DNA of 64,000 nt, taken from Anaerolineae bacterium (GTDB lineage Bacteria > Chloroflexota > Anaerolineae > DUEN01). The stretch lies in the NCBI GenBank assembly GCA_025060615.1, contig JANXBS010000020.1, forward strand, positions 7,319 to 71,318. The letters run 5' to 3'. A program made the position numbers and the translations under genes. Of the stretch, positions 1 through 64,000 are shown one piece after another (within the stretch, counting starts at the first letter, position 1; each line of letters begins with the position of its first letter). Below the pieces are notes generated by a model. That model did no database searches and had not been told where the DNA came from. It was given only the letters and a program-made list of their open reading frames with translations.

Positions 1-1875
1 TATCTCGTCTTCCCCTACCGGCTCTATGACCTATTCGTGCGTGGCGCCCTGCCCGAGTTCGCGGCCTTCCTCTGGTTGCCATTGATCGCTTACTTGAACC
101 ACCGTCTGGCTCAAATCATTTCCACCGGGAAGCCTGCGCTTGAGATGATGCGCATCCCTATGTTCTTTCTGTTGAGCCTCGCGTGGGCTGGCCTTTTCTG
201 CACCCACAACTTGACTGCCCTCATGGCTGTGTTCATGGCTGCCCTGATGATCCCTCTCCTGGCCCTCACTCGCGCTTCAGCTTCTCCCCATCCCGCTTTG
301 TGGCCTGCTTTGGTGAATAGCAGCAAACTGATAGGGCTTCCTCTCCTAGCCGGTATCTTGGCGGGCATGATACAAATCGCGCCGTCTATCTGGGAAGCGC
401 CTTGGGTTAAGCTGGGGCTCGCCGCCAGCGATTTCGGGTTTCGCCGCCACTTGGCGAGCTGGGCTGATCTGATCACAATGGCCCCTGTGTTTCCTTATCC
501 CAACGCCGCTGAGCCGACGGTGCCTCTGCCTGGATATTTATTGATTAGCTTGGGAATGGCCCTGTTGGCATGGCTCTTCTGGCGGACGATGCCTGGGCGA
601 GGATACCTCACCGTAGCGTTGGCGATAAGCGGCATCACGCTTTTCCTCACCACAGAGGCCAGTTCACCCGTGTGGCATGGATTGCTGCCAGTGATGGGCA
701 GGCTTCAGTTCCCCTGGCGGTGGCAGGCGCCTCTCTCGCTGGCCTTTACGTGCGCGGTGGCGACCCTCCTAGAAGCCTTTTGGACGGCCCTTCCTCGTCG
801 AACGGCAGCCAGCGGCCGGTGGTTGACCGGCGTTAGCGCGCTGCTGGCCACCTACACCGGCGCCTACGCGACCCTCGGGCTAGCACCTAATCCGGCGCCG
901 TATACAGCCCGAGATCTCACCGTGGAACACATGTGGCAATTCGACGCCGAACATGGACAGGTGGGGGCTACTTGGACGGCGGAGTTTCTGCCCCGCTGGG
1001 TAAGCGAACAGCGATGGGCGCTCGGGCGCGCTCCATCCTCCGCTGAGGGGCCAACAGACGCTAGGCCCGTCACCTTTACCGCCATCCCTCTCGTTCAGGG
1101 TTACCTGCGTGAGAGCTGGTTCGTCACCGCCTCTCAGCCGTTAACGCTCCGTTTTCACCGCTTTTACTACCCCGCTTGGCAGGTCACCGTAGATGGCCAC
1201 CGTGTCCCCGCCTATCCAGATGGCGTCATGGGCCTGCTCGCCTTCGACCTGGAGGCCGGAGCTCATCAGCTAGAGCTCCGTTTCACTGTCACGCCAGCAG
1301 TTCAACTTGGCTGGCTATGCAGCGGAGTGACGCTACTGGGCCTCTCCTTCCTGGCGCTGCGTCCATATGGTCGCCTTAGGTTAAAGGTGGGACTGGCCGT
1401 GATAACGTTGCTGACCGTGATGACATGGAATCCTCTAGAGACGGCAGTCCATCCGCGGCCCATCGGCGCGGATTACGGCCCCGTACGCCTGGAGGCGATT
1501 GCCATCGGCAAAGCGCGCCCTGGAGAGAGGCTGCCCGTACATCTCTACTGGTCCGTTCAGAGGCCCACAGGGCCACTGACCGCCTTTGTGCATGTGGTAG
1601 GAGCGGACGGACGGATCGCCACGCAACGGGATGAACCGCTCGCTGGCCCATATACTCCCGCTGAGCGCTGGCGCTCTGGGATGGTGCTAAACTACACGCA
1701 CTGGGTGCCGGTACCCGCCGACATACCAGCAGGCGAGTACACCATCTACGTGGGCCTCTATCCCCCCGGCCAACCCGAAGCCCCCCTTCAACCTCTGAAC
1801 CGGCCCGATACGCGTCTGGCGGTGGGCGTTGTGAGGATAAGCCCCCTGACCATCTGGCCCGGCCGAACAGAATAA
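1..1875 (+). CDS. 5'-truncated multi-pass membrane protein (PTPS-related/YfhO-like GT-C fold) with C-terminal extracytoplasmic beta module
   Basis: Frame 1 is open from base 1 (YLVFPYRLYDLFVRGALPEFAAFLWLP), so the gene starts before the window. It has many hydrophobic segments, the QFPWRW and FYYPAWQVTVDG motifs, and a C-terminal LYW...AFVHVVGADG...QRD...RW..G...PAGEYTIYVGLY module. Confidence 0.7.
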   Translation, partial: YLVFPYRLYDLFVRGALPEFAAFLWLPLIAYLNHRLAQIISTGKPALEMMRIPMFFLLSLAWAGLFCTHNLTALMAVFMAALMIPLLALTRASASPHPALWPALVNSSKLIGLPLLAGILAGMIQIAPSIWEAPWVKLGLAASDFGFRRHLASWADLITMAPVFPYPNAAEPTVPLPGYLLISLGMALLAWLFWRTMPGRGYLTVALAISGITLFLTTEASSPVWHGLLPVMGRLQFPWRWQAPLSLAFTCAVATLLEAFWTALPRRTAASGRWLTGVSALLATYTGAYATLGLAPNPAPYTARDLTVEHMWQFDAEHGQVGATWTAEFLPRWVSEQRWALGRAPSSAEGPTDARPVTFTAIPLVQGYLRESWFVTASQPLTLRFHRFYYPAWQVTVDGHRVPAYPDGVMGLLAFDLEAGAHQLELRFTVTPAVQLGWLCSGVTLLGLSFLALRPYGRLRLKVGLAVITLLTVMTWNPLETAVHPRPIGADYGPVRLEAIAIGKARPGERLPVHLYWSVQRPTGPLTAFVHVVGADGRIATQRDEPLAGPYTPAERWRSGMVLNYTHWVPVPADIPAGEYTIYVGLYPPGQPEAPLQPLNRPDTRLAVGVVRISPLTIWPGRTE

Positions 1876-1882
1876 GCCTGCC

Positions 1883-2746
1883 CTACCGCCCGCCCATGCC
1901 GGAGAGGGTGATCCCCTGCACGAACCAGTTCTGACCCGCGATGTAGACTGCCAGGACCGGGGCCAACGCGATCACTGAGCCTGCCATCAACAGATGCCAT
2001 TGCACGTTGTACTGCCCCTGGAAGGTACTCAACCCCACCGGCAACGTACGCATTTCCAGCGAATTGGTCACCACCAGTGGCCACAGGAAGTCGTTCCAGG
2101 CGTTGAGGAAGATAAAGATCGTCAGCGCGGCCAGGACTGGGCCGCTCAGCGGCAGGATGATCTGCCACCAGATGCGCCAGGACGAGGCCCCATCGACGCG
2201 CGCTGCCTCGTCTAGGTCCAACGGAATGCTCAGCAGATACTGTCGCATCAAGAACGTGCTGAAGGCCGAAAATGAGGGCGGTAAAATCAGCGCCTGATAG
2301 GTGTCGTACCAACGCAGATAGCGGATCAGGATGAAGTTGGGGATCATCGTCACCTGGAATGGGATCATCAACGTCGCCAGGTAAAGTAAAAAGAGCGTGT
2401 TGCGCCCCCGAAAGCGCAGCCGAGCGAAGGCGAAGCCCGCCAATGACGACGTCAACAGTTGTAACAACGTGACGCTGCTGGCCACGATCAAGCTATTGAG
2501 ATAGAAACGGCCAAACGGCATAGCCGCAATGGCCTGAGCATAGTTCTCCCAGGCCAAACGGCGGGGGATCCAGATGGGCGGATATGTGAAGATTTCAGAT
2601 GGCTCTTTGAGCGAGGTGCTGAGCATCCACAGGAACGGCAATAACATCAAGCCGCTACCGACGATCAGGATTGCGTGCAAGACGATGTGAGCGGGTCGCG
2701 GCCGGAGGCGAAACGATTGAGCGGACTGAGGACGAAGGTGAGACAT
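1883..2746 (-). CDS. Carbohydrate ABC transporter permease (CUT1, MalG-like)
   Basis: 6-TM protein with the EAA motif LDEAARVDGAS and WNDFLWPL. Confidence 0.95.
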   Translation of the reverse strand: MSHLRPQSAQSFRLRPRPAHIVLHAILIVGSGLMLLPFLWMLSTSLKEPSEIFTYPPIWIPRRLAWENYAQAIAAMPFGRFYLNSLIVASSVTLLQLLTSSLAGFAFARLRFRGRNTLFLLYLATLMIPFQVTMIPNFILIRYLRWYDTYQALILPPSFSAFSTFLMRQYLLSIPLDLDEAARVDGASSWRIWWQIILPLSGPVLAALTIFIFLNAWNDFLWPLVVTNSLEMRTLPVGLSTFQGQYNVQWHLLMAGSVIALAPVLAVYIAGQNWFVQGITLSGMGGR

Positions 2747-2752
2747 CGGCTG

Positions 2753-3718
2753 TCACTCTCCCGCTTCGTAATGGACCCACCGTCGCTGCAGCCTAGTCTG
2801 CAGAAAGGTAAAGGCGAAGATAAAGATGAACAACACCCAAGCGATGGCAGCCGCCTTCCCCATGCGGCCGAACTCGAAAGCATTTTGGTAGATATAATAG
2901 ACGATGGTGAGCGTGGCCTGAGCTGGGCCACCACGTGTCATGACATATGGCTCGCTGAAGAGCTGAAACGCCCCGATCATCAGGATCACGGCCAGGAAGA
3001 AGGTCGTCGGGCTCACCATCGGGACCGTCACATAGCGGAAGCGTTGCCAGGCACTGGCGCCATCCACCTCTGCGGCATCATACAGCTCTTTGGGGATCGC
3101 CTGCAGGCCAGCCAGATAGATCACGATGCTGAAGCCCATATTCTTCCACAGCGTCAAGATCACCACCGCCGGCTTGGCCCAGACGGTGCTGTTGAGCCAG
3201 TCTGGCGGGCTTATGGGTAACCCCGTCCACTCGCCCAGTTTCCAGATCACGGCGCTGACGATGCCGAAATCGCGGTTGAACATCCACTGAAAGACCAAGG
3301 CCGCGGCCACGATGGTGGCGACCACTGGCATGAAATAGATCAGCCGGTATACCTTAACGCCCCGAATTGGCTGGTTGAGGGCCACGGCGAACAGCAGGCT
3401 GAGGATGATCTGCGACGGGACGATGGTGACGATGAAGAACGCCGTGTTCCATGCCACCCGCCGGAAGATGGGATCCTGCCCGATCAGCTGGGTATAGTTC
3501 GCCAGGCCAATCAACTGCGGCGGCGTGAGCAGGTTCCAGCGGGCAAAGCTGAGCGCCAGTGATCCAATGATGGGGAGCGCAGTGAAGACGAGAAAACCGG
3601 CGAAGCTGGGCAACAGAAAGAGATAAGCCTCCCATTGTTGGTCCGCCCGCCATCGCCGCCAACGACGCCTCGGGATCAGGTTCAGCGCAGATGTTCTTTC
3701 GTCCACAGGCTGTTTCAA
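2753..3718 (-). CDS. Carbohydrate ABC transporter permease (CUT1, MalF-like)
   Basis: EAA motif LYDAAEVDGAS; YLAGLQAIP; adjacent to the second permease and the binding protein. Confidence 0.95.
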   Translation of the reverse strand: MKQPVDERTSALNLIPRRRWRRWRADQQWEAYLFLLPSFAGFLVFTALPIIGSLALSFARWNLLTPPQLIGLANYTQLIGQDPIFRRVAWNTAFFIVTIVPSQIILSLLFAVALNQPIRGVKVYRLIYFMPVVATIVAAALVFQWMFNRDFGIVSAVIWKLGEWTGLPISPPDWLNSTVWAKPAVVILTLWKNMGFSIVIYLAGLQAIPKELYDAAEVDGASAWQRFRYVTVPMVSPTTFFLAVILMIGAFQLFSEPYVMTRGGPAQATLTIVYYIYQNAFEFGRMGKAAAIAWVLFIFIFAFTFLQTRLQRRWVHYEAGE

Positions 3719-3788
3719 GCCATCCTACACGGGTAAACTTTTCAACCCGATAGCCATGCCGGTACCCTCGCAGGAGCGTCAGAGGAGG

Positions 3789-3817
3789 CCCTGGAGGGAC
3801 ACTTCGCCCCTCCAGGG
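3789..3817. other. Intercistronic stem-loop between the binding-protein and permease genes
   Basis: Perfect 10-bp inverted repeat CCCTGGAGGG / CCCTCCAGGG with a 9-nt loop. The position is typical of structures that stabilise or attenuate ABC operon mRNA. Confidence 0.5.
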
Positions 3818-3922
3818 AGATCCTTTTTCAGCCTTTTACCTACCGATCTTGGCTTTCTATCCTGGGGTTCCTCTTCCACATCACTCCATTCGATCAGGAA
3901 AAGGCCGTGATCGAAAAACTGC

Positions 3923-5278
3923 TTACTTCGGATATCCATGCTCTTTGAGGAAAGCATTCACCTGCTCACAGAGCTGTGGAACCACCTCTTCTGGCGTCGC
4001 CTCGCCGGCCCATATTCGCTCCAGCGCCGGGTCAATGATGGAGCCGCTCAGCTCGCCCCACTCGGCGAAGTAGCCGAACCGCCCCACTTTGGCGTTTTCA
4101 CCCTCGATGAGGAAGGCCATGCGGTTGGCAGGAGGTTTACCAGCCTTTAGAAAGGCATCCGAGCGAGCGGTGGAGCGCAAGGCGGGGAAGATCTCACCCG
4201 ACTCGGTATAGATGCGCTGACCGCCATTAGTGCTCTGAAGCCAGCTCAGGAAGGTCCAAGCCTCTTCCTTGTTATCGCTCACCGCGCTCATGACCCAAGC
4301 CGCGCCGCCCGCAGCTGCCGCTCGCTGGCCGCCCTTCGGGATCGGCACGGGCGCCACGTCATAGTTCATTCCAGCCGCGTTGAAGGTGGAGACCCGGCTG
4401 GCATTCTGAATGATCATGGCCACCTGGCCACTCTGGAAGACCGCCGCGTCGCCGCCCGCCTGGTTCAGGCTGGCGGATCGCATGGCCAGGTTGCGATTCA
4501 TGAGATCCGCAAAGAACTTGATCCCCTCCATCGCCGCCGGCTCGGTCAAGGTGCACTTGGAAGGGTTGCGCATGTCATCCAGGATGCTGCCCCGATTCTG
4601 GCCCACCCAGAGCTGCCACTTGCCTCCCTCCATCCCCAGGGCATATCGGGCTACGCGGCCAGTGGGCTCCACCACTGTCAGCTTCTCCGCCGCAGCAACG
4701 AAATCGTCCCAAGTCCAGTTCTCGTTAGGGTACTCGACCCCGGCCTCGTCAAAGATGTCCTTGTTGTAGTAGAGCACCTCGACGCTCACATCGCGCGGCA
4801 GGCCATAGACGCTGCCATTCCACATGGCCGATTCCAGCAGCGCCGGCCAATAGTCGCTCAGGTCGTAGTTGCTCTTCTGGATCCAGGGATCGAGGTTCTC
4901 CAACACACCCTCCGCAGCATAACGCGGCGTCGGCCATAGGAAGAAGACGTCTGGGATAGCCGTCGGATCGCCGCCAGCGAAGAGGGTCTGCAGCTTGGTG
5001 AAGTAGTCGCTCCAGGGGTAATGCCAGTACTCAATCTTGATGTTGGGATGCTCGGCCATAAAGGCCTGGGCCACCTTCTCATGGGTGGCGCGCTCCTCAG
5101 CGCTACCCCAGAAGCCCCAGGTCAGGGTGACGACCTTTTCGGCAGCCGGTGTTTCGGCAGCCGGCTGCTCGGCCGCGGGAGGGGCCACTGGAGGCGGCGT
5201 GGGCACCACACAGGCGCTGATCGCCAAGGCGAAAGCCGACAGCACCATCATCACGTGAAGCATACGATCCTTGAACAT
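3923..5278 (-). CDS. Sugar ABC transporter substrate-binding lipoprotein (family 1)
   Basis: Start moved to ATG 5278 (SD AAGGAGGGAG). Lipobox LAISAC, Pro/Ala linker, GSVYGLP...VLYYNKDIFDEAGV. Confidence 0.93.
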   Translation of the reverse strand: MFKDRMLHVMMVLSAFALAISACVVPTPPPVAPPAAEQPAAETPAAEKVVTLTWGFWGSAEERATHEKVAQAFMAEHPNIKIEYWHYPWSDYFTKLQTLFAGGDPTAIPDVFFLWPTPRYAAEGVLENLDPWIQKSNYDLSDYWPALLESAMWNGSVYGLPRDVSVEVLYYNKDIFDEAGVEYPNENWTWDDFVAAAEKLTVVEPTGRVARYALGMEGGKWQLWVGQNRGSILDDMRNPSKCTLTEPAAMEGIKFFADLMNRNLAMRSASLNQAGGDAAVFQSGQVAMIIQNASRVSTFNAAGMNYDVAPVPIPKGGQRAAAAGGAAWVMSAVSDNKEEAWTFLSWLQSTNGGQRIYTESGEIFPALRSTARSDAFLKAGKPPANRMAFLIEGENAKVGRFGYFAEWGELSGSIIDPALERIWAGEATPEEVVPQLCEQVNAFLKEHGYPK

Positions 5279-5792
5279 TGCTCCCTCCTTAAAAATAAGA
5301 TCTCTGCTGAGCTGAATACTCCTCCTGCCAGCGGACAAGCGAAGACAAAACGCCGCTTCGCTTCTGCTGCCCGCTTCTAGAAAGCCTAAGTAAGAAAGGA
5401 GATCGACATCTCTTATGATAGCATCACTTGACAGTCCGAGCAAGGCCTTGCGCTGAGGGCTTCTCGGAAAACTACGAAGGACACAAAGGGTACAAAGCGC
5501 GGCCTTTTGTGCTTCCTAGGGGACCTCTAAGGCAAAGCGGCGCTACGCTCTTACAAGCCTTTTTACCTGCCCATTGGCCTGAGCTGGTCTCCTAAAGCCC
5601 CAATCACCGCAGAGACGCCTGCCCGCCCCTGAACACGGAAAGTGGGGTTGCCGCGCGATGAAAAATGTGATATCCTAAAAAGTAGAGACGCGGGATGAGC
5701 CGCTTTCCCCGAAGCGATCCGGTCGGCATCGAATCGGCTCCGCGATCCTACGGCTACTGGCGGTCAAAGGCCGCAGAACCGGAGGGGCCGAG

Positions 5793-7301
5793 ATGGAAGG
5801 CACCGTGGCACTTCCAATCCTCAGGTTGACCGACATCCACAAGTCGTTTGCCGGCGTCCACGCGCTGGCTGGCGTCTCTATGGAACTGCTCCCCGGCGAA
5901 ATCCATGCCTTGATGGGCGAGAATGGCGCTGGCAAATCCACCTTGGTCAAGGTGATGACCGGCGTCCATCAGCCCGACGCTGGCACCATCGAATTCGGAG
6001 GCCGCCCCGTGAAGTTCTCATCTCCTCTGATAGCTCGCGAGTATGGCATCGCCGCAATCTACCAAGAGCCTACCCTCTTCCCGGACTTGGACGTCGCCGA
6101 GAACATTTTTATAGGGCGCCAGCCGGTACACCCGAAGTCCCGCCGCATCGCATGGCAGGCGATGTACGAGGAGGCCGACCGGCTGCTGAGATCCCTGGGC
6201 GTGGACATAGACCCACGCGCCCGTGTGCGCGATCTCAGCTTCGCTGATCGGCAGATGGTGGAGATCGCCAAGGCGCTGTCCATTCGTGCTCGCGTCCTGA
6301 TCATGGACGAGCCCACTTCAGCGTTGACATTACGGGAGGCCGAGGAGCTGTTTCGCATCGCCCGACAATTGCGGGATCAGGGCACCTCCATCGTCTTCAT
6401 TTCGCATCGGTTGGAGGAGGCCTTCGAGCTGGCCGATCGCGTGACGGTTCTGCGAGACGGGCACTACATCGGCACTCGTCTCATCCGAGATGTCACCCCT
6501 GGCGAGGTGATCCGCATGATGGTTGGGCGCACGCTGGAAACGCTCTTCCCCAAGGAGTCGGTCAAGCCTGGGCCAGTGGCGCTACGTGTAGAGGGGCTCA
6601 CCCGCCCTGGCGCGTTCTGGGATGTGTCGTTTGAGCTACGGCAGGGCGAGATCCTGGGGCTAGCTGGGCTGGTGGGGGCGGGTCGTACCGATGTCGCGCG
6701 CGCTATCTTTGGGGTGGCGCCGGCCGAGCGAGGGACGATCTGGGTGGACGGCACCCCTGTCCGCATCCAAAGCCCTGAAGACGCGCTGGCCTTGGGGATC
6801 GCCTATGTGCCGGAGGATCGGCAGCAACACGGCCTGGTGCTGCCCATGCCCATCACCCACAACGTCACCCTGCCCATCTTGCAGGCGTTTGCCCGCATGG
6901 GATGGATGGATCGAACGGCCGAGGAGCGCGTGGCGGCGGAATACGCCAGCCGGCTTGACGTCCGCTCGGCCGGGCTGTGGCAGCCCGTGCGCGAGCTCTC
7001 GGGCGGGAACCAGCAGAAGGTGGTGCTGGCCAAATGGCTGGCCGCGCGGCCGCGCATCTTGATCCTAGATGAGCCCACCCGAGGGATTGATGTGGGCACT
7101 AAAGCGGAGGTGCATCGCCTGATGAGCCAGCTCGCCGGCCAGGGGATGGCGATCCTGATGATCTCCTCCGAGCTGCCGGAGATCCTAGGGATGAGCGATC
7201 GCATTCTGGTCATGCGCGAGGGACGCGTGACCGGGCATTTCACACGCGCTGAGGCAACGCAAGAGCGGATCATGGCCGCCGCCACAGGAGCGCTGACATA
7301 A
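5793..7301 (+). CDS. rhaT: Monosaccharide ABC transporter ATP-binding protein (CUT2, two NBDs), rhamnose-type
   Basis: Walker A GENGAGKST, LIMDEPT, LSGGNQQKV, LDEPTRGIDVG; same operon as a RhaS-like binding protein. Confidence 0.88.
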   Translation: MEGTVALPILRLTDIHKSFAGVHALAGVSMELLPGEIHALMGENGAGKSTLVKVMTGVHQPDAGTIEFGGRPVKFSSPLIAREYGIAAIYQEPTLFPDLDVAENIFIGRQPVHPKSRRIAWQAMYEEADRLLRSLGVDIDPRARVRDLSFADRQMVEIAKALSIRARVLIMDEPTSALTLREAEELFRIARQLRDQGTSIVFISHRLEEAFELADRVTVLRDGHYIGTRLIRDVTPGEVIRMMVGRTLETLFPKESVKPGPVALRVEGLTRPGAFWDVSFELRQGEILGLAGLVGAGRTDVARAIFGVAPAERGTIWVDGTPVRIQSPEDALALGIAYVPEDRQQHGLVLPMPITHNVTLPILQAFARMGWMDRTAEERVAAEYASRLDVRSAGLWQPVRELSGGNQQKVVLAKWLAARPRILILDEPTRGIDVGTKAEVHRLMSQLAGQGMAILMISSELPEILGMSDRILVMREGRVTGHFTRAEATQERIMAAATGALT

Positions 7302-7312
7302 GAGGTCGCACT

Positions 7313-8218
7313 ATGACATCTACGGAAGCCACATCGGTGATTACGCCGCAGATTCGGGAAAAGCTATTAACCTTTCAGAGAAACGAGATCACCGAAAATT
7401 TGATCTACACCCAGTTGGCCCGATATGTCAAGACACCGGAAAACCGTCGGGTATTGGAGCAGATCGCCGCTGATGAGCTGCGCCACTATGAAGTCTGGCG
7501 CAGTTACAGCGGCCAAGATGTACCGCCAGATCACTGGAAGGCGAGATGGTATATCGCCATCAGCCGGTTGTTCGGATTGACCTTTGGCCTCAAGTTGATG
7601 GAGGGCGGTGAAGGGAACACCCATGAAGACTACACACCATTGATCGGCATCCTGCCGGAGGCCGCGGCCTTGGCCCAGGAGGAGAAGCAGCACGAAAACA
7701 AACTGATTGGGCTGTTGGATGAGGAGCTGCTGCGCTACGTCAGCTCGATTGTCCTAGGACTGAACGATGCCCTTGTGGAGCTGACCGGCGCCCTGGCCGG
7801 GCTCACGCTGGCGCTGCAGAATACCCGGTTGATCGCCCTCACCGGCGCCATCACTGGGATCGCTGCCGCCCTTTCGATGGGAGCCTCAGAATACCTTTCC
7901 ACCCGTTCTGAGGAGGCCGAGAGCGGCTCTGGCCGATCGCCGTTAAAGGCCGCCGTTTACACCGGCTTCGCTTACATCATCACAGTATTGTTGCTCATTT
8001 TGCCCTATTTGTTGTTATCGAACTACTATGTCTGTCTGGCCATTGCGCTGGCCATCGCTGTACTGGTGATTGCGTTCTTCAACTATTACATCTCGGTGGC
8101 CAAAGATCAATCGTTCCGCAGTCGTTTTCTGGAGATGACCGGCCTGAGCCTCGGGGTGGCAGTACTGAGCTTTCTGATCGGGTATCTGTTCCGCACTTTC
8201 TTTGGCATCGAAGTTTAA
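7313..8218 (+). CDS. Ferritin/rubrerythrin-like domain + VIT1/CCC1 metal (Fe/Mn) transporter
   Basis: N-terminal ExxH motifs (DELRH, EEKQH), then IVLGLNDALVELTGALAG...LSMGASEYLS and a 5-TM C-terminal domain. Confidence 0.88.
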   Translation: MTSTEATSVITPQIREKLLTFQRNEITENLIYTQLARYVKTPENRRVLEQIAADELRHYEVWRSYSGQDVPPDHWKARWYIAISRLFGLTFGLKLMEGGEGNTHEDYTPLIGILPEAAALAQEEKQHENKLIGLLDEELLRYVSSIVLGLNDALVELTGALAGLTLALQNTRLIALTGAITGIAAALSMGASEYLSTRSEEAESGSGRSPLKAAVYTGFAYIITVLLLILPYLLLSNYYVCLAIALAIAVLVIAFFNYYISVAKDQSFRSRFLEMTGLSLGVAVLSFLIGYLFRTFFGIEV

Positions 8219-8225
8219 GAGACAA

Positions 8226-9233
8226 ATGTCTATGCGCACCTTAAACCAGCGCGGTCTCTTTTCCTGGATTCTGAGCGCGCGGGAGATCGGGTTGCTCGGC
8301 TTCCTGGTTGTGCTCATCATCGCCGTCAGCTTGCGCAGCCCGTATTTCCTCACTGTCGAGAACCTGCGCGACATTCTGCTCGACATCGCTATTCTCTCCA
8401 TCGTGGCCATCGGCCAGACGATGGTGATCATCACACGCGGCATAGACTTGTCGGTGGCCTCTAACCTGGCGCTGTCGGGCATGGTCGTCGGTATGACGGT
8501 AAGCTCCAACTGGGATCTGCCGCCGCTGCTTGCCCTAGTGATGGGAATGGGGATCGGGCTCGTCCTGGGCGCGTTCAACGGACTGATCGTCACCCGGGGA
8601 AACGTGCCGCCCATCATCGCCACCTTGGGGACGCTGAGCATCTATCGCGGGCTGGTCTTCGCCATCAGCGGCGGGGCCTGGGTCGACGCGGCCGAGATGC
8701 CTGAGAGCTTCAAGCTGCTGGCGCGCGGCTCGATCCTGGGCATCCCTAACCTGGTGTTCATCGCGGCGCTTGTAGCGTTGATCTTCTACTATTTCCTGAA
8801 CCACACGCGGACCGGCCGCGAGATCTATGCGGTGGGCAGCAATCCCCTGGCCGCTCAGGTGGTCGGGATCCGGGTGCATCGGATCGTGTTCTTAGTCTTT
8901 CTCCTGTCGGGGTTGCTAGCCGGGATGGGCGGGGTGCTTTGGGTCTCCCGCTACGCGTCGGCGCAGAGCGATTCAGCAGTGGGGTTTGAGCTGCAGACGG
9001 TGGCCGCGTCGGTGGTAGGCGGCGTGAATATCTTCGGCGGGTCGGGGACGATCCCTGGCGTGTTGTTAGGGTCGCTGTTATTGGGAGTGATCATCAACGC
9101 GCTGAACCTGGTGCGCATCTCGCCGTTCTGGAAGCTAGCGGTGCAAGGGCTGGTGATCCTGTTAGCTGTCATCTCTGATGCCCTGGTCTCGCGGCAGTTG
9201 CAGCGAGCCGCCTTGCTGCGGAGGGGAACATGA
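8226..9233 (+). CDS. rhaP: Monosaccharide ABC transporter permease 1 (rhamnose-type)
   Basis: GIDLSV, IIATLGT, GREIYAVGSN, ELQTVAASVVGG. Start moved to ATG 8226, 7 nt after the VIT1 stop. Confidence 0.85.
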   Translation: MSMRTLNQRGLFSWILSAREIGLLGFLVVLIIAVSLRSPYFLTVENLRDILLDIAILSIVAIGQTMVIITRGIDLSVASNLALSGMVVGMTVSSNWDLPPLLALVMGMGIGLVLGAFNGLIVTRGNVPPIIATLGTLSIYRGLVFAISGGAWVDAAEMPESFKLLARGSILGIPNLVFIAALVALIFYYFLNHTRTGREIYAVGSNPLAAQVVGIRVHRIVFLVFLLSGLLAGMGGVLWVSRYASAQSDSAVGFELQTVAASVVGGVNIFGGSGTIPGVLLGSLLLGVIINALNLVRISPFWKLAVQGLVILLAVISDALVSRQLQRAALLRRGT

Positions 9234-10234
9234 CATCGAGGCCGGGGGTCATGCGGCGTGGTCTCATACTTCCCGGCTGGCTATTGCGCTGGGAGGCATT
9301 GTTAGTCCTTCTGCTCCTCCTGGCCAGCGTGGTCAATGCCTCGCTTTCGCCGTATTTCCTGGACGTGCACAACCTGTTCGGCATGACGTTCAACTTCATG
9401 GAGCGCGGGCTGATCGCGCTGACGATGACGTTCATTATCATCAGCGGGAACATCGACCTCTCCGTGGCATCTAACCTAGCGATGAGCGCCATCTTGATGG
9501 GTGTGGTCTATCAGGCGGGTTGGAACATCTGGCTGGCGGCCTTGATAGGCCTTGCCGTGGGCACGTTGGGTGGGATGCTCAATGGGCTGCTGATCGCCAA
9601 AGTGCGGCTGCCGGCGCTGGTGGTGACATTAGGGACCTACGCACTGTATCGGGGGATTGCGTTCGTCGTCCTGGGAGATCAGGCGGTGACGAAGTTCCCG
9701 TCGGAGTTCACATATCTGGGACAGGGATACATCCCCGGCACGCCGGTGCCTGTACCATTGGTGCTTTTCGCGGTTTTCGCGGTGCTCTATGGCCTTCTGC
9801 TCCATCGCACCACCTTCGGCCGCTTCGTATATGCCATCGGATCCAACGAGGAGGCGTGCCGATATTCTGGTGTGAACGTGGACCAGGTCAAGATCGCGCT
9901 CTTTGCGCTATCCGGGCTGATGTCGGCGTTGGCGGGGATGGTCCTGGCGGCGCGGTTTGGAAGCGTGCGCCCCAACATCGCCACGGGCTTCGAGCTGGAG
10001 GTGATCACCACGGTGGTATTGGGGGGGGTAGATATCTTCGGCGGCCGAGGGACGATGCCAGGGGTGGTGCTGGCGCTGTTTCTGATCGGCGTCGCCCGCT
10101 ATGGGATGAGTTTGAAAAACGTGCCAGGGCAGACGCAGACGACGCTAATCGGGGTTCTGCTCATTGCGGCAATCCTGCTGCCACAAGTGTTGAGGCGGCT
10201 GACGGCGAGCGGGGTTGGACGGAAGACCGGGTGA
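9230..10234 (+). CDS. rhaQ: Monosaccharide ABC transporter permease 2 (rhamnose-type)
   Basis: GNIDLSV, GRFVYAIGSN, FELEVITTVVLGG; ATGA overlap with the previous permease. Confidence 0.85.
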   Translation: MTSRPGVMRRGLILPGWLLRWEALLVLLLLLASVVNASLSPYFLDVHNLFGMTFNFMERGLIALTMTFIIISGNIDLSVASNLAMSAILMGVVYQAGWNIWLAALIGLAVGTLGGMLNGLLIAKVRLPALVVTLGTYALYRGIAFVVLGDQAVTKFPSEFTYLGQGYIPGTPVPVPLVLFAVFAVLYGLLLHRTTFGRFVYAIGSNEEACRYSGVNVDQVKIALFALSGLMSALAGMVLAARFGSVRPNIATGFELEVITTVVLGGVDIFGGRGTMPGVVLALFLIGVARYGMSLKNVPGQTQTTLIGVLLIAAILLPQVLRRLTASGVGRKTG

Positions 10235-10396
10235 CTCTGCGGTTGACGGCTCGCAAGGGCATAATCCCCTTGGGAAGCCGGACGCTGAGGTATCGACGTG
10301 AAGCTTTCCATCCATTGTGGACAACGGCAACGGCGGGGTTGTCGTTGTGAAGGATTGAAGTCTGGAAACCATTAGTTTTTACAAGGAGGGAGGACC

Positions 10397-11452
10397 ATGA
10401 AAAGCAGAGTGCTCGCTCTCACCGTGGTAATGGCCCTGTTGTTGGCGGCGTGCGTACCCCCTACCACGCCCGTGGTGCCTGCGGCCCCGGCCGAGCAGGC
10501 TACTCCCACCCCGGCCAAGGGGTTCAAGATCGGCCTCGTCGTCAAAAACTTGGGCAATCCGTTTTTCGAAGCGGTGAACCGTGGCGCCCAAGAAGCTGCT
10601 AAAGAGCTGGGCGACGAGGTCATCTTCCAGGGGCCGGCCACTCCTACCGCCGAGGGGCAGATCGAGATCATTGACGCCCTGATCGCTCAGAAGGTGGACG
10701 CCATCGCCATCACCGCCAACGATCCAGAAGCGCTTGTCCCGGTGGGCAAAAAGGCGATGGACGCGGGTATCAAAGTCGTGACCTTCGACTCCGCCGTCGC
10801 GCCCGAGGGCCGGCAGCTCTTCGTCAACCAGGCCGACATGGAGCAGATCGGCCGCATTCAAGTGCAGATGCTCGCCGAGATGATCAACTACGAGGGTGAG
10901 ATCGCTATCCTCAGCGCCGCATCCACCATGACGAACCAGAACATCTGGATCGAGTGGATGAAGAAGGAGCTGGAGGATCCTAAATACGCCAAGATGAAGC
11001 TGGTTGCCATCGTCTACGGCGATGACCTGCGCGAGAAGAGCTACAACGAGGCGCAGGGGCTCTTCAAGTCATACCCCAACCTGAAGGGCATCATCTCGCC
11101 GACGACGGTGGGCATCGCGGCGACCGCCCGCGCGCTCCAGGATGCCGGCCTGTGCGGCAAGATCGCCCTCACCGGGCTGGGGCTGCCCAGCGAAATGGCC
11201 GAGTACATCAAGAACGGCTGCTGCAAGGAGATGGCCCTGTGGAACCCTGTAGACCTGGGTTACCTCACCGTGTATGCCACGCATGCCCTGCTCGACGGCA
11301 CGTTGACGGGCAAGGTCGGTGAGACCTTCAAAGCCGGCAGGATGGGCGAGTACACCACCCAGGACGAGGGGAATGGCGGCGTAATGGTGCTCATGGGCCC
11401 ACCCTTCCGCTTCAACGCCGAAAACATCGACGAGTGGGCCAAGGTGTATTGA
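10397..11452 (+). CDS. rhaS: Rhamnose ABC transporter substrate-binding lipoprotein
   Basis: SD AGGAGG and lipobox LLAAC. KNLGNPFF, TNQNxWI, YGDD..KSY, PTTVGI, LTGLGLP and LWNPVDLGY motifs are characteristic of RhaS-type proteins. Confidence 0.88.
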   Translation: MKSRVLALTVVMALLLAACVPPTTPVVPAAPAEQATPTPAKGFKIGLVVKNLGNPFFEAVNRGAQEAAKELGDEVIFQGPATPTAEGQIEIIDALIAQKVDAIAITANDPEALVPVGKKAMDAGIKVVTFDSAVAPEGRQLFVNQADMEQIGRIQVQMLAEMINYEGEIAILSAASTMTNQNIWIEWMKKELEDPKYAKMKLVAIVYGDDLREKSYNEAQGLFKSYPNLKGIISPTTVGIAATARALQDAGLCGKIALTGLGLPSEMAEYIKNGCCKEMALWNPVDLGYLTVYATHALLDGTLTGKVGETFKAGRMGEYTTQDEGNGGVMVLMGPPFRFNAENIDEWAKVY

Positions 11453-11466
11453 TCGGATGGAGCAAG

Positions 11467-11501
11467 GAGGTGGGGACAAGATATGCCCTTGTCCCTACCT
11501 C
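11467..11501. terminator. Probable bidirectional terminator hairpin between convergent genes
   Basis: GAGGTGGGGACAAG / CTTGTCCCTACCTC stem (one G-U), 7-nt loop, between stops at 11452 and 11513. Confidence 0.6.
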
Positions 11502-11512
11502 TACGCTTGCCC

Positions 11513-12931
11513 CTACTGAGGCCACGACCAGGGTAAGGTGTTCTGGTATACCCAAGCAATAGTGTGCAATGCCTGCGCGGCGATGAGCATCACCCCTGCT
11601 TGTAGCAACGCCTCTCGATCGGACAAAACGGCCGCCAGACGGTCGGCCAGCAGTAGCGTCAGGGGAATCGCCGCAGGGGCGAAGAGATCCCAATCCCGCT
11701 GGCCGCCGTAGTCGGGGTTCCACGTCCAGATGAAGAGCAGGTAGGCGCCGCTCGCCAGGCATAGCAGGTGTGTCCACGTCGTGCCATGGCGCATCTGCGG
11801 CCAAGCTAGGAGCGCTAAGCATACTAACGCCGGCAACACTACCGGCGCGATCAGCAGTTGCTCGTTCACGATGTCGAGTAGGTGTCCCCACGAGAACATT
11901 GTGTAATGTTCCCACCGAGTTGTAGTCTTAAACAGTGGCACTAGCCAGCGGCCATCGCCGCCGCCAGGCCGATCCTCGCCGACCAGATAGGCCAGGCCAT
12001 GTCCCCCGCTTTCCATCAGGGTGATCACTCCGCCCGACACGACGATCATGGGCAACGCGATCTGCCAGGCAGCAACCAGGCCTCCACTTGTCCCCGCTCT
12101 GCGACGAGCCCAGGCCCAGCCCAGGTATACCAGCGACGGAGCCAGCAATAATGTCGAAGGATGCAGCGCATGGGTGATCGCCAGTGCTGTCGCTGGCCAG
12201 ACGGGCATGAGCCGTCCCTGCAGGCAACGCCAGGCCAGCCACAGGTAGACCATCATCCCCAAAGACATCAACGTGTAGTTCTCCACGTAACCGAAGAAGA
12301 GCTGGATAGTCCCCAGCGTGATAACCAGGCCAAAAGTGAGCGGAGGCAAAGAGCGCTTTGCTCCTGACGGCTCATCCCTGCCCGTAGCGGGTAGCGTGGA
12401 CAGCTCTGCCGAGAGCCGGGCCAGCACATGGACAAAAACCCCACCTGCCAGCGTGCTGGTCAGCGCATATGCGGGCATGGCATCGGCCCAGCCCCATAGC
12501 CGATGGCCGAGCGCCCATAGCTGCGCATGCAGATAGACAGTGAGCGGGGCCTGCCAGTTGTAGGTGAGGCGAACCTCTGGGTGGGCAATGGCCTGGCTGA
12601 GGATGTAGGCGTCGCCCCAGCGGGTATGAGCCAGGCGGAATAGCCAGAAGGGAATTAGGCTAACGAGGCCGAGCAGCCATGGGAGATGAGGAACAGGTGG
12701 GCGGTTGGAGAGGCGATCCAGCCATGTGGCGATGCGTTGTGTCATCGGCGGCCAACAGATGAAGGCAGCCAGCCCGGCCAACGTCCAGCGCATGGGCATC
12801 GGCAGATACGTCGCCGGCCACACCCCCCAGGCGTATGACTCGTCCAGAAAGTGGACCAGCCCGTGCAAGAGGATGATAGCCAACGCAAGGACCCGCAAAC
12901 TGGCGAGGATCCAAGGCGATCGGACAAGCAT
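11513..12931 (-). CDS. Multi-pass membrane protein, probable GT-C fold transferase
   Basis: About 10 hydrophobic segments; WGDAY in the first loop, FFGYVENY, WNPDYGGQRDWDLF. Start moved to ATG 12931 because ATG 12940 directly abuts the TACAAT -10 element. Confidence 0.6.
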   Translation of the reverse strand: MLVRSPWILASLRVLALAIILLHGLVHFLDESYAWGVWPATYLPMPMRWTLAGLAAFICWPPMTQRIATWLDRLSNRPPVPHLPWLLGLVSLIPFWLFRLAHTRWGDAYILSQAIAHPEVRLTYNWQAPLTVYLHAQLWALGHRLWGWADAMPAYALTSTLAGGVFVHVLARLSAELSTLPATGRDEPSGAKRSLPPLTFGLVITLGTIQLFFGYVENYTLMSLGMMVYLWLAWRCLQGRLMPVWPATALAITHALHPSTLLLAPSLVYLGWAWARRRAGTSGGLVAAWQIALPMIVVSGGVITLMESGGHGLAYLVGEDRPGGGDGRWLVPLFKTTTRWEHYTMFSWGHLLDIVNEQLLIAPVVLPALVCLALLAWPQMRHGTTWTHLLCLASGAYLLFIWTWNPDYGGQRDWDLFAPAAIPLTLLLADRLAAVLSDREALLQAGVMLIAAQALHTIAWVYQNTLPWSWPQ

Positions 12932-12940
12932 GATAGGCAT

Positions 12941-12968
12941 ATTGTAACGCGAAGGGAGAGCTCATCAA
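12941..12968 (-). promoter_or_regulatory. Sigma70-type promoter (TTGATG-16-TACAAT)
   Basis: Read directly on the minus strand. Predicted +1 is about 12934, 3 nt before ATG 12931, with no SD. Confidence 0.5.
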
Positions 12969-13168
12969 AATAGAGGCGCATGACCACAACTGTAGCCTTC
13001 AAGTTCACCTAGCCTAAGCCGGCAGCCCTGACTCTGCTGTGCTACGAGGTCACCAACGCCTGTCACCGGCACACGATGCATGCCCGACGCCTTGCACATA
13101 GGAGTTGGCGGCAAATCAACCATGAAGACTTCGTTCTGCTCGAACAGCTCGCCCATAGAACAAAGAGT

Positions 13169-13197
13169 TTGTCACACGGTGTGCCGGATGCTATAAT
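13169..13197 (+). promoter_or_regulatory. Near-consensus sigma70 promoter (TTGTCA-17-TATAAT, with extended TG)
   Basis: TTGTCA 13169-74, TG 13189-90, TATAAT 13192-97; SD GGAGG 13225-29 before GTG 13235. Confidence 0.7.
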
Positions 13198-13234
13198 CGC
13201 CCCTGACTGACTCGAGACCCTGCGGGAGGCATGT

Positions 13235-16200
13235 GTGGCACGCGCCAACAGGTGGCTTGTCGCGTTCACCGGCCGCTACGAGTTGTTGCTGTTGATCGGC
13301 ATCCTCTTGGCGGCGCTGGCTCTACGGTTATACGATGTCAACTGGGACGAAGGACATCATACCCACCCTGACGAACGTTGGATCACGATCGTCGCCACGA
13401 CGATCCGCTGGCCTCAGGATCTCTCCAGCGCGTTTGATCCTCACGCCACCACCTGGAATCCCCTGTTCAACTACGAGGAAAGCCAAGCAACCGGCGAATA
13501 CCGGATGCGTCACTTCGCTTACGGCCATCTTCCCCTCTATCTGCTGACAACCACCGCCTGGATCTTACACAATCTCGCTCCTCTAGCCGAGAAGTTAAGT
13601 GCGCCAACCGACCTGGTGCGCTGGCTGGCGATGGCCAACACCTACGATGGCTTTCCTCAGGTAGGGCGTCCCCTCTCCGCCCTGCTGGACACCGGCACGG
13701 TCCTGCTGGTCTACGCGATCGGGAGGCGCATCTACGGGATTCGGGTCGGGCTCCTGGCCTCAGCACTCTCCGCGCTGACGGTGATACAGATTCAGCTGGC
13801 TCATTTTTACGCGTTCGATCCCGTGGCAACTTTCTTCATCATGTTGGCCTTGTTTAGCGCAGTGCGCCTGGCCCAGGGCGGAGGGTGGGGCTCGGCCATG
13901 CTGGCCGGGATCGCGGCTGGCTGCGCCGTCTCCTCCAAGTTTAGCGCCATGCCCATCCTGGCCGCGCTGGGGGTCGGCGCGCTGGTGCCGGCGTGGCGGG
14001 TGCTGCGACGGCACAATGTAAGCGACGCGCCAGCGATGGTCCAGCTGGGGATCACCGATGGGCTGGTGGCCACGGAGAGCCTGCGGGCTATGGGCTCTCC
14101 CGAGGCAGCCGGCTATCTCTCCCGTGGATTACTGTTGGCATTGTCGGCGTTTATCTGGGCCTTCATCGCTTTTGCCGTCACCTCACCCTTCGCGGTGCTG
14201 GACTGGGACGCATATCGTACGGCGGTGATCGAAGAGCAAGGGGCGATGGTGCGCGGCGAGGCCGATTTCCCGTATACGCGCCAGTACCGCGGCACGACGC
14301 CGTTCCTGTATCAGATCGAGCAGCAGGTGCGTTGGGGAATGGGCTGGCCGTTGGGGATGATGGCTTTCCTAGGACTGGGCTGGGCGCTGGCGCGGGCAGT
14401 GGTCGGCAGGGCGAAACCAGAAGAATCAGTCGTTTTGGCCTGGGTGGTCCCATACTTTGGACTGACAGGCCTTTTTATGGTCAAGTTTATGCGTTATATG
14501 CTGCCGCTGGTGCCCTTGTTCACATTGATGGGCACGGCGATGATGCACGCGTGGTGGGAGGCAAGTCGGCGAGTCGGTGAAGATGCCCTTGGCCCTTCGT
14601 ACGTCGTCCATCGTCTATCGTCTACCCTCTTACGTTTGGGCCGATTCTCACCCTGGATCGTAGCCGTGGTGTTGATCGGCACGGCGGTTTGGGCGCTGGC
14701 GTTCGTGAACGGGGTATACGGCGGAACGCACCCTTGGATTCAGGCCTCGCGTTGGTTCTACGAGCACGCGCCAGACGGTTCGGTGATCCTATGGGAGTAT
14801 TGGGATGATCCGCTACCCCTTTCTTTGCCAGAACCTAATGCGAATATGGCAGCGCACGGGTTTCAGCATATCGCCTGGGGGCCGTTCGAAGAGGACACGC
14901 CACAGAAGTTTGAGCTGATGAAGTCGGTGCTGCGTCAAGCCGACTTCATCGCGATCGCCTCGAATCGGATTTACCGGGCTGTGCCGCGCCTGCCGCAGCG
15001 GTACCCGATGACCATTCGCTACTATCAGCTCCTGTTCGAGGGCAAATTGGGCTTTGAGAAAGCGGCTGAATTCACGTCATACCCACGGCTGGGGCCGCTG
15101 GTGTTCGTGGATGATGATGCCGACGAGAGCTTTACCCTGTACGATCACCCCAAGCCGATCATTTTCCGCAAAGTGCGCGATCTGAGCGATGCCGAATGGG
15201 ATGCGCTGTTGGGTGGCTCGTGGCAGGAGGCCATCCCATATTATACCGGCTCACGGCGAGACCGAGAGCGAGCGCTGACATCGGCCGAGGGCAGCCGGCG
15301 CAAAAGCCTGCTGCTCGGTCGCCCGGTGGACGAGTTGCCTGTCGTGAACGACTTCCGCTGGAATCGAGTGGCCAGCCGCTGGCATGGTCTGGCGGTGATC
15401 GTATGGTGGATGACGCTGGCGTTGATCGGGCTGCTGGCTTGGCCGCTGACGTTCACCGTGTTCGCCAATTTGCGGGACCGCGGTTACGCCTTCTCGCGCG
15501 GGTTGGGATGGTTGGTGATAGGGTGGATCGTGTGGATCCTGGCCAGCCTGCGCCTTCTGCCCAACACGCTGCCCACACTGTTGTTGGCCCTGACGTTGCT
15601 AGCTGTGCTCTCCCTAGCGCTGTGGCAACGACGACGAGCGGAGATGGCGAGCTTCTGGCGGGCGCAATGGCCGTTAATCTTGGCGCACGAGGCGATCTTC
15701 AGCCTTGCCTTCCTGGCCTTCGTCTTCATCCGTCTGCTCAACCCGGATCTATGGCAGCCGTGGAACGGCGGCGAGAAGTTCATGGAGTTCGCCTTCCTCA
15801 ACGCGATCTTGCGTAGCGCTTACTTTCCGCCCTACGATCCGTACTACGCCGGCGGGTACATCAACTACTACTACTATGGCCAATACCTGGTGGCGCTGCT
15901 GATCAAGCTGACGGGCATCATCCCGTCGGTGGCCTTCAATTTGGCGATCCCCACGTTCTTCGCGCTGACCGTATCCGGCGCGTTTGGATTGGTGTACAAC
16001 CTGACCCCAACGGGCGGTATCCGCCGCGCCCGTTTCTGGGCGAAAGGCCTTGGTTGGGGACTGATCGGCAGCGCGCTGGTGACGTTGATCGGCAACTTGG
16101 ACGGCATGGGCCAGGTGTTGCGTAATCTGGGCCAGGTGGGCGGTAGCTCGTTTGAGAGCGCCATCCCCGGGCTGCAGACCCTCGTGCGGGCGGCTTGGGG

Positions 16201-17953
16201 CGTACAGGCAGTGCTCTTCAAAGGCGCTCATCTGCCCGAGTTCAACTACTGGGACCCCAGCCGAGTGATCCCGTTTACCATCAACGAGTTCCCGCTCTGG
16301 AGCTTCCTGTTCGCTGATCTACATCCGCACATGATCGGCATCCCTTTCACGATCCTGTTCCTAGGGCTGGCGTATAACCTGGTGGCCAGTTACGGTCGCC
16401 CATGGTTGGCTGAAGGCCGATGGGAGGGAACCTTGGCCTTTCTGGCCCTCCCGCTGACGCTGGGGGCATTGGGCGTCATCAACACTTGGGATCTGCCGAC
16501 GTATCTAGGCATGGGATTGCTGGCGTTCCTGCTCCGCGAATGGCGAGGATATGCGCTGCGACAGCCGGAGCCAGCCTTGCTCGGACACGTACGCTTGCGC
16601 CTGTTCTTGCCATACGCGGCAGCGTTGACTGGCTTGGCGCTAGGATTGTATCTGCCGTTCTACCGTTCCTACGCGGCGGTAGGATCCAGCGGCGTAGGCA
16701 TTGTGCGCCATCCCACCACGCTGGTTGGCCAGTGGCTGATGATGTGGGGATTCCTCGCCTTCCTCACAGTCTCCTTCGTCTTCAGCGAACTACGCCAGCC
16801 GTTGCCGCGTGGGCCGATGGGCAAAGTACGCCCCTCCGGGCTGGTGCGATGGGCACGCCTGTGGCTGGCATGGTGGGATCGGCCGGCTAGGCTGTTGGAA
16901 CTGCATGCCCTGCTGGTGCGAGCGCCCACCGCGGGATATGTATTGGCGCGCTGGGGACTCGGCCTGGGAATGCTGGTCGGGATCGCGGCTCTGCTGCTGA
17001 ACTATCGCGTCGTAGCGCTGCTGTGGCTGCCGTTGCTGGCGGCGACGCTTCTGCTCTTTCGAGACACAGTATCACCGGAAGATTTGTTCACCGGGGCGTT
17101 GATCTTCACTGGGCTGCTCATACTGGCAGGGGTAGAAGTCTTCTTCCTCAAAGATTTCCTGTGCGGTTGTCCTCCGGGCAGTGATACGGTCGGTGACTAC
17201 TATCGCATGAACACGCTGTTCAAGTTTTACATCCAGGCATGGGTGTTGTTGGGAATAGGAGGCGCAGCCGCGCTAGCTCGCCTGTGGCCGCGGGTGACAG
17301 ATCGCTGGCCATCCCACTGGCGGATTGCTTGGTCTGGAGCGTTCACGATCCTGCTGGCTTCTAGCCTGGTCTTCCCGCTCTTGGGCATCCCGGCACGAGT
17401 AGATGATCGGTTCCCGGGTGCGCGGCCGCCGCGCAATACGCTGGACGGCATGGCCTATATGACCGTAGGAGTATACACATGGCCAGATAGCAACAACCCG
17501 ATCGAGCTGCGATACGACTACGAGGCAATCCAATGGATGCTTGACCACATCCAGGGCACGCCTGTGGTGGCGGAGGCGCCGGCTTCTTGGTATCTAGTGA
17601 ATGGGCAGAATGTGGGGTATGACTACTATCGGGCAGGTGGGTTGCGCGTCGCCTCGTTGACAGGGTTCCCGGGACTGTTAGGACAACATCAGGGCGAGCA
17701 GCGCTATGGCGATCAGGTCGGCCCACGTGAGCGCGATGGGGTGGAGTTCTTCCAGACAACTGACCTTGCCCGTGCGCAGGCATTGATGGATCAGTTACGG
17801 ATTTCATATATCTATGTTGGTAAGTTGGAGCGCACCCTCTTCCCGCCTGAAAGCCTGGCCAAGTTCGATCAGATGACGGCGGAGGGCCGGTTAGAAGTGG
17901 TTTTTCAAAATGAACAGGTGAAGCTGTATCGGGTGATTCGCTCGAGTGGCTGA
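13235..17953 (+). CDS. Fusion of a PMT/ArnT-like GT-C domain and a DUF2298 (Chlor_Arch_YYY) membrane domain
   Basis: N half: HPDERW, IQLAHFYAFD, SSKFS, VKFMRY. C half: GGEKFMEFAFLNAI...GYINYYYYG, TINEFPLWSFLFADLHPH, YRMNTLFKFY. Confidence 0.8.
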   Translation: MARANRWLVAFTGRYELLLLIGILLAALALRLYDVNWDEGHHTHPDERWITIVATTIRWPQDLSSAFDPHATTWNPLFNYEESQATGEYRMRHFAYGHLPLYLLTTTAWILHNLAPLAEKLSAPTDLVRWLAMANTYDGFPQVGRPLSALLDTGTVLLVYAIGRRIYGIRVGLLASALSALTVIQIQLAHFYAFDPVATFFIMLALFSAVRLAQGGGWGSAMLAGIAAGCAVSSKFSAMPILAALGVGALVPAWRVLRRHNVSDAPAMVQLGITDGLVATESLRAMGSPEAAGYLSRGLLLALSAFIWAFIAFAVTSPFAVLDWDAYRTAVIEEQGAMVRGEADFPYTRQYRGTTPFLYQIEQQVRWGMGWPLGMMAFLGLGWALARAVVGRAKPEESVVLAWVVPYFGLTGLFMVKFMRYMLPLVPLFTLMGTAMMHAWWEASRRVGEDALGPSYVVHRLSSTLLRLGRFSPWIVAVVLIGTAVWALAFVNGVYGGTHPWIQASRWFYEHAPDGSVILWEYWDDPLPLSLPEPNANMAAHGFQHIAWGPFEEDTPQKFELMKSVLRQADFIAIASNRIYRAVPRLPQRYPMTIRYYQLLFEGKLGFEKAAEFTSYPRLGPLVFVDDDADESFTLYDHPKPIIFRKVRDLSDAEWDALLGGSWQEAIPYYTGSRRDRERALTSAEGSRRKSLLLGRPVDELPVVNDFRWNRVASRWHGLAVIVWWMTLALIGLLAWPLTFTVFANLRDRGYAFSRGLGWLVIGWIVWILASLRLLPNTLPTLLLALTLLAVLSLALWQRRRAEMASFWRAQWPLILAHEAIFSLAFLAFVFIRLLNPDLWQPWNGGEKFMEFAFLNAILRSAYFPPYDPYYAGGYINYYYYGQYLVALLIKLTGIIPSVAFNLAIPTFFALTVSGAFGLVYNLTPTGGIRRARFWAKGLGWGLIGSALVTLIGNLDGMGQVLRNLGQVGGSSFESAIPGLQTLVRAAWGVQAVLFKGAHLPEFNYWDPSRVIPFTINEFPLWSFLFADLHPHMIGIPFTILFLGLAYNLVASYGRPWLAEGRWEGTLAFLALPLTLGALGVINTWDLPTYLGMGLLAFLLREWRGYALRQPEPALLGHVRLRLFLPYAAALTGLALGLYLPFYRSYAAVGSSGVGIVRHPTTLVGQWLMMWGFLAFLTVSFVFSELRQPLPRGPMGKVRPSGLVRWARLWLAWWDRPARLLELHALLVRAPTAGYVLARWGLGLGMLVGIAALLLNYRVVALLWLPLLAATLLLFRDTVSPEDLFTGALIFTGLLILAGVEVFFLKDFLCGCPPGSDTVGDYYRMNTLFKFYIQAWVLLGIGGAAALARLWPRVTDRWPSHWRIAWSGAFTILLASSLVFPLLGIPARVDDRFPGARPPRNTLDGMAYMTVGVYTWPDSNNPIELRYDYEAIQWMLDHIQGTPVVAEAPASWYLVNGQNVGYDYYRAGGLRVASLTGFPGLLGQHQGEQRYGDQVGPRERDGVEFFQTTDLARAQALMDQLRISYIYVGKLERTLFPPESLAKFDQMTAEGRLEVVFQNEQVKLYRVIRSSG
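14561..14623 (+). repeat. Degenerate octamer and heptamer tandem repeats inside a CDS
   Basis: GCAAGTCG GCGAGTCG (14561-76); TTCGTAC GTCGTCC ATCGTCT ATCGTCT (14596-14623). Confidence 0.55.
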
Positions 17954-18028
17954 GGAAAACCAATAATACGTGGATGTCCTTGGGGTGTTGCTCTCAGATA
18001 TCCATCTATCCATCCTGGACAGGCGAAG

Positions 18029-20620
18029 ATGGGAGAGCTGTTGCGCTGGTGGATAGCCATCGAGGTGATCGGGCTGGTGGCCTGGCCGCTGGGCTGGCGG
18101 CTGTGTGGCAACCTAGCCGACCGCGGATACGGCTTGAGCAAGGCGCTGGGATTATTGCTGGTCAGCTATGTGCTATGGGTGACGTCAAGCTTCGGCTTCT
18201 TGGGCAACGACCTGGGCAGCATTCTGGCGAGTCTGCTGGCTGTGGCTGCGTGCTCGGCATGGGCGCTGCGCCGTGGCGACAGCAGCTGGGCTGCGCTACG
18301 AGACTGGATGCGCCAATACCGACGGCTGATCTTTTTCAATGAGGGGCTATTCCTGATCGCTTTCGTGGCCTGGGCTATCTTTCGCGCCTACGATCCGGCT
18401 ATCGCCGGCACCGAGAAGCCCATGGAGTTCGCCTTCCTAAACGGCATCCTGCGCAGCGACCGCTTCCCGCCGCTGGATCCATGGTTGGCAGGTTATGCCA
18501 TCAGCTACTACTACTTCGGCTATGTGATGCTGGCCGTGCTTGTGCGGCTGTCGGGCGTAGCATCGGCGGTGGGGTTTAACCTGGGCGTGGCGAGCTGGTT
18601 CGCGCTAACGGCCTTGGGCGCTTTCAGCGTAAGCTATAACCTGATCCATGGCATCCGACGGGAAGGGGAGCGCAAGCCGCGCTCGATCCGGGGGCTGGCC
18701 TTCGCGCTCTTGGGGCCATTGTTCGTGGCCGTATTGGGCAACTTAGAGGGGGTCTTCGAGGTCTTGCATGCGCGAGGGCTGGCCCCTGAGGCGTTGTTGC
18801 GCTGGCTAGATGTGAAGGACCTAGGAACGACTCCTCCCAGCGGCCAGTGGATTCCAACGGATAATTGGTGGTGGTGGCGGGCCTCTCGCGTTATTCAGGA
18901 TCGCGATCTGTTAGGGCGCAGCATCGGCGTGCAGCCCATTGACGAATTTCCCTTCTTCAGCTTCCTGCTGGGAGATATGCATCCTCACGTGCTGGCGCTA
19001 CCATTCGTACTGCTGGCGATTGGACTGGGGTTAAACCTGGTCTTGCACGCTCGTCAAGGGGTGATGGCTGGCAGTCAACCACCAACCCTTAGCGATCCGC
19101 CGTCCGCTGTCAGCGGTCGGTATTTCACGTCGCATGTTTCGCAGCTTGCAGATGATGTGTTGCACACTGCGTGGAACGTGGTAGATGGCTGGCCGATGAG
19201 GGTCCCCGGCTTCGCGCTGTACGCGCTGGCGCTTGGCGGGCTGGGCTTTCTCAACACGTGGGATTTCCCGATCTACCTGTTCTTAGTGACGGCGGCATTT
19301 GCCGTGCGGGAGATGGACAATGGACAGTGGGCGCCATGGATCGTCCGCCCTTTGCCCACCACCATCCTAGCAGGGGGGCTGTTGGGGGTGTTGGGCTTCC
19401 TGCTCTACCTACCGTTTTACCTGGGCTTTTCCTCTCAGGCAAGCGGGGTCTTGCCCAACCTCATCTTCCCCACCCGGCTGAACCAGTTCGGATTGATGTT
19501 CGGCACGTTCCTGGTGGTTCTATGCCTTTGGTTTACGATGTTCAGCGCAGAGATGGGCTGGCAACCGGTATTGCGGCGGTCACTGCGATGGCTGCCGTGG
19601 ACGCTAGCCGCTCCGATCGCGGTGATGGGGATGGCGGCTCTGCTGCTACCGATAACGCCGGCCGGACAGGCATTCCTGCGCGGTGTGTTCAGCCTACCCG
19701 AGGTCCAGGAGCAGGTGGGCGGGGCGAGCGTGGCCGAGATCCTCGCCCTCGTCGCTGGAGCGCGATTGCGCACGCCTGGCACTTCGTTACTGCTAGCGAT
19801 CGGCCTGGCGTGGGCATTGGGATTGATCGAAGGGCTAAGGATAAAAGTCGAAGGATGGAGGGCCAGGCTGAATGGCTACGTTTTGCTGATGGCCGGCACA
19901 GCGCTGTTGTTGACCTTCGCTGTGGAATGGGTGTATCTTAAGGATACCTTCGGCGTACGGATGAACACGGTTTTTAAGTTTTATTACCAGGCGTGGGTGT
20001 TGATGGCATTGGCGTCAGCCTACGCGGTGGCGCACATCGGACAATGGACTACGGAAGATGGACTATGGAAGGTGATCCGTCGTCTGTGGTTCGTTGTCAT
20101 CGCTGCGCTGGTAGGCGCCGGACTGGTCTACACCGTGGCCGCGGGGTACAGCAAGGCCAACGGCTTCCGGGGCGAGGCGACGTTGGATGGTCTGGCCTAC
20201 TTGCGACGCTTTCAGCCGGACGATGCGGCGGCCATAGCATGGCTGCAGGCAAATGTACAGGGCGCGCCAGTAGTGTTGGAGGCGCCAGGCGGATCGTATA
20301 GTCAATTTAACCGCATCTCGATGGCGACCGGGCTGCCGACGCTTCTGGGATGGGATGGCCATGAGCTCCAGTGGCGAGGCGATCGGTATGGGGAAGTGAC
20401 AGCTGGCCGGCCGGAGGCGATTGACCGCATCTACCGATCCGCGAAGGGGGAGGAACTGTTGGAGCTTATGCGGCGGTGGGATATCGAGTATCTGTACGTC
20501 GGCAGCCTGGAGCGAGAGAAATATCGCCTGACACCTGCGGCCTTGAGCCGGTTCGAGCAGGCGTTGTGGAAGGTATATGAGAACGAGACGGTGCGCATCT
20601 ACCGACGGCCGGGACCATAA
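18029..20620 (+). CDS. DUF2298 / Chlor_Arch_YYY membrane protein (GT-C-like)
   Basis: GTEKPMEFAFLNGILRS, ISYYYFG, IDEFPFFSFLLGDMHPH, RMNTVFKFYYQ; paralogous to the C half of 13235..17953. Confidence 0.85.
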   Translation: MGELLRWWIAIEVIGLVAWPLGWRLCGNLADRGYGLSKALGLLLVSYVLWVTSSFGFLGNDLGSILASLLAVAACSAWALRRGDSSWAALRDWMRQYRRLIFFNEGLFLIAFVAWAIFRAYDPAIAGTEKPMEFAFLNGILRSDRFPPLDPWLAGYAISYYYFGYVMLAVLVRLSGVASAVGFNLGVASWFALTALGAFSVSYNLIHGIRREGERKPRSIRGLAFALLGPLFVAVLGNLEGVFEVLHARGLAPEALLRWLDVKDLGTTPPSGQWIPTDNWWWWRASRVIQDRDLLGRSIGVQPIDEFPFFSFLLGDMHPHVLALPFVLLAIGLGLNLVLHARQGVMAGSQPPTLSDPPSAVSGRYFTSHVSQLADDVLHTAWNVVDGWPMRVPGFALYALALGGLGFLNTWDFPIYLFLVTAAFAVREMDNGQWAPWIVRPLPTTILAGGLLGVLGFLLYLPFYLGFSSQASGVLPNLIFPTRLNQFGLMFGTFLVVLCLWFTMFSAEMGWQPVLRRSLRWLPWTLAAPIAVMGMAALLLPITPAGQAFLRGVFSLPEVQEQVGGASVAEILALVAGARLRTPGTSLLLAIGLAWALGLIEGLRIKVEGWRARLNGYVLLMAGTALLLTFAVEWVYLKDTFGVRMNTVFKFYYQAWVLMALASAYAVAHIGQWTTEDGLWKVIRRLWFVVIAALVGAGLVYTVAAGYSKANGFRGEATLDGLAYLRRFQPDDAAAIAWLQANVQGAPVVLEAPGGSYSQFNRISMATGLPTLLGWDGHELQWRGDRYGEVTAGRPEAIDRIYRSAKGEELLELMRRWDIEYLYVGSLEREKYRLTPAALSRFEQALWKVYENETVRIYRRPGP
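20041..20103 (+). repeat. Heptamer array followed by a complementary-type heptamer array, inside a CDS
   Basis: ACAATGG ACTACGG AAGATGG ACTATGG AAGGTGA, then TCCGTCG TCTGTGG TTCGTTG TCATCGC. Confidence 0.55.
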
Positions 20621-20673
20621 TAGAAAGTCAACGGGTATCAGCAGGTAGCTTGTGGACTTGTAGGAGGACATGG

Positions 20674-22407
20674 TTGGCGGCCATGGAGCGGCCGATAGCA
20701 GCACGGATGACCTTTCTGGAATGGCTGACCCTGGAACGGGCGGCGTATGGTGGCCTTTTGCTGTTCGCCGGGCTGTGGCGCGTATTTCAACTTGGCCTGT
20801 ATCCGCTGAGGCCGGACGAAGCTCACCAGGCGTTGACAGCTTGGGAGGCAGCGCAAGGGCAACCTGTCACGCTGTGGGGGCTCAGCCCACTGCTGTTCAC
20901 ACTGCAGGAGCTCACCTTCATTTTCATGCAGGCCGGCGATGCAGCAGCCCGTCTCGGGCCAGCGCTGGCGGGCTTGGCCATCTGTCTGATCCCCTATGCC
21001 CTGCGCTCGCGGTTGGGACGTGAAGAGGCGTTGATAGCTGCGGGGTTTCTGGCCCTCTCGCCTACGCTGACGTATTTCTCGCGATATGCCTCCGGAGACG
21101 TGATGGCGGCGATGTTCGCGTTAGCGGCGTTGGCGGCCGGGCTGGCTGCCGTAGAGGATCGACGCTGGCTGTCCTGGGTGGGGGTGTCGCTGGCGTTGGC
21201 GCTGCTCAGCGGGCCGGGAGCCTACACGGCATTGCTGGCAGGGATACTGTGTTTCGGATTTTGGATTTGGGATTTCGGGTTTCGGGCGTCAGAACTTGGA
21301 GGCCGGAAGCTTGGGATTGGCCGGGGATGGCTGGCGGGCGGCCTGGTTTTTCTGTTGGGGGCAACGGCCGGGCTGCGGCATTGGGATGGCGTCGGCGCGG
21401 CGGCGGGGCTGTTGGGCGCGTGGGCTGCGCGTTGGTCACACCCAGAGCTGGAGTATCCGATCTATTGGCCGTTGCTTCGGCTGATCCTGGACGAGCCGTT
21501 GCTACTTGTCTTTGGCATGTATGGAGCCATTGTAGGCGTGCGCCAGGGTGATGGGCTCTCTAGGACGCTCACGTTGTGGGCGGGATTGGCTGTGCTGCTG
21601 CCAACGTTGACGCCGGGCCGGCAGCCCGAGGACCTGGTGATCGCCATCCCACCGCTGGCATTGCTGGCAGGACAAGGCGCAACCTCTTTTCTGCACTGCT
21701 TGGACTTCGGCCCTGCTCGCCTAGAGGTTGCAGCTTTCCTCGCTGTCATGGGGGTATTGCTGGTTACCCTATATGTCTGGGTTTCCGGCTACAGCCTGTG
21801 GGGTACTGCCCAGTATGTGATCGCCATGCTAGCACCGCTGGGGCTGATGACAGGGCTAGCGTTGTTTTACGGCGTCTGGGTCGGCTGGCGGGTGACAGGG
21901 CAGGCGGTAGCGCTGTTTGGCTCAGCCGTGGGACTGTTATGGACGCTCAGCGCAGGTTGGATTAACGCCCATGGGGTGGATCTGAACCGGCGGCCGGCGG
22001 TTCAGTGGGAGATGACATCTGAGGAAGTGCGGATGCTGGCCGGGCAGGTCCAGCGGTTGTCCACGCAGCGGGTGGGCGATCCGCATCTGTTGCCTGTGGA
22101 GATCGTAGACACACCACAGGCGCCGGTGTTGCGATGGTATCTGCGAGATATAGCCGATCTTCGGATAATCGGGGCTCCATTGCGAGGCGAGGCCGCTCCA
22201 GTGGTGATCACACCATTCACCGCAGAGTGGGCGCCGGGCGAGCAATATAGGGGACAGGACTTCTTGGTCACCGAACGATGGACACCGATAGGACTACACG
22301 GGCGTGAGTTGGTGCGTTGGCTATTGCTACGCCAGGGGTTGACGCTAGCGGAACAACATCGCGCCATCTTGTGGGTAGAGGAAAGCAACGAGGTGCTGGG
22401 GCAATAA
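20674..22407 (+). CDS. TIGR03663-like GT-C membrane protein (divergent paralogue)
   Basis: RPDEAH, GDAAARL, LALSPTLTYFSRY match the N-terminus of the downstream gene. Start is TTG 20674 (SD AGGAGG) or ATG 20683. Confidence 0.7.
   Translation: MAAMERPIAARMTFLEWLTLERAAYGGLLLFAGLWRVFQLGLYPLRPDEAHQALTAWEAAQGQPVTLWGLSPLLFTLQELTFIFMQAGDAAARLGPALAGLAICLIPYALRSRLGREEALIAAGFLALSPTLTYFSRYASGDVMAAMFALAALAAGLAAVEDRRWLSWVGVSLALALLSGPGAYTALLAGILCFGFWIWDFGFRASELGGRKLGIGRGWLAGGLVFLLGATAGLRHWDGVGAAAGLLGAWAARWSHPELEYPIYWPLLRLILDEPLLLVFGMYGAIVGVRQGDGLSRTLTLWAGLAVLLPTLTPGRQPEDLVIAIPPLALLAGQGATSFLHCLDFGPARLEVAAFLAVMGVLLVTLYVWVSGYSLWGTAQYVIAMLAPLGLMTGLALFYGVWVGWRVTGQAVALFGSAVGLLWTLSAGWINAHGVDLNRRPAVQWEMTSEEVRMLAGQVQRLSTQRVGDPHLLPVEIVDTPQAPVLRWYLRDIADLRIIGAPLRGEAAPVVITPFTAEWAPGEQYRGQDFLVTERWTPIGLHGRELVRWLLLRQGLTLAEQHRAILWVEESNEVLGQ
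21252..21286 (+). repeat. Five heptamer tandem repeats inside a CDS
   Basis: TTTCGGA TTTTGGA TTTGGGA TTTCGGG TTTCGGG, encoding FGFWIWDFGFR. Confidence 0.75.
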
Positions 22408-22487
22408 GTCAGCGAGAAATTCAACTATCTCGTCGCCTTGCTGCCCGAATGCCTGCTATCTTCTTGACCAATGGCAAGGGGTCGGAG

Positions 22488-25400
22488 ATGGAGAAGAACT
22501 CTACCGAATCACCGTGTGCATGGGACACATCCTTGTTGGCGCTCATTCGATGGAACTGGGAGAAGACAGCCTGGGCCGTGGTGATCGCGATCGCGCTCGT
22601 GGCTCGTCTATACGGGTTGAGCTGGCGGGCGATGAGCCACGACGAGAGTTTGCACTCACTGTACTCGTGGCAGCTCTACGATGGGCGCGGCTATGAGCAT
22701 AACCCGATGATGCACGGCCCGTATCTGTTTCACCTCAACGCGCTGTTCTATTTTCTGTTCGGAGTCAATGACGCTACGGCGCGGGTCGCAGTGGCGCTGA
22801 CCGGCACTGGTATGGTAGCGTTACTGTGGTACCTGCGTCCGTGGTTGGGCCAAGTTGGCGCGTTGGCCGCCGCTGTCATGATGACCATCTCGCCTTCGCT
22901 GCTGTACTACTCGCGCTACATTCGTCATGACGTGCTGCTTGCGATGTGGGAGCTGGTGCTAGTGATCGCCGTGTTCCGGTATTTGCAAGATCGGCGGGAA
23001 CATTGGCTATACCTGGCCGCCGTCGCCCTGTCGCTGGCATACGCAACCATGGAGGCCTCGTTCATCAACACTGTTATCCTAGTCGGCTTCTTGCTCGTCT
23101 ATTTGCTCTTCCTGTTCTGGCGCGAGCGATGGGATCGGCCAAGGCATCGCTTGCCATTCTTCGCTTCATTTGTGCTGGGGAGTGGTGCGGCGATCGTAGC
23201 GCTGTACAGCGTAATCGAGGCGGAACCAGGTCAGCCCTCACCTTTAGCATTCCTCTTCGTTGCAGGGATGATCTTGCTGCTATGGGCGATTTACTTACTA
23301 TTCACTGGCCTGGGACAGCATATCAAGACATATCCTGAGATGGATGTCCTAATCTGGCTGGTCTCCCTATCCCTGCCCCTCTTTAGCGCCTTTCTGATCA
23401 AGCTCATGGGATGGGATCCGTTGGATTACTCATCCGCCGGCATCGTGCGTTCAGGGAGCGTACTGCTGGTGATGTCGGCGGCAGCGATCGCAATCGGATG
23501 GGGATGGGCAGGTCAGCGCTGGCTGGTCGGCGCTGGGCTGTTCTACGCGATCTTCCTAACGCTATTCACCACATTCTTTACCAACGGCAAGGGATTTGCA
23601 ACGGGCATCATCGGCAGCTTAGGATACTGGATGGCACAGCAGGAAGTCCAGCGCGGAGGCCAACCATGGTATTACTACCTGCTCCTAGGCCCGATGTATG
23701 AGTTCCTGCCGCTGTTGCTCAGCCTGGGCGGGATCATAACCTTCGTCGCTGTGAATCTGTCTCCTGTCACAAGAGGCTTGCGGCCACTGCGGGCGCGTGT
23801 GCCAGCTAAGGTTGCCTTGCATCGCCAGCCTATATCGCAGCGAGAGACAGCTCCAGGGAGACTGCCTATCAACCCGGAGCCGGCGGCGCGAGCCGATCCA
23901 AACGAAAAGGAAGGCGCCACTGTGAGAGCGCCGCTAGTGCTGTATCTAATCTGGTGGACGTTATTCGCCTGGGGCATGTTCAGTTGGGCCGGCGAGAAGA
24001 TGCCATGGCTAACGTTACATCTGGCGTTTCCGATGACGCTGTTGGGTGGCTGGTTTGCGAATTGGCTGTGGGAACGGGTGGATCGCCAGGCGTTGCGTGA
24101 ACGAGCGTGGTGGAAGCTGGCGATCGTGTTGCCGCTGCTAGCCTTCACCCTGGGGCCGCTGAGCGATTTTCTGCGCCGATTGGTGGCCGGTCAGGCGTTT
24201 CGAGATACTACCATCAATGGACTGAGCGCAACGACGCAAGGGATGGCGGCCTTGGTGATGTCAGTAGCGTTGATCTACCTGGGGTGGGGCTACGCGGAGC
24301 GGTTGGGTGCCCGTCACAGCCTGTCAGTAGTGGCAGGCCTATTGATTCTTGGGCTAACGATGTGGACCGTGCGCGTCACCTGGATGCTGAACTACATCAA
24401 CTATGACCTGGTCAACGAGATGCTGGTCTACGCGCATGGCACGCCTGATATCAAATTCGTCATGAACGAGATCGAGATGATCTCGCGACGCACGGTGGGG
24501 GACAAGCAGATCAAGTTGGCCTACGATGACGATTCCACCTGGCCGCTGGAGTGGTATCTGCGCGAGTATCCCAACAAGGTGTTCTACGGGGCGAATCCTA
24601 GCCGCGAGGCGCTGGACGCGCCAGTGGTGATCGTGGGAGATAAGAACGAGAGCAAAGCCAGGCCGTTCCTGGGCAACAAATACCTGCGCTATAAGTACCG
24701 ATTGGTCTGGTGGCCACGCGAGGATTACAAGGGGCTAACCTGGGAACGGCTGTGGAACGGTATTCGGGATCCGGAGAAGCGACGCAAATTCTGGGATGTC
24801 CTGCTCTATCGGAAGTGGGATACGCCGCTGAACCAGTGGCCCTATGTCCACAACTTTTACCTGTACGTGCGACGGGACATCGCAGCGCAAGTATGGAATT
24901 TCGGCGCCGGGCCGGTGGAGACGCCGGCGGTAGTGGACCCCTACGAAAAAGGATACCGCGAGGTAGCTGCCATCCGCCAGATTGGCGTGACCGGACTGCC
25001 GGGCATGGCGCCAGGGCAGTTCCAGACGCCGCGCGGCGTGGCGATTGCCCCGGACGGCCGGATTGTCGTGGCCGACAGCGGTAACCACCGCATCCAGGTG
25101 TTCGACGCACAGGGTGACTTCCTGACGGCCTGGGGATCGAGCTGTGACCTGTATGCAGAGGGACGGCCAGGGTGTGTGGATCCTGACGGTAACGGGCCGC
25201 TCCAGTTAGGCGATGGCCAGTTCCATGAGCCGTGGGGGGTAGCGGCGGATGCGCAAGGCAACATCTACGTGGCCGACACGTGGAACCATCGCATTCAGAA
25301 GTTCAGCCCGGATGGCAGGTTCCTCAAGAAGTGGGGATTCTTCATCACGACAGGTGGGCAACTGGGTGAGCCGATAGGGATGTGGGGGCCGCGCGCCATC

Positions 25401-25904
25401 GTCGTGGATGAGCAGGGAAACCTCTACGTCACTGACACTGGCAACAAACGTGTGCAGAAGTTCGACCCGGAGGGCAACTTCCTAGGGCAATGGGGCGGTG
25501 GCGGCGTGGTCGAGGGACGCATGGACGAGCCCGTCGGCCTGGCCATCGACGCCCAGGGGAATTTCTACGTGGCAGATACCTGGAATCGGCGCATTCAGAA
25601 GTTCGACGCCAATTTCGCCTTCATCAAAGAGTGGCCGATCGCCGGTTGGGAGAGCCAATCCATCGTCAACAAACCTTACCTGGCCATAGATCGTGAGGCC
25701 GGGCTGGTGTACGCGACGGACCCGGAGGGATATCGGGTGCTGGTGTTCGACACAGAAGGCAACTTCCGGGCCGCGTTTGGCCAATATGGGTCTGATGAGA
25801 AGTCGTTCGGGCTTCCTAACGGCGTTGCCGTGGATGCCCAGGGCCACGTCTATGTGGCCGATGCCGACAACCATCGGATCATGGTGTTCCCGCGGGTTCA
25901 ATGA
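22488..25904 (+). CDS. TIGR03663-family (Agl23-like) GT-C membrane protein fused to a C-terminal NHL beta-propeller
   Basis: SHDES and HGP motifs, SPSLLYYSRYIRHD, GEKMPWL. About six NHL repeats (PRGVAIAPDG.IVVADSGNHRIQVFD, PWGVAAD..GNIYVADTWNHRIQKF). Start moved to ATG 22488. Confidence 0.82.
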   Translation: MEKNSTESPCAWDTSLLALIRWNWEKTAWAVVIAIALVARLYGLSWRAMSHDESLHSLYSWQLYDGRGYEHNPMMHGPYLFHLNALFYFLFGVNDATARVAVALTGTGMVALLWYLRPWLGQVGALAAAVMMTISPSLLYYSRYIRHDVLLAMWELVLVIAVFRYLQDRREHWLYLAAVALSLAYATMEASFINTVILVGFLLVYLLFLFWRERWDRPRHRLPFFASFVLGSGAAIVALYSVIEAEPGQPSPLAFLFVAGMILLLWAIYLLFTGLGQHIKTYPEMDVLIWLVSLSLPLFSAFLIKLMGWDPLDYSSAGIVRSGSVLLVMSAAAIAIGWGWAGQRWLVGAGLFYAIFLTLFTTFFTNGKGFATGIIGSLGYWMAQQEVQRGGQPWYYYLLLGPMYEFLPLLLSLGGIITFVAVNLSPVTRGLRPLRARVPAKVALHRQPISQRETAPGRLPINPEPAARADPNEKEGATVRAPLVLYLIWWTLFAWGMFSWAGEKMPWLTLHLAFPMTLLGGWFANWLWERVDRQALRERAWWKLAIVLPLLAFTLGPLSDFLRRLVAGQAFRDTTINGLSATTQGMAALVMSVALIYLGWGYAERLGARHSLSVVAGLLILGLTMWTVRVTWMLNYINYDLVNEMLVYAHGTPDIKFVMNEIEMISRRTVGDKQIKLAYDDDSTWPLEWYLREYPNKVFYGANPSREALDAPVVIVGDKNESKARPFLGNKYLRYKYRLVWWPREDYKGLTWERLWNGIRDPEKRRKFWDVLLYRKWDTPLNQWPYVHNFYLYVRRDIAAQVWNFGAGPVETPAVVDPYEKGYREVAAIRQIGVTGLPGMAPGQFQTPRGVAIAPDGRIVVADSGNHRIQVFDAQGDFLTAWGSSCDLYAEGRPGCVDPDGNGPLQLGDGQFHEPWGVAADAQGNIYVADTWNHRIQKFSPDGRFLKKWGFFITTGGQLGEPIGMWGPRAIVVDEQGNLYVTDTGNKRVQKFDPEGNFLGQWGGGGVVEGRMDEPVGLAIDAQGNFYVADTWNRRIQKFDANFAFIKEWPIAGWESQSIVNKPYLAIDREAGLVYATDPEGYRVLVFDTEGNFRAAFGQYGSDEKSFGLPNGVAVDAQGHVYVADADNHRIMVFPRVQ

Positions 25905-25947
25905 TGGGCGCGCGTTCGAGGAGCGAGAGACTTACGGAAGGTGTGCG

Positions 25948-26955
25948 ATGGCTCAACCGCCGATCTCCCCGCAGTTCCTGGTCACTGGCGCTCAGGGATG
26001 TATCGGTGCCTGGGTGATTTATCGGCTAGTGACGGCTGGTTATCAACCTTTCGCTTTCGATCTCGATCCTACTCCGCGCCGGCTGCGGCTGATCGCAACG
26101 CCAGAGGAGATCGAACGCGTACACTTCGTCGCCGGTGACATCACCGACGGCGACCATCTGATGCATATCGTGCTGACACAGAGGATCACCCACATCATCC
26201 ATTTGGCGGCCTTACAGATCCCCGCCTGCCGTGCGGATCCCCTCTTGGGGGCGAGGGTTAACGTACTGGGCACGCTCAATGTGTTCGAGGCGGCCCGCCG
26301 CTTGCGCGATCAGGTGCAGCGCGTGGTGTATGCTTCGTCGGCCGCAGCATTTGGGCCGGAGGAGGCTTATGGCCCCGAGGCGGTCCCCGACACGGCTTCG
26401 CTGGCACCGACTACCCATTACGGCGTATTCAAACAATGTAATGAGGGGAACGCTCGCGTCTACTGGCTAGAGCATGGTATCACCTCCATCGGCCTGCGGC
26501 CGTGGGCGGTATATGGGGTTGGACGTGATCAGGGATTGACTGCCGACCCTACCCGGGCGATCTTGGCGGCGTTGCAAGGTCGCCCCTTTCGCATTGGCTT
26601 CGGCGGTCGCGCCGACATGCAGTATGTGGACGATGTGGCGCGCGTCTTCATCGCCTGCGCGCTGACGCCATATCAAGGGGCAGGTGTTTTTAATCTGCGC
26701 GGCGATGTGGTGACGGTAGACGAGCTCATCGAAGCCATCGAAGCGGCCGTGCCAGGGGCTCGCCAGCTTATCACACATGGCGATCAGCAGATCCCTATTG
26801 CCCCATCGCTGGACGACAGTGGGTTGCGGGCGTTATTAGGGAAGGTGCCGCACACGCCTCTGCGGGAAGGGATAGCCTGCACAGCGGAGCGCTTCCGTCA
26901 GCTCCTGGCCGAGGGTCGGATAGGTGACATAAGCCGGGATGGCCGTGCAACGTAA
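25948..26955 (+). CDS. NAD-dependent epimerase/dehydratase (extended SDR)
   Basis: LVTGAQGCIG Rossmann motif, HLAA, YGVFK catalytic YxxxK. Start moved to ATG 25948. Confidence 0.9.
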   Translation: MAQPPISPQFLVTGAQGCIGAWVIYRLVTAGYQPFAFDLDPTPRRLRLIATPEEIERVHFVAGDITDGDHLMHIVLTQRITHIIHLAALQIPACRADPLLGARVNVLGTLNVFEAARRLRDQVQRVVYASSAAAFGPEEAYGPEAVPDTASLAPTTHYGVFKQCNEGNARVYWLEHGITSIGLRPWAVYGVGRDQGLTADPTRAILAALQGRPFRIGFGGRADMQYVDDVARVFIACALTPYQGAGVFNLRGDVVTVDELIEAIEAAVPGARQLITHGDQQIPIAPSLDDSGLRALLGKVPHTPLREGIACTAERFRQLLAEGRIGDISRDGRAT

Positions 26956-27055
26956 ATCGTGCTCGAGCTTGCAGGCAATCTGCTGGTTTAGGTTAAAATA
27001 TTGAGGAGTAAGAGCGTTTCTGTTTAGCCCATCGGATTAGACAGGGAGGTCAAGG

Positions 27056-28219
27056 ATGTCCAATCCCGCGGAGGTGTCAGATAAGGTGGCGAAAGGGCTG
27101 GAAGGCATAGTGGTCGCCACCACCCAGCTCAGCAAGGTAGACGGTATCGCGGGCCGCCTATACTACCGGGGATACAACATTGATGACCTGGCGGAACACG
27201 CGACGTTCGAGGAGGTCGCATACCTGCTGTGGTTCGGACATCTGCCGAACCGACAGGAGCTAGCCCAAATCCGAAGCATGATGGTCCAGCACCGCTTCAC
27301 GCTCTACCCGGAAGTGATAGACCTGCTGCGCCGTATACCTCGCCAGGCAGTGCCGATGTCCGTCCTGCGCTGCGTGGTTTCGTTCCTAGGCCATTATGAT
27401 CCTGACGCCGAGGACAACAGCCCAGAGGCATCTATCAAGAAGGCGTATCTGCTGACCAGCCAATTTGCCAATGCTATCGCTGCGTTCGATCGTCTGCGCA
27501 AGGGGCTGGAGCCAATCGAACCCCGCCGAGACCTGAACCACGCCGGCAATTTCCTGTACATGCTGACCGGCCAGGAGCCGGACGACGTTGCTAGCCGCGC
27601 GCTGGAAATGTATCTGATTCTGCTGGCCGACCACGGGTTTAACGCCTCCACCTTTGCCGCCCGGGTGACGGCGTCCACGCTGAGCGATATGTATTCGGCC
27701 ATCACCTCAGCGGTGGGCGCGCTCAAGGGGCCGCTGCATGGCGCAGCTAACGAAGGAGCGATGGAGCAGTTCATGGAAATTGGCTCTGTGGCGAACGTAG
27801 AAGTGTGGTTCCAAAGGGCTAAGGCGGAAAAGCGACGGATCATGGGAGTGGGGCATCGTGTGTACAAGGTCTTCGATCCGCGCGGCCGGCATCTGCGACA
27901 TGTCGCGCTGCAACTAACGGAGACCACCCAGGATCGGCGCTGGCTGGATATCGCGCTGAAGCTGGAGCAGGTGGTGAAGGATGATCCGTACTTCAACGAG
28001 CGCCGGCTGTATCCCAACGTGGACTACTACTCCGCGCCGTTGTTGTACACGCTGGGCATCGCCATAGATCTGTTCCCAACGATTTTTGCGATGGCCCGTA
28101 TCGTTGGATGGACGGCTCATGTCATGGAGCAATGGGCGGATAATCGGCTGATCCGCCCGAAAGAAGAGTACGTTGGGCCACTAGACCTGCCCTGGGTGCC
28201 GTTGGAGCAGCGTCATTGA
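27056..28219 (+). CDS. gltA: Citrate synthase (type I-like; citrate/2-methylcitrate synthase family)
   Basis: LYYRGY, DHGFNASTFAARV, GPLHGAANE, GVGHRVYK, YPNVDYYS. Confidence 0.93.
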   Translation: MSNPAEVSDKVAKGLEGIVVATTQLSKVDGIAGRLYYRGYNIDDLAEHATFEEVAYLLWFGHLPNRQELAQIRSMMVQHRFTLYPEVIDLLRRIPRQAVPMSVLRCVVSFLGHYDPDAEDNSPEASIKKAYLLTSQFANAIAAFDRLRKGLEPIEPRRDLNHAGNFLYMLTGQEPDDVASRALEMYLILLADHGFNASTFAARVTASTLSDMYSAITSAVGALKGPLHGAANEGAMEQFMEIGSVANVEVWFQRAKAEKRRIMGVGHRVYKVFDPRGRHLRHVALQLTETTQDRRWLDIALKLEQVVKDDPYFNERRLYPNVDYYSAPLLYTLGIAIDLFPTIFAMARIVGWTAHVMEQWADNRLIRPKEEYVGPLDLPWVPLEQRH

Positions 28220-28233
28220 ATCCATAGAAATTC

Positions 28234-29424
28234 ATGGAGGCAAGCTTGAGGAGCTCTGAGCCACTGGCACAGCGTGCGGCCGCGCTGCGGCAAACGTTTG
28301 TGAACCGCTATGGCCGAGAGCCGCAGATCCTCGTGCGCGCTCCTGGCCGGGTCAACCTGATCGGTGAGCATACCGATTACAATGATGGCTTCGTTTTGCC
28401 CGCAGCCATCGATCGAGAGGTCCTCCTGGCAGCGGCCCGTCGCAATGATGACCGAGTGCATCTGCTGGCAGTGGACCTGAACGGCGAGGACGAGTTTTCC
28501 CTGACGGCTATAGCTCGCCATGCGGAGCGACGATGGCCTAACTACCACCGGGGCGTGGCCGCGATGCTCCAGGCTCGCGGCTGCAGGCTGGTGGGAGCTG
28601 ATGTGGCGTTCTCTAGCAACATCCCCATCGGCGCCGGGCTCAGCTCCTCGGCGGCCGTAGAGATGGCGGCGGCCTTCGGCTTTCTAGCCCTCGCCGGCCA
28701 GGAGATGGACCGCGTGCAGATGGCGCTGGCTTGCCAGCAGGCGGAGCACGAGTACGCGGGCGTGCCCTGTGGGATCATGGATCAGTTAATCAGCGCGTTG
28801 GGCAGAGCCGATCATGCGTTGCTGATCGACTGCCGAGATCTGAGCTATCGCCACGTGCTGATGCCGAAGGGAGCGCGCATCGTGGTGGCGGACACCAGCG
28901 TGCGACGGGACCTAGCCAGCTCGGAGTATCGGGTGCGACGCGCTCAGTGTGAGGAAGCCGTTGATATCCTGCGGAATGAGCTGCCCGGCATTCGCGCGCT
29001 GCGCGATGTGAGCCTGGATGACCTGCTACGGCATCGACACCGATTGCCGGATGTCGTGTTTCGCCGGGCTCGGCATGTCATCACCGAAAACCAGCGCGTG
29101 TTAGATATGGCGACGGCCTTGGAGCGCGGTGATTTGGCATGTGCAGGACGGCTGCTGGCCGACTCGCACCGCAGCCTGCGAGATGATTACGAAGTAAGCA
29201 GTCCAGAGTTAGACGCGCTGGTGGAGGCAGCCATGGCTGCGCCCGGGTGTTTTGGCGCTCGCCTGACCGGGGCCGGATTCGGTGGGTGTACCGTCAGCCT
29301 GGTCGCTGACGGCGCGGTAGCAGACTTCGCTTACCACGTGTCCCAGGCATATCGGGAGCGCACGGGACGCCAGGCGCTCGTGTACGTGACCAACGCAGCC
29401 GATGGAGTGGGGTTTGTCAATTGA
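28234..29424 (+). CDS. galK: Galactokinase
   Basis: APGRVNLIGEHTDYNDGFVLP, PIGAGLSSSAA, GARLTGAGFGGC. Confidence 0.95.
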   Translation: MEASLRSSEPLAQRAAALRQTFVNRYGREPQILVRAPGRVNLIGEHTDYNDGFVLPAAIDREVLLAAARRNDDRVHLLAVDLNGEDEFSLTAIARHAERRWPNYHRGVAAMLQARGCRLVGADVAFSSNIPIGAGLSSSAAVEMAAAFGFLALAGQEMDRVQMALACQQAEHEYAGVPCGIMDQLISALGRADHALLIDCRDLSYRHVLMPKGARIVVADTSVRRDLASSEYRVRRAQCEEAVDILRNELPGIRALRDVSLDDLLRHRHRLPDVVFRRARHVITENQRVLDMATALERGDLACAGRLLADSHRSLRDDYEVSSPELDALVEAAMAAPGCFGARLTGAGFGGCTVSLVADGAVADFAYHVSQAYRERTGRQALVYVTNAADGVGFVN

Positions 29425-29429
29425 TCGGC

Positions 29430-30563
29430 TCATCGCAGATACCTGCGGACATTCTGGGCGTGCTCTTCGAATGTGCGGGCGAAGACGTGAGCGCCGTCGC
29501 CACGGGCGACGAAGTAAAGGAACTCGCTCTCCTGGGGCTGGAGCACAGCTCGAATCGAGTCCAGGCCAGGATTGCAAATAGGGCCAGGGGGGAGCCCAGG
29601 ATACAGGTAGGTATTATAGGGTGAGTCCACAGCCGCGTACTCTTCTAGCGAGACCGGGGTCTTCCACCACTGGCCAGTAGCCGGCTGATATCCCATTGCA
29701 TATTGGACGGTGGGATCAGCCTCCAAGCGCATGCCTCGACGCAGCCGGTTCAGATAGACACCAGCGATCAGCGGCCGCTCCTCCGGGATCACAGCCTCAC
29801 GCTCTACGATGGAAGCCAGGGTCAACACTTGGTGTGCGTTCAGCCCATCGGGGTGCGGCGTGGACGCCAAGAGCGGAGTCACTTTTTGATCGAAGTTGTC
29901 AAGCATGCGCCGGATGAGGTCCTCTGGGGTCGCCTGTTCAGGCAGCTCATATGTGTCAGGGAACAGATAGCCTTCCAGAGAGGCGCCCGCCGGCAGATCA
30001 GCTAGGAATGGGTAATCGCCCAGCGCGGCGGCCGTTGCAACTCCTGCCTCCACCTTGCGCAGGAAAGCCTGGCCGTTCATCACCCCTGAGCGTTCTAGCG
30101 CGTCGGCGATCTGGCCAGCGCGCCACCCCTCTGGCACCGTCACCAACACGCCCAACGCCCGGCCGTGTTGGAGGCGCAGCGCAATTTCCATCATGGTCAT
30201 ACTTGGAGCCAGCCGGAACTGACCTGCCTGCATCCCGACGTCGAGCCGGTGATAGCGCAGGTACCGCCGAAATAGCTCAGCGTCGGTGATGAGCCCGGCC
30301 GCTTCCAGTCGGCGTGCCACCGACGCCACCGACTCGCCCGGCTCGATGGTGAAGAGCACAAGTGTGCGATCGGTCCCGGCCGGCCGGGCAAGCTTCTCTT
30401 CATTGGCGCGCAGATAGACAGCCAGAGCTGCGTCGGACAAGCTGTCGCCGGGCAGGCCAGAACAGGCGGATAGCCAGAGGAATGCCCCGATAAGAGCCAG
30501 AATTGGCAGCCAGGCCTGACAAAATCGTCGCGGTTCGCCATATGAAGTCGAAAGCCTGAACAT
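29430..30563 (-). CDS. mltG: Endolytic transglycosylase MltG (YceG-like), lipoprotein-type
   Basis: [52 protein letters not shown]. Start moved to ATG 30563 (SD GAGGAG); LSAC lipobox. Confidence 0.93.
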
Positions 30564-30570
30564 CCTCTCC

Positions 30571-31317
30571 TCAGTCACTTGCCAGCCGCACCAGTTTCTC
30601 GCCGTCAATCAGCTCGATGGGCTTGCCGCGCGCCCAGCGGTGAGCCTGTGGCGAGATGTTGGCTGTCGTCACCAAATAGCCGCGGTCAGCTCCTTCATGG
30701 ATGATCACCGCATACAGGTCACGCACGATCGGCTCACCCACGGTGCCCCGATAGCGCTTACATTGGACGATGCCGCGCTCGCCATCCCGATCTACGATCA
30801 GATCAACCCCGTGATCGGCCGTATCCGGTGTGTTGATGACGCGATAGCCGCGGCGGCGGAAGAGCTCGCCTGTCCAGGCCTCGAATTCGCTGGGGGTGAG
30901 CTCAAGGAGTTGGGCCAGGGTGCGCGCTGCCCGCAGTTTCTCCTGGAGGCGCCGCCGCTCTCGTTCAGCGCGCCACCACAGCCATCCCCAAATGCCCCCT
31001 ACGAGGACCGTATGGGTGAGAAACACGGCCCACAGCCAGGATGAGGGGAGTAAGCGCAGGATGAAATCGAGCGGCCGACGGCCTGTGACAGCCCAGCTCA
31101 GGAAGAAGGGAAGATAGAGTAGGATCCAGGCGGCCGTCGCTATGGTCAGGGTACGCATGCCACGGCGGCGAACTCGCCGGATGCGAGCTCGCTGCCACGA
31201 GCGGCTTGCCGGAGGGGTGTAGTACGGCCCTAGCTCCAGACGAGCCTGCTCCTCTGGGTCAATGGTATCGGGGTCATATAGAGGAGAGAGCGATCGCTGC
31301 AATTCCTGCACAGGCAC
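30571..31317 (-). CDS. Membrane-anchored Mrr-type restriction endonuclease domain protein
   Basis: Two TM helices, then FE..T.ELF...GY, DHGVD, IVQCKRY, GYLVTT, IELIDG (Mrr_cat-like PD-QxK fold). Confidence 0.85.
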
Positions 31318-31577
31318 CCCCTGCTCAAGTCAATCCTAGGCTGCACCTAGCAATATGCGGTACTCCCTCAATAGAGGACCAACAGTGGCTTTAACAGTGC
31401 AATGGCGGCTTCCGCATCGCCTTTCTCCATACAGTTTAGCAGCCATCAGCGCAGCCGATCTCGCTGGCCGAGGGCCGCGATCGAGCCTGGACTCACGAGG
31501 GGGAAATCACTCTTCCCTGCGCTTTTGGGTCATAGACCACGGCCTTTCTCTGAGCGCCTCTAGAAGCCTTCGCCCTG

Positions 31578-31606
31578 AGGATACGTATTCTTAAGCATTC
31601 TGTCAA
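31578..31606 (-). promoter_or_regulatory. Sigma70 promoter (TTGACA-17-TATCCT) for the mrr-mltG pair
   Basis: Plus-strand TGTCAA 31601-06 and AGGATA 31578-83, with an exact 17-nt spacer. Confidence 0.65.
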
Positions 31607-31647
31607 GCGATACCCAAGCCTCTCTTTCCGGAGCGTGTACATTTGTC

Positions 31648-31676
31648 TTGTCTAATGGATGAAGGCGTGGTACCCT
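31648..31676 (+). promoter_or_regulatory. Divergent sigma70 promoter (TTGTCT-17-TG-TACCCT)
   Basis: 17-nt spacer with extended -10, about 50 nt upstream of GTG 31728. Confidence 0.5.
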
Positions 31677-31727
31677 GTAGAAGGCCTGTGAAAGTTTTTA
31701 GGGATCTGGTCTAGCTAGGAGAGAGCT

Positions 31728-32183
31728 GTGGGGCGGAACTGGAGACTTGTGATCTGGGTATTGCTGGGGTGGGCGCTGGCAGGCTGCGTGAATCGGCCAG
31801 CACAAGTGATCGTAGAATGGTCTACAGAGACGGAGGTCAACACCATTGGGTTTAACTTGTATCGGTCGGAGTCGCCAGAGGGGCCGTTCATCCGGGTGAA
31901 CGATCAGCTCATCCCTTCCTCCCCTGATCCGCTGGTAGGAGGCCACTATGTGTACACGGATACCCAGGTGGTCGCCGGCCGCACCTATTACTACGAGCTG
32001 GAGGATGTGGAGGCGAACGGGGTATCCACCCGCCACGGACCCATCGCCGTCACCGCGCAGCCGACATCGCCAGTCTGGGTATGGGCTGTTGCTGGTGCAG
32101 GCCTGGTGTTGGTGCTGGCCTTGGGCTGGCATGGGCTTCGTCATTTTTCGGCTGAATCGAGCCGCCCGGGGCAGCGTAGGTGA
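31728..32183 (+). CDS. Small lipoprotein with an FN3/Ig-like domain and a C-terminal TM helix
   Basis: SD AGGAGA; lipobox LAGC; EWST..E....GFNLYRS...YYYELEDVE..G...HGP; C-terminal VWVWAVAGAGLVLVLALGW plus basic tail. Confidence 0.75.
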   Translation: MGRNWRLVIWVLLGWALAGCVNRPAQVIVEWSTETEVNTIGFNLYRSESPEGPFIRVNDQLIPSSPDPLVGGHYVYTDTQVVAGRTYYYELEDVEANGVSTRHGPIAVTAQPTSPVWVWAVAGAGLVLVLALGWHGLRHFSAESSRPGQRR

Positions 32184-32301
32184 TCGCCCTCTCCGTAATC
32201 GAGGGCGTTGTCTTCGACTTCTAAAAGCCATCGCCTGGCTACGCGTACCAAGCCCGCTTCAGCGTGCCACTCCAGGGCGGTTCATCGCGCCCCTTGTTCT
32301 T

Positions 32302-34011
32302 TCAGCCCGACGATGGATCAGCCGGCTCGGCTTGCGCCGGCTGGATTCCGCCCCGTCGGGCGATCTCCCGTTGGAGGGATGTCAGCCAATCGGCCTTCTC
32401 ATGAAAGGCTACAGGGAACCAGGCCCAGCCCGATGGCAGTTCCGCATCCTTAGGTAGAACCTCACCGCTGGCGATCAAGGCCACACCGCCTATGTGACAG
32501 GGCACAGCCAAGGGCACGATGTACTCTTGCCCCGCCTCCTGGATCAGGTACTCCCGTTCGGCTTCAATGCCGCAGGCCTTCAGCTCAGCCCATAGGCGCT
32601 CTTGCCGTGAGTTGCCCATCCACAAGTCGTTGATCTCCTGCGCGCGGAGGAGGCGGGAGAGTGTGGTGGGGATGAAGGTGATGCGACGAAGGCGCCGGCT
32701 GGGGATGGGCCGTTCTAGCCGTCGCAGCGGGCCGAGCTCGATCTTATAGTAACGCTCGTAGGCGCGCGGGTGATTTGGTTCCTCGGGCAAGAGCTCCACC
32801 CGGGTCATGATGCGGTAGCGGCGTACCGGCGCGTAATAGTGAATCGCCCACGCCTCGTCGCCGAAGACGCGCGTCTGGTAGAAGGCTAAGTAGTCAGCCG
32901 CCACTAGGCGCGGCGCTCGCGCCAGCGGTATACGGTACCAGCCGGCCTCGCGGGCTAGGGCAAAGTCGCGCAGATTGTTCATGACCACTACGAGCACTCG
33001 GGCTTCCCCTTCGTCCCGATCCGGCCCGATAGCGTACAATTCAGGCGGTTCCATGATCTGACAGGCTCTTGGTTCCAGCCAGGTCGCCAATTCCGGGGCG
33101 TAGCGAGTCAGATCGGCCTGCAAGCGCAGCGCGGCCAGATCACACGCCCGCGCTTCCAACATGACATCGAACGGGCGTTGGCCTTTAGCAGCGCGTAGAA
33201 AGTGGATGAACTCGAAGGGATTCACGTAGTCGGCATGTTGCGTCCACAACGGTGGCTCCAGACGAGTCCCTGCTATTGTCTCGATCTGGCGCACCTCTGT
33301 GCGCGGAGAGGAAAAGTGCACTTTGGGACGCACGCCTTTGGGCCAGGTGTTCAACGCCAGATCGATGGCCTCGGCTAGCTCAATGCCTTCGGGGTTGTGA
33401 TTTAGATAGTGTAGATAGTCGAAGACCAGGGGGACGCCGGTGCGCCGGTGCACGCGGTAGACATCAGCCAGTGAGAAAATGCTGTCATCGTTCTCCAGGG
33501 CTAGACGGCGACGCGTGGCCTCAGGTAGGGCATCGTAGCGAGCGGCCCAGCGCGCGAGGGCTGCTTCGCGGTCCTCATAGGCTCCGCCGACGTGGACGAC
33601 GACCACTGCCTCAGGCCCCAGGCCCATCGCGTCTAGGATGCGCGCCAAGCCGATAAGGTAGCGCGCGGAACGCGCGGCAACGGCCTCCTCGGGCGAGCCC
33701 AGAGCTACATAGGCGCTGGGATGGAAAGACAGGCGCACCCCAAGCGCCGAGGCCATCTCCCCTACCAAGCTTAGCTCGGCCTCACACTCCTCAATCTGGT
33801 GGGCAAACTGTGGCAGGTCAGGATGAGCCAGGTATGGAGCTAGGTCAGCCGCCATGCGATACATGCGCAGGCCTGAGCGCTCCAGATAGCCCAGGATGTC
33901 ACGCAGATAAGCCAAGCTGACGCTGAGGTGAGGGGAATTCTGCCAACGCCGGGTGTCATGTGATTTAAGGCCAGCCTGGCCGAGCACTTTCACGGAAAAG
34001 CCGATGCGCAT
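32302..34011 (-). CDS. uvsE: UV damage endonuclease UvsE fused to a C-terminal PUA/EVE-like + degenerate DUF559-like region
   Basis: MYRMAADL, RLSFHP, VVHVGG, LALENDD, PLVFDYLH, PKVHFSS, HAD, DVMLEA in residues ~1-320, followed by ~235 extra residues. Confidence 0.85.
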   Translation of the reverse strand: MRIGFSVKVLGQAGLKSHDTRRWQNSPHLSVSLAYLRDILGYLERSGLRMYRMAADLAPYLAHPDLPQFAHQIEECEAELSLVGEMASALGVRLSFHPSAYVALGSPEEAVAARSARYLIGLARILDAMGLGPEAVVVVHVGGAYEDREAALARWAARYDALPEATRRRLALENDDSIFSLADVYRVHRRTGVPLVFDYLHYLNHNPEGIELAEAIDLALNTWPKGVRPKVHFSSPRTEVRQIETIAGTRLEPPLWTQHADYVNPFEFIHFLRAAKGQRPFDVMLEARACDLAALRLQADLTRYAPELATWLEPRACQIMEPPELYAIGPDRDEGEARVLVVVMNNLRDFALAREAGWYRIPLARAPRLVAADYLAFYQTRVFGDEAWAIHYYAPVRRYRIMTRVELLPEEPNHPRAYERYYKIELGPLRRLERPIPSRRLRRITFIPTTLSRLLRAQEINDLWMGNSRQERLWAELKACGIEAEREYLIQEAGQEYIVPLAVPCHIGGVALIASGEVLPKDAELPSGWAWFPVAFHEKADWLTSLQREIARRGGIQPAQAEPADPSSG

Positions 34012-34178
34012 ACGGTGGACTTCTCCTGGAAGGTAGCCCTATTGTGCATCCCTACAGTCACCGATGGCTTTCCAGATGAGAGAGTAGTATAATGTCCATG
34101 GAGTTTCATCCGGCAAAGAAACTCCATGATCTCTGAGTTCCGACCGTTGCAGTTCTTGCCCATAGGAGGGTGATTCAG

Positions 34179-35258
34179 ATGTCCGAAAAGACGGCATTCA
34201 CACCTCGCGAACGTGTCAGGCTGGCCCTTGACCACAAAGAGGCCGATCGCATCCCGATCCATGATAGTCCCTGGGCAGCCACGGTCGCTCGTTGGCAACG
34301 AGAGGGCTTGCCGGATGGCATCCCACCAGAGGAGTATTTCGGCTACGAATTGCGGCTGTTCAGCGTGGACCTCACCCCGCAGTATCCCGTGCGTGTCCTC
34401 TACCGATCTGAGGAATACATTGTTGAGACTACGCCTTACGGTGGCGTGCGTAAGAACCATCGGGATTACTCCACCACGCCTGAATTGATAGATTACGGGA
34501 TCAAGACACGGGAGGACTGGGAGGCAGCGAAACGTCGGCTCCAGCCGAGCTACACGCGTGTGGATTGGGTCAAGCTGCGCAACGACTACGAGCGGGCTCG
34601 CAGCGAGGACCTCTTCCTTGCCTACGCCGCCGTTACAGGATATGACCTGTGCCAGGCCTATATCCGTTCAGATGTCCTGCTCCCGCTATTGATCACCGAC
34701 CCTGACTGGATTCGCGACATTGCGGAAACGCAGGCCGATATGGTCATCGAGATGGCCAAGATCCTCATGCAGGAGGGATACGTCTTCGATGCGGCGTTTC
34801 TATTCAATGATATGGGATACCGCAACGGGCCGTTGTTCTCGCCGCGCCTCTATCGCGAGATCTTTCAGCCGGCTGATCGTCGCATGTTCGACTTCTTCCA
34901 CGCTCATGGGATGAAGGTCATCCTGCATTCCTGTGGCAACGTTAGGGAGTTCATCCCCGATCTGCTCGACATCGGCCTAGACTGCCTGCAGCCCTTAGAG
35001 GTCAAGGCCGGCATGGATCTGATCGAGTTGAAACAGCAGTATGGCAAGGACCTGGCGTTCATGGGCGGCATCGATGTGCGGGTCATGAGCGCCCCCGATC
35101 CGGCGGCGCTCGAAAGGGAGATTGCGACCAAGCTCACTGCGGCCAAGGTAGGCGGCGGTTACATTTACCACTCGGATCATTCGGTGCCCAACGACGTCTC
35201 GTTCGCCCAGTATTGCCGAGTATTGGACTTAGTGCGGCAATATGGGCAATACAGCTAG
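34179..35258 (+). CDS. Uroporphyrinogen-decarboxylase-family protein (MtaA/CmuA-like TIM barrel)
   Basis: RERVRLALDHKEADRIP, NDMG, ILHSCG, GGID, YIYHSDHSVP. Start ATG 34179 (SD AGGAGG). Confidence 0.8.
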   Translation: MSEKTAFTPRERVRLALDHKEADRIPIHDSPWAATVARWQREGLPDGIPPEEYFGYELRLFSVDLTPQYPVRVLYRSEEYIVETTPYGGVRKNHRDYSTTPELIDYGIKTREDWEAAKRRLQPSYTRVDWVKLRNDYERARSEDLFLAYAAVTGYDLCQAYIRSDVLLPLLITDPDWIRDIAETQADMVIEMAKILMQEGYVFDAAFLFNDMGYRNGPLFSPRLYREIFQPADRRMFDFFHAHGMKVILHSCGNVREFIPDLLDIGLDCLQPLEVKAGMDLIELKQQYGKDLAFMGGIDVRVMSAPDPAALEREIATKLTAAKVGGGYIYHSDHSVPNDVSFAQYCRVLDLVRQYGQYS

Positions 35259-35273
35259 TTTCTCCCCTAGAAA

Positions 35274-35314
35274 ATATGCCGAGGGGCGCTCGCTATCGTT
35301 GCCCCTCGGCATAT
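35274..35314. terminator. Bidirectional terminator-like hairpin
   Basis: Perfect 14-bp stem ATATGCCGAGGGGC / GCCCCTCGGCATAT between convergent stops at 35258 and 35323. Confidence 0.8.
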
Positions 35315-35322
35315 CGAACGCT

Positions 35323-36444
35323 TTACGGCACGCGGAAGCGGAAAACCCAGGGGCCCTGAATGCGTATCTCCTCGCCGGGACGAGCAGGATCCATCCCCAC
35401 TAGCTCCGTTACCGTGAGCTTCCATCGCCCTCGCCAGCTGGCTAGCGGGACGAAGAAGCTATAGCGATAACAGCCCATCTCCTCATGGGTAGCCCCTGAG
35501 ACGATCACCTCGGCACTAGCCCCCGTGTCGGCACGGCGCCTACTCCCTGCCTCTAGAGTGGCCACGGGCACCCAGTGTTCGCTCTTCCCCGTTGGTGGAT
35601 TAAAGCACAGGATGGCTCGCGTTTCGGAAGGGGTAACCACCACGCGCTCTAGTCGTATGGTTACATCACCCGTCTTCACGCTCCTATGGACCAAGGCAAC
35701 TCGACCTGGGATGAAGGGCACACTGAAGTCAAAAGTGAAGGGGCCAGCTAGCAACTCCTCACGCATCTGCATAGCGGGCGCAAGGGTCACAGTAGCGGCC
35801 GGCGGCAACTCAACCATGTTCTCCATAGGCTGTATGCCGCTCACCGGCATCAGGGCCACCAGATCTATTTTCAGATGCAGATTCAACGTCGTTGGCTGCC
35901 CCTGAATTGCTGACGCATCAAAGGCGGCAATATAGGCGCCCTGTCCAGGTGACAGTTGAACCCCCAAGATTTCAGACGCGCCCGCTATCCCCGCCCCTCC
36001 CATCTCAGGAAAGCGAGTGCCCTGGTCATCTGTCAGCGTGACTCTCGCCAGATTGGGATTTTGGTCCGGCGGTCCGCTCACGGTATAGCCCACTAGAATC
36101 TGATTGGCATCGGCATAGATTCGCTCCAGGGTGACCGTCCAGTCACCTATCGTCTGGCTGAGGTGCACCTTCTGAGTCAGATGCGTTTCTTCCACGTGCT
36201 GCCAGCTGCGAGCGAACTGGAACACTTGGCTTATTACTGGGCCGATGGCATAGGCTGCCGCGCCCACCATTAGGAATAGGCCTAGGGCCAAGATAGTCCA
36301 GCCTAAGCGGGTGATAGGCCGTGAGTGGACCTGGCGCACCTGAGGTGATACCTGAGCACGGATCGTTGGCCATAGATCCAAACTATTGGGCACTTCCTGC
36401 TCAGCCAACTCGCGCAATAGGCGTGTAAAGCGATGCTCTGTCAT
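35323..36444 (-). CDS. Probable transmembrane anti-sigma factor (DUF4179-like extracytoplasmic domain)
   Basis: Short N-terminus (LDLWPTIR), one TM, SQTIGDWTVTLERIYADANQILVGY...LTDDQG, and a second Ig-like repeat; directly downstream of an ECF sigma gene. Confidence 0.7.
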   Translation of the reverse strand: MTEHRFTRLLRELAEQEVPNSLDLWPTIRAQVSPQVRQVHSRPITRLGWTILALGLFLMVGAAAYAIGPVISQVFQFARSWQHVEETHLTQKVHLSQTIGDWTVTLERIYADANQILVGYTVSGPPDQNPNLARVTLTDDQGTRFPEMGGAGIAGASEILGVQLSPGQGAYIAAFDASAIQGQPTTLNLHLKIDLVALMPVSGIQPMENMVELPPAATVTLAPAMQMREELLAGPFTFDFSVPFIPGRVALVHRSVKTGDVTIRLERVVVTPSETRAILCFNPPTGKSEHWVPVATLEAGSRRRADTGASAEVIVSGATHEEMGCYRYSFFVPLASWRGRWKLTVTELVGMDPARPGEEIRIQGPWVFRFRVP

Positions 36445-36501
36445 TGGTTTCCCTCCTCGATTACAGAAAATCTCAGCAGGCGTTCAGGAAGGCGAAGCTG
36501 A

Positions 36502-37068
36502 TCAAGGCGAGTCATCCCACAATGGGCGCAGAAGCGCGCGCAGGCGCTCACGTGCAGCGTGCAACCGCCACTTGACTGTGCCCGTCGGGCAGGCTAGTGT
36601 ATCGGCCAGCTCAGCCTCATTCAGGCCCAGGTAGTAGCGCAGGACGATCGCTGCCCGTTGCGTCGGAGGCAAAGATTCTAACGCAACCCGGACGGCCTGA
36701 CTCGTCTCGGCAGCCTCGGCCAACTCCACCGGCCCAGGGGCTGGATCGGCCAGAGATTCCACCCAAGATGCCTCATCGTCCAGCTCCGCCTCCAGGGAAA
36801 TCTGGCGCTCACGCTGGGCAGCGGCCTTCACTGCGTCGTTGACGACGCTGCGCAGGAACCAAGGACCGAAGGGCCGGCCACTGTCGAACTGGCTGATACG
36901 CTCGTAGGCCCGTAGGAAAGCCGCTTGAACGATGTCTTCAGCCAAGGCTCGATCTCGGGTGATCAATGTGGCGGCCCGCACTGCTTGTACCTGATAGCGA
37001 CGGACCAGCACTTCTAGCCCGGAGATGTCCCCCCGTTTTAACCGGGCGATCGCCTCGTGCTCTTCCAT
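36502..37068 (-). CDS. ECF RNA polymerase sigma-70 factor
   Basis: LAEDIVQAAFLRAY...F.PWFLR, LPPTQRAAIVLRYY, CPTGTVKWRLHAARERLR. Start moved to ATG 37068 (SD GGAGG). Confidence 0.93.
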   Translation of the reverse strand: MEEHEAIARLKRGDISGLEVLVRRYQVQAVRAATLITRDRALAEDIVQAAFLRAYERISQFDSGRPFGPWFLRSVVNDAVKAAAQRERQISLEAELDDEASWVESLADPAPGPVELAEAAETSQAVRVALESLPPTQRAAIVLRYYLGLNEAELADTLACPTGTVKWRLHAARERLRALLRPLWDDSP

Positions 37069-37806
37069 GCACGCCCCTCCCCAAAAGTGAGAAGAAGATA
37101 ATCGTGAGGGCCCTCTACAGACATTATCCTTAAGCAGGAAAAAAGGTTGGGAGGACTCAGAATTGGAGAAACTTAGCCAGCAAAATAGGGGAAGGCGGCA
37201 CTGCCTAGTAAAGACCATTGTAGTGACGCCCGCAAAGGGCCAACACGAAGCTTAGCTCTGCCAGGGGTTCGCGCACCTGACGCACAAGAAGGGACGCCTA
37301 TGGTCGTAGAGATGCGGGTTTGCGTACAACTGGTGGCGAAATCAATAAAAAAAGTCAGCGCGCTTTTCAGGTCACAACTGTATGCTCCGACCGAACCGGC
37401 ATTGCTGTCATTGATTACTTCCATGGTCCGGTCAGAACCAGTGCCGTAACGCGCGTACATAGGCGCATAGTCACTTCTGACGTAGCTGATGCACAGGGAG
37501 CCATCCGATCGCAGCACTAGAGAAAAGTTAGCATTGGTTAGGCAGACGCTTGACTCGTATCACATGCTTTCCGATCCCTAGACATCTCGTTAGCTATACT
37601 AGCTCGGACAACCATACTCACGACATCGGCGAAGCGTCCTATAGTGGGCACATTTTTCGAACTGAATTGGCTGATGAATGGCACAGAAAGACAGCAGCAA
37701 CGCTCCAAAGACGCTCAGAGGCAAGCGGAACACTACAGTGGCAAGAGAAAGCTCATATCGACAAGAACCTCCCGTTGGCTAACATCATTGCCTCATCTCT
37801 CTTATC

Positions 37807-39441
37807 TCATGGCAGCTCTACGAACTTCACCCAATACGTATAGGGCATTGCAGCGATCTGGGTCATCAGCTCCGGGGGCACGCGCTCATCCAATCCCAGC
37901 ACCATAATGGCCTCACCCCGAGGGGTACGCCGGCCCACGTGCATGAAGGCGATATTGATGTCATTAGCACCGAGCAGGGTGCCCAGCCGGCCGATGACGC
38001 CAGGGCGATCTTGATGGCGGTCGAGCAGCAGGAAGCCCTGGGCCGGAAATGCCACCCACAGATCGTCAATCGCGACGATATAAGGCACCCCCTGTACCAC
38101 TGAGCCGCGTAGCACGAGGGAAGTCCCACTTGTAGTCAATTGCAGCGTCAGTAAGTTCTCATAACGCTCGGTGTGCTGGCGCTGCTTTCGCTCGATTAAG
38201 CGCAACCCGCGTCGCTCAGCGATCAAACGAGCGTTGACCAGGTTGATCCGTTCCTCCACCACCTCGGCCAGCAGGCCCTTAAGCGCGGCTGCAGATAAGT
38301 AGGCGATCTCGTATTCGGCGATGGGACCGAGGGCGGTGAGCTCGACCTGCTGGACGTTGGCATGTTCAAACTGGGCGGCAAATCGTCCCATGCGCTCAGC
38401 CAAGTCAATGTAGGGGGTGAGCGCCTCCATTGCTTTGGGCGGGATAATAGGCACGTTGACGGCGTTCTGCGCGATCTTACCATCCAGCACAGCCAACACT
38501 TGCTCGATAACGTCCAGAGCCACGCGCTCTTGCGCTTCGGCAGTGGAGCCGGCGATATGCGGGGTGAGCACGATGTTCGGGTGCGTACGCAGAGGATCGT
38601 TCGGAGCCAACGGCTCATGTTCATAAACGTCCAGGGCGGCGCCGGCGACCTGGCCCGACTCCAGCGCTTCCAGCAAAGCGGCCTCGTCCACGATCCCACC
38701 ACGAGCGCAGTTGACGATACGCACCCCACGCTTGCAGCGGGCTAGCCTCTCGCGGTTGAGCAGCCCGCGCGTGCTCTCGGTGAGCGGCAGGTGCAGGGTG
38801 ATGAAGTCTGACTCGGCGAGCAGGCGCTCGAGCGGGACCAACTCCACCCCCAGGTTCGCTGCGTACTCGGCGCTGACGTAAGGATCGTACGCGATCACTT
38901 TCATACGTAGCCCTTGGGCCCGCGTGGCCACCAGTGAGCCGATACGTCCCAGCCCTACGGTGCCCAGCACCTTGTCCTGCACCTCGACGCCGATAAACCG
39001 GTGGCGATCCCACTCGCCGCGGCGCATGGAGGCATCAGCCTGAGGGATGTTGCGGGCCAATGCCAGTAGGAGCGCAATGGTGTGTTCGGCCGCGGCGATG
39101 ATGTTACCAGTGGGCGCGTTAACCACCACCACGCCGGCCTGGGTGGCAGCTTCCACGTCAATGTTATCAATTCCCACCCCTGCGCGGCCGATCACCCGCA
39201 GCCGCGGCGCGGCGGCGATCATCTTGGCGGTGACCTTGACGCCGCTGCGCACGATCAGCGCGTCGTAGTCCGGCAGGATCGCCAGCAGCTCATCCGGCTT
39301 CAGAGGATATCGCTCATCCACCTCAGCGCGAGCGCGCAGTCGCTCAATCCCCACGGGCGACAACGGATCGGCGACCAAAATCCTTGGGCGATCGCCTGAT
39401 GAAGCCTGTTTCTCTCTCAGCTCAATTGTTGTGAGCGCCAA
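37807..39441 (-). CDS. serA: D-3-phosphoglycerate dehydrogenase (type I, ASB + ACT domains)
   Basis: RAGVGIDNID, NAPTGN, GLGRIG, NCARGG, LTPHIAGSTAE, DRPGVIGRLG; TTG start with SD AAGGAGG. Confidence 0.95.
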   Translation of the reverse strand: MALTTIELREKQASSGDRPRILVADPLSPVGIERLRARAEVDERYPLKPDELLAILPDYDALIVRSGVKVTAKMIAAAPRLRVIGRAGVGIDNIDVEAATQAGVVVVNAPTGNIIAAAEHTIALLLALARNIPQADASMRRGEWDRHRFIGVEVQDKVLGTVGLGRIGSLVATRAQGLRMKVIAYDPYVSAEYAANLGVELVPLERLLAESDFITLHLPLTESTRGLLNRERLARCKRGVRIVNCARGGIVDEAALLEALESGQVAGAALDVYEHEPLAPNDPLRTHPNIVLTPHIAGSTAEAQERVALDVIEQVLAVLDGKIAQNAVNVPIIPPKAMEALTPYIDLAERMGRFAAQFEHANVQQVELTALGPIAEYEIAYLSAAALKGLLAEVVEERINLVNARLIAERRGLRLIERKQRQHTERYENLLTLQLTTSGTSLVLRGSVVQGVPYIVAIDDLWVAFPAQGFLLLDRHQDRPGVIGRLGTLLGANDINIAFMHVGRRTPRGEAIMVLGLDERVPPELMTQIAAMPYTYWVKFVELP

Positions 39442-39457
39442 AGTTTCCCTCCTTCAT

Positions 39458-42037
39458 CTACCGAGTTTGCACGGTGATAATTTGCGGCAACAGCACCCGA
39501 TCCCCTTGCGGGTTGCCGGCGGCATCCGTGACGGGCAGGCGCGTCCCCGAGGCGGTCAGGTACATGCCGACCTCCAATTGATGCGGACCGGGCGATGCCT
39601 CTGGCGCTACGACGAGGCGCACCTCGTCCACCACTACCTCGCCGAATGCCCAGGTGTACGTCGGTCGCAGCCCCCCGCCGGGCAGGCCGTCACGCTGGCC
39701 TCGTACCTGGTGGTTTGCGTCGAGCAGGTGGACAAAAACGGTGTAGGATTCGGCTATGGGCGCTCGCGCCCGCCAGTACAGGCGCACGTGCAGCTCCTCA
39801 CCAGGTCTGACCACAGTCGGCCCTGCGTCGTATCCCAGCAAGCGGACCTGCCCTCCGAAATCCATGTCCACCTGTTGCGGGACGTGCGGCGGCGTGAACA
39901 GGCGAGCGGGCACTTCTTCAGCCGGCCCTCGCCAGCGATTGCGCAGCGTCGCCAACTGGAGAAGCGTTCGCTCGCCGGGCAGCCGCACCTGCCACGGCGA
40001 TTCGAGCACCCGTGGCCGCAAGCGGCGGCCGAGGTCCCACACCTCATCGCCCTCGTACACACCGACGGCCACGCCGAACTCCGGCGTATCCTGAGTCCAC
40101 CAAGTCACTGGGTTAAAGACCACGCGGATCACTTCGCCGGGCTGCCAGCGCTGGGTGGGATACCAGACTAGCGCGGCAGGCGGCTCGGTGGTCGCGCCGA
40201 CGACGTCGCCGTTGGCGTTCAGCTCGAAAAGAGCGATTTGGTAGTCGGTGGACAGGGAGCGCAGCGCCTCGAAGTACAGGGTGTATACCCGCTCATCGCC
40301 GCGCCGGCCCTCGATATCATAGCCATGGAGCCGCAGCACGCCTTCGCCCGTGTCGGGCCGCGCGAACTCGGCGTTGAGCGGATATTCTGGGACCGCATCG
40401 TTAGCCCGCAGGAAGCTGTAGAAGGCGTCGGGGAGCGGCCGCGGCGGCGCCCCGCGTTGGAGGAGGATGTAGCCATCCTCGGCAGCGATCACGCCGAATT
40501 CGCTGCCTCCGACCACGTGGTCTCGCATCCAGGTCAGGAAGTTGTCCTTATTGGCCGTAAACGTAGCCGCGTCCAGCAACAGATATTCAGTGTTCAGCGA
40601 GTAGGGGAAGAGGTTGATGCGGTCACGTTGGCTGAAGTGCGGATTGAGGTTGGATTGCGTTGAGAGGCTGGCGTTGCTTGGGATAAGCCTGGCGATGTCC
40701 TGAAGCCGGCGGTCATGCTCGCTCACCTCTGGCCAGGTGAACCCTTCCGCCAGCGGTGTGAAACCTCGGTGGTAGTGATAGGCCAGCGTACAGGTTAACA
40801 CCCACAGGCTGAGGACCATCGCGATACGCCGCATAAGAGGAACCTGATCCTGGTCAGTGAACGGGAAAGGCGATGAGCCATAGGGCGACGAGAAATGAAG
40901 GCGACCAGTTCCCAATTGGTGACTGATCCAGGCCGTTCCCATGATGCCGGAGACGATCACAAATGGGACCAGCGGCGCCGCGTAGTGGTATCGCTCCAGG
41001 TAGTGCATCTGCGCGTTGTCGCTGATCAAGTTGATGAGTAAAGAGGGCAGGAGCATAACCAGCGTGGCCGGGCTGAACAGCGAAAGCCATCCCACCGGCG
41101 CCAGCAACCGTACCATATAGCGTAGGTTGCCCTCCGTCAAAAGTTTGCCCAGTGCTATGGATATGACGGTGTTATCCTGGCCGGCCGAATCGCCAAACAA
41201 TTGAATTACCGAACCGTAATAGTTCAAATACGGTGATCGGCCACTGGTGTTAAAGGCCGGCACGATCACGAAAACGGCGATCAGAAACCAGGTGATTCCC
41301 GCGAGCGCTACCGGTATCCCCAGTCGTGGCCGACGCTGAATTGCGGCGGCGTATAGCCCCATCATCGCCACCAGGAGCGGTATCTCCTCTTTCGTCGCCG
41401 CGGCCAGCAGCCCAAAGGCTAGGAACCAGCGCGTGCGCCCACAGAGCAGCCCATACGCGGCGAACAGGAGCAGGCTGGCGGCTAGCGTCACGGCGTGGAA
41501 GTCAAAGAGGTTGGCCGCTTCCAACGCCGGGAAGAGCAGATATGCGGTTGGAAAGACGACCGCAGGTAGCCCCTTGCCCAGGCGATCGCGGGCCAGCCAG
41601 TAGGCTGGCAGCGCACCTAAGGCGAGGACAACTGTTTGCAGGATCAATAGCGCCCGCGGGTCGCTCCAAATCCAATATAGTGGCGCAATTAAAAAGTAGA
41701 TCGGCTCTACGTGCATAGCCAGCCGGGTGCCAGCCTTGAAGGTCTTGGCCCGTCCCTCCCAGTTGGTGAAGGCCAGCGGCCGGCCATGCGCCGTGTTCCA
41801 CACTGCCTGGTCCACGTTGCCCAGGTCGTACGCGTTCGTCTCTAGCCCATTATGGCGGGCGATAGTAATGGCGCTGAAGAAGACGGTATAGGCGATAATC
41901 AGCAGAGCTACTAACGCCCCACTCCAGCCGCAAGAGGTGTTGCGCCATACGTGTAACATTTTAGGCTTCACTTTGTGTTTTGCGGGCTTTGCATCTTTTC
42001 GTGCCCTTGCGGTCTCACCTCCTTCTTGTGATGCCAA
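39458..42037 (-). CDS. DUF2079-family GT-C membrane protein with two C-terminal beta modules
   Basis: YDLGNVDQAVWNT, MHVEPIY, NLFDFH, KEE, HYAAP, LLDAA. The start may be ATG 41959. Confidence 0.8.
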   Translation of the reverse strand: MASQEGGETARARKDAKPAKHKVKPKMLHVWRNTSCGWSGALVALLIIAYTVFFSAITIARHNGLETNAYDLGNVDQAVWNTAHGRPLAFTNWEGRAKTFKAGTRLAMHVEPIYFLIAPLYWIWSDPRALLILQTVVLALGALPAYWLARDRLGKGLPAVVFPTAYLLFPALEAANLFDFHAVTLAASLLLFAAYGLLCGRTRWFLAFGLLAAATKEEIPLLVAMMGLYAAAIQRRPRLGIPVALAGITWFLIAVFVIVPAFNTSGRSPYLNYYGSVIQLFGDSAGQDNTVISIALGKLLTEGNLRYMVRLLAPVGWLSLFSPATLVMLLPSLLINLISDNAQMHYLERYHYAAPLVPFVIVSGIMGTAWISHQLGTGRLHFSSPYGSSPFPFTDQDQVPLMRRIAMVLSLWVLTCTLAYHYHRGFTPLAEGFTWPEVSEHDRRLQDIARLIPSNASLSTQSNLNPHFSQRDRINLFPYSLNTEYLLLDAATFTANKDNFLTWMRDHVVGGSEFGVIAAEDGYILLQRGAPPRPLPDAFYSFLRANDAVPEYPLNAEFARPDTGEGVLRLHGYDIEGRRGDERVYTLYFEALRSLSTDYQIALFELNANGDVVGATTEPPAALVWYPTQRWQPGEVIRVVFNPVTWWTQDTPEFGVAVGVYEGDEVWDLGRRLRPRVLESPWQVRLPGERTLLQLATLRNRWRGPAEEVPARLFTPPHVPQQVDMDFGGQVRLLGYDAGPTVVRPGEELHVRLYWRARAPIAESYTVFVHLLDANHQVRGQRDGLPGGGLRPTYTWAFGEVVVDEVRLVVAPEASPGPHQLEVGMYLTASGTRLPVTDAAGNPQGDRVLLPQIITVQTR

Positions 42038-42163
42038 CAGCCCGAAGCGACAAACCTGGCACGAGATTTTACCCTATTTCGCCGATCTATTCCAATTCCC
42101 TCGGCAAGGCTCTCAGGCGGACATGCCTCTAGCACCCATGCGCCATGCCTACGCCGGAGAGCA

Positions 42164-43225
42164 TCACACAGGCTGGGAAGCCACATAAATCGGGTTGCTG
42201 AAGATCCACCCACGCCGCCGTCCCCAGGCTTGACGATACACCTCCACCCGATATACGCCTGGCTGCTCGCTGGTGAAGCGCAGCTCATGACCGTGGGTTG
42301 AAGCGATAAGTCGTCTGTTGCGTAACAGCCGGATAAAGCCTGGATGTGGAAGATGGACTTCAAATGACGTGGGCTCTCCGGCTGGCAACGTATCGCCCAT
42401 GATGGCTGAAGCCGAGGACTGGCGTGCCAGAAAGCGGAAGCCAGTGGTCCTCGCCGGCAGATCATAGCCGATCCAGCAGTGTCCTTGCCGCAAGGCATCT
42501 AAGATCAGCGCGCGATCGTGTGCCACATCCCCTATAAACGGTTCAGGCACCAGGATGTGGGTATTCACCGCGCGAAAGCAAAGCTCGTAAGGAAGCAGAG
42601 TCCACTTCCAGGGGCCAAACCTCACCGAAAAGGCATGAGCATCCGAACCTCCCAGCGCGACAACAGGCCGCTGGCTAGTCAGCCGATCCCATCGCTCCAG
42701 CGTCTCAGGGAGGGGGCCAGTGGTCAACAAAAACGGCGCTTTAACGATTAGCAGAGCTCGCACGAGATTGGAAGCATAGCCACGGAACTCCGACAGATAA
42801 TTCCACAGCTCGATCCCGGTATATCCCGTCACTTCCCAATTGAGCCAGGGAAAGCGCTTAGGGAAAAATCGGGTGCTGCGCTCATCAGGATGGGCTAAAA
42901 ACGCCAGCCCTCCCTGTCCAACCACCGCATGGATGAGCGTCTGTGGATCCTTTCGCCACTTGGTGACTTCCTCCTGGATGCCCAGGCACAAGAGATGATC
43001 GCCTTCGGGATTACGATCGGGATCGTGCACTTCCTCGCCGATCAACACCAGGACCGACCCGTATCGCCCCTCAGCCGAACGGACCAGGACGTTGTGGTCG
43101 GTGACGATGAGGAAATCCAATCCCGCCGCCTGAGCGGCCCGGGCCAGGTCTGCGTGGGTACCTGAGCCATCGCTGAAGCGGGTGTGCATATGGATATTAC
43201 CTGTGTACTCATACCAGCGAGTCAT
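42164..43225 (-). CDS. PHP-domain metallohydrolase (CehA/McbA-like)
   Basis: HMHTRFSDG, VTDHN, GEEV, LAHP, GIELWN, GGSDAH; C-terminal WIFSNPIYV. Confidence 0.85.
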   Translation of the reverse strand: MTRWYEYTGNIHMHTRFSDGSGTHADLARAAQAAGLDFLIVTDHNVLVRSAEGRYGSVLVLIGEEVHDPDRNPEGDHLLCLGIQEEVTKWRKDPQTLIHAVVGQGGLAFLAHPDERSTRFFPKRFPWLNWEVTGYTGIELWNYLSEFRGYASNLVRALLIVKAPFLLTTGPLPETLERWDRLTSQRPVVALGGSDAHAFSVRFGPWKWTLLPYELCFRAVNTHILVPEPFIGDVAHDRALILDALRQGHCWIGYDLPARTTGFRFLARQSSASAIMGDTLPAGEPTSFEVHLPHPGFIRLLRNRRLIASTHGHELRFTSEQPGVYRVEVYRQAWGRRRGWIFSNPIYVASQPV

Positions 43226-43310
43226 GATGTCTCTTTGAACCCAACAGTAAGGACAAGGATCGTCTTTGCTCTAAACCACCTTGCCCTTTAGGATGCCATA
43301 AAAATCTATT

Positions 43311-46300
43311 TCACCGATGCAACATCGGAAGGAATACCGCACGCGTGACGACAGCAACGTGAACCGGCTCTGACCATCCTCCTATGCGGCCGGCCGCGTC
43401 ACGAGCACGCGCCCGAAAGCGATAGCTGGTCAACGGACGTCCCTTAAATAACATTTCTGAAGCTATAGTGTCTGTAAGCCAATCCGTCCACTCAGAGGCA
43501 TCGCTGGCCTGTACCTGAACATCAAAGTTGACCACACCAGCGGCGTCGTCCTCCCCTTCCCAGCGCACCGTGAAAAACGGAAGCGCAGTCAGCTCTGGGG
43601 CAAACATACGCGCCGTAGGAGGGGCCATATCCACCGAGACCGTGAGCATCTTCTGGCTTCCCAACCTAGCGTGATCCACCGCTCGCGCCTGTATCACCGT
43701 TTTCCCCGGTCGCCCCACCACTATCGACAACGTCCCTCCCTGCCACATGCTATCATCCGTTCGCCAGGCTATCTCTCGAATGCCTGATGTAGCGTCAGTG
43801 GCAGTTAGCGTGATTGTCACCGGTCCTAGGAACCAGCCATTCTCGCCCGGCTGTCCATCCAACCTGAACGAAAGCAAGGGTGGCTGTGTGTCCACTCGCA
43901 CAGGGAATGGCTCTGACTCGGCGAAGCGGCCATGGACGTCCTCTGCCCTGAACTGCGCCAAGCTCTCCCCCTCGCCCAGGGAAGTAGGAATACAGGCCAG
44001 CCTTATGGGCACGATAGCCCCGGCCGATGCATCGGCCTCAGCGTATGTCCAGCCACCCCACGTCGCTCCGCCATCGCCAGAGACGCGACAGGCCGATCCT
44101 GCCGGCTCAAAGCCACCAGGCGTCCACACCGTGATGGTCAAGCGGCTGCGCGTGGTGTCGGTGATCCAATCGGCTGGCCCGGCGTCCTCCCAGGCGCCCG
44201 GCCCTGGCATCTCTGCGAAGGCGAGTGTTATCGGCCGGGGATTAGAGGCGTTGCCGGCTCGATCGAATGCGACCGCAATAAGTTGGCCAGCTCGCGCGCC
44301 GGTTGGCAACGCCCATGCGGCCTCAGGCGGCTGCAGCGTGGGATACTCTACTACCAGCACCCGATCGAGCATTAGATCGGCAGCACCGCTATTGCGCACG
44401 CGAAACCGTAAGCCCACTGAAGCCGGAGCATCGTACCAGAAGTCCACGGGAATGTCTTGGTAGGCATTCGGTGATAGAAAGTGCAGGCCGCGCACATCTG
44501 CCAGCCCCAGCAATCGCCCTCCAGGCTCGGCTGTCACCTCAAGTCGGGCGACAACACTCGAGGTCAACTCGGGGCCGGTGCGCAGCCGGAAGAGCGCCCG
44601 ATAGATACGGCCTACGGGCAATGTCTGCACCGGCTGGCTGGTCCATGTCCCGGCGAATCCAGCCTTTGTCCCCCAGGCCAGGCCATTATGCGCTTCAGGA
44701 TCACCTACCGGTCCGCCAGGCACGCCCTGGAAATCCTCGCCTTCCCAGCTCCAAGCTGCGCTCACCCCCATCCCTGCGAAGCCGGCCAGCCCGCCGTCGC
44801 TGCTGGTCAGGCCGAGGGTGATAGTAGGCGGCGGGCTAGTCGGTGGCAGCAGCCACGCTGCGCCCTGTGGTCGTTCTTGGTCTACGCCTAGCCATAGCCG
44901 GTTTTCCCCGCGCACGGTGCCGCTGATCGTCTCAGCGCTGACCGTGAGCGTGGCGCTCACGCCGATCTGAGCGAAATCTAAGGCCATGCCCCAGCCGTCA
45001 GCCGGCGTAGTATCCTCGCCGACGATGCGGCCATCTGCCCAGAACGTGACACGGTTGACCTCGTCAACGGGGGCGGCGTTAGCCTCCAGCCAGACGCCGC
45101 GGCCGCCGTAGTACCATCCGGCCCATGGGTCAGTGATGCCTAGGCGTAGAGGTGGGCGCTCACCGGAGCGACGGACCTCCACGCCCGTGTAGTAGTGCGC
45201 TAGGATCTGCAGCTCATCCCAGCCGTATGTCTGAGCCCAGCGGTAAGCCCCCCATTGACTCATCCCGTGACCATGGCCGCGTCGCGGCTTGCCCAGGCTA
45301 ACGGGATCGGGCACCGCTTGCAAGTAGGGTAATCCGCCGTCAAGTGTGGGATGTCCGTGATCGGCACTGTACTTGGCAAGGATGGGACGGTTTCGATAGG
45401 CAATGTATTGCCCGGCCGTCGCCAAGACAGCCTCATCGCTGGCCGGATGGGTCGTGTCGCACATCACCTGATAGTCAACCCAGTCGGTGACGTCGAAGTC
45501 GGGCTTGCCTTGGAGCACATGGTACCAAGCATAGGTACGGGCAGCGATGGCCTGCGCGCGCACCACGGCTGATGGCCACCGCGCGGGCACCTCATGGGGG
45601 ACCACACGGCGCACGTATTCCTCGAATGGGATCACATCTATGGACCAAGGGAGACGGTCACGGCAAGTGTTGCTGGGATGGTGAGCGACGCGGATGGTGG
45701 AAGGTGGGATGAGTACCTCCGTCGGGTGCAGATCTCCCGCTAAGACGTTTCTACCTGAGGAGGCGTCTCCACCGCTGAGGCCCGTGAGGCGGCGAGGCGA
45801 TAGACCATCTAGAGACACGAGCCAGATAGTGCCGGCGCGCAGGTAGGCCAGGGTGCGGCTATCCGGCGACCAGCGAGGGGCATAGGCGCCGTTCGTGTCC
45901 AGAATACGCAGGGGATTGCCGTCTCGATCGGCCAGCCACAGTTCGGCCTGTGCCAGCGTCTCAGCGCCGGTAGGCATACGTTCCACGGCCAGCCAGCGGC
46001 CATCTGGGGAACGCTGGGGCCGCCCCAGAAGCCAGCCGGGGCCGCCTAAAGCTTCCTTCAGTGTTTTGGCCGAGGCAGGTGAGACAACAGGCGAAGCCGC
46101 CATAGCAAGGGCCTCCCCGGCTGGTATCGGTCGTTGACTGCCATCGAGCCCAATCCGAAACGATCCATCTGGCGTGGAGACGATCACAGCGTCACCAGCG
46201 TTGGTCCAGCCTAATAAGGCAGCCGGGCTCGTTCTAAGGGACTCATGGGTTTTGTCAAGCAGGAATGAACTAAGGTGCTCAGCCTGCACTGAGGGTTTCA

Positions 46301-46349
46301 CTAGGGACAAGGTTACTAGCAGAAACGCGCTCCCCAGAAGTTTTTTCAT
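43311..46349 (-). CDS. Secreted SpoIID/LytB-domain protein with PD40, Ig-like/FN3 domains and C-terminal VFLPMLHR
   Basis: Signal peptide; SPDGRWLA and WSPDSRTLAY repeats; FEEYV..VVPHE, AQAIAARTY, GHGHGMSQWGA, ILAHYY; DATSGI and YRFRARARDAAG. Confidence 0.85.
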   Translation of the reverse strand: MKKLLGSAFLLVTLSLVKPSVQAEHLSSFLLDKTHESLRTSPAALLGWTNAGDAVIVSTPDGSFRIGLDGSQRPIPAGEALAMAASPVVSPASAKTLKEALGGPGWLLGRPQRSPDGRWLAVERMPTGAETLAQAELWLADRDGNPLRILDTNGAYAPRWSPDSRTLAYLRAGTIWLVSLDGLSPRRLTGLSGGDASSGRNVLAGDLHPTEVLIPPSTIRVAHHPSNTCRDRLPWSIDVIPFEEYVRRVVPHEVPARWPSAVVRAQAIAARTYAWYHVLQGKPDFDVTDWVDYQVMCDTTHPASDEAVLATAGQYIAYRNRPILAKYSADHGHPTLDGGLPYLQAVPDPVSLGKPRRGHGHGMSQWGAYRWAQTYGWDELQILAHYYTGVEVRRSGERPPLRLGITDPWAGWYYGGRGVWLEANAAPVDEVNRVTFWADGRIVGEDTTPADGWGMALDFAQIGVSATLTVSAETISGTVRGENRLWLGVDQERPQGAAWLLPPTSPPPTITLGLTSSDGGLAGFAGMGVSAAWSWEGEDFQGVPGGPVGDPEAHNGLAWGTKAGFAGTWTSQPVQTLPVGRIYRALFRLRTGPELTSSVVARLEVTAEPGGRLLGLADVRGLHFLSPNAYQDIPVDFWYDAPASVGLRFRVRNSGAADLMLDRVLVVEYPTLQPPEAAWALPTGARAGQLIAVAFDRAGNASNPRPITLAFAEMPGPGAWEDAGPADWITDTTRSRLTITVWTPGGFEPAGSACRVSGDGGATWGGWTYAEADASAGAIVPIRLACIPTSLGEGESLAQFRAEDVHGRFAESEPFPVRVDTQPPLLSFRLDGQPGENGWFLGPVTITLTATDATSGIREIAWRTDDSMWQGGTLSIVVGRPGKTVIQARAVDHARLGSQKMLTVSVDMAPPTARMFAPELTALPFFTVRWEGEDDAAGVVNFDVQVQASDASEWTDWLTDTIASEMLFKGRPLTSYRFRARARDAAGRIGGWSEPVHVAVVTRAVFLPMLHR

Positions 46350-46370
46350 AGTTTATCCCTGCCAGCAAGT

Positions 46371-46505
46371 CTATTCCCTTACTCGTACGAGCAGCTTCTC
46401 GTGTTGGCGCAATGCCTGCGTAAGGTCTACAACGAGCCGCAGACGGCGGCACTCATTGCCGAAGTAGCCGAGGCCTATCGTAGGCAGGGGGCCTTACGAG
46501 CATAA
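46371..46505 (+). pseudogene. Probable 3' relic of a diol/glycerol dehydratase small subunit gene (PduE-like)
   Basis: Translates to LFPYSYEQLLVLAQCLRKVYNEPQTAALIAEVAEAYRRQGALRA*, resembling the PduE C-terminus (LRPYRSTKEELLAIA..L...Y.A...AAFVREAA..Y). No start codon or upstream homology. Confidence 0.5.
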
Positions 46506-46522
46506 CCAAGGCGCGAGGCGCG

Positions 46523-47320
46523 TCACCCCTGTTTCATGAACGCCACGCGAGCCTCATCGGCCAACAGGTACAGAGGATCGGCCTGGATCAGCGGCAGGAT
46601 GATCTCTCGCATTTGGCCGGCGTGGATCAGCCGTGCATGGGCCTGTCCCACACGCCCTTCCCGCATGGCTCCTGCCTGTCGCAACGGCTCATCTATTCGG
46701 GAGAAGTTACGCTTCCAGCCCCACAGGTGAAGCCGACCGGACACCACGAGCTCACGGCCATCGGCATCCACGACGATGGCGTGGGTAATCTGATACTGGA
46801 GGTGATACGGCACCCCAGCTAGCTCCTCCAACGCATGCAGGGAAGTGTTGCTCTCCTGCGTGCATCCCAGCAGCAGGATGTAGCCGCCACGATCCATCAG
46901 TCGGATGTACGGGCTGCCGGGACCGCACGGCGTGGTACAGTGCTCGTGGCCGGTCGTATACCATTCGGCCTGCGCGCCGATGGCTGTGACCGAATGCGTG
47001 GGATGCAGGCTACGGCGGGCTTCAGGCCGCCGTCGAAACGCCTCTGGAATGCGGCCGATCCAGCTCGCGCACGGGGTGGAGCGCACATCCATGCGCGGTG
47101 GACGGTCTGGCCCATCCTCCGGCGAGCCGGTGAGGGCCGGCGCCAACACCGTCCCGCCGGGCGATACCGCTGCGATGAGGGCGTCTACGACCGTGTCGGC
47201 GCCTCCTTCGACCCATCCCAGGCTGCTTAACGAGGAATGAACCAACACCTCGTCGCCGGGTCGCAGCCCCAGCGCGCGCAGGTCTGCAACGATCTCTACG
47301 GCCGTTAACCCGCGGTTCAT
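46523..47320 (-). CDS. AAC(3)/YokD-family N-acetyltransferase
   Basis: LVHSSLSSLGWVEGGADTVVDAL, GGTVLAP, SLHPTHSVTAIG, GGYILLLG...NTSLHALEE. Confidence 0.9.
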   Translation of the reverse strand: MNRGLTAVEIVADLRALGLRPGDEVLVHSSLSSLGWVEGGADTVVDALIAAVSPGGTVLAPALTGSPEDGPDRPPRMDVRSTPCASWIGRIPEAFRRRPEARRSLHPTHSVTAIGAQAEWYTTGHEHCTTPCGPGSPYIRLMDRGGYILLLGCTQESNTSLHALEELAGVPYHLQYQITHAIVVDADGRELVVSGRLHLWGWKRNFSRIDEPLRQAGAMREGRVGQAHARLIHAGQMREIILPLIQADPLYLLADEARVAFMKQG

Positions 47321-47345
47321 TGGAGCCCCCTTGACGAAATCGAGT

Positions 47346-49754
47346 TCATAGCACGACCTGAACCTGAACCGGCAGGTAGATCGCCTGCATGGCTTGATCT
47401 ACCCCTTCACCCGCTATATCTACCCTCTTTCCGCTGTCCGGATCGTACATGCCCAGACAGATCCTGTACAGCCCCGGCGATAACGTCGGAGCCAGATTGA
47501 TCGCATAGAGATCGGGCACCAGATCGCCCGGACGCCAGCGGCTGGTGGGCCAGGAGTTGCCCAGCGGCGGGCTATCTCCCTGGCCAGCGAGCTGTCCGGA
47601 TGAGTCCAGCAGGTGCACGAAGACAGTGTAATCTCGATCTGGCGTAGCTTCGACCTGCCAGAACAGGCGCAGATGTAGCGTCTCCCCTGGGTGAACCTGA
47701 ACGCGGCCTTGGCCATTCTCTAGAGCGAAACCGGCCAATACCACTCCATTCGCTAACCGTGCTCTTATCGGCTGCGCCTGATCCGGAAGTTTGTCGCGGC
47801 GAGTGGCGATGGTCACTTCGCCAGAAGCGGTGAAGGATGCCAAATAGACTAGCGTATCTCCCTGGAAACGACGTGGCACAAGGTCGCCATCTTCCCCAAT
47901 GTAGGGCAACCGCGTGCTCGGATCCCATACGTTGGGGCCGCGAATCCATCCCAAGGCCATTGCATACACCTTTCCCGGCTCCAGCAGCCAATCTATGGTG
48001 TTCGCCCGCACTTCGACTATCCGGCCCGGCTGCCAGAGGCTCGTAGGATACCACACCAAAGCAGGCTGCGGAAATTCGGTGGCAGCGATAAGCGTACCAG
48101 GCTCCTCCACCAGATAGAGGATCAAGCGATAGTCCTCCTGCAGTGGGCGCAATGCCTCGAAGTACAGCGAGAGATGTGGAGCCTGGCCCGAGCGGGGATC
48201 AACCTCGTAGCCGAGGAAACGGATTACATCGCCAAAGCGGCCGGACATCCGTATATCGGGGTTGACGTCCTCAGGCAGGGCAAATCGGTAAAACGAATCG
48301 GGAAGCGGCCGGCGAGGAGCCCCCCGTTGAAATAGCACATACCCATCATCGGCAGCGATCAGGCCAAAATCCCCGCTCTCTAGGAGCCGTTGACGAAGGT
48401 AAGTCTGGATGTCGCCATAGTTGTTGCCAGGGTAGCTTTTCACATCAAGGAGGGCGTATTCGCAGTCCAGCGAATAGGGTAGTAGATGGATGGTGGACCG
48501 ATGCGTGAAGTGCGGATTAAGGTTGTCTTGAGTGCAAAGGCTAGCGTCATCCGGGATCAACCTCGCGAACTCTGCCAACCCGCGCTGATGTGAGGTGGGC
48601 CTCGGCCACTGAAAATCAGCGGCAAAGGGCATCCACGGCGAGCGGCTCGAAGACCACGCCGAGGCGAGCAGCAAGAGGCCCAGGGTTGCCGTCTGGGCTG
48701 GCTTCAGCCATGTCGGACGCCGCAATTGCGTCCAGCCCCACAGGGTTGCCAACCCGAGCGCGGCAGCGGCGGTGGCGATAGGAATCAAGGCGGCCACATA
48801 TTGGCGGCCGAACGTCCTCATCTGGCGGTCGCTACTCAGCAGGTTGATGGCCAACTCAGGGATCGCTGGTATCAACGCGGGGAGATTCAGCAGGGGTAGG
48901 CCGGCTAAGGGCAGCAGATAGTTCAGATAATACCTGCGAGCGACGTGATCCGTCAGGTTGGCTAGCATGTGTGAGGCGGCCGCGCGTGACATCGCAGCTT
49001 GATAACGGGACAGGTACGGAGAGCGACCGACGATGTTGTAAGCCGGAATGATGACGAAAGTGGCGATCGTGAACCAGGCCAAGGCTAGCAGGACGACGAC
49101 GATGCCGAAGCATCGCCGTTTTTGCATCAGCCAGGCCCACACTCCTAAGCCGGCGACCGCTAATGGGATGTTCTCCTTCGTCGCCATTGCCAGGGTGGCG
49201 ACGAGGGCAAATGGCCCATTGCGCTTCTCTTCCACGAAGTCGAAGGCGGCCAACAGCAAGGGAGCGGCCAGGGCGACGGCGTGGAAATCGCTGGTGACTA
49301 ACGAGTGTAGGCCAGGATGGGCGAGATAGGCCAAAGCGAGGCTCGCGCCAGCGGCTTCACTGTACAGCCGGCGACGGGCCAGGCGATATGCCGGGATCGC
49401 CCCCAAGGCCACAGCCGCAGCCTGAAGGATCAATAAGGCCCGCACATCTTCCCATAGCCAGTACAGAGGGACTAGGAGAAAATAGATCGGCTCGACGTGC
49501 ATCCCCAGCCGAGTGGGCTCTCGGAACCAGTTGTCCTTGCCAACCCAATTGGTGAATCGCAGCGGCCGGCCATGGGCTGTGTTCCACAAGGCTTGGTCGG
49601 CGTTCCCCAGATCGTAACCGGCTGTCTGGAATGCCTCATGGCGGGCGACCGACAGCGCGCCGAAGTATATCGCAAACGCCAGGGTGGCCAGGATCGTAAG
49701 CAGCAAACCCCACTTGCGGAACACGATCAAGCTTTTCACGGCTTGTGTCGCCAT
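47346..49754 (-). CDS. DUF2079-family GT-C membrane protein with two C-terminal beta modules
   Basis: YDLGNADQALWNT, MHVEPIY, DFH, KEN; close paralogue of 39458..42037. Confidence 0.8.
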   Translation of the reverse strand: MATQAVKSLIVFRKWGLLLTILATLAFAIYFGALSVARHEAFQTAGYDLGNADQALWNTAHGRPLRFTNWVGKDNWFREPTRLGMHVEPIYFLLVPLYWLWEDVRALLILQAAAVALGAIPAYRLARRRLYSEAAGASLALAYLAHPGLHSLVTSDFHAVALAAPLLLAAFDFVEEKRNGPFALVATLAMATKENIPLAVAGLGVWAWLMQKRRCFGIVVVLLALAWFTIATFVIIPAYNIVGRSPYLSRYQAAMSRAAASHMLANLTDHVARRYYLNYLLPLAGLPLLNLPALIPAIPELAINLLSSDRQMRTFGRQYVAALIPIATAAAALGLATLWGWTQLRRPTWLKPAQTATLGLLLLASAWSSSRSPWMPFAADFQWPRPTSHQRGLAEFARLIPDDASLCTQDNLNPHFTHRSTIHLLPYSLDCEYALLDVKSYPGNNYGDIQTYLRQRLLESGDFGLIAADDGYVLFQRGAPRRPLPDSFYRFALPEDVNPDIRMSGRFGDVIRFLGYEVDPRSGQAPHLSLYFEALRPLQEDYRLILYLVEEPGTLIAATEFPQPALVWYPTSLWQPGRIVEVRANTIDWLLEPGKVYAMALGWIRGPNVWDPSTRLPYIGEDGDLVPRRFQGDTLVYLASFTASGEVTIATRRDKLPDQAQPIRARLANGVVLAGFALENGQGRVQVHPGETLHLRLFWQVEATPDRDYTVFVHLLDSSGQLAGQGDSPPLGNSWPTSRWRPGDLVPDLYAINLAPTLSPGLYRICLGMYDPDSGKRVDIAGEGVDQAMQAIYLPVQVQVVL

Positions 49755-51955
49755 AGGCGCGGCAGCACCTGCACACGTAGAGGCAGCAAGATGCGATCGC
49801 CTGCGGGCTGGCCAAACGCGTCCACGACGTTCAGCCGGACGCCTGTGGCCGGATCGTACATCCCCACTTCAAGCCAATAATCCCCAGCCCGCGCATCCCA
49901 GGGTATTTTGAGCCTATACCGGTCCACGATCACTGTGCGTTCGGGCCAGGCATCGGTGGGCATTGTCCCGTTCACCGGCGGGTTATCCTTCGCTGCGGCC
50001 AGGGTTCCATCCGGCGTAAGTAGATGTGTGAAGACCGTGTAGGAACCGACCTGCTCTCCTGCTTTCCCCGAGGGCGGTTCCACGAGCAGCCAATACAACT
50101 GCAATGTAATCCTCTGACCCGGCATAGCTAGAGGCGGATCTACGTGCGCGTTGATCAGCCGAAAACGGCCGCCCAGCGTGCCCAGCCCAGCCGGCGACCA
50201 GCTTGGATCGGCCCCCACGCGATACAAGCTGCCCCTGGGCATGTTTAGCTTCATCATGGGCCGGCCCGCCGCCAACCGCTCGACGAACTCCGTCCCTTCG
50301 TCATCGCCCACCCAGATCCAAGGCTCACTATTGGAATGGGGCAGCTTCTCTAACAGGGCATCCCACCGTGGTCCTGGCGCCAGAACCAGGTCAACCTGAT
50401 CCCGCAAAAACGGATAGAGATGGCGAAACACGATCCCATCGGTGGTGATCACCGTCTCTTGCGGGATCGTCCTCTGTGCCTGTAGGAGAGCGATGGTTGC
50501 TGCGTAGGGTTCACGGATGAGCCGGGAAGAGATGTACGCGTTCCACGCCGGCTTCAGAAGGGCAATGCCGGCCAAGACAACGAGCCCGGCGGCGATGAAG
50601 ACCGCGCGCGGCCACCACGAGGGCGGAAGATACGATGGGCGCACTGTGATCAGGGCGAAGTCGGCGGTGAGGATCGTTAATAGCCCTGTACGGGCCAACA
50701 CGACAGCTCCTAATAACCACGGAGCATCAGAAAGCATACTGGCCAGGATCGGGTGTTCGATCGTGTTCAGCCCGGTGAACAGCACCACATAGGTTAAGCC
50801 GCGCAGATGGGGCATCAGCAGGATGATCAACGGCAGCAGATAGACCAGGTACTGCGGATTCCACGCTTTGAAATAGAGGAACAGCAAGGCCACGGTGAAC
50901 CCGGTCAGCGCGAGGACGCGATGCGGCGTGTTGTCATGGCGTCGCCGCGTCCAAACGGCCAGATAGATCAGCCCGAACACCAGCGTGACCAACGCCCAGG
51001 GCACGCGCGAGGCATGCAGGGAGACATCCGCCAGCGGATCAGCGCGATCGCCGACCACGGCCCCGATGCGGTCAAAGCCATCTAGCAACGCCCAAATCGT
51101 AGACCAGCTCGACCGGGCGACCAGGCTGCGAGCGAAGGCCATGAAATAGGCCGGGCTAAGGGCATAGGCGATAGCCGCAATGGGAACCATAACGAGTAGC
51201 CCGGCGCCGATCAACGCAATCTTGGAGCCCCAGCCGCGCAGCGCACGCAAAGCCGGCCCCAACAAGACGATAGGGAATAGCTTAATAGCCGTCCCTGCGC
51301 CGATGAGAAGCCCCGCCAGCACCGGCCGTGCTGCCAGGATTGCCCACAACCCCAACAACAGGAAGGCTAACGGCAGTGAATCAAACGCGCTGGTCATGGT
51401 GTAAACCGGCACGAACAGCCCAGCATACAGCCAAGCTGTGCGCACTGCCCTATCCTTGTCCCATGTGTGCAAGGCGATCCCGTATAGCGCAAGGAAGCTT
51501 ACCGTCTCGCAGGCCAGCAGGAAGAGCGCTAGTGGGACATGAAACCACAATCGATCGTCCTCCCACAATGGGATCGGACGCACCAGCTGATACAGGGCGA
51601 CTGTCAGCCAGGGGAACGGGGGCGGATATTCCGACCAGTAATCCCGGAACGGGAAGGCCCCTCGATCTATCTGGCTAGCTCCGCCTAGATAGTAGACGAA
51701 ATCTGAATAATCACGGACATAGCCACCCGGCCGGTACAGGAGCGCGGTGAAGAAGCGAAAGGTAATGAACAACACCAGCAACAACACGAAGTCGCTGTGC
51801 GCCTGATAGCGCGCGCGAACAGAAGCCTCTAAATCGAACCCATTTCTCAGGCCTCTGAGACAGATAAGCTTCGGAAACCTGATCGGACGATCTCTTAGAG
51901 ATCCCCCGAGCCAACCTTGCTGGGGAGCTGTCTTTTGCTCGATTGTGTCGGTCAT
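49736..51955 (-). CDS. GT87/DUF2029-like GT-C membrane protein with one C-terminal beta module
   Basis: SDFVYY, DYWSEYPP, FDSLP, IKLFP, WNPQYLVY. Start moved to ATG 51955 (ATGA overlap with the upstream stop). Confidence 0.72.
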   Translation of the reverse strand: MTDTIEQKTAPQQGWLGGSLRDRPIRFPKLICLRGLRNGFDLEASVRARYQAHSDFVLLLVLFITFRFFTALLYRPGGYVRDYSDFVYYLGGASQIDRGAFPFRDYWSEYPPPFPWLTVALYQLVRPIPLWEDDRLWFHVPLALFLLACETVSFLALYGIALHTWDKDRAVRTAWLYAGLFVPVYTMTSAFDSLPLAFLLLGLWAILAARPVLAGLLIGAGTAIKLFPIVLLGPALRALRGWGSKIALIGAGLLVMVPIAAIAYALSPAYFMAFARSLVARSSWSTIWALLDGFDRIGAVVGDRADPLADVSLHASRVPWALVTLVFGLIYLAVWTRRRHDNTPHRVLALTGFTVALLFLYFKAWNPQYLVYLLPLIILLMPHLRGLTYVVLFTGLNTIEHPILASMLSDAPWLLGAVVLARTGLLTILTADFALITVRPSYLPPSWWPRAVFIAAGLVVLAGIALLKPAWNAYISSRLIREPYAATIALLQAQRTIPQETVITTDGIVFRHLYPFLRDQVDLVLAPGPRWDALLEKLPHSNSEPWIWVGDDEGTEFVERLAAGRPMMKLNMPRGSLYRVGADPSWSPAGLGTLGGRFRLINAHVDPPLAMPGQRITLQLYWLLVEPPSGKAGEQVGSYTVFTHLLTPDGTLAAAKDNPPVNGTMPTDAWPERTVIVDRYRLKIPWDARAGDYWLEVGMYDPATGVRLNVVDAFGQPAGDRILLPLRVQVLPRLWRHKP

Positions 51956-53721
51956 CGTCGATTGGAACGCTGATAGAGCGCGACTAGTGGCACTCCTTGA
52001 TAGTCCAATGTCCACACAGGCTGATGCTGCGCCATGTAGTCTACCACATAGTCGAAAAACGTCGTCTGTCGGTATTCGACGATGGCGAAGTCAGCCTGAT
52101 CCATGCCCCCCTCTGTCCACTTCACGCCGGAATCGTCGTAGAACGATCCCCACCCTGGCGGCCGGACCATCACCAAATCGTCTCGCAGTAACCCAGCCTT
52201 TTGATAGTAATACATCACATCCCAACTATTGGGCATGACCCATACCGTTGCTCCGGGAGCAGCCCGACGATTCAGCTCGGGCAGGACCGCCCGATAGGTA
52301 GACGCCCAGTAGATGGTCTCCAATTGCAGGCGATGAGCGCCGCGTACACCACCGATGGCCTCGTTGTAGTAGGCCAGCTCGAACGGATGCAGGCGGACGA
52401 TGGCGAGAGCGCCGGGCGCAAGCATGGCGATACCCAAGACGACGGTGAGGAGCTCGGGCCATGCCTTCCTCATAACGATGGGCGATGGGAGACTCCCGCC
52501 CGAGATCCGTCGTTCATCGTCTCGCGTACGCGCAAAAGCACGCGAGGAGAGCCAGCGTGCTGCTGTATCGAACCCTAGACCGACCAACGGCGCTAGAAAC
52601 ACATAGGTCGGCATAAGCAGGCGATCGCCATCGAAGGCGCGGCTGCTCGGCCGCATAAACCATGCCACGGGGAGCAGCGCCTGGATCAGCCACAGCCTGG
52701 CCGCCAGTTGCGTCGGCCCCGGCCGGATCCCCTGGGCCGCGCCGATCGCGGCCAGCGCCAGCAACGGGACCGGCACCGTCACCAGCACCGTAACGATTGG
52801 GAAGTGCCATGGTGGCTCTAGGTAGGTTTTGCCGAGGTAGTACTGGTAGATCTCGTAGTGGCTAACGGTGAAAAAGCGTGCCCAGTTGATCAGTTTGGAA
52901 CCGGTTTCCGACCAAAACCAAGGGAACAATACGATGAGTGTCAGCAGGCCCAGCGGGCCCATCAGGATCAGACGCCCCCACAGGTCCCAGCGTCGCCGCT
53001 GATCACGAGAGGCGAGCACCCACAGCACCACGCCTATCGAGGCCAACACGTTGCTGATCTTCGTGGCAAGCGCCAGCCCGAAGGCCAGCCCGGGCACAAT
53101 CCACGTCCACAGCTGGCTGAAACCTCGCAAGCTGCTCCAAGAAGGCTTCACCGTAGAAGGATCCTGGGCGTTTCCAGCGGCCTCCGTGATGAGGGTGAGC
53201 CGCCAGAAGACCCACACGGCAAAAAACCACAGGGCCGCCGCCGGCAAGTCCAGCCCTGCGACATGCGCGTGGAAGAAAAGCCGGGGCATATCAAGCAACG
53301 CCAAAGCTCCTACCAGCGCGCCGATCCGCCCAGCCCCGGCCTGACGCACGGCTACATAGATCCACGCAGCCAACGTTGCAGACAACGCCATCGGCCCTAC
53401 CCGGTGCGCCGTGGGCAGAGGAAGCCAATTTCGGGTCAACGCCCACCCCAACCCGCTGATCGCCTTGGCCAGGGGGGGATGCTCGTGGTTTAAGCCGAAG
53501 CTAAGGCCGATGGCCGTTGGGTTTAGTGACTCACTCACATCCCCACGGACCAACCCACGAATCAGCATCCCCAGCCAGAGGATGATGCGCTGGCCGTTTT
53601 CGGCGTAGACCGGCTCATCCCACCCGACGGCCAACGTCCGCTCAGTGGCGAAGAGTACCCCAAATACGCTGATGGCCAGGATCAATGCAATCCAGCGATC
53701 CTGATGATCCCACCGGCTCAC
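51952..53721 (-). CDS. PMT/ArnT-like (GT39/83) membrane glycosyltransferase
   Basis: GWDEPVY, NHEHPPLAK, FFHAHVAGLD, GLALATKIS, HPFELAYYNE; GTGA overlap with the upstream gene. Confidence 0.8.
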   Translation of the reverse strand: MSRWDHQDRWIALILAISVFGVLFATERTLAVGWDEPVYAENGQRIILWLGMLIRGLVRGDVSESLNPTAIGLSFGLNHEHPPLAKAISGLGWALTRNWLPLPTAHRVGPMALSATLAAWIYVAVRQAGAGRIGALVGALALLDMPRLFFHAHVAGLDLPAAALWFFAVWVFWRLTLITEAAGNAQDPSTVKPSWSSLRGFSQLWTWIVPGLAFGLALATKISNVLASIGVVLWVLASRDQRRRWDLWGRLILMGPLGLLTLIVLFPWFWSETGSKLINWARFFTVSHYEIYQYYLGKTYLEPPWHFPIVTVLVTVPVPLLALAAIGAAQGIRPGPTQLAARLWLIQALLPVAWFMRPSSRAFDGDRLLMPTYVFLAPLVGLGFDTAARWLSSRAFARTRDDERRISGGSLPSPIVMRKAWPELLTVVLGIAMLAPGALAIVRLHPFELAYYNEAIGGVRGAHRLQLETIYWASTYRAVLPELNRRAAPGATVWVMPNSWDVMYYYQKAGLLRDDLVMVRPPGWGSFYDDSGVKWTEGGMDQADFAIVEYRQTTFFDYVVDYMAQHQPVWTLDYQGVPLVALYQRSNRR

Positions 53722-56700
53722 GGCGTTTCCCCCACAGCGATTTCTCCCAGCATGACGTGATCCGCCGTTGGACTCCCAGTCGCATCCAACACCAGCAACC
53801 GTTCGAGCGAATCGGGACGATAGAGCCCGGCTTCTAGCAAATACACGCCGGCAGGAAGGTCTGGCGGTATCGTCAATCGGTAGCGATCGGCCAGGACCTC
53901 ACCCGGCAGCCAGCCGGTGGTGGGGAATTGCCCTTCGCCTGGCACCTGGTCCCTCTGGGCTACGACCGTGCGATCGGCGTCTAACATGTGCACGAAGCCG
54001 ATATGTGACACGTCCCATGTCCTCAGCGGTTGCCAGTACAGGGTGACCAGATACGTCTCGCCGGCCTTCCAGCGTCGCGCCGGCCGGCCGGCCTCATCGG
54101 TCAGGTCGCATCCCAACAAGATCACTTGGTTACTCAGGTTTACATCGAGGCGAAGCTGCATGGAAGGAACGATGAATGTGTGAGGCCGCCCACGCACGCG
54201 GATCGTGCCGGCTGATGCCCGGGCCACTTCCCGACCGGCCTCGTCCTGGATCACCAGGAACGCCTGATAGAGCCCATCAGACAGCCCTGGGGGAAGCAAG
54301 GCATTCCATATGTCGCGGACGATGGCGCGAGGAGGCCATCGTTCTGGTGAGTAAGCACCGCCTATTGGATGCGTAGACGGCCGTTCCCAAGTCTGACCCT
54401 GCGCATCCTGCAAGATTAATCGAACGTTGAACGCATGGGATGGGGCAACAGCGGTGAGGCGCTGCTTCTCCCCGGCCTGCCACCATAGCACTAGTGGCCA
54501 GGGCGCCCCGTCTGGAAGTTCATCGGCCTCATAGCTCAGGCCTAATAACGTGATATCGCCAGCTGCGAGGTCTAGCCGTTGTCTGATCTCCAGGCGCTTA
54601 GGATCGGCCGGAACCGGCTCCGGCCCGATGGTCACATGGCCAAGCCTCAAGCGATCGCCTAGTGGTGCGCCATCGCTCGCTGTGATCGTCAAGTTGCGCC
54701 CCAGCGAGGGCGAGAACAGCGCGATCTCTAGCTCGTAGGTGCCAGGCGGGGTGCCTGGAAACGCAGACACCGCCTGGGCGTCACGAATGCGCATTCCGGG
54801 TAGCCAGCGATCCAACGGCAGAAAGCCGTCCACCGGCGGCCGGTCGTGCCTGCCCCAGATGCGTCCAGCGCTGTCACGCAGCCCGACAAACACGCTGAGA
54901 TCAGGGACGGGCGGTTTCAACACTTCCCAGTACAGGCGCAGGTTGCCCCGTCCAGCCAGCAACGGATCAGCCGGCGGCTCCCAGCCGAGCAGCCTGATTT
55001 GCCCCTCGAACACGGCGTCAAGGGGGATCACGTCGGTAGGCAGTGGCCCTGGCGGCACCATCGGCCCCGGATAGACCCAGGCGTAGTCAATGCCCGCGAG
55101 CCTGACGGTAAACTCGGCCGGCTGCTCTCGAAAATACCGGATGACCTGAGGGGCTGGCAGGGAGCGCTGTACTTGATTGACATACAGAACCACATAGTGG
55201 GCCATCGCCCATGGCCAAAAGCCGTCGGGTAATTGCTGATTGAGCTCCATAGTGCGGCCGGCGAAGTACGGGTCCAGGACAGAGGGATACCAGGCCGCCG
55301 CCATCTGGTGCGCGGAGCCGTCCTGGGCCGATAGCCACTTCCCTGCCTGATCTAACCCCTCGCCGTTGCCGATCATGAGGATTTGACGGGCGACGGAGGC
55401 GCCGCCAGCGAGCGGGCTGTAGAAGGCCTGTAGATCGGGGAAAACCGACAGCAGAAAAGCCGCCTGAGCGATGGCTAACAAAAGTTGAGCGGTCGCAGAG
55501 GGGTGACGAGCGAGACGAGAAAGCGGACGATAGGTGATGGACGAGAGACAACGCGCGAGCGCATGGATGCCCGTGGCGGCGATCAGCGCCAGCGCGGGAT
55601 AGGCCGGGATCAGGTAGCGATCGAACTTAGTCTCCGCCATCGTCAGCCCGGCCATCAGCGCAACTAGGAAGATCAGCCACGCTGCGATCAACCCTGGCCG
55701 GTGAATCCGCTGCCGAGCGGCCGAGACGGCCATCGCCACGAGCGTACCCAGCACAGCCAATAACGTCACTGGCGAGGTGCGGAAGAGCAGCGCCAGCGGG
55801 TAAAAGGCCGGGCCGGGAGCGTCTACGGTTTGCCCTAAAAAGAACTGATGGCGCTCGCCCAGCTCGACCTGCGTGATCTGCGCGTTTATCTTTTGCACGA
55901 CGCTGATAGAATCCACCCACAGCGCCGGCCAGAGGGCGACCGCGGTGAGCACGGCCAGCATCACCCAGCCGACCAGGACCACCCCCAGCGTCCTCCATTG
56001 CCCGTTGTCCTTCGACCGCCGCTTATCGTCTATCGCCCATCGCCTTAAAACAGCCCAGCTCGCCACCACCGGCCACAGGATGAGCGCTGGCAGCTTGGTG
56101 ATGATCGCTAGCCCACCCAGGATGCCAGAGATAATCACCCAGCGTCGGCCGTGACCATCCAAATAACACAGGAAAGCCAACAGCGACAGGGTCATTAGGT
56201 TGCCCTGGAGCGCGTCGGTGGTGATCACCCGATTGTAGCCGAGCCAAAACGGCTCCAGTGCCAACAATACCGCCGCCATCAGCGCGATCTCCCGGCCGTG
56301 GACGCGACTGGCCCATCGGTAGATCAGCACGGTGCACAGCGAAGTGACCACGGCGAAGGGGATGCGGGCGGCAATGTAGTAGTCCAGGGATGGGTATGCA
56401 TCGCGTGGAAGGACGGTGATCTCCAAGGTGGGGATGGGCTCGCCGAGGACAGCGGACCGGCCGGCCAGCCCCGCGGCGATCAGCCATAGATTGGTGACTC
56501 CGGGATGGGCGCTGCCGTAGGTGTTTGCCCAATCACCGGCTTGCAAGGCCAGCAGAAACCGGGCACCGCGGCGCAGCCACTCCACGCTATCCACGACGAT
56601 GGGCTGGCCGATCCAGAGCAAGCGGAGCAGCAAGGAGATGAGGAACAGCCCAATTGAGAAGGCTAGAAGGGACGAAGAGCGGGAAACGGGAAACGAGAAG

Positions 56701-56822
56701 CGAGAGATGAGGGACAGAGCTTGTCGTCCCTGATCGTCCTGTTGTCCCGCTACCTCTGGCCTGTCGGTCAAGGCAAGCCTAGCTCCTCGCTGCCCCGTTC
56801 TCCCGTTGCCTCGTTGCTCCAT
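53718..56822 (-). CDS. PMT/ArnT-like membrane glycosyltransferase with three C-terminal beta modules
   Basis: HPGVT, LALEPFWLGYNR..TTD, LAIITKLP, TKFDRYLIP, QAFYSPL. Start moved to ATG 56822, 21 nt after the argS stop. Confidence 0.8.
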   Translation of the reverse strand: MEQRGNGRTGQRGARLALTDRPEVAGQQDDQGRQALSLISRFSFPVSRSSSLLAFSIGLFLISLLLRLLWIGQPIVVDSVEWLRRGARFLLALQAGDWANTYGSAHPGVTNLWLIAAGLAGRSAVLGEPIPTLEITVLPRDAYPSLDYYIAARIPFAVVTSLCTVLIYRWASRVHGREIALMAAVLLALEPFWLGYNRVITTDALQGNLMTLSLLAFLCYLDGHGRRWVIISGILGGLAIITKLPALILWPVVASWAVLRRWAIDDKRRSKDNGQWRTLGVVLVGWVMLAVLTAVALWPALWVDSISVVQKINAQITQVELGERHQFFLGQTVDAPGPAFYPLALLFRTSPVTLLAVLGTLVAMAVSAARQRIHRPGLIAAWLIFLVALMAGLTMAETKFDRYLIPAYPALALIAATGIHALARCLSSITYRPLSRLARHPSATAQLLLAIAQAAFLLSVFPDLQAFYSPLAGGASVARQILMIGNGEGLDQAGKWLSAQDGSAHQMAAAWYPSVLDPYFAGRTMELNQQLPDGFWPWAMAHYVVLYVNQVQRSLPAPQVIRYFREQPAEFTVRLAGIDYAWVYPGPMVPPGPLPTDVIPLDAVFEGQIRLLGWEPPADPLLAGRGNLRLYWEVLKPPVPDLSVFVGLRDSAGRIWGRHDRPPVDGFLPLDRWLPGMRIRDAQAVSAFPGTPPGTYELEIALFSPSLGRNLTITASDGAPLGDRLRLGHVTIGPEPVPADPKRLEIRQRLDLAAGDITLLGLSYEADELPDGAPWPLVLWWQAGEKQRLTAVAPSHAFNVRLILQDAQGQTWERPSTHPIGGAYSPERWPPRAIVRDIWNALLPPGLSDGLYQAFLVIQDEAGREVARASAGTIRVRGRPHTFIVPSMQLRLDVNLSNQVILLGCDLTDEAGRPARRWKAGETYLVTLYWQPLRTWDVSHIGFVHMLDADRTVVAQRDQVPGEGQFPTTGWLPGEVLADRYRLTIPPDLPAGVYLLEAGLYRPDSLERLLVLDATGSPTADHVMLGEIAVGETP
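55996..56044 (-). repeat. Seven degenerate heptamer repeats inside a CDS
   Basis: Minus strand: GGCGATG GGCGATA GACGATA AGCGGCG GTCGAAG GACAACG GGCAATG (RWAIDDKRRSKDNGQW). Confidence 0.65.
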
Positions 56823-56840
56823 CTCCTCGTCGCCTGTTCC
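56680..56840. repeat. Heptamer array (56680-56714) and octamer array (56785-56840) at the 5' end of a GT gene
   Basis: CGGGAAA CGGGAAA CGAGAAG CGAGAGA TGAGGGA; CCTCGCTG CCCCGTTC TCCCGTTG CCTCGTTG CTCCATCT CCTCGTCG CCTGTTCC. Confidence 0.65.
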
Positions 56841-56842
56841 CT

Positions 56843-58549
56843 TCACATGCGTTCGGGAGCCGTCATCCCCATCAAGCCCAGCACGCGCGCCAAGGTGATG
56901 CGCGAGGCATCCACCAGTTTGAGGCGTGCCCGGGTTAGGGCAGCATCGGCTGGGTCCGAGGAAAGCACACGACAATCGCGGTAGAAGGCGTGAAAGTTGG
57001 ACGCCAGGTCCATCGCGTAGAACGAGAGCTGGTGAGGAGCTAGCTTTTCCACAGCGCTCTCGATCACTTCAGGCAGTTCCAACATCTTGCGAATCAGCGT
57101 GAGCTCGGCGGGGTGGGTGAGCAGCGTCACGTCGCCAGTCTCCCAGCCGTCAGGGCCATCAGGCTGCCAGCCCTCTTCCTCTGCCTTGCGTAGGATCGAG
57201 CAGATGCGGGCGTGCGCGTACTGGACGTAATACACCGGGTTCTCATTGGTCTGGCGGGTGACCAAATCCAAATCGAAGTTCATAGGGCTGTCGGGCGAGC
57301 GGGTGAGCAACATGAAGCGCACCGGGTCCTTGCCGGGGATGGTCACCCCCGATTCGGGGTGGGTGATGGTTACCTCGTCCAGCAGATCGTCCAAGGTGAT
57401 GTAGTTAGCACGGCGGGTGCTCATACGCACCTGCTTCCCCTCGCGCACCAGGTTAATAAACTGATGGATCACCACCTGGATACGGTCGGCGTCGTAGCCG
57501 AGCGCCCGCACGCCCGCGATCACGTCGGGGTACTCGTCCTTGTGATCGGCGCCTAGGACGTTGATAATGCGGTGAAAGCCGCGCTCCAGCTTATTCACAT
57601 GGTAGGCGATGTCCGGCAGCCGGTATGTGGGCTCGCCGTTGGATTTAATCAGGACGCGATCTTTGTCGGCGCCGAAGGCAGTGGCCTTGAACCAGACGGC
57701 GCCGTCCTTGTCGTAGACGTAGCCGCGCTCGCGCAGGGCTTGCACTGTTTTCTGGATCGCGCTGGACGTATATAGATCGTATTCGTTGAACCACACGTCG
57801 AAGTAGATGCCCATGCGTTCCAGGGTGCGGCGGATATCGTCGAACAGCCAAGCCTCAGCGCGTTCCTTGAAAACCGGCCAGTCCTCCTCGGCCCAGGCGG
57901 TCCCCTGCTCTTCCACGATCGTCCGGGCGATCTCCCAGATGTAGTCGCCCTGATAGCCCTCTTCTGGGAACTCAGCGGGGCGCCCGATCAACTCCAGATA
58001 ACGAGCGCGCACGGATTGGCCCAGGATCTGCATCTGGCGGCCGGCATTGTTGAAATAGTACTCGCGGGTGACCTCGTATCCCGCAGCTTCCAGCAGGCTG
58101 GCGATGGTATCACCTAGCACCGCGCCCCAGGTGCGCCCAATGTGAAGGGGGCCGGTGGGGTTGGCTGAGACGAACTCCACCTGTGCCTTCTGCCCACGGC
58201 CGATGTCCAGGTTGCCCCAGGTCATGTTGGCCGCGCGGATCGTCTCTACTTGACGGGCGATCCAAATAGGCGCGAGGGTAATATTGATGAAGCCAGGGCC
58301 AGCCACGGCCACCCGGCCGATGTAGTCAGCGGGGGGCAGGTGCTGGACGATGATCTGGGCGATCCGAGGCGGGGCCATCTGGGCGGCGCGCGCCAGTTGC
58401 AATGCTACGTTGGTGGCATAATCCCCATGATCGGCCTGCTTAGGGTGTTCGACGAGGATGGTGGGTATCTCAAAGGGAGAGAGTTCACCAGCTTTCTGGG
58501 CACGACAGATGCCCTCTCGGATCAGCTCAGCGATGGCGTCTCGGATCAA
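56843..58549 (-). CDS. argS: Arginyl-tRNA synthetase
   Basis: HGDYATN, VEFVSANPTGPLHIG, EYYFNNAG.Q, DIAYH, MSTR, NPVYYVQYAHAR, MTAPERM. Confidence 0.97.
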   Translation of the reverse strand: MIRDAIAELIREGICRAQKAGELSPFEIPTILVEHPKQADHGDYATNVALQLARAAQMAPPRIAQIIVQHLPPADYIGRVAVAGPGFINITLAPIWIARQVETIRAANMTWGNLDIGRGQKAQVEFVSANPTGPLHIGRTWGAVLGDTIASLLEAAGYEVTREYYFNNAGRQMQILGQSVRARYLELIGRPAEFPEEGYQGDYIWEIARTIVEEQGTAWAEEDWPVFKERAEAWLFDDIRRTLERMGIYFDVWFNEYDLYTSSAIQKTVQALRERGYVYDKDGAVWFKATAFGADKDRVLIKSNGEPTYRLPDIAYHVNKLERGFHRIINVLGADHKDEYPDVIAGVRALGYDADRIQVVIHQFINLVREGKQVRMSTRRANYITLDDLLDEVTITHPESGVTIPGKDPVRFMLLTRSPDSPMNFDLDLVTRQTNENPVYYVQYAHARICSILRKAEEEGWQPDGPDGWETGDVTLLTHPAELTLIRKMLELPEVIESAVEKLAPHQLSFYAMDLASNFHAFYRDCRVLSSDPADAALTRARLKLVDASRITLARVLGLMGMTAPERM

Positions 58550-58603
58550 GGTGCTCTTGCCCTCCAGAGGGATTGGCTCTAATATGGGTTAGATTTGCCG
58601 TTT

Positions 58604-58646
58604 AGCGGAGCTGCCTTCCTGCTGAAAGAAGCGGCAGCGTACCGCT
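58604..58646 (-). other. Interrupted stem-loop at the 5' end of the predicted argS leader
   Basis: Nested pairings AGCGG/CCGCT, GCTGCC/GGCAGC and TTC/GAA, starting about 2 nt after the predicted +1 (58648). Confidence 0.45.
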
Positions 58647-58654
58647 TTCTGTGT

Positions 58655-58683
58655 AGTATACTGGCTTCGTATCAGCCAGGCAA
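58655..58683 (-). promoter_or_regulatory. Sigma70 promoter for argS (TTGCCT-17-TATACT) with a palindrome in the spacer
   Basis: Plus-strand AGGCAA 58678-83 and AGTATA 58655-60; CTGGCT-N7-AGCCAG at 58661-79. Confidence 0.6.
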
Positions 58684-58813
58684 GCCGCCCCCAGCCCTGG
58701 GCATATACACGATTTGTCCAGTGGGTTTTCGAGACATCTCTCGCCCATGCTGGCGAGGTGCGGAGGGCCCTTTCTCCGCATTCTATCTTTTATGCATCCG
58801 CCTCCTTGTAAGC

Positions 58814-58826
58814 TATAATTTGATCA
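58814..58826 (+). promoter_or_regulatory. -10 element giving a leaderless transcript
   Basis: TATAAT 58814-19 places +1 on the A of ATG 58826; no SD upstream. Confidence 0.6.
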
Positions 58827-59563
58827 TGCCTATTGCGGATACTCCTCTCCGGAACATTCAGCTTCTTCAGCAGGTCCGCCTCTTTCAAGACCTCAGCTCT
58901 GACGACTTGGCGATGATCATTCGAATAGCCTGGCATCGCCAGGTCGAACGCGGCTCCTTTTTCTTCCTTGAAGGTGAGCCGGCGACGCATCTCTATATCC
59001 TCACCCAAGGGCAGGTAAAGCTGGCTCAGCTTACGCCCGAAGGCCACCAGGTGATCTTGCGCTTCGCCTGTCCTGGCGAAATGTTCGGAGGCATCGCCGC
59101 CTTGGGGGCTTGGGAATATCCAGTCTCCGCCGAGGCCATGGACGATTGTCAGGCGCTGGCGTGGGATGGAGAGACGATGGCCCGACTCATGGAACAATAT
59201 CCACGCCTGGCCGTCAATGCCCTCCATCTGTTAGCTCAGCGCATTCAGGAGCTGCAAGATCGCCTCAGAGAGATGACGACAGAACGGGTAGAGCGCCGCA
59301 TTGCCCGCGCGCTGTTGAGGCTGATCCGGCAGGCGGGGCGTAAGGTGGAAGGTGGAGTGCTGATTGATCTCCCTCTCTCCCGTCAGGACCTGGCCGAGAT
59401 GACCGGCACCACCTTGTACACCGTCAGTCGAATTCTCAGCCGCTGGGAACACGAAGGCCTGATCGAGAGCGGACGAACTCGGGTCCTCGTCCGCCGTCCA
59501 CATGGCTTGGTAACCATCGCCGAAGATCTGCCCGGTGCCTCCGCTTCCGAAGAGCTCTTGTGA
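58826..59563 (+). CDS. Crp/Fnr-family regulator, NnrR/DNR-like
   Basis: cNMP-fold (GQVKL.Q...G..VIL...PGEMFGG); HTH LSRQDLAEMTGTTLYTVSRILSRW resembles the NnrR recognition helix; no FNR Fe-S cysteine cluster. Confidence 0.9.
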   Translation: MPIADTPLRNIQLLQQVRLFQDLSSDDLAMIIRIAWHRQVERGSFFFLEGEPATHLYILTQGQVKLAQLTPEGHQVILRFACPGEMFGGIAALGAWEYPVSAEAMDDCQALAWDGETMARLMEQYPRLAVNALHLLAQRIQELQDRLREMTTERVERRIARALLRLIRQAGRKVEGGVLIDLPLSRQDLAEMTGTTLYTVSRILSRWEHEGLIESGRTRVLVRRPHGLVTIAEDLPGASASEELL

Positions 59564-59589
59564 AAGATCAGGCAAATTCACCCGTTTTA

Positions 59590-59632
59590 TTTGCGCTGGC
59601 GCAAAGACCTCCTCTCTGGTTTCGGATATCTT
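59590..59632 (+). promoter_or_regulatory. NnrR-type operator TTTGCG-N4-CGCAAA plus -10 TATCTT (class II promoter of nosZ)
   Basis: Perfect palindrome 59590-59605 (centre 59597.5); TATCTT 59627-32 gives +1 at 59639, i.e. centre at -41.5. Confidence 0.8.
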
Positions 59633-59695
59633 AAAAGCGAGCAATCCTTGCGCGGTGCTCATCCTGTCCGTATCCGATCAAGGGAGGAGGTCGTG

Positions 59696-61732
59696 ATGAA
59701 GAACAGGGCCTGGCAGAGGTATCTTCCCATCGCAGTCGTCGTCGGGATCGTCGCGGTCGTTCTGGCCGCCGTGTTGCTGATCATCCGACAACCGGCGGAA
59801 GAGGCGGCAGCCCCACAGGCCACTCAACCAGTGGCGGCAAACGTATCCGGTGACGCGGCGGCCATTGCTCAGGAACGCGGGCTGACGCCTGATGATGTAG
59901 TAGCTGCGCTGAAGACTTACGTCCCCACCGGCAAGCACGATGAGTATGTCATGTTCTCCTCAGGCGGCCATTCTGGCCAAGTCTTGGTCATCGGCATCCC
60001 CTCAATGCGTCTGCTCAAGGTGCTTGGCGTCTTCACCCCAGAGCCATGGCAAGGATGGGGCTACTCTAAAGAAACCCAGGAGGTCCTAGCCGAGGGCAAC
60101 GTCAACGACCAAGCCATCACTTGGGCGGACACCCACCATCCATCTCTCAGCGAGACGGATGGCGAGTACGATGGCCAGTGGCTCTTCATCGGCGATAAAG
60201 CCAACTCCCGCGTCGCTGTCATTGATCTACGTGATTTCGAGACCAAGCAGATCGTCAAGAACCCCATCGCCATCAACGACCACGGGGGCACCTTCGTCAC
60301 ACCCAACACCGAATGGGTGGTTGAAGGCGGGCAATATGCTACGCCGCTGGGCTGGAAGTATGCCTCCATCGACGAGTATGTCCAGAGCTATCGCGGCTCG
60401 ATCACCTTCTGGAAGTTTGACCGTGAGAAGGGTCGCATCATCCCGGAGGAGTCCTTCGCGATGGAGCTGCCGCCCTATTGGCAGGACCTATGCGACGCCG
60501 GCAAGAAGGTGAGCGATGGCTGGGTCTTCTGCAACTCCTTCAACACCGAGATGGCCACCGGCGGCATCGAGGTCGGCAATCCCCCCTTTGAGGCCGGCAC
60601 CTCGCAACGGGACATGGATTACCTGCACATCATCCACTTGAAGAAGGCTGTCGAGGTGGCGGCAGCCGGCAAGACGGAACTAGTCAACGGCTTTCGGGTG
60701 ATCCCGCTCAGCACCTCCATCGCTGAGGGGTTGCTTTACTTCGCGCCGGAGCCGAAGAGTCCTCATGGCGTAGATGTGGCACCAAGTGGTGATTACATAG
60801 TTGTCGGCGGCAAGCTAGACCCGCATGTGACGGTGTACAGCTTCCAGAAGATCTTAGATGCCATCGCCAAGGAGCCAGCTGAGAGGGACCAATATGGCGT
60901 GCCCATCCTCAAGCTGGACGATGTGATGGAAGCCCAGGTCGAGCTAGGGCTGGGGCCGTTGCACACCCAGTTCGATGACAAAGGATATGCCTATACCAGC
61001 CTGTTCCTGGACAGCGCGGTGGCCCGCTGGACGCTGGGCGGCCCATACCAGGAAAAACATAGCGAGCCCGCGTGGTCGCTGGTCAGCAAGCTCCCTGTTC
61101 ATTACAACATTGGCCACCTAGCAGCCGCCGAGGGCGACACCGTCAGCCCCGATGGCAAATATCTGGTCGCTCTCAACAAGTGGTCGGTGGACCGATTTGT
61201 GAACGTGGGACCTTTGCTCCCGCAGAACTTCCAGCTTGTGGACATCTCGCAGCCGGGCGACAAACTGCAGCTCCTGTACGATATGCCCATCGGCATCGGC
61301 GAACCACACTACGCCCAGATCATCAAGGCGGACAAGCTTAAGGCATGGGAGGTCTATCCGGAGATCGGCTGGAACCCGCGCACGCAATCGAAGCATCCCA
61401 ACGCGGTAGAAGTCGGCCAGGAGCGGATCGAGCGACGCGGCAACACGGTGGAGATCTGGATGACCGCTGTGCGCAGCCACTACACGCCGGAGCGGGTGGA
61501 GGTCAAGAAGGGCGATCATGTGATCTGGCACATCACCAATGTCGAACGTGCTCGCGATGCCACTCACGGCTTTGCGCTGCCCGGGTATAACATCAACCTG
61601 AGCCTAGAGCCGGGCGAGACAGCCACCATCGAGTTTGATGCGACGCAGGATGGCGTGTTCACATACTACTGCACGGAGTTCTGCTCGGCGCTGCACCTGG
61701 AGATGGCGGGATACTTCCTGGTGCAGCCTTAG
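59696..61732 (+). CDS. nosZ: Nitrous-oxide reductase, clade II (Sec-type, no Tat motif)
   Basis: FSSGGHSGQV, DTHH, NDHGG, PKSPHG, GPLHTQFD, GHL and EPHY CuZ motifs; CuA HGF...YYCTEFCSALHLEM; start ATG 59696 (SD GGAGG). Confidence 0.97.
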   Translation: MKNRAWQRYLPIAVVVGIVAVVLAAVLLIIRQPAEEAAAPQATQPVAANVSGDAAAIAQERGLTPDDVVAALKTYVPTGKHDEYVMFSSGGHSGQVLVIGIPSMRLLKVLGVFTPEPWQGWGYSKETQEVLAEGNVNDQAITWADTHHPSLSETDGEYDGQWLFIGDKANSRVAVIDLRDFETKQIVKNPIAINDHGGTFVTPNTEWVVEGGQYATPLGWKYASIDEYVQSYRGSITFWKFDREKGRIIPEESFAMELPPYWQDLCDAGKKVSDGWVFCNSFNTEMATGGIEVGNPPFEAGTSQRDMDYLHIIHLKKAVEVAAAGKTELVNGFRVIPLSTSIAEGLLYFAPEPKSPHGVDVAPSGDYIVVGGKLDPHVTVYSFQKILDAIAKEPAERDQYGVPILKLDDVMEAQVELGLGPLHTQFDDKGYAYTSLFLDSAVARWTLGGPYQEKHSEPAWSLVSKLPVHYNIGHLAAAEGDTVSPDGKYLVALNKWSVDRFVNVGPLLPQNFQLVDISQPGDKLQLLYDMPIGIGEPHYAQIIKADKLKAWEVYPEIGWNPRTQSKHPNAVEVGQERIERRGNTVEIWMTAVRSHYTPERVEVKKGDHVIWHITNVERARDATHGFALPGYNINLSLEPGETATIEFDATQDGVFTYYCTEFCSALHLEMAGYFLVQP

Positions 61733-61734
61733 TG

Positions 61735-61790
61735 GGACAACGGACGAAGGGCGAAAGACGTTAGCCGATGGTCGTTCGCCCTTCGCCCTA
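61735..61790 (+). repeat. Heptamer-built palindromic hairpin after nosZ
   Basis: GGACAAC GGACGAA GGGCGAA AGACGTT ... GGTCGTT CGCCCTT CGCCCTA; arms 61744-59 and 61771-86 pair at 14 of 16 positions. Confidence 0.6.
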
Positions 61791-61804
61791 GGGAGGGCAG
61801 CGCT

Positions 61805-62482
61805 GTGGTGATCCGGATGGAGACGTTGGAGAAGCTCGTCGGGCCACGTACACCCGCCGAGCAGATGGCTCAGGACCGCTTACGCTATCTACTTCCCACG
61901 GTCCTTCTGGGGTTGGCGGCGTTCTGCTTGCTGGTATCCATCTTTGTGCCCTACTGGCGTATGAAGCTACTGGCCCCGCAATACCCTCGCGGGCTGCAGG
62001 TGCAGGTCTACGTCAACCGGCTAGCGGGGGACGTGCGGGAGATTGACGGGCTGAACCACTACATCGGGATGCGCCCTCTGAGCGAGGCTGCCCAATTGGA
62101 GCGCTCGTTGAGCATCTTCGTCATTGCCGTGCTCTCGCTGCTGGTGATCGCGGCCATCTATGTGCACAACCAGTGGGCAGCCCTGTTGTCGTTGCCGGCC
62201 TTGCTCTTCCCGGTCATCTTCCTAGGGGACCTTTACTTCTGGCTGTGGAACTTCGGGCAAAACCTGGACCCGAAAGCACCGCTGAGCAGCGCTATCAAGC
62301 CCTTCGTGCCGCCGGTATTGGGCGAGGGGGTGGTTGGCCAGTTTCGGACGATCGCCGCGGTAGATCGAGGGTTTTATCTAGCCCTCTTGGCCTCTGCACT
62401 CATCCTGCTCGGCCTGTATTTCCACCGGCGCGCGTATAAGCCGCTGGTGGATGCGGAGCGCCGGCGTCCGGCCGAAGGATAG
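61805..62482 (+). CDS. nosB: NosB-like 4-TM membrane protein of clade II nos clusters
   Basis: PYW.MKL.APQYP.GL...IDGLNHYIGM...GQNLDP.APL; lies between nosZ and nosD. Confidence 0.75.
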   Translation: MVIRMETLEKLVGPRTPAEQMAQDRLRYLLPTVLLGLAAFCLLVSIFVPYWRMKLLAPQYPRGLQVQVYVNRLAGDVREIDGLNHYIGMRPLSEAAQLERSLSIFVIAVLSLLVIAAIYVHNQWAALLSLPALLFPVIFLGDLYFWLWNFGQNLDPKAPLSSAIKPFVPPVLGEGVVGQFRTIAAVDRGFYLALLASALILLGLYFHRRAYKPLVDAERRRPAEG

Positions 62483-62486
62483 TGGT

Positions 62487-64000
62487 ATGGAATGGCCTCT
62501 GCGCCTGACTCTGTCCGCATGGATCCTCTTATGCTGGCTCTGGCCGGCGCCGGTGCTGGCTGCTCTAGGGCCATGGCAGCCCCTCGTTGTCTCGCCGCAG
62601 GGGCCGTATACAACGCTGACCGAGGCCCTGGCCGTGGCCCAGGACGGCGATACCATCGAGGTGCATGGAGGGAGCTACTCTGGCCCCCTGACCGTTGACC
62701 GACGCCTCGCGCTCATCGGCTACAATTGGCCGGTGATTGACGGCGGCGGGCGGGGCACGGTGGTCAAACTGGCCGCGTCGGGCATCGTGTTTCGAGGCTT
62801 CGTGGTCCGCAACAGCGGCGACTCGTTAGAGGAGGAGAACTCCGGCATCGCCGTGGAAGCGCCTGAGGTTGTCGTCGAGGGCAATCGGCTGGAAGGGACG
62901 CTGTTCGGTATTTACCTGAGCCGCGCCCATGGCAGCTTGATCCTGGGCAATATGATCCAGAGTAAGGACCTGCCCCTGCCACGCCGGGGCGACGCGATCC
63001 GCATCTGGTATAGCGACGGCGTGCGCATTGAGGGGAACACGGTGGAGCGTGGCCGGGATGCCGTTCTCTGGTACTCGGAGGGCCTGGTCCTGCGCGGCAA
63101 CACGCTCCGAGGCGGGCGGTATGGCCTGCACTTCATGTACTGCGACGATGCCTTAATCGAAGGAAACGTCATCACTGACAACTCAGTGGGCGTATTTTTG
63201 ATGTATAGCCGCCGCCTACACCTGCGCCGCAACATCCTGGCCCATAACCGGGGTCCCAGCGGCTACGGCATCGGCCTCAAGGACATGGACGACGTAGTGA
63301 TCGAGGAGAACCTGCTGTTGGATAACCGCGTGGGGGCCTTCCTGGACAACTCGCCGCGGGAGATCGAGAGCATCGGCTTGTTCCGCCAAAACGTATTCGC
63401 CTTCAACGATATCGGCATCAGCCTACTGCCGTCGGTACGTCGCAACCATTTTGTGGAGAATAGCTTCATGGAGAACCAGGAACAGGTAGACGTGGCCGGC
63501 GGCGGGCAACTGGAAGGAGACCTGTGGACGGTGGACGGGCGCGGCAATTACTGGAGCGACTATGCCGGTTTTGACGCGGACGGCGATGGAGTGGGAGATG
63601 TGCCCTACCGGGCCGAGCGGTTGTTCGAGAGCCTGATGGGTCGGCATCCGGAGCTGAGGTTGTTCCTCTACAGCCCAGCGGCCCAGGCGGTGGACTTTGC
63701 CGCTCGCGCGTTCCCACTGGTCAAGCCACAGCCGAAGTTGACCGATGACCGCCCGTTGATGGCGCCGGTGATCCCAGAGGGGCTTCCTGCACTGCCTCAA
63801 CCCTCACGCCAGCCGCTGGGGATCGCCTCAGTCGGCCTGCTGGCGGTGACGGCGACGTTGACCCTCCTCGCGCGCCGCACGGCTGACCTTCTCCTCGTCC
63901 GCCGTTCGTCGCCCATCATCCGTTACCCCCAGTCAGAACGGGAGGCTATGGTACATGTGCGCGATCTGACCAAGCGGTTTGGCCCTCTGGTGGCCGTGGA
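62487..64000 (+). CDS. nosD: NosD copper-insertion protein continuing in frame through a TM helix into a NosF-like ABC ATPase N-terminus (3'-truncated)
   Basis: Absent from the ORF track because it has no stop in the window. Manually translated and open from ATG 62487 to 64000: signal peptide, beta-helix, RYGLHFMYC, GNYWSDYAGFDADGDGVGDVPY, TM 63816-63872, then MVHVRDLTKRFGPLVAV. Confidence 0.9.
   Translation, partial: MEWPLRLTLSAWILLCWLWPAPVLAALGPWQPLVVSPQGPYTTLTEALAVAQDGDTIEVHGGSYSGPLTVDRRLALIGYNWPVIDGGGRGTVVKLAASGIVFRGFVVRNSGDSLEEENSGIAVEAPEVVVEGNRLEGTLFGIYLSRAHGSLILGNMIQSKDLPLPRRGDAIRIWYSDGVRIEGNTVERGRDAVLWYSEGLVLRGNTLRGGRYGLHFMYCDDALIEGNVITDNSVGVFLMYSRRLHLRRNILAHNRGPSGYGIGLKDMDDVVIEENLLLDNRVGAFLDNSPREIESIGLFRQNVFAFNDIGISLLPSVRRNHFVENSFMENQEQVDVAGGGQLEGDLWTVDGRGNYWSDYAGFDADGDGVGDVPYRAERLFESLMGRHPELRLFLYSPAAQAVDFAARAFPLVKPQPKLTDDRPLMAPVIPEGLPALPQPSRQPLGIASVGLLAVTATLTLLARRTADLLLVRRSSPIIRYPQSEREAMVHVRDLTKRFGPLVAV

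Follow-up and report, generated by a model that had tools for sequence, protein, structure and literature searches.

A single open reading frame at 32302..34011 on the reverse strand of the window (the whole 64,000-nucleotide stretch that was analysed), located from the ORF list and its translation, encodes a 569-aa protein that joins three parts: a UvsE endonuclease domain whose active site appears intact, an undescribed PUA-like domain, and a decayed DUF559/Vsr-like nuclease domain. This fusion is a real, conserved Chloroflexota gene. Its parts are as follows.

32302..34011, reverse strand: complete fused gene, 569 aa plus the stop codon at 32302-32304.
33076..34011, reverse strand: UvsE/UVDE TIM-barrel endonuclease domain, aa 1-312 (PF03851, TIGR00629, PDB 2j6v).
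33706..33723, reverse strand: UvsE 'probing finger' loop, aa 97-102 (HPSAYV), aligned to TthUVDE HPGQYV.
33004..33075, reverse strand: inter-domain linker, aa 313-336, with low pLDDT and weak conservation.
32614..33003, reverse strand: predicted PUA-like (ASCH/YTH-like) β-pseudobarrel domain, aa ~337-466 (AF2 and Foldseek).
32305..32613, reverse strand: degenerate DUF559/Vsr-like PD-(D/E)xK domain, aa 467-569 (HMM of stand-alone nuclease domains).

A sequence-only reading of this DNA had been attached to 32302-33010, the part that encodes aa 334-569 and the stop codon. The peptide strings that it cited (VLVVVMNNLRDFALAREAGWYRIP, YLAFYQT, AIHYYAPV, YYKIELG and RRITFIPTT, and likewise ERLWAELK, GIEAEREY, YIVPLA and VALIASG) were all found in the 569-aa ORF, and the layout of UvsE, PUA-like and DUF559/Vsr-like domains that it proposed was borne out by domain, fold and homology evidence. 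Neither Pfam (E<=10) nor NCBIfam generated a match on aa 313-569. The C-terminal 257 aa have >2500 homologues and are therefore far beyond a chance extension. Two independent assemblies, the NCBI MAG GCA_033581235.1 and a Logan assembly of SRR15826899, encode the same 569-aa protein, identical in sequence, and about 74 clusters of fused homologues (470-627 aa, down to 46% identity) were found. Met320, which lies in the linker, is not kept across the clade, and the frame therefore has no conserved internal start.

In the current view, UvsE/UVDE works alone, as a single-domain enzyme that initiates alternative excision repair. In the window protein, the UvdE/UvsE match in Pfam and NCBIfam spans aa ~30-300; PF03851 was hit at E 2e-45 (155.6 bits, above the curated cutoff of 24), and the equivalog model TIGR00629 at 137.1 bits (cutoff 124.45). 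Thermus UVDE (PDB 2j6v) was matched at E 3e-30 with the HP, H.GG, LENDD, D..H and K.H motifs aligned, and the alignment covers E175 and K229, which 3c0q and 3c0l carry in mutated form. Characterised UVDEs (Thermus 2J6V, Sulfolobus 3TC3/4GLE, Deinococcus UvsE and S. pombe Uve1) share the TIM barrel with the window protein, as well as the three-metal site formed by H97, H140, E173, D198, H201, K230, H232, H259 and E286; these residues and D261 were invariant in 74/74 fused proteins. Judged from these residues the UvsE active site is intact, and the domain is predicted to be catalytically competent. Unlike the characterised enzymes, the window protein carries a ~250-aa C-terminal extension with PUA-like and DUF559-like parts, and we know of no report of such an extension on a characterised UVDE.

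The UvsE domain differs from the characterised enzymes at a second point. Gln104 and Tyr105 form the probing finger of UVDE, which normally flips the lesion as well as the purines across from it (PMC3553973). In the corresponding loop of the window protein, Ala100 occupies the canonical Gln position while Tyr101 is retained, and the Gln-Tyr pair that marks the finger of UvsE/UVDE is thus incomplete. The finger Gln, conserved in characterised UVDEs, was found in 0/74 fused proteins versus 41/45 of the closest unfused UvsE sequences, and this column was the most discriminating one between fused and unfused proteins in the whole UvsE domain; the finger Tyr is replaced by His in 49/74 fused proteins. 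In a species-level sample, Gln was present in 0/17 fused loci and in 19/42 unfused loci with a readable finger. Loss of Gln exclusively in fusions was ruled out, as Gln was also absent in 23/42 of these readable unfused loci, and many unfused UvsE proteins encoded next to the partner gene were also remodelled at the finger.

The middle domain was well modelled by AF2 (pLDDT 88.9 for the model and 91-98 over the PUA-like domain). The top 50 Foldseek matches of this domain in PDB all belonged to the PUA clan (ASCH, YTH, TTHA0113, AF2351); the best-scoring ones included ZmASCH 5y6b (E 1.2e-3, TMt 0.53), YTH domains, 2dp9 and 2kku, and the matches were modest (E 1e-3 to 3e-2, TMt up to 0.54 over the top 50). 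The ASCH and YTH structures (ZmASCH 5GUQ/5Y6B; YTHDC1, YTHDF2, Mmi1) were the best structural matches (prob ~1.0, target-normalised TM <=0.54), but their sequence identity to the window domain was merely 12-17%, with no sequence-profile match; they act mostly on RNA, whereas the window domain sits between two DNA nucleases. No Pfam model matched the PUA-like region in the window protein or in any of 89 family members. A family sequence profile searched against PDB returned nothing for this part, finding only the DUF559 protein 3hrl, so the fold assignment draws solely on AF2 and Foldseek. With moderate confidence, the modelled domain is assigned a PUA-like clan fold closest to ASCH and YTH, and it belongs to an undescribed, unannotated family. 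The EVE/PUA-like pattern proposed earlier for this region therefore survives in its PUA-like part (50/50 top Foldseek matches) but not as a member of the EVE family: PF01878 had no match in aa 313-569 of the window protein (E<=10) or in the 89 homologues, EVE structures were absent from the top 50 Foldseek matches, and ASCH and YTH are nearest.

Within the clade, identity is 85-94% in the PUA-like domain, 77-92% in UvsE and 40-81% in the tail. By this comparison conservation peaks in the PUA-like domain, the constrained core of the protein. Residues W358, Y359, R360, P362, Y378, F383, R404, H414, R416, Y421, S438, R442, R443, F446, T449 and W464 were invariant in the family, and a phmmer search with the domain reached 766 representative clusters at E<=1e-3. 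About 33 fused clusters retain only UvsE and the PUA-like domain. The linker has pLDDT <50 at aa 319-331 (predicted disordered), and its within-clade identity is 33-83%, versus 85-94% for the PUA-like domain. Although the linker is disordered, the full-length model has a pTM of 0.87, which suggests that the domains are held in a defined arrangement in the full-length protein.

The C-terminal tail is homologous to the DUF559/Vsr-like nuclease domain, as the sequence-only reading had recognised. An HMM built from the nuclease domains of stand-alone proteins matched the window tail at 58.8 bits, with vvDFA aligned to IVPLA, and the family profile matched PDB 3hrl at E 1.2e-5. Whereas 60/89 family members match PF04480 and 48/89 match PF18741, the window tail matches neither; it is related through the stand-alone domains, and its homology to DUF559 is therefore transitive. 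The α-β-β-β-(α)-β-α order of DUF559 (PF04480), MTES_1575 REase and Vsr-like (3HRL) domains is shared by the tail, but it falls below every Pfam threshold and lacks the Asp, the first β3 acidic residue and the RER..DY.L helix of these domains. Against the family pattern VDFA...C(E/D)G(E/D)...RER..DY.L..GW.VLRF, the window protein reads IVPLA...ASGE, with a deletion of ~13 residues that removes the RER..DY.L helix segment. Pro500 replaces the near-invariant Asp (VDFA to VPLA), and Ser515 replaces the first β3 acidic residue (CEGE to ASGE). The claim that both acidic positions had been replaced is correct for these two residues, while Glu517 is retained; the tail does not carry the conserved set of acidic residues of the DUF559/Vsr-like family. 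Clade identity is 40-73% at aa 515-569. Unfused copies mostly retain the nuclease motifs, and in fused copies these are degraded or gone; as read from these motifs, nuclease decay tracks fusion.

Relatives were found in 354 GTDB species genomes, and linkage to uvsE was counted on the 80 best loci among these genomes, all Chloroflexota, 76 of which were evaluable. Among these 76, the PUA-DUF559 coding sequence was fused to uvsE in 17, directly downstream of it in 36 and near it in 9 (62/76 in all). The stand-alone homologues directly 3′ of uvsE overlap it by 4 nt or follow after a 4-nt gap, and their neighbourhoods are otherwise unrelated. The fusion derives from this conserved Chloroflexota gene pair, in which the module was originally encoded on its own, 3′ of uvsE. 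In the other 14 of the 76 evaluable genomes (best 80 of 354), the PUA-DUF559 gene had no uvsE within 4 kb, and ORF inspection revealed no alternative conserved partner at these loci, the inspection being noisy because high GC generates many spurious ORFs. In neighbour-joining trees of the UvsE domain, whose branches carry no support values, fused and unfused sequences interleave; uvsE and its partner have possibly fused more than once, and the fused lineages may represent few independent events. The neighbourhoods examined for the window gene and its relatives contain housekeeping genes and differ between loci. The ancestral separate gene, the nuclease decay accompanying fusion and the remodelled probing finger had all been overlooked in the sequence-only reading. 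That reading had also pointed to the neighbouring Mrr-type gene, which is not a conserved partner: a Mrr homologue lies within 4 kb at only 2 of the 80 loci, those of the closest relatives, and there is none beside P0180. The Mrr gene was accordingly rejected as a component of the system.

The literature search generated no match pairing UvdE/UvsE with a DUF559, PUA-like or EVE domain; a broader search on these domains found only general reviews and a restriction-enzyme screen (PMC6765204). The explanation that we prefer, and to which we give about an even chance, is that the gene is a single-chain form of a Chloroflexota repair module composed of uvsE and the PUA-like/DUF559 partner, with the PUA-like domain aiding or altering lesion recognition. 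Its most likely role would be that of a tethered reader of extrahelical bases or lesions that modifies damage recognition by UvsE. The catalytically intact UvsE TIM barrel would incise 5′ of the lesion. The PUA-like domain, tethered by a flexible linker of ~20 aa and, by prediction, packed onto the other domains, would most likely bind nucleic acid and capture an extrahelical base, either damaged or orphan. This capture may assist or alter lesion recognition and partly replace the Gln-Tyr finger that is lost or remodelled in fused enzymes. The DUF559/Vsr-like domain is probably still a nickase in many unfused partners, and the C-terminal domain of the window protein would be an inactive structural remnant. 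Flipped-base binding by the PUA-like domain and its cooperation with UvsE on DNA are what we infer from this arrangement, as is a role in repair rather than defence.

Counted in favour of this single-chain repair module were the 74 fused clusters, the uvsE linkage (62/76, from the 80 best loci among 354 genomes), the invariant metal and catalytic residues, the finger Gln in 0/74 fused proteins, the nuclease decay, the pTM of 0.87, the PUA fold, the strong constraint on the PUA-like domain, and the housekeeping contexts together with the blank PADLOC result. Counted against it were the modest Foldseek matches (E ~1e-3, TM ~0.5), closest structural relatives (ASCH, YTH) that mostly act on RNA, finger remodelling in 23/42 unfused loci together with fused lineages that may be few events, the 14/76 genomes without uvsE within 4 kb, and a distant homologue in a GmrSD/toxin-antitoxin context. 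In a bolder version, which we consider possible but hold only tentatively, the PUA-like domain took over base capture from the finger and retargets the UVDE-type nickase to another lesion or modified base, with the ancestral PUA-DUF559 protein adding a second incision.

The context of that distant homologue bears on a different, rather unlikely explanation, in essence the one offered by the sequence-only reading: a type IV-like modification-dependent nicking or restriction system in which the PUA-like domain would read 5mC, 5hmC or 6mA in foreign DNA and UvsE, with DUF559 where unfused, would cut adjacent to it. A PUA-superfamily reader at the N terminus and a nuclease at the C terminus typify the modification-dependent restriction endonucleases, TspA15I, SRA-HNH, EVE-HNH and YenY4I among them (PMC6765204), and the stand-alone ancestor has this order. 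A homologue from Kapabacteria, 41% identical over the PUA-like domain, is encoded immediately upstream of GmrSD with YoeB/DUF2281 toxin-antitoxin genes nearby, another distant homologue lies ~3.4 kb from an Eco57I-type R-M gene, and the altered probing finger could mean a changed substrate. Unlike the enzymes of that screen, however, the window protein has a reader without EVE, SRA, PUA, ASCH or YTH Pfam match and a nuclease of DUF559/Vsr-like rather than HNH type, and it is linked to uvsE. PADLOC generated no match for the fusion or for its stand-alone homologues, and apart from the one distant homologue beside GmrSD the neighbourhoods examined are housekeeping regions that vary between loci, unlike patchy defence islands, and the 80 best loci among the 354 genomes are all from Chloroflexota. 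Moreover, the UvsE part is a TIGR00629 equivalog with a complete active site, a single-strand nickase is by itself a poor restriction enzyme, and the Mrr neighbour is not conserved. The lineage-wide uvsE linkage, the housekeeping contexts and the blank PADLOC result favour a repair accessory over a modification-dependent restriction enzyme.

Two further explanations appear less probable still. Nicking of some mismatches and AP sites has been reported for Uve1-type enzymes. Deamination or mismatch repair resembling VSP repair, with the PUA-like domain sensing a methylated or deaminated context and the Vsr-like nuclease and/or UvsE nicking beside the mismatch, would accord with the DUF559/Vsr-like partner domain, with the reading of 5mC/5hmC by the PUA-clan SRA and EVE domains (PMC6765204) and with the incision of abasic sites by UVDE (PMC3553973). 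No cytosine methyltransferase was adjacent in any locus examined, however, the Vsr-like active site appears dispensable in fused lineages, and the JGI name 'very-short-patch-repair endonuclease' is merely a COG-derived label. We attach similarly little likelihood to a PUA-like domain that acts on RNA or as an ASCH-type hydrolase (RNase or N-acyl-base amidohydrolase) and is loosely coupled to UvsE, perhaps through transcripts or R-loops. Its top structural matches are indeed ZmASCH, for which the deposited structures include active-site mutants, and m6A-RNA-binding YTH domains, and the invariant Tyr, Ser, His and Arg could build a catalytic site, but the domain occurs nearly always in combination with DNA nucleases (DUF559 and UvsE, and RadC/HhH in P0317) and has no sequence similarity to ASCH or YTH models. 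Finally, although the two genes of unfused relatives lie only 4 nt apart or overlap by 4 nt, so that a 1-nt error could join them, an artefactual or non-functional fusion (from a missed stop or a faulty assembly, or as a decaying pseudogene) is extremely improbable, and the sequencing-artefact reading is effectively refuted, given the identical ORF in two independent assemblies, the frame kept open in 8 clade members (74-100% identity) and in 74 clusters overall, and a PUA-like domain more constrained than UvsE.

The processing of the nick after UvsE incision in bacteria is poorly defined, and the gene suggests that UvsE-initiated DNA repair has an accessory factor not studied so far, for which it provides a concrete candidate. 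A bacterial lineage, with relatives in 354 GTDB species genomes, ties uvsE to a PUA-like reader and a Vsr-like nuclease so strongly that the genes have become one; fusion is followed by decay of the nuclease and by a rewriting of the lesion-probing finger of UvsE. A new unannotated PUA-like family thereby joins the nucleic-acid base readers, and the fusions offer a natural experiment in how reader domains may reprogram a repair nuclease. If the more tentative reading of a retargeted nickase with a second incision were true, the fused protein would represent a new mode of lesion recognition by a reader domain in cis, and uvsE with its partner would make up a dual-incision excision pathway of Chloroflexota that has so far gone unrecognised.

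The region 32302-33010, for which the sequence-only reading had proposed a UvsE fused to an EVE/PUA-like reader and a dead Vsr/DUF559-like nuclease, encodes aa 334-569 and the stop codon of one protein, and every peptide string quoted in that reading was found in the translation.

32302..34011, minus strand: fusion gene, one ORF, 569 aa

UvdE/UvsE models matched aa ~30-300 (Pfam PF03851, E 2e-45; NCBIfam TIGR00629, 137 bits, above the cutoff of 124), while aa 313-569 generated no Pfam match even at E <= 10. An identical protein, flanked by the same genes, is encoded on a 254-kb contig of the NCBI MAG GCA_033581235.1 and again in the independent Logan assembly of SRR15826899. A full-length search yielded ~74 clusters of fused homologues (470-627 aa, identity down to 46%), counted as the matches ranked ahead of the first ordinary ~320-aa UvsE, with the window protein itself counted apart. 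Among genomes, the best matches came exclusively from MAGs of Anaerolineae or Caldilineae (Chloroflexota), the nearest at 83% identity. Met320 in the linker was not conserved across the eight closest relatives, and thus there is no conserved internal start. Given the identical protein in two independent assemblies and the ~74 fused clusters, the fusion is genuine, and an artefact such as a missed stop is effectively excluded.

Judging from gene order, the fusion stems from a conserved pair consisting of uvsE and a PUA-like/DUF559 gene. The C-terminal 257 aa retrieved more than 2500 homologues, the best 120 of which were all stand-alone proteins of ~245-260 aa. Three stand-alone homologues were inspected, each encoded shortly 3′ of a uvsE of 317-319 aa (a 4-nt overlap in the first, a 4-nt gap in the second, one intervening gene in the third) in otherwise unrelated surroundings. 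A scan of GTDB species genomes gave 354 relatives, and the arrangement was scored at the best 80 loci among these 354 genomes, which were Chloroflexota without exception.

Arrangement relative to uvsE at the best 80 loci among 354 genomes
In-frame fusion to uvsE: 17 loci
Directly 3′ of uvsE: 36 loci
0.25-2.6 kb from uvsE: 9 loci
uvsE absent within 4 kb upstream: 14 loci
Not evaluable, contig end intervening: 4 loci

The gene was therefore linked to uvsE in 62 of the 76 evaluable loci. Fused and unfused sequences were interleaved in NJ trees, in which the branching was not resolved.

The family profile matched PDB 3hrl (DUF559 'endonuclease-like protein', E 1.2e-5) over its C-terminal ~100 positions. 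Among individual family members, 60 of 89 matched PF04480 and 48 of 89 matched PF18741; the tail of the window protein matched neither. Aligned with the nuclease domains of the stand-alone proteins at 58.8 bits ('vvDFA' opposite 'IVPLA'), the tail is nevertheless clearly homologous to these DUF559/Vsr-like domains. The unfused proteins mostly retain E..(V/I/A)DFA..acidic..RE(R)..DY.L..GW.VLR. In the tail of the window protein, Pro500 replaces Asp, Ser515 replaces the first β3 acidic residue, as had been claimed for the nuclease, and the RER..DY.L segment is deleted.

State of the nuclease domain at the 17 fused species-level loci
Domain wholly gone: 4
VP[FL]AV or VPIAV, Asp absent: 5
AGLTI, Asp absent: 1
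Asp kept, β3 acidic residues and/or RE segment gone: 7

At the cluster level, ~33 fused proteins consist of UvsE and the PUA-like domain without a tail. A degenerate motif (IAIAI, MPIAI or VPIAV replacing DFA) was also seen in unfused genes at six loci (L065, L076, L085, L080, L089 and L090), some with a ~130-aa N-terminal extension, so nuclease decay is not strictly confined to fusions.

No known family was related at the sequence level to the middle domain (aa ~337-466). Modelled with AF2 from 89 sequences, aa 314-569 reached pLDDT 88.9 overall and 91-98 over this domain, and the top 50 Foldseek matches in PDB were all PUA-clan proteins, including Zymomonas ASCH (E 1.2e-3, TMt 0.53), YTH domains, TTHA0113 and AF2351. 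This gives moderate support to the predicted PUA-like fold; an assignment to the EVE family, the other half of the original proposal, was not upheld. An RNA-directed or ASCH-type enzymatic role of the domain is a rival reading. Searched alone with phmmer against 1.84 billion representatives, the domain matched 766 clusters at E <= 1e-3, most of them proteins of 130-290 aa with the PUA-like domain N-terminal, and members beyond Chloroflexota occur in Dadabacteria and Kapabacteria. Neither Pfam nor NCBIfam has a model for the family. Rarer architectures, seen among P0317, P0342, P0346, P0264 and P0242 (homologue proteins), were PUA+DUF559+HhH+RadC/JAB, PUA+DUF559+SAM-methyltransferase, PUA+DUF559+HEAT repeats, PUA+DUF3800 and tandem PUA-PUA.

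The three-metal site of the UvsE domain aligns residue for residue with Thermus UVDE, also at the positions changed in the mutants 3c0q (E175A) and 3c0l (K229R), and is invariant in the 74 fused proteins. LENDD Asn174, retained in the window protein, is His in 58 of the 74. In solved UVDEs, Gln104-Tyr105 (Thermus numbering) of the probing finger are wedged between the two strands and contribute to flipping out the lesion as well as the purines opposite it, with Tyr stacking on a flipped adenine and Gln forming a hydrogen bond to the base on the 5′ side of the lesion (PMC3553973). Unlike these, the window protein has Ala100 in place of Gln, with Tyr101 retained.

33706-33723: remodelled probing finger, aa 97-102, HPSAYV (Ala100, Tyr101)

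Gln was absent here from all 74 fused proteins (A in 33, S in 25, L in 6, I in 5, others), and 49 of them had His for Tyr; among the 45 closest unfused UvsE, 41 had Gln and 43 had Tyr. No other column of the entire UvsE domain discriminated as strongly as the Gln position, and both its neighbours were in the top eight. In the species-level sample, Gln was found at 0/17 fused loci and, among those unfused loci whose finger could be read, at 13/33 adjacent and 6/9 nearby loci; other unfused UvsE had non-canonical loops such as HLSMST, HLPLVS and HLQLST. As Gln is absent from many unfused loci too, finger remodelling appears typical of partner-associated Chloroflexota UvsE generally, and complete in the fused forms.

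The surroundings of the fusion gene include a predicted restriction gene.

30571..31317, minus strand: Mrr-type protein, 248 aa, C-terminal Mrr_cat (E 2e-32)
31728-32183, plus strand: 151-aa ORF between the fusion and Mrr genes, on the opposite strand
34170-37218, upstream of the fusion gene: plus strand, URO-D-like (PF01208) gene; minus strand, DUF4179 (anti-sigma-like) and ECF sigma-70 genes

The Mrr-type protein matches type IV REase models (PADLOC mREase_IV, PDC-S02); it has a hydrophobic, membrane-like N-terminal region, and its gene adjoins a YceG/MltG gene. It does lie ~1 kb away, as first noticed, but the link is not conserved: among the best 80 loci in the 354 genomes, only the two closest relatives had an Mrr homologue within 4 kb, in one of them 3.2 kb off, and none was present next to the homologue P0180. 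The Mrr gene was hence rejected as a functional partner, this being synteny between close relatives. The 151-aa product has a lipoprotein-like signal (…LAGC), a hydrophobic C-terminal segment and no Pfam match; retention of its position in L011-L014 at 58-77% identity suggests that it is probably a real gene. The upstream arrangement is repeated on the NCBI contig, without evident link to the fusion protein.

The full-length AF2 model (74 fused sequences) gave pLDDT 88.8 and pTM 0.87 with disorder at aa 319-331 only, which suggests a defined mutual arrangement of the three domains. The best-supported reading is a repair enzyme, UvsE with a tethered predicted PUA-like reader. A modification-dependent nickase or restriction enzyme is the rival to which the architecture, akin to PUA-nuclease restriction enzymes (PMC6765204), lends support, as does a distant PUA-DUF559 homologue, P0361, in a Ca. 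Kapabacteria MAG (GCA_004292595.1, L091 4001-6949). P0361 overlaps an upstream PRiA4_ORF3 gene, and a GmrSD type IV restriction gene begins 30 nt downstream of P0361, with DUF2281/YoeB toxin-antitoxin genes after it, a defence-island-like context in contrast to the Chloroflexota uvsE context. The lineage-wide housekeeping distribution and the lack of a PADLOC match argue against this rival. A VSP-like module for deamination or mismatch repair is a further alternative.

In the repair enzyme, intact UvsE would make the incision, and the tethered PUA-like domain, by binding nucleic acid or an extrahelical base, would assist or alter damage recognition and offset the loss of Gln from the finger. 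A structural role would fall to the DUF559 remnant; in unfused systems this domain may still nick, which would make a second incision possible. The components fall in known superfamilies, and our literature search found no paper treating UvdE/UvsE jointly with DUF559, PUA-like or EVE domains; the obligate UvsE association, the fusion, the nuclease decay and the finger remodelling appear to be undescribed. Within its clade, identity to the window protein was 85-94% for the PUA-like domain, 77-92% for UvsE, 67-81% for the first half of the remnant and 40-73% for the last 55 aa. Together with the pattern of fusion and decay, these values point to the PUA-like domain as the indispensable partner of UvsE, and the nuclease would become dispensable after covalent joining to UvsE.

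What the first reader, a model, noticed from the sequence alone, without database searches (positions are those of the whole stretch)
59590..59639. Textbook NnrR box at exactly -41.5 controlling a clade II nosZ
Seen: aTTTGCG-ctgg-CGCAAAg, 27 nt after the regulator's stop; TATCTT -10 gives class II geometry. Known: the NnrR consensus is cTTTGCG-N4-CGCAAAg, and class II Crp/Fnr sites centre at -41.5. Inference: N2O reduction here is induced by NO through a proteobacterial-type circuit in a Chloroflexota-like genome. If the organism lacks nir/nor, it would be using neighbours' NO as a cue to scavenge N2O.
Basis: partly seen in the sequence, partly recalled or inferred. Interest (0 to 1): 0.75.

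Follow-up and report, generated by a model that had tools for sequence, protein, structure and literature searches.

The report
NnrR-type activator site before nosZ
A 16-base palindrome just upstream of a nitrous-oxide reductase gene in a Chloroflexota-like genome is a conserved docking site for the neighbouring NnrR-family regulator, so this N2O-consuming enzyme is probably switched on by a nitric-oxide-type signal: a known kind of circuit, here documented outside the Proteobacteria.

Summary
TTTGCGCTGGCGCAAA sits at 59590-59605, 26 nt after the stop of a Crp/Fnr gene. It is unique in the window and matches the published NnrR consensus.

It is not a chance palindrome. The same 16-mer lies upstream of nosZ operons in about 20 related genomes, mostly Chloroflexota. 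In 20 of 27 distinct sites a TAnnnT hexamer follows after exactly 21 unconserved bases. This places the box centre at -41.5 of a predicted class II promoter.

The adjacent regulator is 44% identical, without gaps, to Sinorhizobium meliloti NnrR, against 23% for E. coli FNR. Its recognition helix is almost the same.

A blind metagenome scan for the box returned 120 loci, and 36 encode a homologue of this regulator. Genes downstream of the box include nirK, nirS, nnrS, RIC-type hemerythrins and DUF1858.

The closest relative carries a second box in front of a DUF1858-hemerythrin operon just after its nos cluster.

So the NnrR-type circuit on a clade II nosZ is well supported. NO as the signal is inferred only. 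The idea of borrowing NO from neighbouring organisms cannot be judged from this window.

It is a new member of a known kind, of moderate interest.

The parts
58814..58819 (+). TATAAT -10-like hexamer 6 nt before the regulator's ATG, with no Shine-Dalgarno; candidate promoter of a leaderless regulator mRNA
   Evidence: Sequence. The same TAnnnT-N6-start arrangement occurs in L001, L007, L021, L022, L030 and L082. Predicted only.
58826..59563 (+). NnrR-family Crp/Fnr transcription regulator, 245 aa
   Evidence: cNMP_binding + HTH_Crp_2. 44% identity, 68% positives and 0 gaps to S. meliloti NnrR. The start at 58826 fits 245-aa homologues that cover 99-100% of the query. The longer TTG ORF from 58595 is an ORF-caller artefact.
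59590..59605 (.). 16-bp palindromic NnrR-type box TTTGCGC-TG-GCGCAAA; predicted operator of the adjacent regulator, centred at 59597.5
   Evidence: Unique in the window. Conserved upstream of nosZ operons in about 20 genomes. Co-occurs with regulator homologues in 36 of 120 metagenome loci chosen by the DNA pattern alone.
59606..59608 (+). Conserved GAC right after the box; it lies in the register of positions -33..-31 of a -35 hexamer (ttGACa)
   Evidence: G in 25/27, A in 25/27 and C in 17/27 distinct sites.
59627..59632 (+). Predicted -10 hexamer TATCTT, 21 nt after the box
   Evidence: TAnnnT at offset 21 in 20 of 27 sites, with background of about 1 per offset.
59639..59639 (+). Predicted transcription start; puts the box centre at -41.5
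   Evidence: Inferred from the -10 position. Not measured.
59682..59690 (+). Shine-Dalgarno GGGAGGAGG of nosZ
   Evidence: Sequence.
59696..61732 (+). Clade II (Sec-dependent) nitrous-oxide reductase NosZ, 678 aa
   Evidence: TIGR04246 879 bits, above its cutoff of 625. nos_propeller + COX2.
61805..62482 (+). 225-aa protein always found after clade II nosZ (nosB-like by position); no Pfam or NCBIfam family
   Evidence: A homologue follows nosZ in 76 of 80 loci. No family hit.
62487..64000 (+). NosD-like gene that runs off the window end; in relatives it is a NosD-NosF fusion
   Evidence: PF05048 NosD, E 3e-45. Open frame to the end of the window. L210 shows nosDF-nosY-nosL-cytochrome c after it.

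Best explanation
The palindrome is the operator of the NnrR-family Crp/Fnr regulator encoded immediately upstream.

**Mechanism.** A dimer bound at the box, centred at about -41.5, overlaps the place of a -35 element, of which only GAC remains. It recruits RNA polymerase to the weak -10 TATCTT. This is class II activation. It drives transcription from about 59639 through nosZ, the nosB-like orf225 and nosD (and, in relatives, nosF-Y-L and a cytochrome c).

**Regulator expression.** The regulator gene has its own promoter, possibly producing a leaderless mRNA, and no box. It is therefore probably made constitutively and switched on by its effector.

**Signal.** By homology to NnrR, and from the genes that the same box precedes elsewhere, the effector is most likely nitric oxide or a condition tightly linked to it.

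**Shown versus inferred.**
- Shown here: the site, its conservation, its fixed spacing to a -10, its co-occurrence with the regulator family, and the homology to NnrR.
- Inferred: binding, activation rather than repression, the TSS, and the signal.

**Sub-confidences.**
- Functional site of this regulator family: about 0.9.
- Class II activation: about 0.8.
- NO as the signal: about 0.55.

The overall confidence given (0.7) is for the whole statement, with NO as the most likely but unproven signal.
For: **Site**
- The box is exact and unique in the window.
- The same 16-mer lies upstream of the nosZ operon in L001, 2, 4, 5, 6, 7, 9, 11, 12, 20 and 47. One- or two-mismatch versions occur in L015, 18, 21, 22, 25, 27, 41 and 56.
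- 19-21 such sites are seen where 0.13 are expected.
- 11 of 13 loci with a regulator orthologue (at least 50% identity) have the box, against 8 of 67 without one. Fisher p = 4.5e-7.

**Promoter geometry**
- TAnnnT lies 21 nt after the box in 20 of 27 distinct sites, across an unconserved spacer.
- GAC is conserved at -33..-31.

**Regulator**
- Crp/Fnr architecture.
- 44% identity and 194 bits against S. meliloti NnrR, identified in pSymA next to nirK, nirV, nnrS and pseudoazurin.
- 23% identity and 70 bits against E. coli FNR, 27% against FixK, and E 5e-17 against DNR.
- Reverse search: S. meliloti NnrR hits these regulators best, and FixK hits them only weakly.
- S201 and R202 of the recognition helix are invariant in 120 sequences.

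**Link between box and family**
- A blind scan for TTTGCGCNNGCGCAAAGA in metagenomes gave 120 loci. 36 of them encode a homologue, and 32 of those lie within 700 nt of the box.
- One of these (L099) is an alpha-proteobacterial-type NnrR with NirK.

**Regulon (support for NO)**
Downstream of the box:
- NirK: L123, L134, L171
- cd1 NirS: L186
- NnrS: L188
- ScdA_N-hemerythrin RIC: L196, L207
- DUF1858-hemerythrin: L101
- DUF1858: many loci

The closest relative, L210, has a second box plus 21 nt plus TATACT before a DUF1858-hemerythrin-DUF2249 operon, right after its nos cluster.

The NnrR consensus and its NO-responsive regulon are taken from PMC1274295.
Against: - No experiment supports any step. 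The TSS, the binding and the direction of regulation are all predicted.
- The -10 TATCTT is weak, and the generic promoter scan did not call it.
- The residue at the specificity position (FNR E209 / CRP E181) is Tyr or Phe in this clade but His in the two alpha-proteobacterial NnrRs compared. Identical specificity is therefore inferred from the boxes, not from the residue.
- No His or Cys is invariant across the family apart from a Cys/Ser position. No obvious haem or Fe-S ligand set supports NO sensing.
- In Bradyrhizobium, nos depends mainly on FixK2 rather than NnrR (PMC5582078, title and abstract).
- The loci compared are related, so the p-values overstate independence.
- No terminator lies between the regulator gene and nosZ, so read-through could add NnrR-independent expression.
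Confidence: 0.7

Rival explanations
1. The site and the regulator are as described, but the effector is not NO. This clade of the family might answer to O2 or redox state, to nitrite, to N2O itself, or to copper status.
For: - The sensing mechanism of NnrR itself is unresolved (my knowledge; nothing fetched here addresses it), and there are no invariant His/Cys ligands in 120 sequences.
- Crp/Fnr regulators of clade II nosZ in Wolinella are reported to respond to N2O (PMC11539149).
- The exact box also precedes CusB/HlyD-like genes with heavy-metal-binding domains in L127, L145, L147 and L189, a cbb3 oxidase ccoN in L138 and an NrfH/NapC gene in L152.
Against: - Regulon members most often found behind the box are those typical of NO-responsive regulons in other bacteria: nirK, nirS, nnrS, RIC/YtfE-like hemerythrins and DUF1858 (with PMC1274295).
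- There is no FNR-type Cys cluster (sequence).
Confidence: 0.25
2. The box is used by a different Crp/Fnr paralogue encoded elsewhere in the genome, or it acts negatively as a repressor site rather than an activator site.
For: - Several box-bearing nosZ loci have no regulator gene within 4 kb: L004, L012, L020, L047.
- Crp/Fnr proteins with similar helices can share sites; FixK2 and NnrR do so in Bradyrhizobium (PMC6710368).
Against: - Box and regulator orthologue co-occur strongly (Fisher p = 4.5e-7; 36 of 120 pattern-selected loci).
- The fixed 21-nt distance to a -10 that lacks a proper -35 is the architecture of activation, not repression.
Confidence: 0.06
3. The palindrome acts at the RNA level, as a terminator or attenuator hairpin at the end of the regulator transcript.
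For: It lies 26 nt after the stop codon and could form a 6-bp GC-rich stem.
Against: - No U-run follows it, and the terminator scan did not flag it.
- The region folds no better than shuffles: z = 0.66, and 144 of 200 shuffles fold at least as well.
- There is no Rfam match.
- The arms are conserved in sequence rather than by covariation, and the box occurs without an upstream regulator gene in several loci.
Confidence: 0.02
4. It is a chance palindrome with no function.
For: None beyond the weak -10.
Against: (see above).
Confidence: 0.01

Closest known systems
NnrR of alpha-proteobacteria (Rhodobacter sphaeroides, Bradyrhizobium diazoefficiens, Sinorhizobium meliloti) and its box ctTTGcgnnnncgCAAag
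   Same: - Same protein subfamily: 44% identity with no gaps, and recognition helix TGTTL(H/Y)TVSRILS.W.
- Same 16-bp box. An alpha-type NnrR-nirK locus (L099) carries the identical 16-mer, plus a second box followed by 21 nt and a -10-like CATCAT.
- Same kind of targets: nirK and nnrS.
   Different: - Host phylum is Chloroflexota and others.
- The target here is a clade II nosZ operon, not nir/nor.
- Tyr or Phe replaces His at the specificity position.
- DUF1858 and split hemerythrin genes are the commonest first genes.
- In this window the regulator has no box of its own.
DNR (Pseudomonas) / NNR (Paracoccus): NO-responsive Crp/Fnr activators of nir, nor and nos
   Same: They work alike: an NO-dependent Crp/Fnr activator at FNR-like positions in front of denitrification genes, including nosZ (PMC1274295).
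   Different: - A different subfamily: DNR matches with E 5e-17, against E 6e-67 for NnrR.
- A different box (TTGAT-N4-ATCAA).
- The targets are clade I nosZ.
E. coli FNR class II promoters (site centred at -41.5)
   Same: Geometry: a 14-16 bp palindrome replaces the -35, and its centre lies 29.5 nt before the first base of the -10 (the FNR geometry itself is established knowledge).
   Different: - FNR senses O2 through an N-terminal 4-Cys [4Fe-4S] cluster that is absent here.
- Half-site is TTGAT, not TTGCG.
- Only 23% identity.
NssA/NssB/NssC of Wolinella succinogenes and relatives in Nitrosophilus labii
   Same: Crp/Fnr-family regulators tied to expression of a clade II nosZ (PMC11539149).
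   Different: They are described as having Dnr-type DNA-binding domains, occur in Campylobacterota, are reported to respond to N2O or nitrate, and are not adjacent to nosZ in the same way. No sequence comparison was made here.

Membership tests
NnrR subfamily of Crp/Fnr regulators | Crp/Fnr architecture: N-terminal cNMP-binding-like sensor domain plus C-terminal Crp-type HTH | tested here: met
   PF00027 E 2e-20 and PF13545 E 4e-19.
NnrR subfamily of Crp/Fnr regulators | Closer to bona fide NnrR than to FNR, FixK, CRP or DNR | tested here: met
   - S. meliloti NnrR: 44% identity, 194 bits.
- FNR: 23% identity, 70 bits.
- FixK: 27% identity.
- DNR: E 5e-17; best PDB hit is GlxR/Crp at E 2e-24.
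- The reverse search agrees.
- No full family tree was built, and NCBIfam has no NnrR model; even S. meliloti NnrR reaches no cutoff.
NnrR subfamily of Crp/Fnr regulators | No FNR-type N-terminal cysteine cluster | tested here: met
   There are only two Cys (C82, C108), none of them in the N-terminal region. C82 is not conserved.
NnrR subfamily of Crp/Fnr regulators | NnrR-type recognition helix | tested here: met
   TGTTLYTVSRILSRW against TGTTLHTVSRILSAW in S. meliloti NnrR and L099. S201 and R202 are invariant. Position 198 is Y in 100, F in 18 and H in 2 sequences. There is one substitution, at the specificity position.
NnrR subfamily of Crp/Fnr regulators | Conserved Tyr needed for activity (R. 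sphaeroides Y93, cited in PMC8510549) | tested here: inconclusive
   Y98 is present in 118 of 120 sequences and aligns with Y92 of S. meliloti NnrR. The R. sphaeroides sequence was not at hand, so the equivalence is inferred.
NnrR subfamily of Crp/Fnr regulators | Target sites match ctTTGcgnnnncgCAAag | tested here: met
   aTTTGCGctggCGCAAAg. The consensus of 27 sites is TTTGCGC-yr-GCGCAAA-GAc.
NnrR subfamily of Crp/Fnr regulators | Regulon holds nir, nor and nnrS | tested here: inconclusive
   - For the family: nirK, nirS and nnrS lie behind the box next to homologues.
- No nor gene was seen behind a box.
- In this window only the nos operon is seen, and there is no nir/nor in 64 kb.
NnrR subfamily of Crp/Fnr regulators | Activation depends on NO | not testable with these tools
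   Needs a reporter or transcript assay with NO donors and scavengers.
Class II Crp/Fnr-dependent promoter | Site centred near -41.5, overlapping the -35 position | tested here: met
   The box centre lies 29.5 nt before the first base of a TAnnnT. This spacing is kept in 20 of 27 sites, plus 3 at +/-1. The TSS is not mapped.
Class II Crp/Fnr-dependent promoter | Poor -35, so the promoter needs the activator | tested here: met
   Only GAC is kept, at -33..-31. The sigma-70 consensus scan finds no promoter here.
Class II Crp/Fnr-dependent promoter | Activator contacts RNA polymerase and raises transcription | not testable with these tools
   Needs in vitro transcription or genetics.
Clade II (Sec-dependent) NosZ gene cluster | NosZ matches the Sec-dependent model and not the TAT-dependent one | tested here: met
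   TIGR04246 879 bits (cutoff 625). TIGR04244 423 bits (cutoff 625). The N-terminus MKNRAWQRYLPIAVVVG... has no twin-arginine motif.
Clade II (Sec-dependent) NosZ gene cluster | No nosR upstream; a small membrane-protein gene (nosB) follows nosZ, then nosD | tested here: met
   - Upstream are the regulator and argS-like genes.
- An orf225 homologue follows nosZ in 76 of 80 loci.
- NosD follows.
- Calling orf225 'nosB' rests on position and my knowledge of clade II clusters, not on a family model.

The most novel reading that the evidence does not exclude
An NnrR-like regulon with one shared 16-bp box spans several little-studied phyla: Chloroflexota, Armatimonadota, Tectimicrobiota and Acidobacteriota. 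Its core is DUF1858 and hemerythrin (RIC-like) genes. Different lineages have plugged nirK, nirS or a clade II nos operon into it. In lineages such as this one, if they carry nosZ but no nir/nor, N2O respiration would be triggered by NO made by other organisms. The main environmental N2O sink would then be wired to a community signal.
Probability: 0.3. Interest if true: 0.65.

Novelty: new member of a known kind. Interest (0 to 1): 0.5.

Why it matters
Clade II nosZ organisms are thought to be a major biological sink for N2O. What turns their nosZ on is poorly known outside a few Proteobacteria and Campylobacterota.

This work gives a specific, conserved and testable circuit for a large group of environmental Chloroflexota. 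It consists of one regulator family, one 16-bp box and one promoter geometry.

It also gives a search pattern, TTTGCGC-N2-GCGCAAA-GA followed by 21 nt and TAnnnT. That pattern can be used to predict which MAGs couple N2O reduction, nitrite reduction and NO-damage repair to the same signal. It allows metatranscriptomes to be read with a mechanistic hypothesis.

I found no paper in the searchable library that describes NnrR-type control of nosZ in Chloroflexi/Chloroflexota. The mechanism itself is textbook, however, so the gain is in scope rather than in principle.

Tried and rejected
- **RNA hairpin or terminator:** rejected.
- **Other copies of the box in the window:** none. The only 2-mismatch hit, at 52521, is inside a coding region. 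The looser TTGCG-N4-CGCAA with 2 mismatches is no more frequent than chance, 24 against 39 expected.
- **Box in front of the regulator gene (autoregulation):** absent in the window. It is present in some metagenome loci (L125, L134).
- **NCBIfam naming of the regulator:** uninformative. No model reaches its cutoff, and the same is true for genuine S. meliloti NnrR.
- **pSymA annotation:** the plasmid table had no features. I identified nnrR from its ORF and its neighbours nirK, nirV, nnrS and pseudoazurin. S. meliloti's own nirK-nnrS intergenic sites are only 3-mismatch matches to the core.
- **Finding the window's own contig by exact NosZ sequence, to read beyond 64 kb:** not on record.
- **FNR-type TTG-N8-CAA boxes upstream of nosZ in the 12 loci that carry a different Crp/Fnr paralogue:** none found.
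- **nir/nor/nnrS homologues in the window and in the close relative's locus (L001), searched with S. meliloti proteins:** none.
- **Not run, as not decisive:** structure prediction and the second and third large protein searches.

Full report
**Observation**

The window reads ...TGA(59561-59563) aagatcaggcaaattcacccgtttta TTTGCGCTGGCGCAAA gacctcctctctggtttcgga TATCTT aaaagcg....
- The 16-bp palindrome is at 59590-59605.
- It starts 27 positions after the stop of the upstream ORF.
- TATCTT is at 59627-59632.
- If TATCTT is a -10 hexamer (-12..-7), the start site is 59639 and the box centre (59597.5) is at -41.5.
- The exact pattern TTTGCG-N4-CGCAAA occurs once in the 64 kb, and never in 100 dinucleotide-preserving shuffles.
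- With two mismatches allowed, the only other hit is inside a coding region.

So the finding is at the stated coordinates, and its arithmetic is right.

**Genes around the site**
- The upstream ORF (58826-59563) has a cNMP-binding-like domain and a Crp-type HTH.
- The downstream ORF (59696-61732) is a clade II nitrous-oxide reductase. It scores 879 bits on the Sec-dependent NosZ model (cutoff 625) and only 423 on the TAT-dependent model.
- After it come a 225-aa protein with no family (61805-62482) and a NosD-like gene that runs off the window. A homologue of the 225-aa protein follows nosZ in 76 of 80 related loci.
- The 59 kb upstream encode transporters, large membrane glycosyltransferase-like proteins, citrate synthase, galactokinase, arginyl-tRNA synthetase and similar functions. 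No nir or nor gene is present.

**Conservation of the site**

A scan of one genome per species with the NosZ protein gave 80 loci, mostly MAGs of Anaerolineae, Caldilineae, Ardenticatenia and Promineifilaceae. Some came from Thermoanaerobaculia, Calditrichota, Planctomycetota and others.
- The box with up to 2 mismatches in its 14 fixed positions occurs 24 times in these 748 kb.
- About 21 of these lie directly upstream of the nosZ operon. Chance would give 2.4 overall and 0.13 in those upstream stretches.
- The three remaining hits are what chance predicts.
- Eleven loci have the identical 16-mer, apart from the central two bases.
- The box-bearing loci are mainly those with the closest NosZ sequences, that is Chloroflexota, plus three Acidobacteriota. 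Loci from other phyla lack it.

**Conservation of the promoter geometry**

I aligned 27 distinct sites on the box.
- The 18 positions after 'GAC' are unconserved and C-rich.
- A TAnnnT hexamer appears exactly 21 nt after the box in 20 sites, and at 20 or 22 nt in three more.
- At every other offset it appears about once.
- The bases right after the box are G (25/27), A (25/27) and C (17/27). With a 17-bp spacer this is the GAC of a TTGACA -35 in the right register.

The site therefore replaces most of a -35 and keeps a fixed distance of 29.5 nt from its centre to the first base of the -10. This is the class II arrangement known from FNR. The -41.5 claim rests on a conserved architecture, not on one weak hexamer, although no TSS has been measured. 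The loci are related, so the formal p-values overstate independence. The unconserved spacer shows that the pattern is not simple sequence inheritance.

**The regulator**

Rodionov et al. (2005, PMC1274295) give the NnrR consensus as ctTTGcgnnnncgCAAag, and the window box fits it completely.

To test the protein, I fetched the nirK region of S. meliloti pSymA. The table had no annotation. The 231-aa Crp/Fnr ORF next to nirK, nirV, nnrS and pseudoazurin is NnrR.
- The window protein is 44% identical and 68% similar to it over 221 residues, without a single gap. The score is 194 bits, E 6e-67.
- It is 23% identical to E. coli FNR at 70 bits, and 27% identical to the FixK encoded in the same pSymA stretch.
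- Among solved structures the best hits are actinobacterial Crp/GlxR (E 2e-24). DNR is at E 5e-17. No NnrR structure came up.
- In the reverse direction, S. meliloti NnrR hits these regulators at 41-55% identity. FixK hits them at 27-30%.

The recognition helix is TGTTLYTVSRILSRW here and TGTTLHTVSRILSAW in S. meliloti NnrR.
- In 120 aligned sequences, Ser201 and Arg202 are invariant.
- The position equivalent to FNR Glu209 / CRP Glu181 is Tyr (100), Phe (18) or His (the two alpha-proteobacterial sequences).
- The loss of Glu at that position fits the change of the half-site from TTGAT to TTGCG. This is in line with the residue-base correlation described in PMC1274295.
- Tyr98 is present in 118 of 120 sequences. 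It aligns with Tyr92 of S. meliloti NnrR, probably the Tyr93 reported as essential in R. sphaeroides (cited in PMC8510549).
- There is no FNR-type Cys cluster.

The family is large. The 120 best database hits are all at least 59% identical, come from Chloroflexi, Armatimonadota and Tectimicrobiota MAGs and many metagenomes, and a few were named 'nitrogen oxide reductase regulator' by JGI.

**Link between box and regulator**
- In the 80 nosZ loci, 11 of 13 loci with an orthologue (at least 50% identity) have the box.
- The other two (L008, L030) have degenerate versions at the same place with the same -10 spacing.
- Only 8 of 67 loci without a nearby orthologue have it. Fisher p = 4.5e-7.
- Independently, I scanned the metagenome collection for the bare DNA pattern TTTGCGCNNGCGCAAAGA. 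Of the 120 stretches returned, 36 encode a homologue of the window regulator (34-71% identity), and 32 of these lie within 700 nt of the box.
- One locus (L099) is an alpha-proteobacterial-type pair: NnrR 55% identical to the S. meliloti protein and NirK 68% identical. Its nirK promoter has a second box followed by 21 nt and CATCAT.

The Chloroflexota sites and classical NnrR sites are therefore the same element.

**What the box controls elsewhere**

Among pattern-selected sites with a -10 at the right spacing, the first gene is most often a 70-90-aa DUF1858 protein that starts 33-36 nt after the box. Next in the operon, or directly behind the box, come:
- copper nitrite reductase NirK (L123 reaches the TIGR02376 cutoff; also L134 and L171)
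- a cd1-type NirS with cupredoxin and cytochrome c domains (L186)
- NnrS (L188)
- ScdA_N-hemerythrin proteins of the RIC/YtfE/DnrN type (L196, L207)
- a DUF1858-hemerythrin fusion (L101)
- DUF2249, OsmC, an NrfH/NapC cytochrome and a cbb3 oxidase subunit

Further contexts:
- In an Armatimonadota MAG, the regulator is followed by the box and by hemerythrin/DUF2249, DUF1858 and hemerythrin genes, with no nosZ nearby.
- In an Ardenticatenaceae genome, the order is regulator, box, DUF1858, three more genes, nosZ.
- In L015, L018, L021 and L022, a DUF1858 gene sits between the box and nosZ.
- The closest relative with more sequence (L210; regulator 84% identical) has regulator, box, nosZ, orf225, nosDF, nosY, nosL and cytochrome c. 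It then has a second box (TTTGTCCCAGCGCAAA, 21 nt, TATACT) before DUF1858, hemerythrin, hemerythrin/DUF2249, DUF488 and CopD. The same operon may lie just beyond the end of this window.

nirK, nirS, nnrS and dnrN/ytfE-like genes are the core of NO-responsive regulons in other bacteria (PMC1274295). This is the main argument, besides homology, that the signal is NO.

**Mechanism proposed**

The regulator is made from its own promoter. A TATAAT lies 6 nt before the ATG with no Shine-Dalgarno, so the mRNA may be leaderless. This arrangement recurs in several orthologous loci.

On sensing its effector, the dimer binds the box, sits where a -35 would be, and recruits RNA polymerase to the weak -10. 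Transcription then runs through nosZ, orf225, nosD and onward.

Shown here:
- the element and its conservation
- its spacing to a -10
- its association with the regulator family
- the homology to NnrR

Inferred:
- binding
- activation
- the TSS
- the effector

I put about 0.9 on the site being a functional target of this regulator family, about 0.8 on class II activation, and about 0.55 on NO as the signal.

**Rivals**
- **A non-NO effector is the serious rival.** No invariant His/Cys ligand set is seen. Crp/Fnr regulators of clade II nosZ in Wolinella are reported to respond to N2O (PMC11539149). The box also precedes CusB-like copper-efflux-type genes in four loci.
- **Use by another paralogue, or repression:** unlikely, given the co-occurrence and the geometry.
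- **An RNA hairpin or terminator:** rejected. There is no U-run, folding is no better than shuffles (z = 0.66), there is no Rfam hit, and the arms are conserved in sequence rather than by covariation.
- **Chance:** excluded.

**Comparison with what is known, and novelty**

The element works like, and by the tests available belongs with, the NnrR system of alpha-proteobacteria. It differs in four ways:
- host phylum
- target (a clade II nos operon)
- the Tyr/Phe-for-His replacement at the specificity position
- a regulon core of DUF1858 and hemerythrin genes

It resembles DNR/NNR control of clade I nosZ in logic, but not in subfamily or box. It shares its geometry with FNR class II promoters.

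Searches of the paper library found no description of NnrR-type control of nosZ in Chloroflexi/Chloroflexota. One metagenomic study noted an 'nnrR-like' gene next to one atypical nosZ on a CFB-assigned scaffold, without site analysis (PMC6264515).

I rate it a new member of a known kind. The interest is moderate. The mechanism is textbook, but it gives a concrete and widely conserved handle on what switches on N2O reduction in an abundant, uncultured group.

It needs the complete genome.

Noticed in passing
window 58790-58828; also L001, L007, L021, L022, L030, L082: The regulator gene appears to be leaderless. TATAAT (58814-58819) ends 6 nt before the ATG and there is no Shine-Dalgarno. The same TAnnnT-N6-start layout recurs in six orthologous loci.
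   Followed up: partly
L210 18159-18220 (closest relative, CAYRQQ010000016.1): A second box (TTTGTCCCAGCGCAAA, then 21 nt, then TATACT) lies right after the nos cluster. It precedes DUF1858-hemerythrin-hemerythrin/DUF2249-DUF488-CopD. The same operon may lie just past the end of this window.
   Followed up: yes
L093, L097, L109, L115, L123, L131, L133, L159, L165, L171, L183, L186, L190; also L015, L021, L022: A 70-90-aa DUF1858 protein starting 33-36 nt after the box is the commonest first gene of box-controlled operons. It comes ahead of nirK, nirS, nosZ or hemerythrin genes. Its role is unknown; the domain is related to the N-terminal domain of RIC/ScdA proteins.
   Followed up: partly
L127, L145, L147, L189: The exact box precedes CusB/HlyD-like membrane-fusion proteins that carry heavy-metal-binding (HMBD) and YHS domains. 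L147 and L189 also encode a regulator homologue, 6 kb from the box in L147 and adjacent to it in L189. This may link the regulon to copper handling, or another factor may share the motif.
   Followed up: partly
L026, L031, L033, L036, L043, L048, L049, L050, L055, L067, L070, L076: nosZ loci of Caldilineaceae and Anaerolineales that lack the box carry a different Crp/Fnr paralogue (23-30% identity) upstream, often divergent. No TTG-N8-CAA box was found upstream of their nosZ, so the site of this second candidate circuit is unknown.
   Followed up: partly
L013 4022-5053: A Dehalococcoidia MAG has a NirK 60% identical to S. meliloti NirK directly downstream of its clade II nosZ, and no box.
   Followed up: no
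L084 13070-15343, L210 13777-16140, L001 6632-9118: NosD and the ABC ATPase NosF are fused into one protein of about 760-830 aa in these clusters. The window's nosD (from 62487) runs off the end, so a fusion cannot be checked there.
   Followed up: no
window 13235-25904, 39458-42037, 47346-56975: There is an unusual concentration of very large membrane proteins:
- DUF2298/PMT-type proteins of 1572, 863, 585 and 1195 aa, the last with NHL repeats
- two DUF2079 proteins
- a GT87 protein
- a 1085-aa protein that was not put through a family search

This looks like a cell-envelope glycosylation island.
   Followed up: no
window 30571-31317 (-) and 46523-47320 (-): An Mrr-type restriction endonuclease domain protein and an aminoglycoside 3-N-acetyltransferase family protein (Antibiotic_NAT, E 6e-59) lie among housekeeping genes.
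   Followed up: no
window 58595-59563: The mechanical ORF list extends the regulator to a TTG at 58595 (322 aa). Homologues of 245 aa that cover 99-100% of the query show that the real start is ATG 58826.
   Followed up: yes

Follow-up and report, generated by a model that had tools for sequence, protein, structure and literature searches.

The window, a stretch of 64,000 nucleotides from a contig of an Anaerolineae bacterium, ends within an open reading frame that starts as nosD and runs on into an ABC-ATPase, raising the question of whether NosD and NosF, separate subunits in the known NosDFY complex, are made here as one chain, and what such a chain would mean for the complex. The original prediction, that no stop interrupts the frame between 62487 and the end of the window, was borne out by translation of 62487-64000 (forward strand), which gave 504 codons and zero stops. 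On the parent contig (GCA_033581235.1 JAVQTP010000004.1, locus L001; window position = L001 position + 52486) the nosD-nosF frame continued beyond the window to a total of 751 amino acids (2256 nt), with residue 751 at window-equivalent 64742. ATPase motifs were present downstream, with nosY and nosL next. An independent Logan assembly of SRR15826899 (locus L002) encoded an identical 751-aa protein, and in neither assembly was a stop or frameshift found in the linker. The positions first assigned to the transmembrane (TM) helix, the RR pair, the ATPase strand, GGAGG, ATG, GTG and the Pro-rich linker were all correct. Taken together, the open frame, its motifs and a survey of homologues confirmed the proposed single-chain NosD-TM-NosF layout: NosD and NosF are encoded as one membrane-spanning polypeptide.

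The fused gene was part of a nos cluster on the forward strand. Upstream lay a Crp/Fnr-family regulator (58913-59563; L001 6427-7077; PF00027, PF13545), followed by nosZ encoding a clade II, Sec-dependent N2O reductase (59696-61732; L001 7210-9246; TIGR04246, 879 bits, cut-off 625) and a nosB-like gene for a polytopic membrane protein of 225 aa (61805-62482). The nosB-like protein had no match in Pfam or NCBIfam and was recognized by its position between nosZ and nosD and by its LNHYIGM motif, which is the motif given for NosB (PMC9697520). Homologues occupied the same position in almost all of the 79 loci compared. Downstream, the start of nosY (PF12679, 93 bits) overlapped the stop of nosD-nosF, and nosL (PF05573, 60 bits) and a cytochrome c gene followed, both with a lipobox. 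The order nosZ-nosB-nosD(F)-nosY-nosL was identical in fused and split loci across the 79.

The protein started with a putative Sec-type signal peptide (aa 1-26, 62487-62564), hydrophobic at aa 7-27 and with a predicted helix at aa 3-17; its cleavage site, after PVLA and before the next A, was inferred without a dedicated predictor. The NosD right-handed beta-helix domain (aa 44-425, 62616-63761) matched TIGR04247 over its full extent at 432 bits, above the curated cut-off of 300, bearing out the NosD identity, and PF05048 at 155 bits (cut-off 23.6). It also matched Pseudomonas stutzeri NosD by phmmer (7o0y_A, E 2.5e-42) and by Foldseek (7osf_A, 397 columns, TM-score 0.75 normalized to the target). 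The AlphaFold model (mean pLDDT 81.5) comprised a beta-helix, with pLDDT mostly >90 over aa 30-375, a TM helix, a disordered linker and a nucleotide-binding domain (NBD). Between the two halves, a Pro-rich extracytoplasmic linker was read from the sequence (KPQPKLTDDRPLMAPVIPEGLPALPQPSRQP, aa 426-443, 63762-63815), and a consensus drawn from 67 fused proteins retained its P.GLPALP motif. It led into a single TM helix (LGIASVGLLAVTATLTLLA, aa 444-462, 63816-63872; Kyte-Doolittle 19-mer score 2.06), modelled by AlphaFold as a helix at 442-468 (pLDDT 82-92); the only other hydrophobic segment on the Kyte-Doolittle scale was the N-terminal signal. Directly after the helix, RR (aa 463-464) opened a basic, disordered cytoplasmic linker (beginning RRTADLLLVRRSS, aa 463-487, 63873-63947; pLDDT <50 at aa 469-484), which was followed by the first strand of the NosF ABC-ATPase (MVHVRDLTKRFGPLVAV, aa 488-504, 63948-64000), a domain that runs to aa 706 outside the window. 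Across 45 fused loci the linker between TM helix and ATPase ranged from 18 to 76 aa and was in frame every time. The N-terminal signal, a lone TM helix following the domain and the positive charges beyond that helix predict an extracytoplasmic NosD; in 117 homologues, the 15 aa on the N-terminal side of the helix contained on average 0.85 K+R and the 15 aa on its C-terminal side 3.87. A topology with NosD outside and NosF inside is therefore predicted, and is coherent with the positive-inside rule.

The reading of MVHVRDLTKRFGPLVAV as an ABC-ATPase first strand was upheld by the complete ATPase downstream, with Walker A (GPNGAGKTT), a Q-loop, LSGGMKQR, Walker B (LLVLDEPT) and an H-loop (SSHR). 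Walker A, Q567, LSGG at 615-618, D639-E640 and H672 were invariant in the 67 fused proteins. PF00005 matched at aa 505-643 (105 bits), and P. stutzeri NosF (7o0y_B) was found with an E of 6e-41 and 40% identity in the Foldseek alignment, 7o0y_B and 7o0y_C both being matched; overall, two-domain ABCA proteins scored above it. NCBIfam held no NosF-specific model, and the best matches there, to generic ABC-2 type ATPases, fell short of their cut-offs, so the assignment to NosF rests on gene context (an ATPase between nosD and nosY) and on the 40% identity to the P. stutzeri protein. The C-terminal tail (aa 707-751) was of low complexity with pLDDT <50, and the R-domain found at the C-terminus of P. 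stutzeri NosF was absent from the protein and its clade. The short tail was common to the two closest relatives (P0002 and P0003), and the relatives P0004-P0013 retained a domain of ~80 aa. Truncation by a frameshift was rejected, as the missing domain was found in no other frame and the two closest relatives were alike. In the 4 kb on either side of the fused loci, no second nosF copy was found; the sole extra ABC-ATPase match, in locus L039, was 32% identical and on the opposite strand, and was rejected as a nosF paralogue.

To place the fusion among its relatives, we surveyed loci from GTDB species representatives. In 45 of 79 loci, in Chloroflexota and in other phyla, nosD and nosF were fused, and in 34 they were not; the sample was drawn by a search with the fused protein, which biases both these proportions and any inferred ancestral state. 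Fused loci spanned at least seven phylum-level groups by record title, including 10 of 10 Thermoanaerobaculia/Acidobacteriota loci, 7 of 7 Poribacteria loci and four from Planctomycetota. Among protein clusters, the fusion was present in 67 of the best 120 at 90% identity and in at least 65 of the best 150 at 50% identity, where identity to the query was as low as 37%. All fused examples came from metagenome-assembled genomes (MAGs) or metagenomic contigs. Several of the non-Chloroflexota bins with the fusion were complete multi-Mb chromosomes. On a neighbour-joining tree the fused and split states were explained by three to four changes. The TM helix was present in every relative, fused or unfused. 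All 34 unfused relatives carried it, with a basic tail, at the C-terminus of the nosD product, and at their junctions nosF either overlapped the nosD stop (ATGA) or began one codon past an in-frame stop. Larger fusions also exist, namely NosB-NosD-NosF and one NosB-D-F-Y. We found no description of these, of NosB-NosD or of the NosD-NosF fusion in the open-access full-text literature, within which the NosD-NosF fusion is apparently undescribed so far.

Taken whole, the best explanation is a genuine, evolutionarily maintained nosD-nosF fusion, to which we assign a probability of roughly 0.85. In the working that we propose, Sec export and removal of the signal peptide would place the NosD beta-helix outside the cytoplasmic membrane, and the Pro-rich stalk, the single TM helix and the basic, length-variable linker would lead to a catalytically complete NosF in the cytoplasm. 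By analogy with known systems, the fusion, NosY and the lipoprotein NosL would form a machine of the NosDFY type for maturing the copper centres in the neighbouring clade II NosZ. Since unfused nosD ends in the same TM anchor and nosF adjoins or overlaps its stop, the fusion probably arose, and was occasionally reversed, through one-step mutations. Anchoring would be the work of the TM helix, and fusion would ensure that the ATPase is made together with NosD, goes to the membrane and assembles with NosD. Given a cytoplasmic linker that is neither ordered nor conserved, the fusion probably adds no mechanical link.

Several other accounts of the fused frame were weighed against this one. A stop codon lost, or a frameshift introduced, in sequencing or assembly might have joined two genes, given that the source is a MAG and that obvious frameshifts occur in some related MAG loci (L028, L054). 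With an identical protein from a second assembler, and with the fusion in 45 species and those 50% identity clusters through in-frame linkers of many lengths, an artefact is scarcely credible and was dropped. It had also been suggested that the fusion is an adaptation tethering NosD in a monoderm Chloroflexota cell that has no periplasm. The nearest relatives of the protein are indeed labelled Anaerolineae and Caldilineae, and the lipoboxes on NosL and the downstream cytochrome c imply that the whole module is membrane-anchored. However, the same anchor was present in 34 of 34 unfused relatives, so anchoring needs no fusion, and fused genes also occur in Acidobacteriota (Thermoanaerobaculia), Poribacteria and Planctomycetota, which are diderm phyla with an outer membrane. 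Anchored, unfused NosD is likewise found in Bacillus (PMC3475470). This rationale is contradicted by the anchored relatives and the diderm carriers; we consider it improbable and rejected it. Post-translational cleavage in the cytoplasmic linker, yielding a separate anchored NosD and a free NosF, would be helped by a linker of variable length and pLDDT <50, which should be open to proteases. Yet the linker had no conserved cleavage motif, the conserved cluster contained no dedicated protease gene, and cleavage by itself would leave the 1:1 synthesis ratio unchanged, making this, too, an unlikely account.

A further alternative concerns stoichiometry. In the solved NosDFY complex the D:F:Y ratio is 1:2:2, a figure supported for D and F by PDB chain counts (16 NosD chains in 16 entries and 30 NosF chains in 15 entries, i.e., one D to two F); these counts make real the contrast, drawn in the original prediction, with a known complex of separate subunits and one NosD. 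A complex of one NosY dimer and two fusion chains would contain two NosD, as opposed to one in P. stutzeri. The predicted forcing of a 1:1 D:F ratio held for 15 of the 45 fused genes, which had no ATG, GTG or TTG near the NosF boundary and so are obligate fusions, and not necessarily for the gene in the window. Here, the fusion could be accompanied by a second product from an internal start (GTG 63957 or ATG 63948), giving (NosD-NosF)(NosF)(NosY)2 and restoring 1:2:2, an alternative that supplements the main explanation without excluding it. A Shine-Dalgarno (SD)-like GGGAGG within the coding sequence (63940-63945, forward strand; GGAGG at 63941-63945) had a duplex energy of -9.3 kcal/mol, and GGAGGC, at the same -9.3 kcal/mol, was as strong as real gene starts on the contig and lay about 10 nt from the in-frame GTG (10-11 nt from GGGAGG). 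The spacing to the ATG was only 1-2 nt, smaller than at almost all called starts with a comparable SD-like motif on this contig, where it is almost always 4-11 nt, a range at whose upper end the GTG spacing falls; a GTG start would cost three residues of the first beta-strand; and GGAGG occurs six times in the frame, one per ~376 nt, so that chance placement is roughly 3-5%. Across the 17 fused loci with an ATG at the boundary, which are phylogenetically non-independent and whose Glu/Gly-rich linker codons may mimic an SD, anti-SD pairing just upstream of that ATG averaged -6.6 kcal/mol, compared with -3.5 ahead of 147 Met codons elsewhere inside these genes (Mann-Whitney p = 1.2e-6) and -3.0 over the remainder of the same linkers (paired Wilcoxon p = 7.6e-6). 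The pairing peak was limited to offsets of -3 to +6 nt and was absent from fused loci without the ATG (ATG-vs-SD association, Fisher p = 1.5e-4). Split loci had weak SDs (-4.1) and depend on stop-start overlap; a fused gene in need of a separate NosF would have to evolve an SD de novo, in keeping with this pattern. The absence of a boundary start codon in 15 of the 45 fused genes argues that free NosF is not generally required. The suggestion of an internal start was well taken, with a localized SD-like signal family-wide in the fusions that keep the ATG; in this gene the SD lies very close to the ATG. For ATG-keeping genes, this one included, an additional supply of free NosF by internal initiation is plausible on sequence grounds, and lineages with the motif and ATG at the boundary may restore 1:2:2 in this way; for the full account of two products forming the 1:2:2 complex, we would put the chances somewhat below even.

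To our knowledge, no route to active N2O reductase other than NosDFY has been described, and this enzyme is the only biological sink for the greenhouse gas N2O. What is known of the NosDFY mechanism comes from a single clade I organism, whose complex has one NosD. Synthesis at 1:1, with many genes lacking any possible internal start, offers a direct test of whether the asymmetric 1:2:2 arrangement is essential or one solution. Repeated in-frame fusion of NosB with NosD-NosF, once together with NosY, would make NosB, an uncharacterized clade II-specific protein, a subunit of the machine, and the NosB-containing and NosD-NosF fusions provide a Rosetta-stone argument for NosB in the maturation complex. 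We tentatively suggest, while leaning against it as a whole, that many lineages may build an obligate (NosD-NosF)2(NosY)2 or larger complex with two NosD per transporter, that in others, perhaps including this one, a conserved internal start may adjust the ratio, and that NosB may be a physical subunit and not an electron-transfer component. The fusion also offers structural studies a construct that is already tethered in nature. Fusions of 750-1300 aa are now annotated just as 'NosD', hiding nosF (and nosB or nosY) from gene surveys of N2O reducers.

The fused system is a variant of the already known NosDFY system. Structures of P. stutzeri NosDFY were reportedly described by Müller et al. 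in Nature in 2022. With P. stutzeri NosDFY(L) (7O0Y, 7OSF) it shares the NosD beta-helix, the NosF NBD, an ABC-2-type NosY, NosL and an adjoining nosZ. In P. stutzeri, however, NosD is soluble and periplasmic and NosF is a separate chain, whereas in the window both are in one ORF; P. stutzeri NosF has a C-terminal R-domain, according to PDB entry titles, that this protein is without; and the P. stutzeri system serves a clade I, Tat-exported NosZ, as opposed to the clade II, Sec-dependent NosZ with nosB found here. Closer in form are Bacillus azotoformans and Geobacillus, whose clade II clusters encode an unfused NosD with a C-terminal TM helix (PMC3475470). These clusters share nosZ and an ORF before nosD, and the unfused Chloroflexota relatives are of exactly such form. 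In Bacillus and Geobacillus nosF stands as a gene of its own, commonly in the arrangement nosD-nosY-nosF or nosD-nosL-nosY-nosF (PMC3475470), so a NosD-NosF fusion is not one step away there. NosB-NosL fusions in Dyadobacter fermentans and Flavobacterium have been used to infer shared function (PMC9697520). They are a precedent for joined nos accessory proteins, with partners that differ from NosD-NosF. In ABC importers of the OpuA and GlnPQ type, the substrate-binding domain is fused to the membrane subunit. By analogy, covalent tethering of an extracytoplasmic partner would give at least two copies per complex and a higher local concentration. In OpuA and GlnPQ that domain is joined to the TM domain, whereas in the window the outside domain is joined through its own TM helix to the NBD and NosY is separate, and NosD, unlike the substrate-binding proteins of these importers, is a copper-transfer platform.

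Translation of 62487-64000 gave 504 codons without a stop, which the original prediction had read as a NosD-TM-NosF single chain running off the window end. Its landmarks were all confirmed on the sequence: the TM segment LGIASVGLLAVTATLTLLA (63816-63872) with RR directly after it, GGAGG at 63941-63945, the NosF start segment MVHVRDLTKRFGPLVAV from 63948, and an in-frame GTG at 63957. A protein search identified the full-length product as a 751-aa protein (P0001) encoded on contig JAVQTP010000004.1 of GCA_033581235.1 (L001; window coordinate = L001 + 52486). There the ORF runs, as predicted, through a complete ABC ATPase: Walker A (GPNGAGKTT), Q-loop (Q567), signature (LSGGMKQR), Walker B (LLVLDEPT) and H-loop (SSHR); nosY and nosL, sought downstream, both follow the fusion. 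As the ATPase motifs are complete on L001 and a separate Logan assembly of SRR15826899 yields the identical protein, the chain neither lacks its ATPase nor carries a stop or frameshift in the linker. NosD occupies the N-terminal 425 residues (TIGR04247, 432 bits, cut-off 300; PF05048, 155 bits) and the NosF half matched PF00005 at 105 bits; databases name these proteins 'NosD' only.

Both halves matched Pseudomonas stutzeri structures, the NosD half NosD 7o0y_A (E 2.5e-42, aa 48-426) and the NosF half NosF 7o0y_B (E 6e-41, aa 489-693). An AlphaFold model of the fusion, with 67 fused homologues as alignment input (mean pLDDT 81.5), comprised a beta-helix (~aa 30-375), a confident helix (442-468), a disordered linker (469-484), a nucleotide-binding domain (NBD, 489-706) and a disordered tail (707-751). 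Foldseek matched it to NosF 7o0y_B/C (40% identity) and NosD 7osf_A (TM-score 0.75, normalised to target), and found no solved chain spanning both halves. The fusion has only two hydrophobic segments, a signal at aa 7-27 and the TM helix at aa 444-462, and in 117 homologues the 15 residues flanking this helix held on average 0.85 Lys+Arg before it versus 3.87 after. From this charge asymmetry and the two segments, the predicted topology is NosD outside and NosF inside. The ~80-aa C-terminal (R-) domain kept by P. stutzeri NosF and fused relatives P0004-P0013 is missing from the NosF half, where a low-complexity, predicted-disordered tail takes its place (P0001 aa 707-751; L001 12119-12253). 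Since the tail is common to P0001 and its two closest relatives, P0002 and P0003, a frameshift was ruled out as the origin of the short C-terminus.

The fusion has been maintained long-term. Of the 120 top-scoring clusters (90% identity), 67 contained the fusion (698-855 aa) and the other 53 NosD alone (464-522 aa), and the ATPase motifs were invariant in 67/67 aligned fusions. An exhaustive search of representatives at 50% identity placed NosD and NosF in one chain in 65 of the best 150, the most distant sharing 37% identity with the query. In a scan of GTDB species, each represented by a single genome, nosD and nosF lay side by side at 79 loci; when stops were checked for between the two tblastn matches at each, 45 were fused and 34 split. 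By database record labels, fused loci occurred in Anaerolineae, Caldilineae, Ardenticatenia, Dehalococcoidia, Armatimonadota, Vulcanimicrobiota, Tectomicrobia, Thermoanaerobaculia/Acidobacteriota (10/10 loci), Poribacteria (7/7, several on complete chromosomes) and Planctomycetota (4 loci). The cytoplasmic linker (18-76 aa) was unconserved in sequence and in frame in all 45 fused loci.

Two loci scored as split were anomalous: nosF was spread over two frames in L028 (5393-5973), and the nosD TM region was garbled in L054 (about 5197-5497). Both are probably assembly or sequencing frameshifts of those MAGs. On a Poribacteria chromosome (L075), the nosF part is broken right after LSGGMKQR by an insertion of ~1.2 kb (5869-7091), with the remainder picking up at 7091; the ORF at 6445-7083 looks like a DDE/IS630-type transposase.

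In split relatives, NosD already carries this TM helix at its C-terminal end, followed by 6-32 aa of basic tail, and nosF either overlaps the nosD stop as ATGA (L055, L063, L065, L066 and others) or begins one codon past an in-frame stop (L006, L007, L010, L021). Given these two junction types, we infer that fused and split states interconvert in one step, by a single substitution or 1-nt indel. An NJ tree of NosD+NosF from 70 loci had only 3-4 state changes and placed the fused state at deep nodes of the clade sampled, though both the tree and the fused/split sample are biased because the fused protein served as query.

The original prediction explained the fusion by tethering of NosD in a cell that has no periplasm. 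This is contradicted by locus distribution, the fusion being common in outer-membrane phyla (Thermoanaerobaculia/Acidobacteriota, Poribacteria and Planctomycetota), and by anchored unfused relatives: the anchor exists without fusion, both here and in Bacillus, whose NosD is membrane-anchored and not fused (PMC3475470). A forced 1:1 ratio of NosD to NosF had also been proposed, unless an internal start supplies free NosF. The contrast with solved complexes holds, as PDB entries contain one NosD and two NosF chains each; whether 1:1 is forced hinges on internal initiation. At the NosF N-terminus of the 45 fused loci (searched from -8 to +1 codons), ATG was at or near the boundary in 17, GTG or TTG only in 13, and no start codon in 15; the residue aligned to M488 was Leu in 18 and Met in 13. 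From the start-codon counts, at least a third of lineages would be unable to make full free NosF from the fused gene.

In the 17 ATG-keeping loci, anti-SD pairing just upstream of the boundary averaged -6.6 kcal/mol. Upstream of the 147 Met codons inside these genes it averaged -3.5 (p = 1.2e-6), and it averaged -4.1 both in fused loci without ATG and at the genuine nosF starts of split loci. The remainder of the linkers in the 17 loci averaged -3.0 (paired p = 7.6e-6), which makes the signal a positionally sharp peak. It goes with ATG at the boundary (Fisher p = 1.5e-4), in statistics where loci are mutually related and Glu/Gly codons can imitate SD. The window GGAGGC pairs at -9.3 kcal/mol, matching the strength at real starts on the contig, and GGAGG occurs once per ~376 nt of the fusion ORF. 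Its spacing is 10-11 nt to GTG 63957 and 1-2 nt to ATG 63948; almost all called contig starts with an SD-like motif have 4-11 nt. The SD-like peak and the strong window motif favour an internal start for free NosF and the 1-2 nt spacing opposes it; we give the use of such a start in this lineage a chance of about one in three. Unfused relatives (e.g. L055, L063, L065, L066) show at their true nosF starts pairing near the -3.2 kcal/mol background and usually an ATGA overlap, which would imply termination-reinitiation coupling, not SD-driven initiation.

Upstream of the fusion lie a Crp/Fnr regulator (58913-59563), a Sec-type clade II nosZ (59696-61732; TIGR04246, 879 bits) and a 225-aa NosB-like polytopic membrane protein (61805-62482), which nearly all of the 79 loci keep between nosZ and nosD. 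The latter had no family match in Pfam or NCBIfam and carries LNHYIGM, the NosB motif (PMC9697520); NosB apparently has no curated family model. Beyond the window, nosY (PF12679) begins on the last base of the fusion stop codon, followed by nosL (PF05573) and a small 133-aa cytochrome c. Fused and split loci share the order nosZ-nosB-nosD(F)-nosY-nosL-(cyt c). Lipobox-like motifs at L001 13083-13994 (NosL, LILGC; cytochrome c, VATGC) suggest that all extracytoplasmic nos accessory proteins of this cluster are membrane-anchored. Directly past the nos genes (L001 14223-16268) lie genes for a DUF1858 protein, two proteins with hemerythrin domains, one DUF488 protein and a CopD/DUF4149 membrane protein; they could extend the cluster into O2/NO sensing and copper handling.

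Stop-free NosB-NosD-TM-NosF ORFs of about 900-1200 aa were found at all seven Poribacteria loci (L038, L040, L042, L043, L045, L058, L075; for example, L075 2849-6448), where the NosB part is a tandem duplicate, and at one Thermoanaerobaculia (L031) and one Gemmataceae locus (L046). Architectures among the top 150 representatives (50% identity) included B-D-F (10), B-B-D-F (1) and B-D (17). A chain known from one contig only (P0140, 1290 aa; L083 2278-6150, Logan SRR27730042), with nosZ upstream and nosL downstream, is a NosB-NosD-NosF-NosY single ORF joining the whole transporter half, NosD and NosB. By Rosetta-stone reasoning, the NosB-containing fusions hint that NosB may be a physical part of the NosDFY assembly machine.

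Alongside the observed architecture, topology signals, intact catalytic motifs and conserved operon, we propose that the fusion chain, NosY and NosL would assemble as a NosDFY-type machine for NosZ, with two tethered NosD per complex unless free NosF is made too. As the linker is disordered and variable, the fusion would serve co-synthesis and co-assembly, not force transmission. No NosD-NosF fusion turned up in a full-text search of open-access literature; NosB-NosL fusions are already described (PMC9697520). The proposed working mode of the fusion is that of NosDFY. Its first half matches the NosD family and its second, placed between nosD and nosY, the ABC ATPases; it departs from NosDFY in lacking, in this clade, the NosF R-domain and in the feature of separate subunits at 1:2:2.
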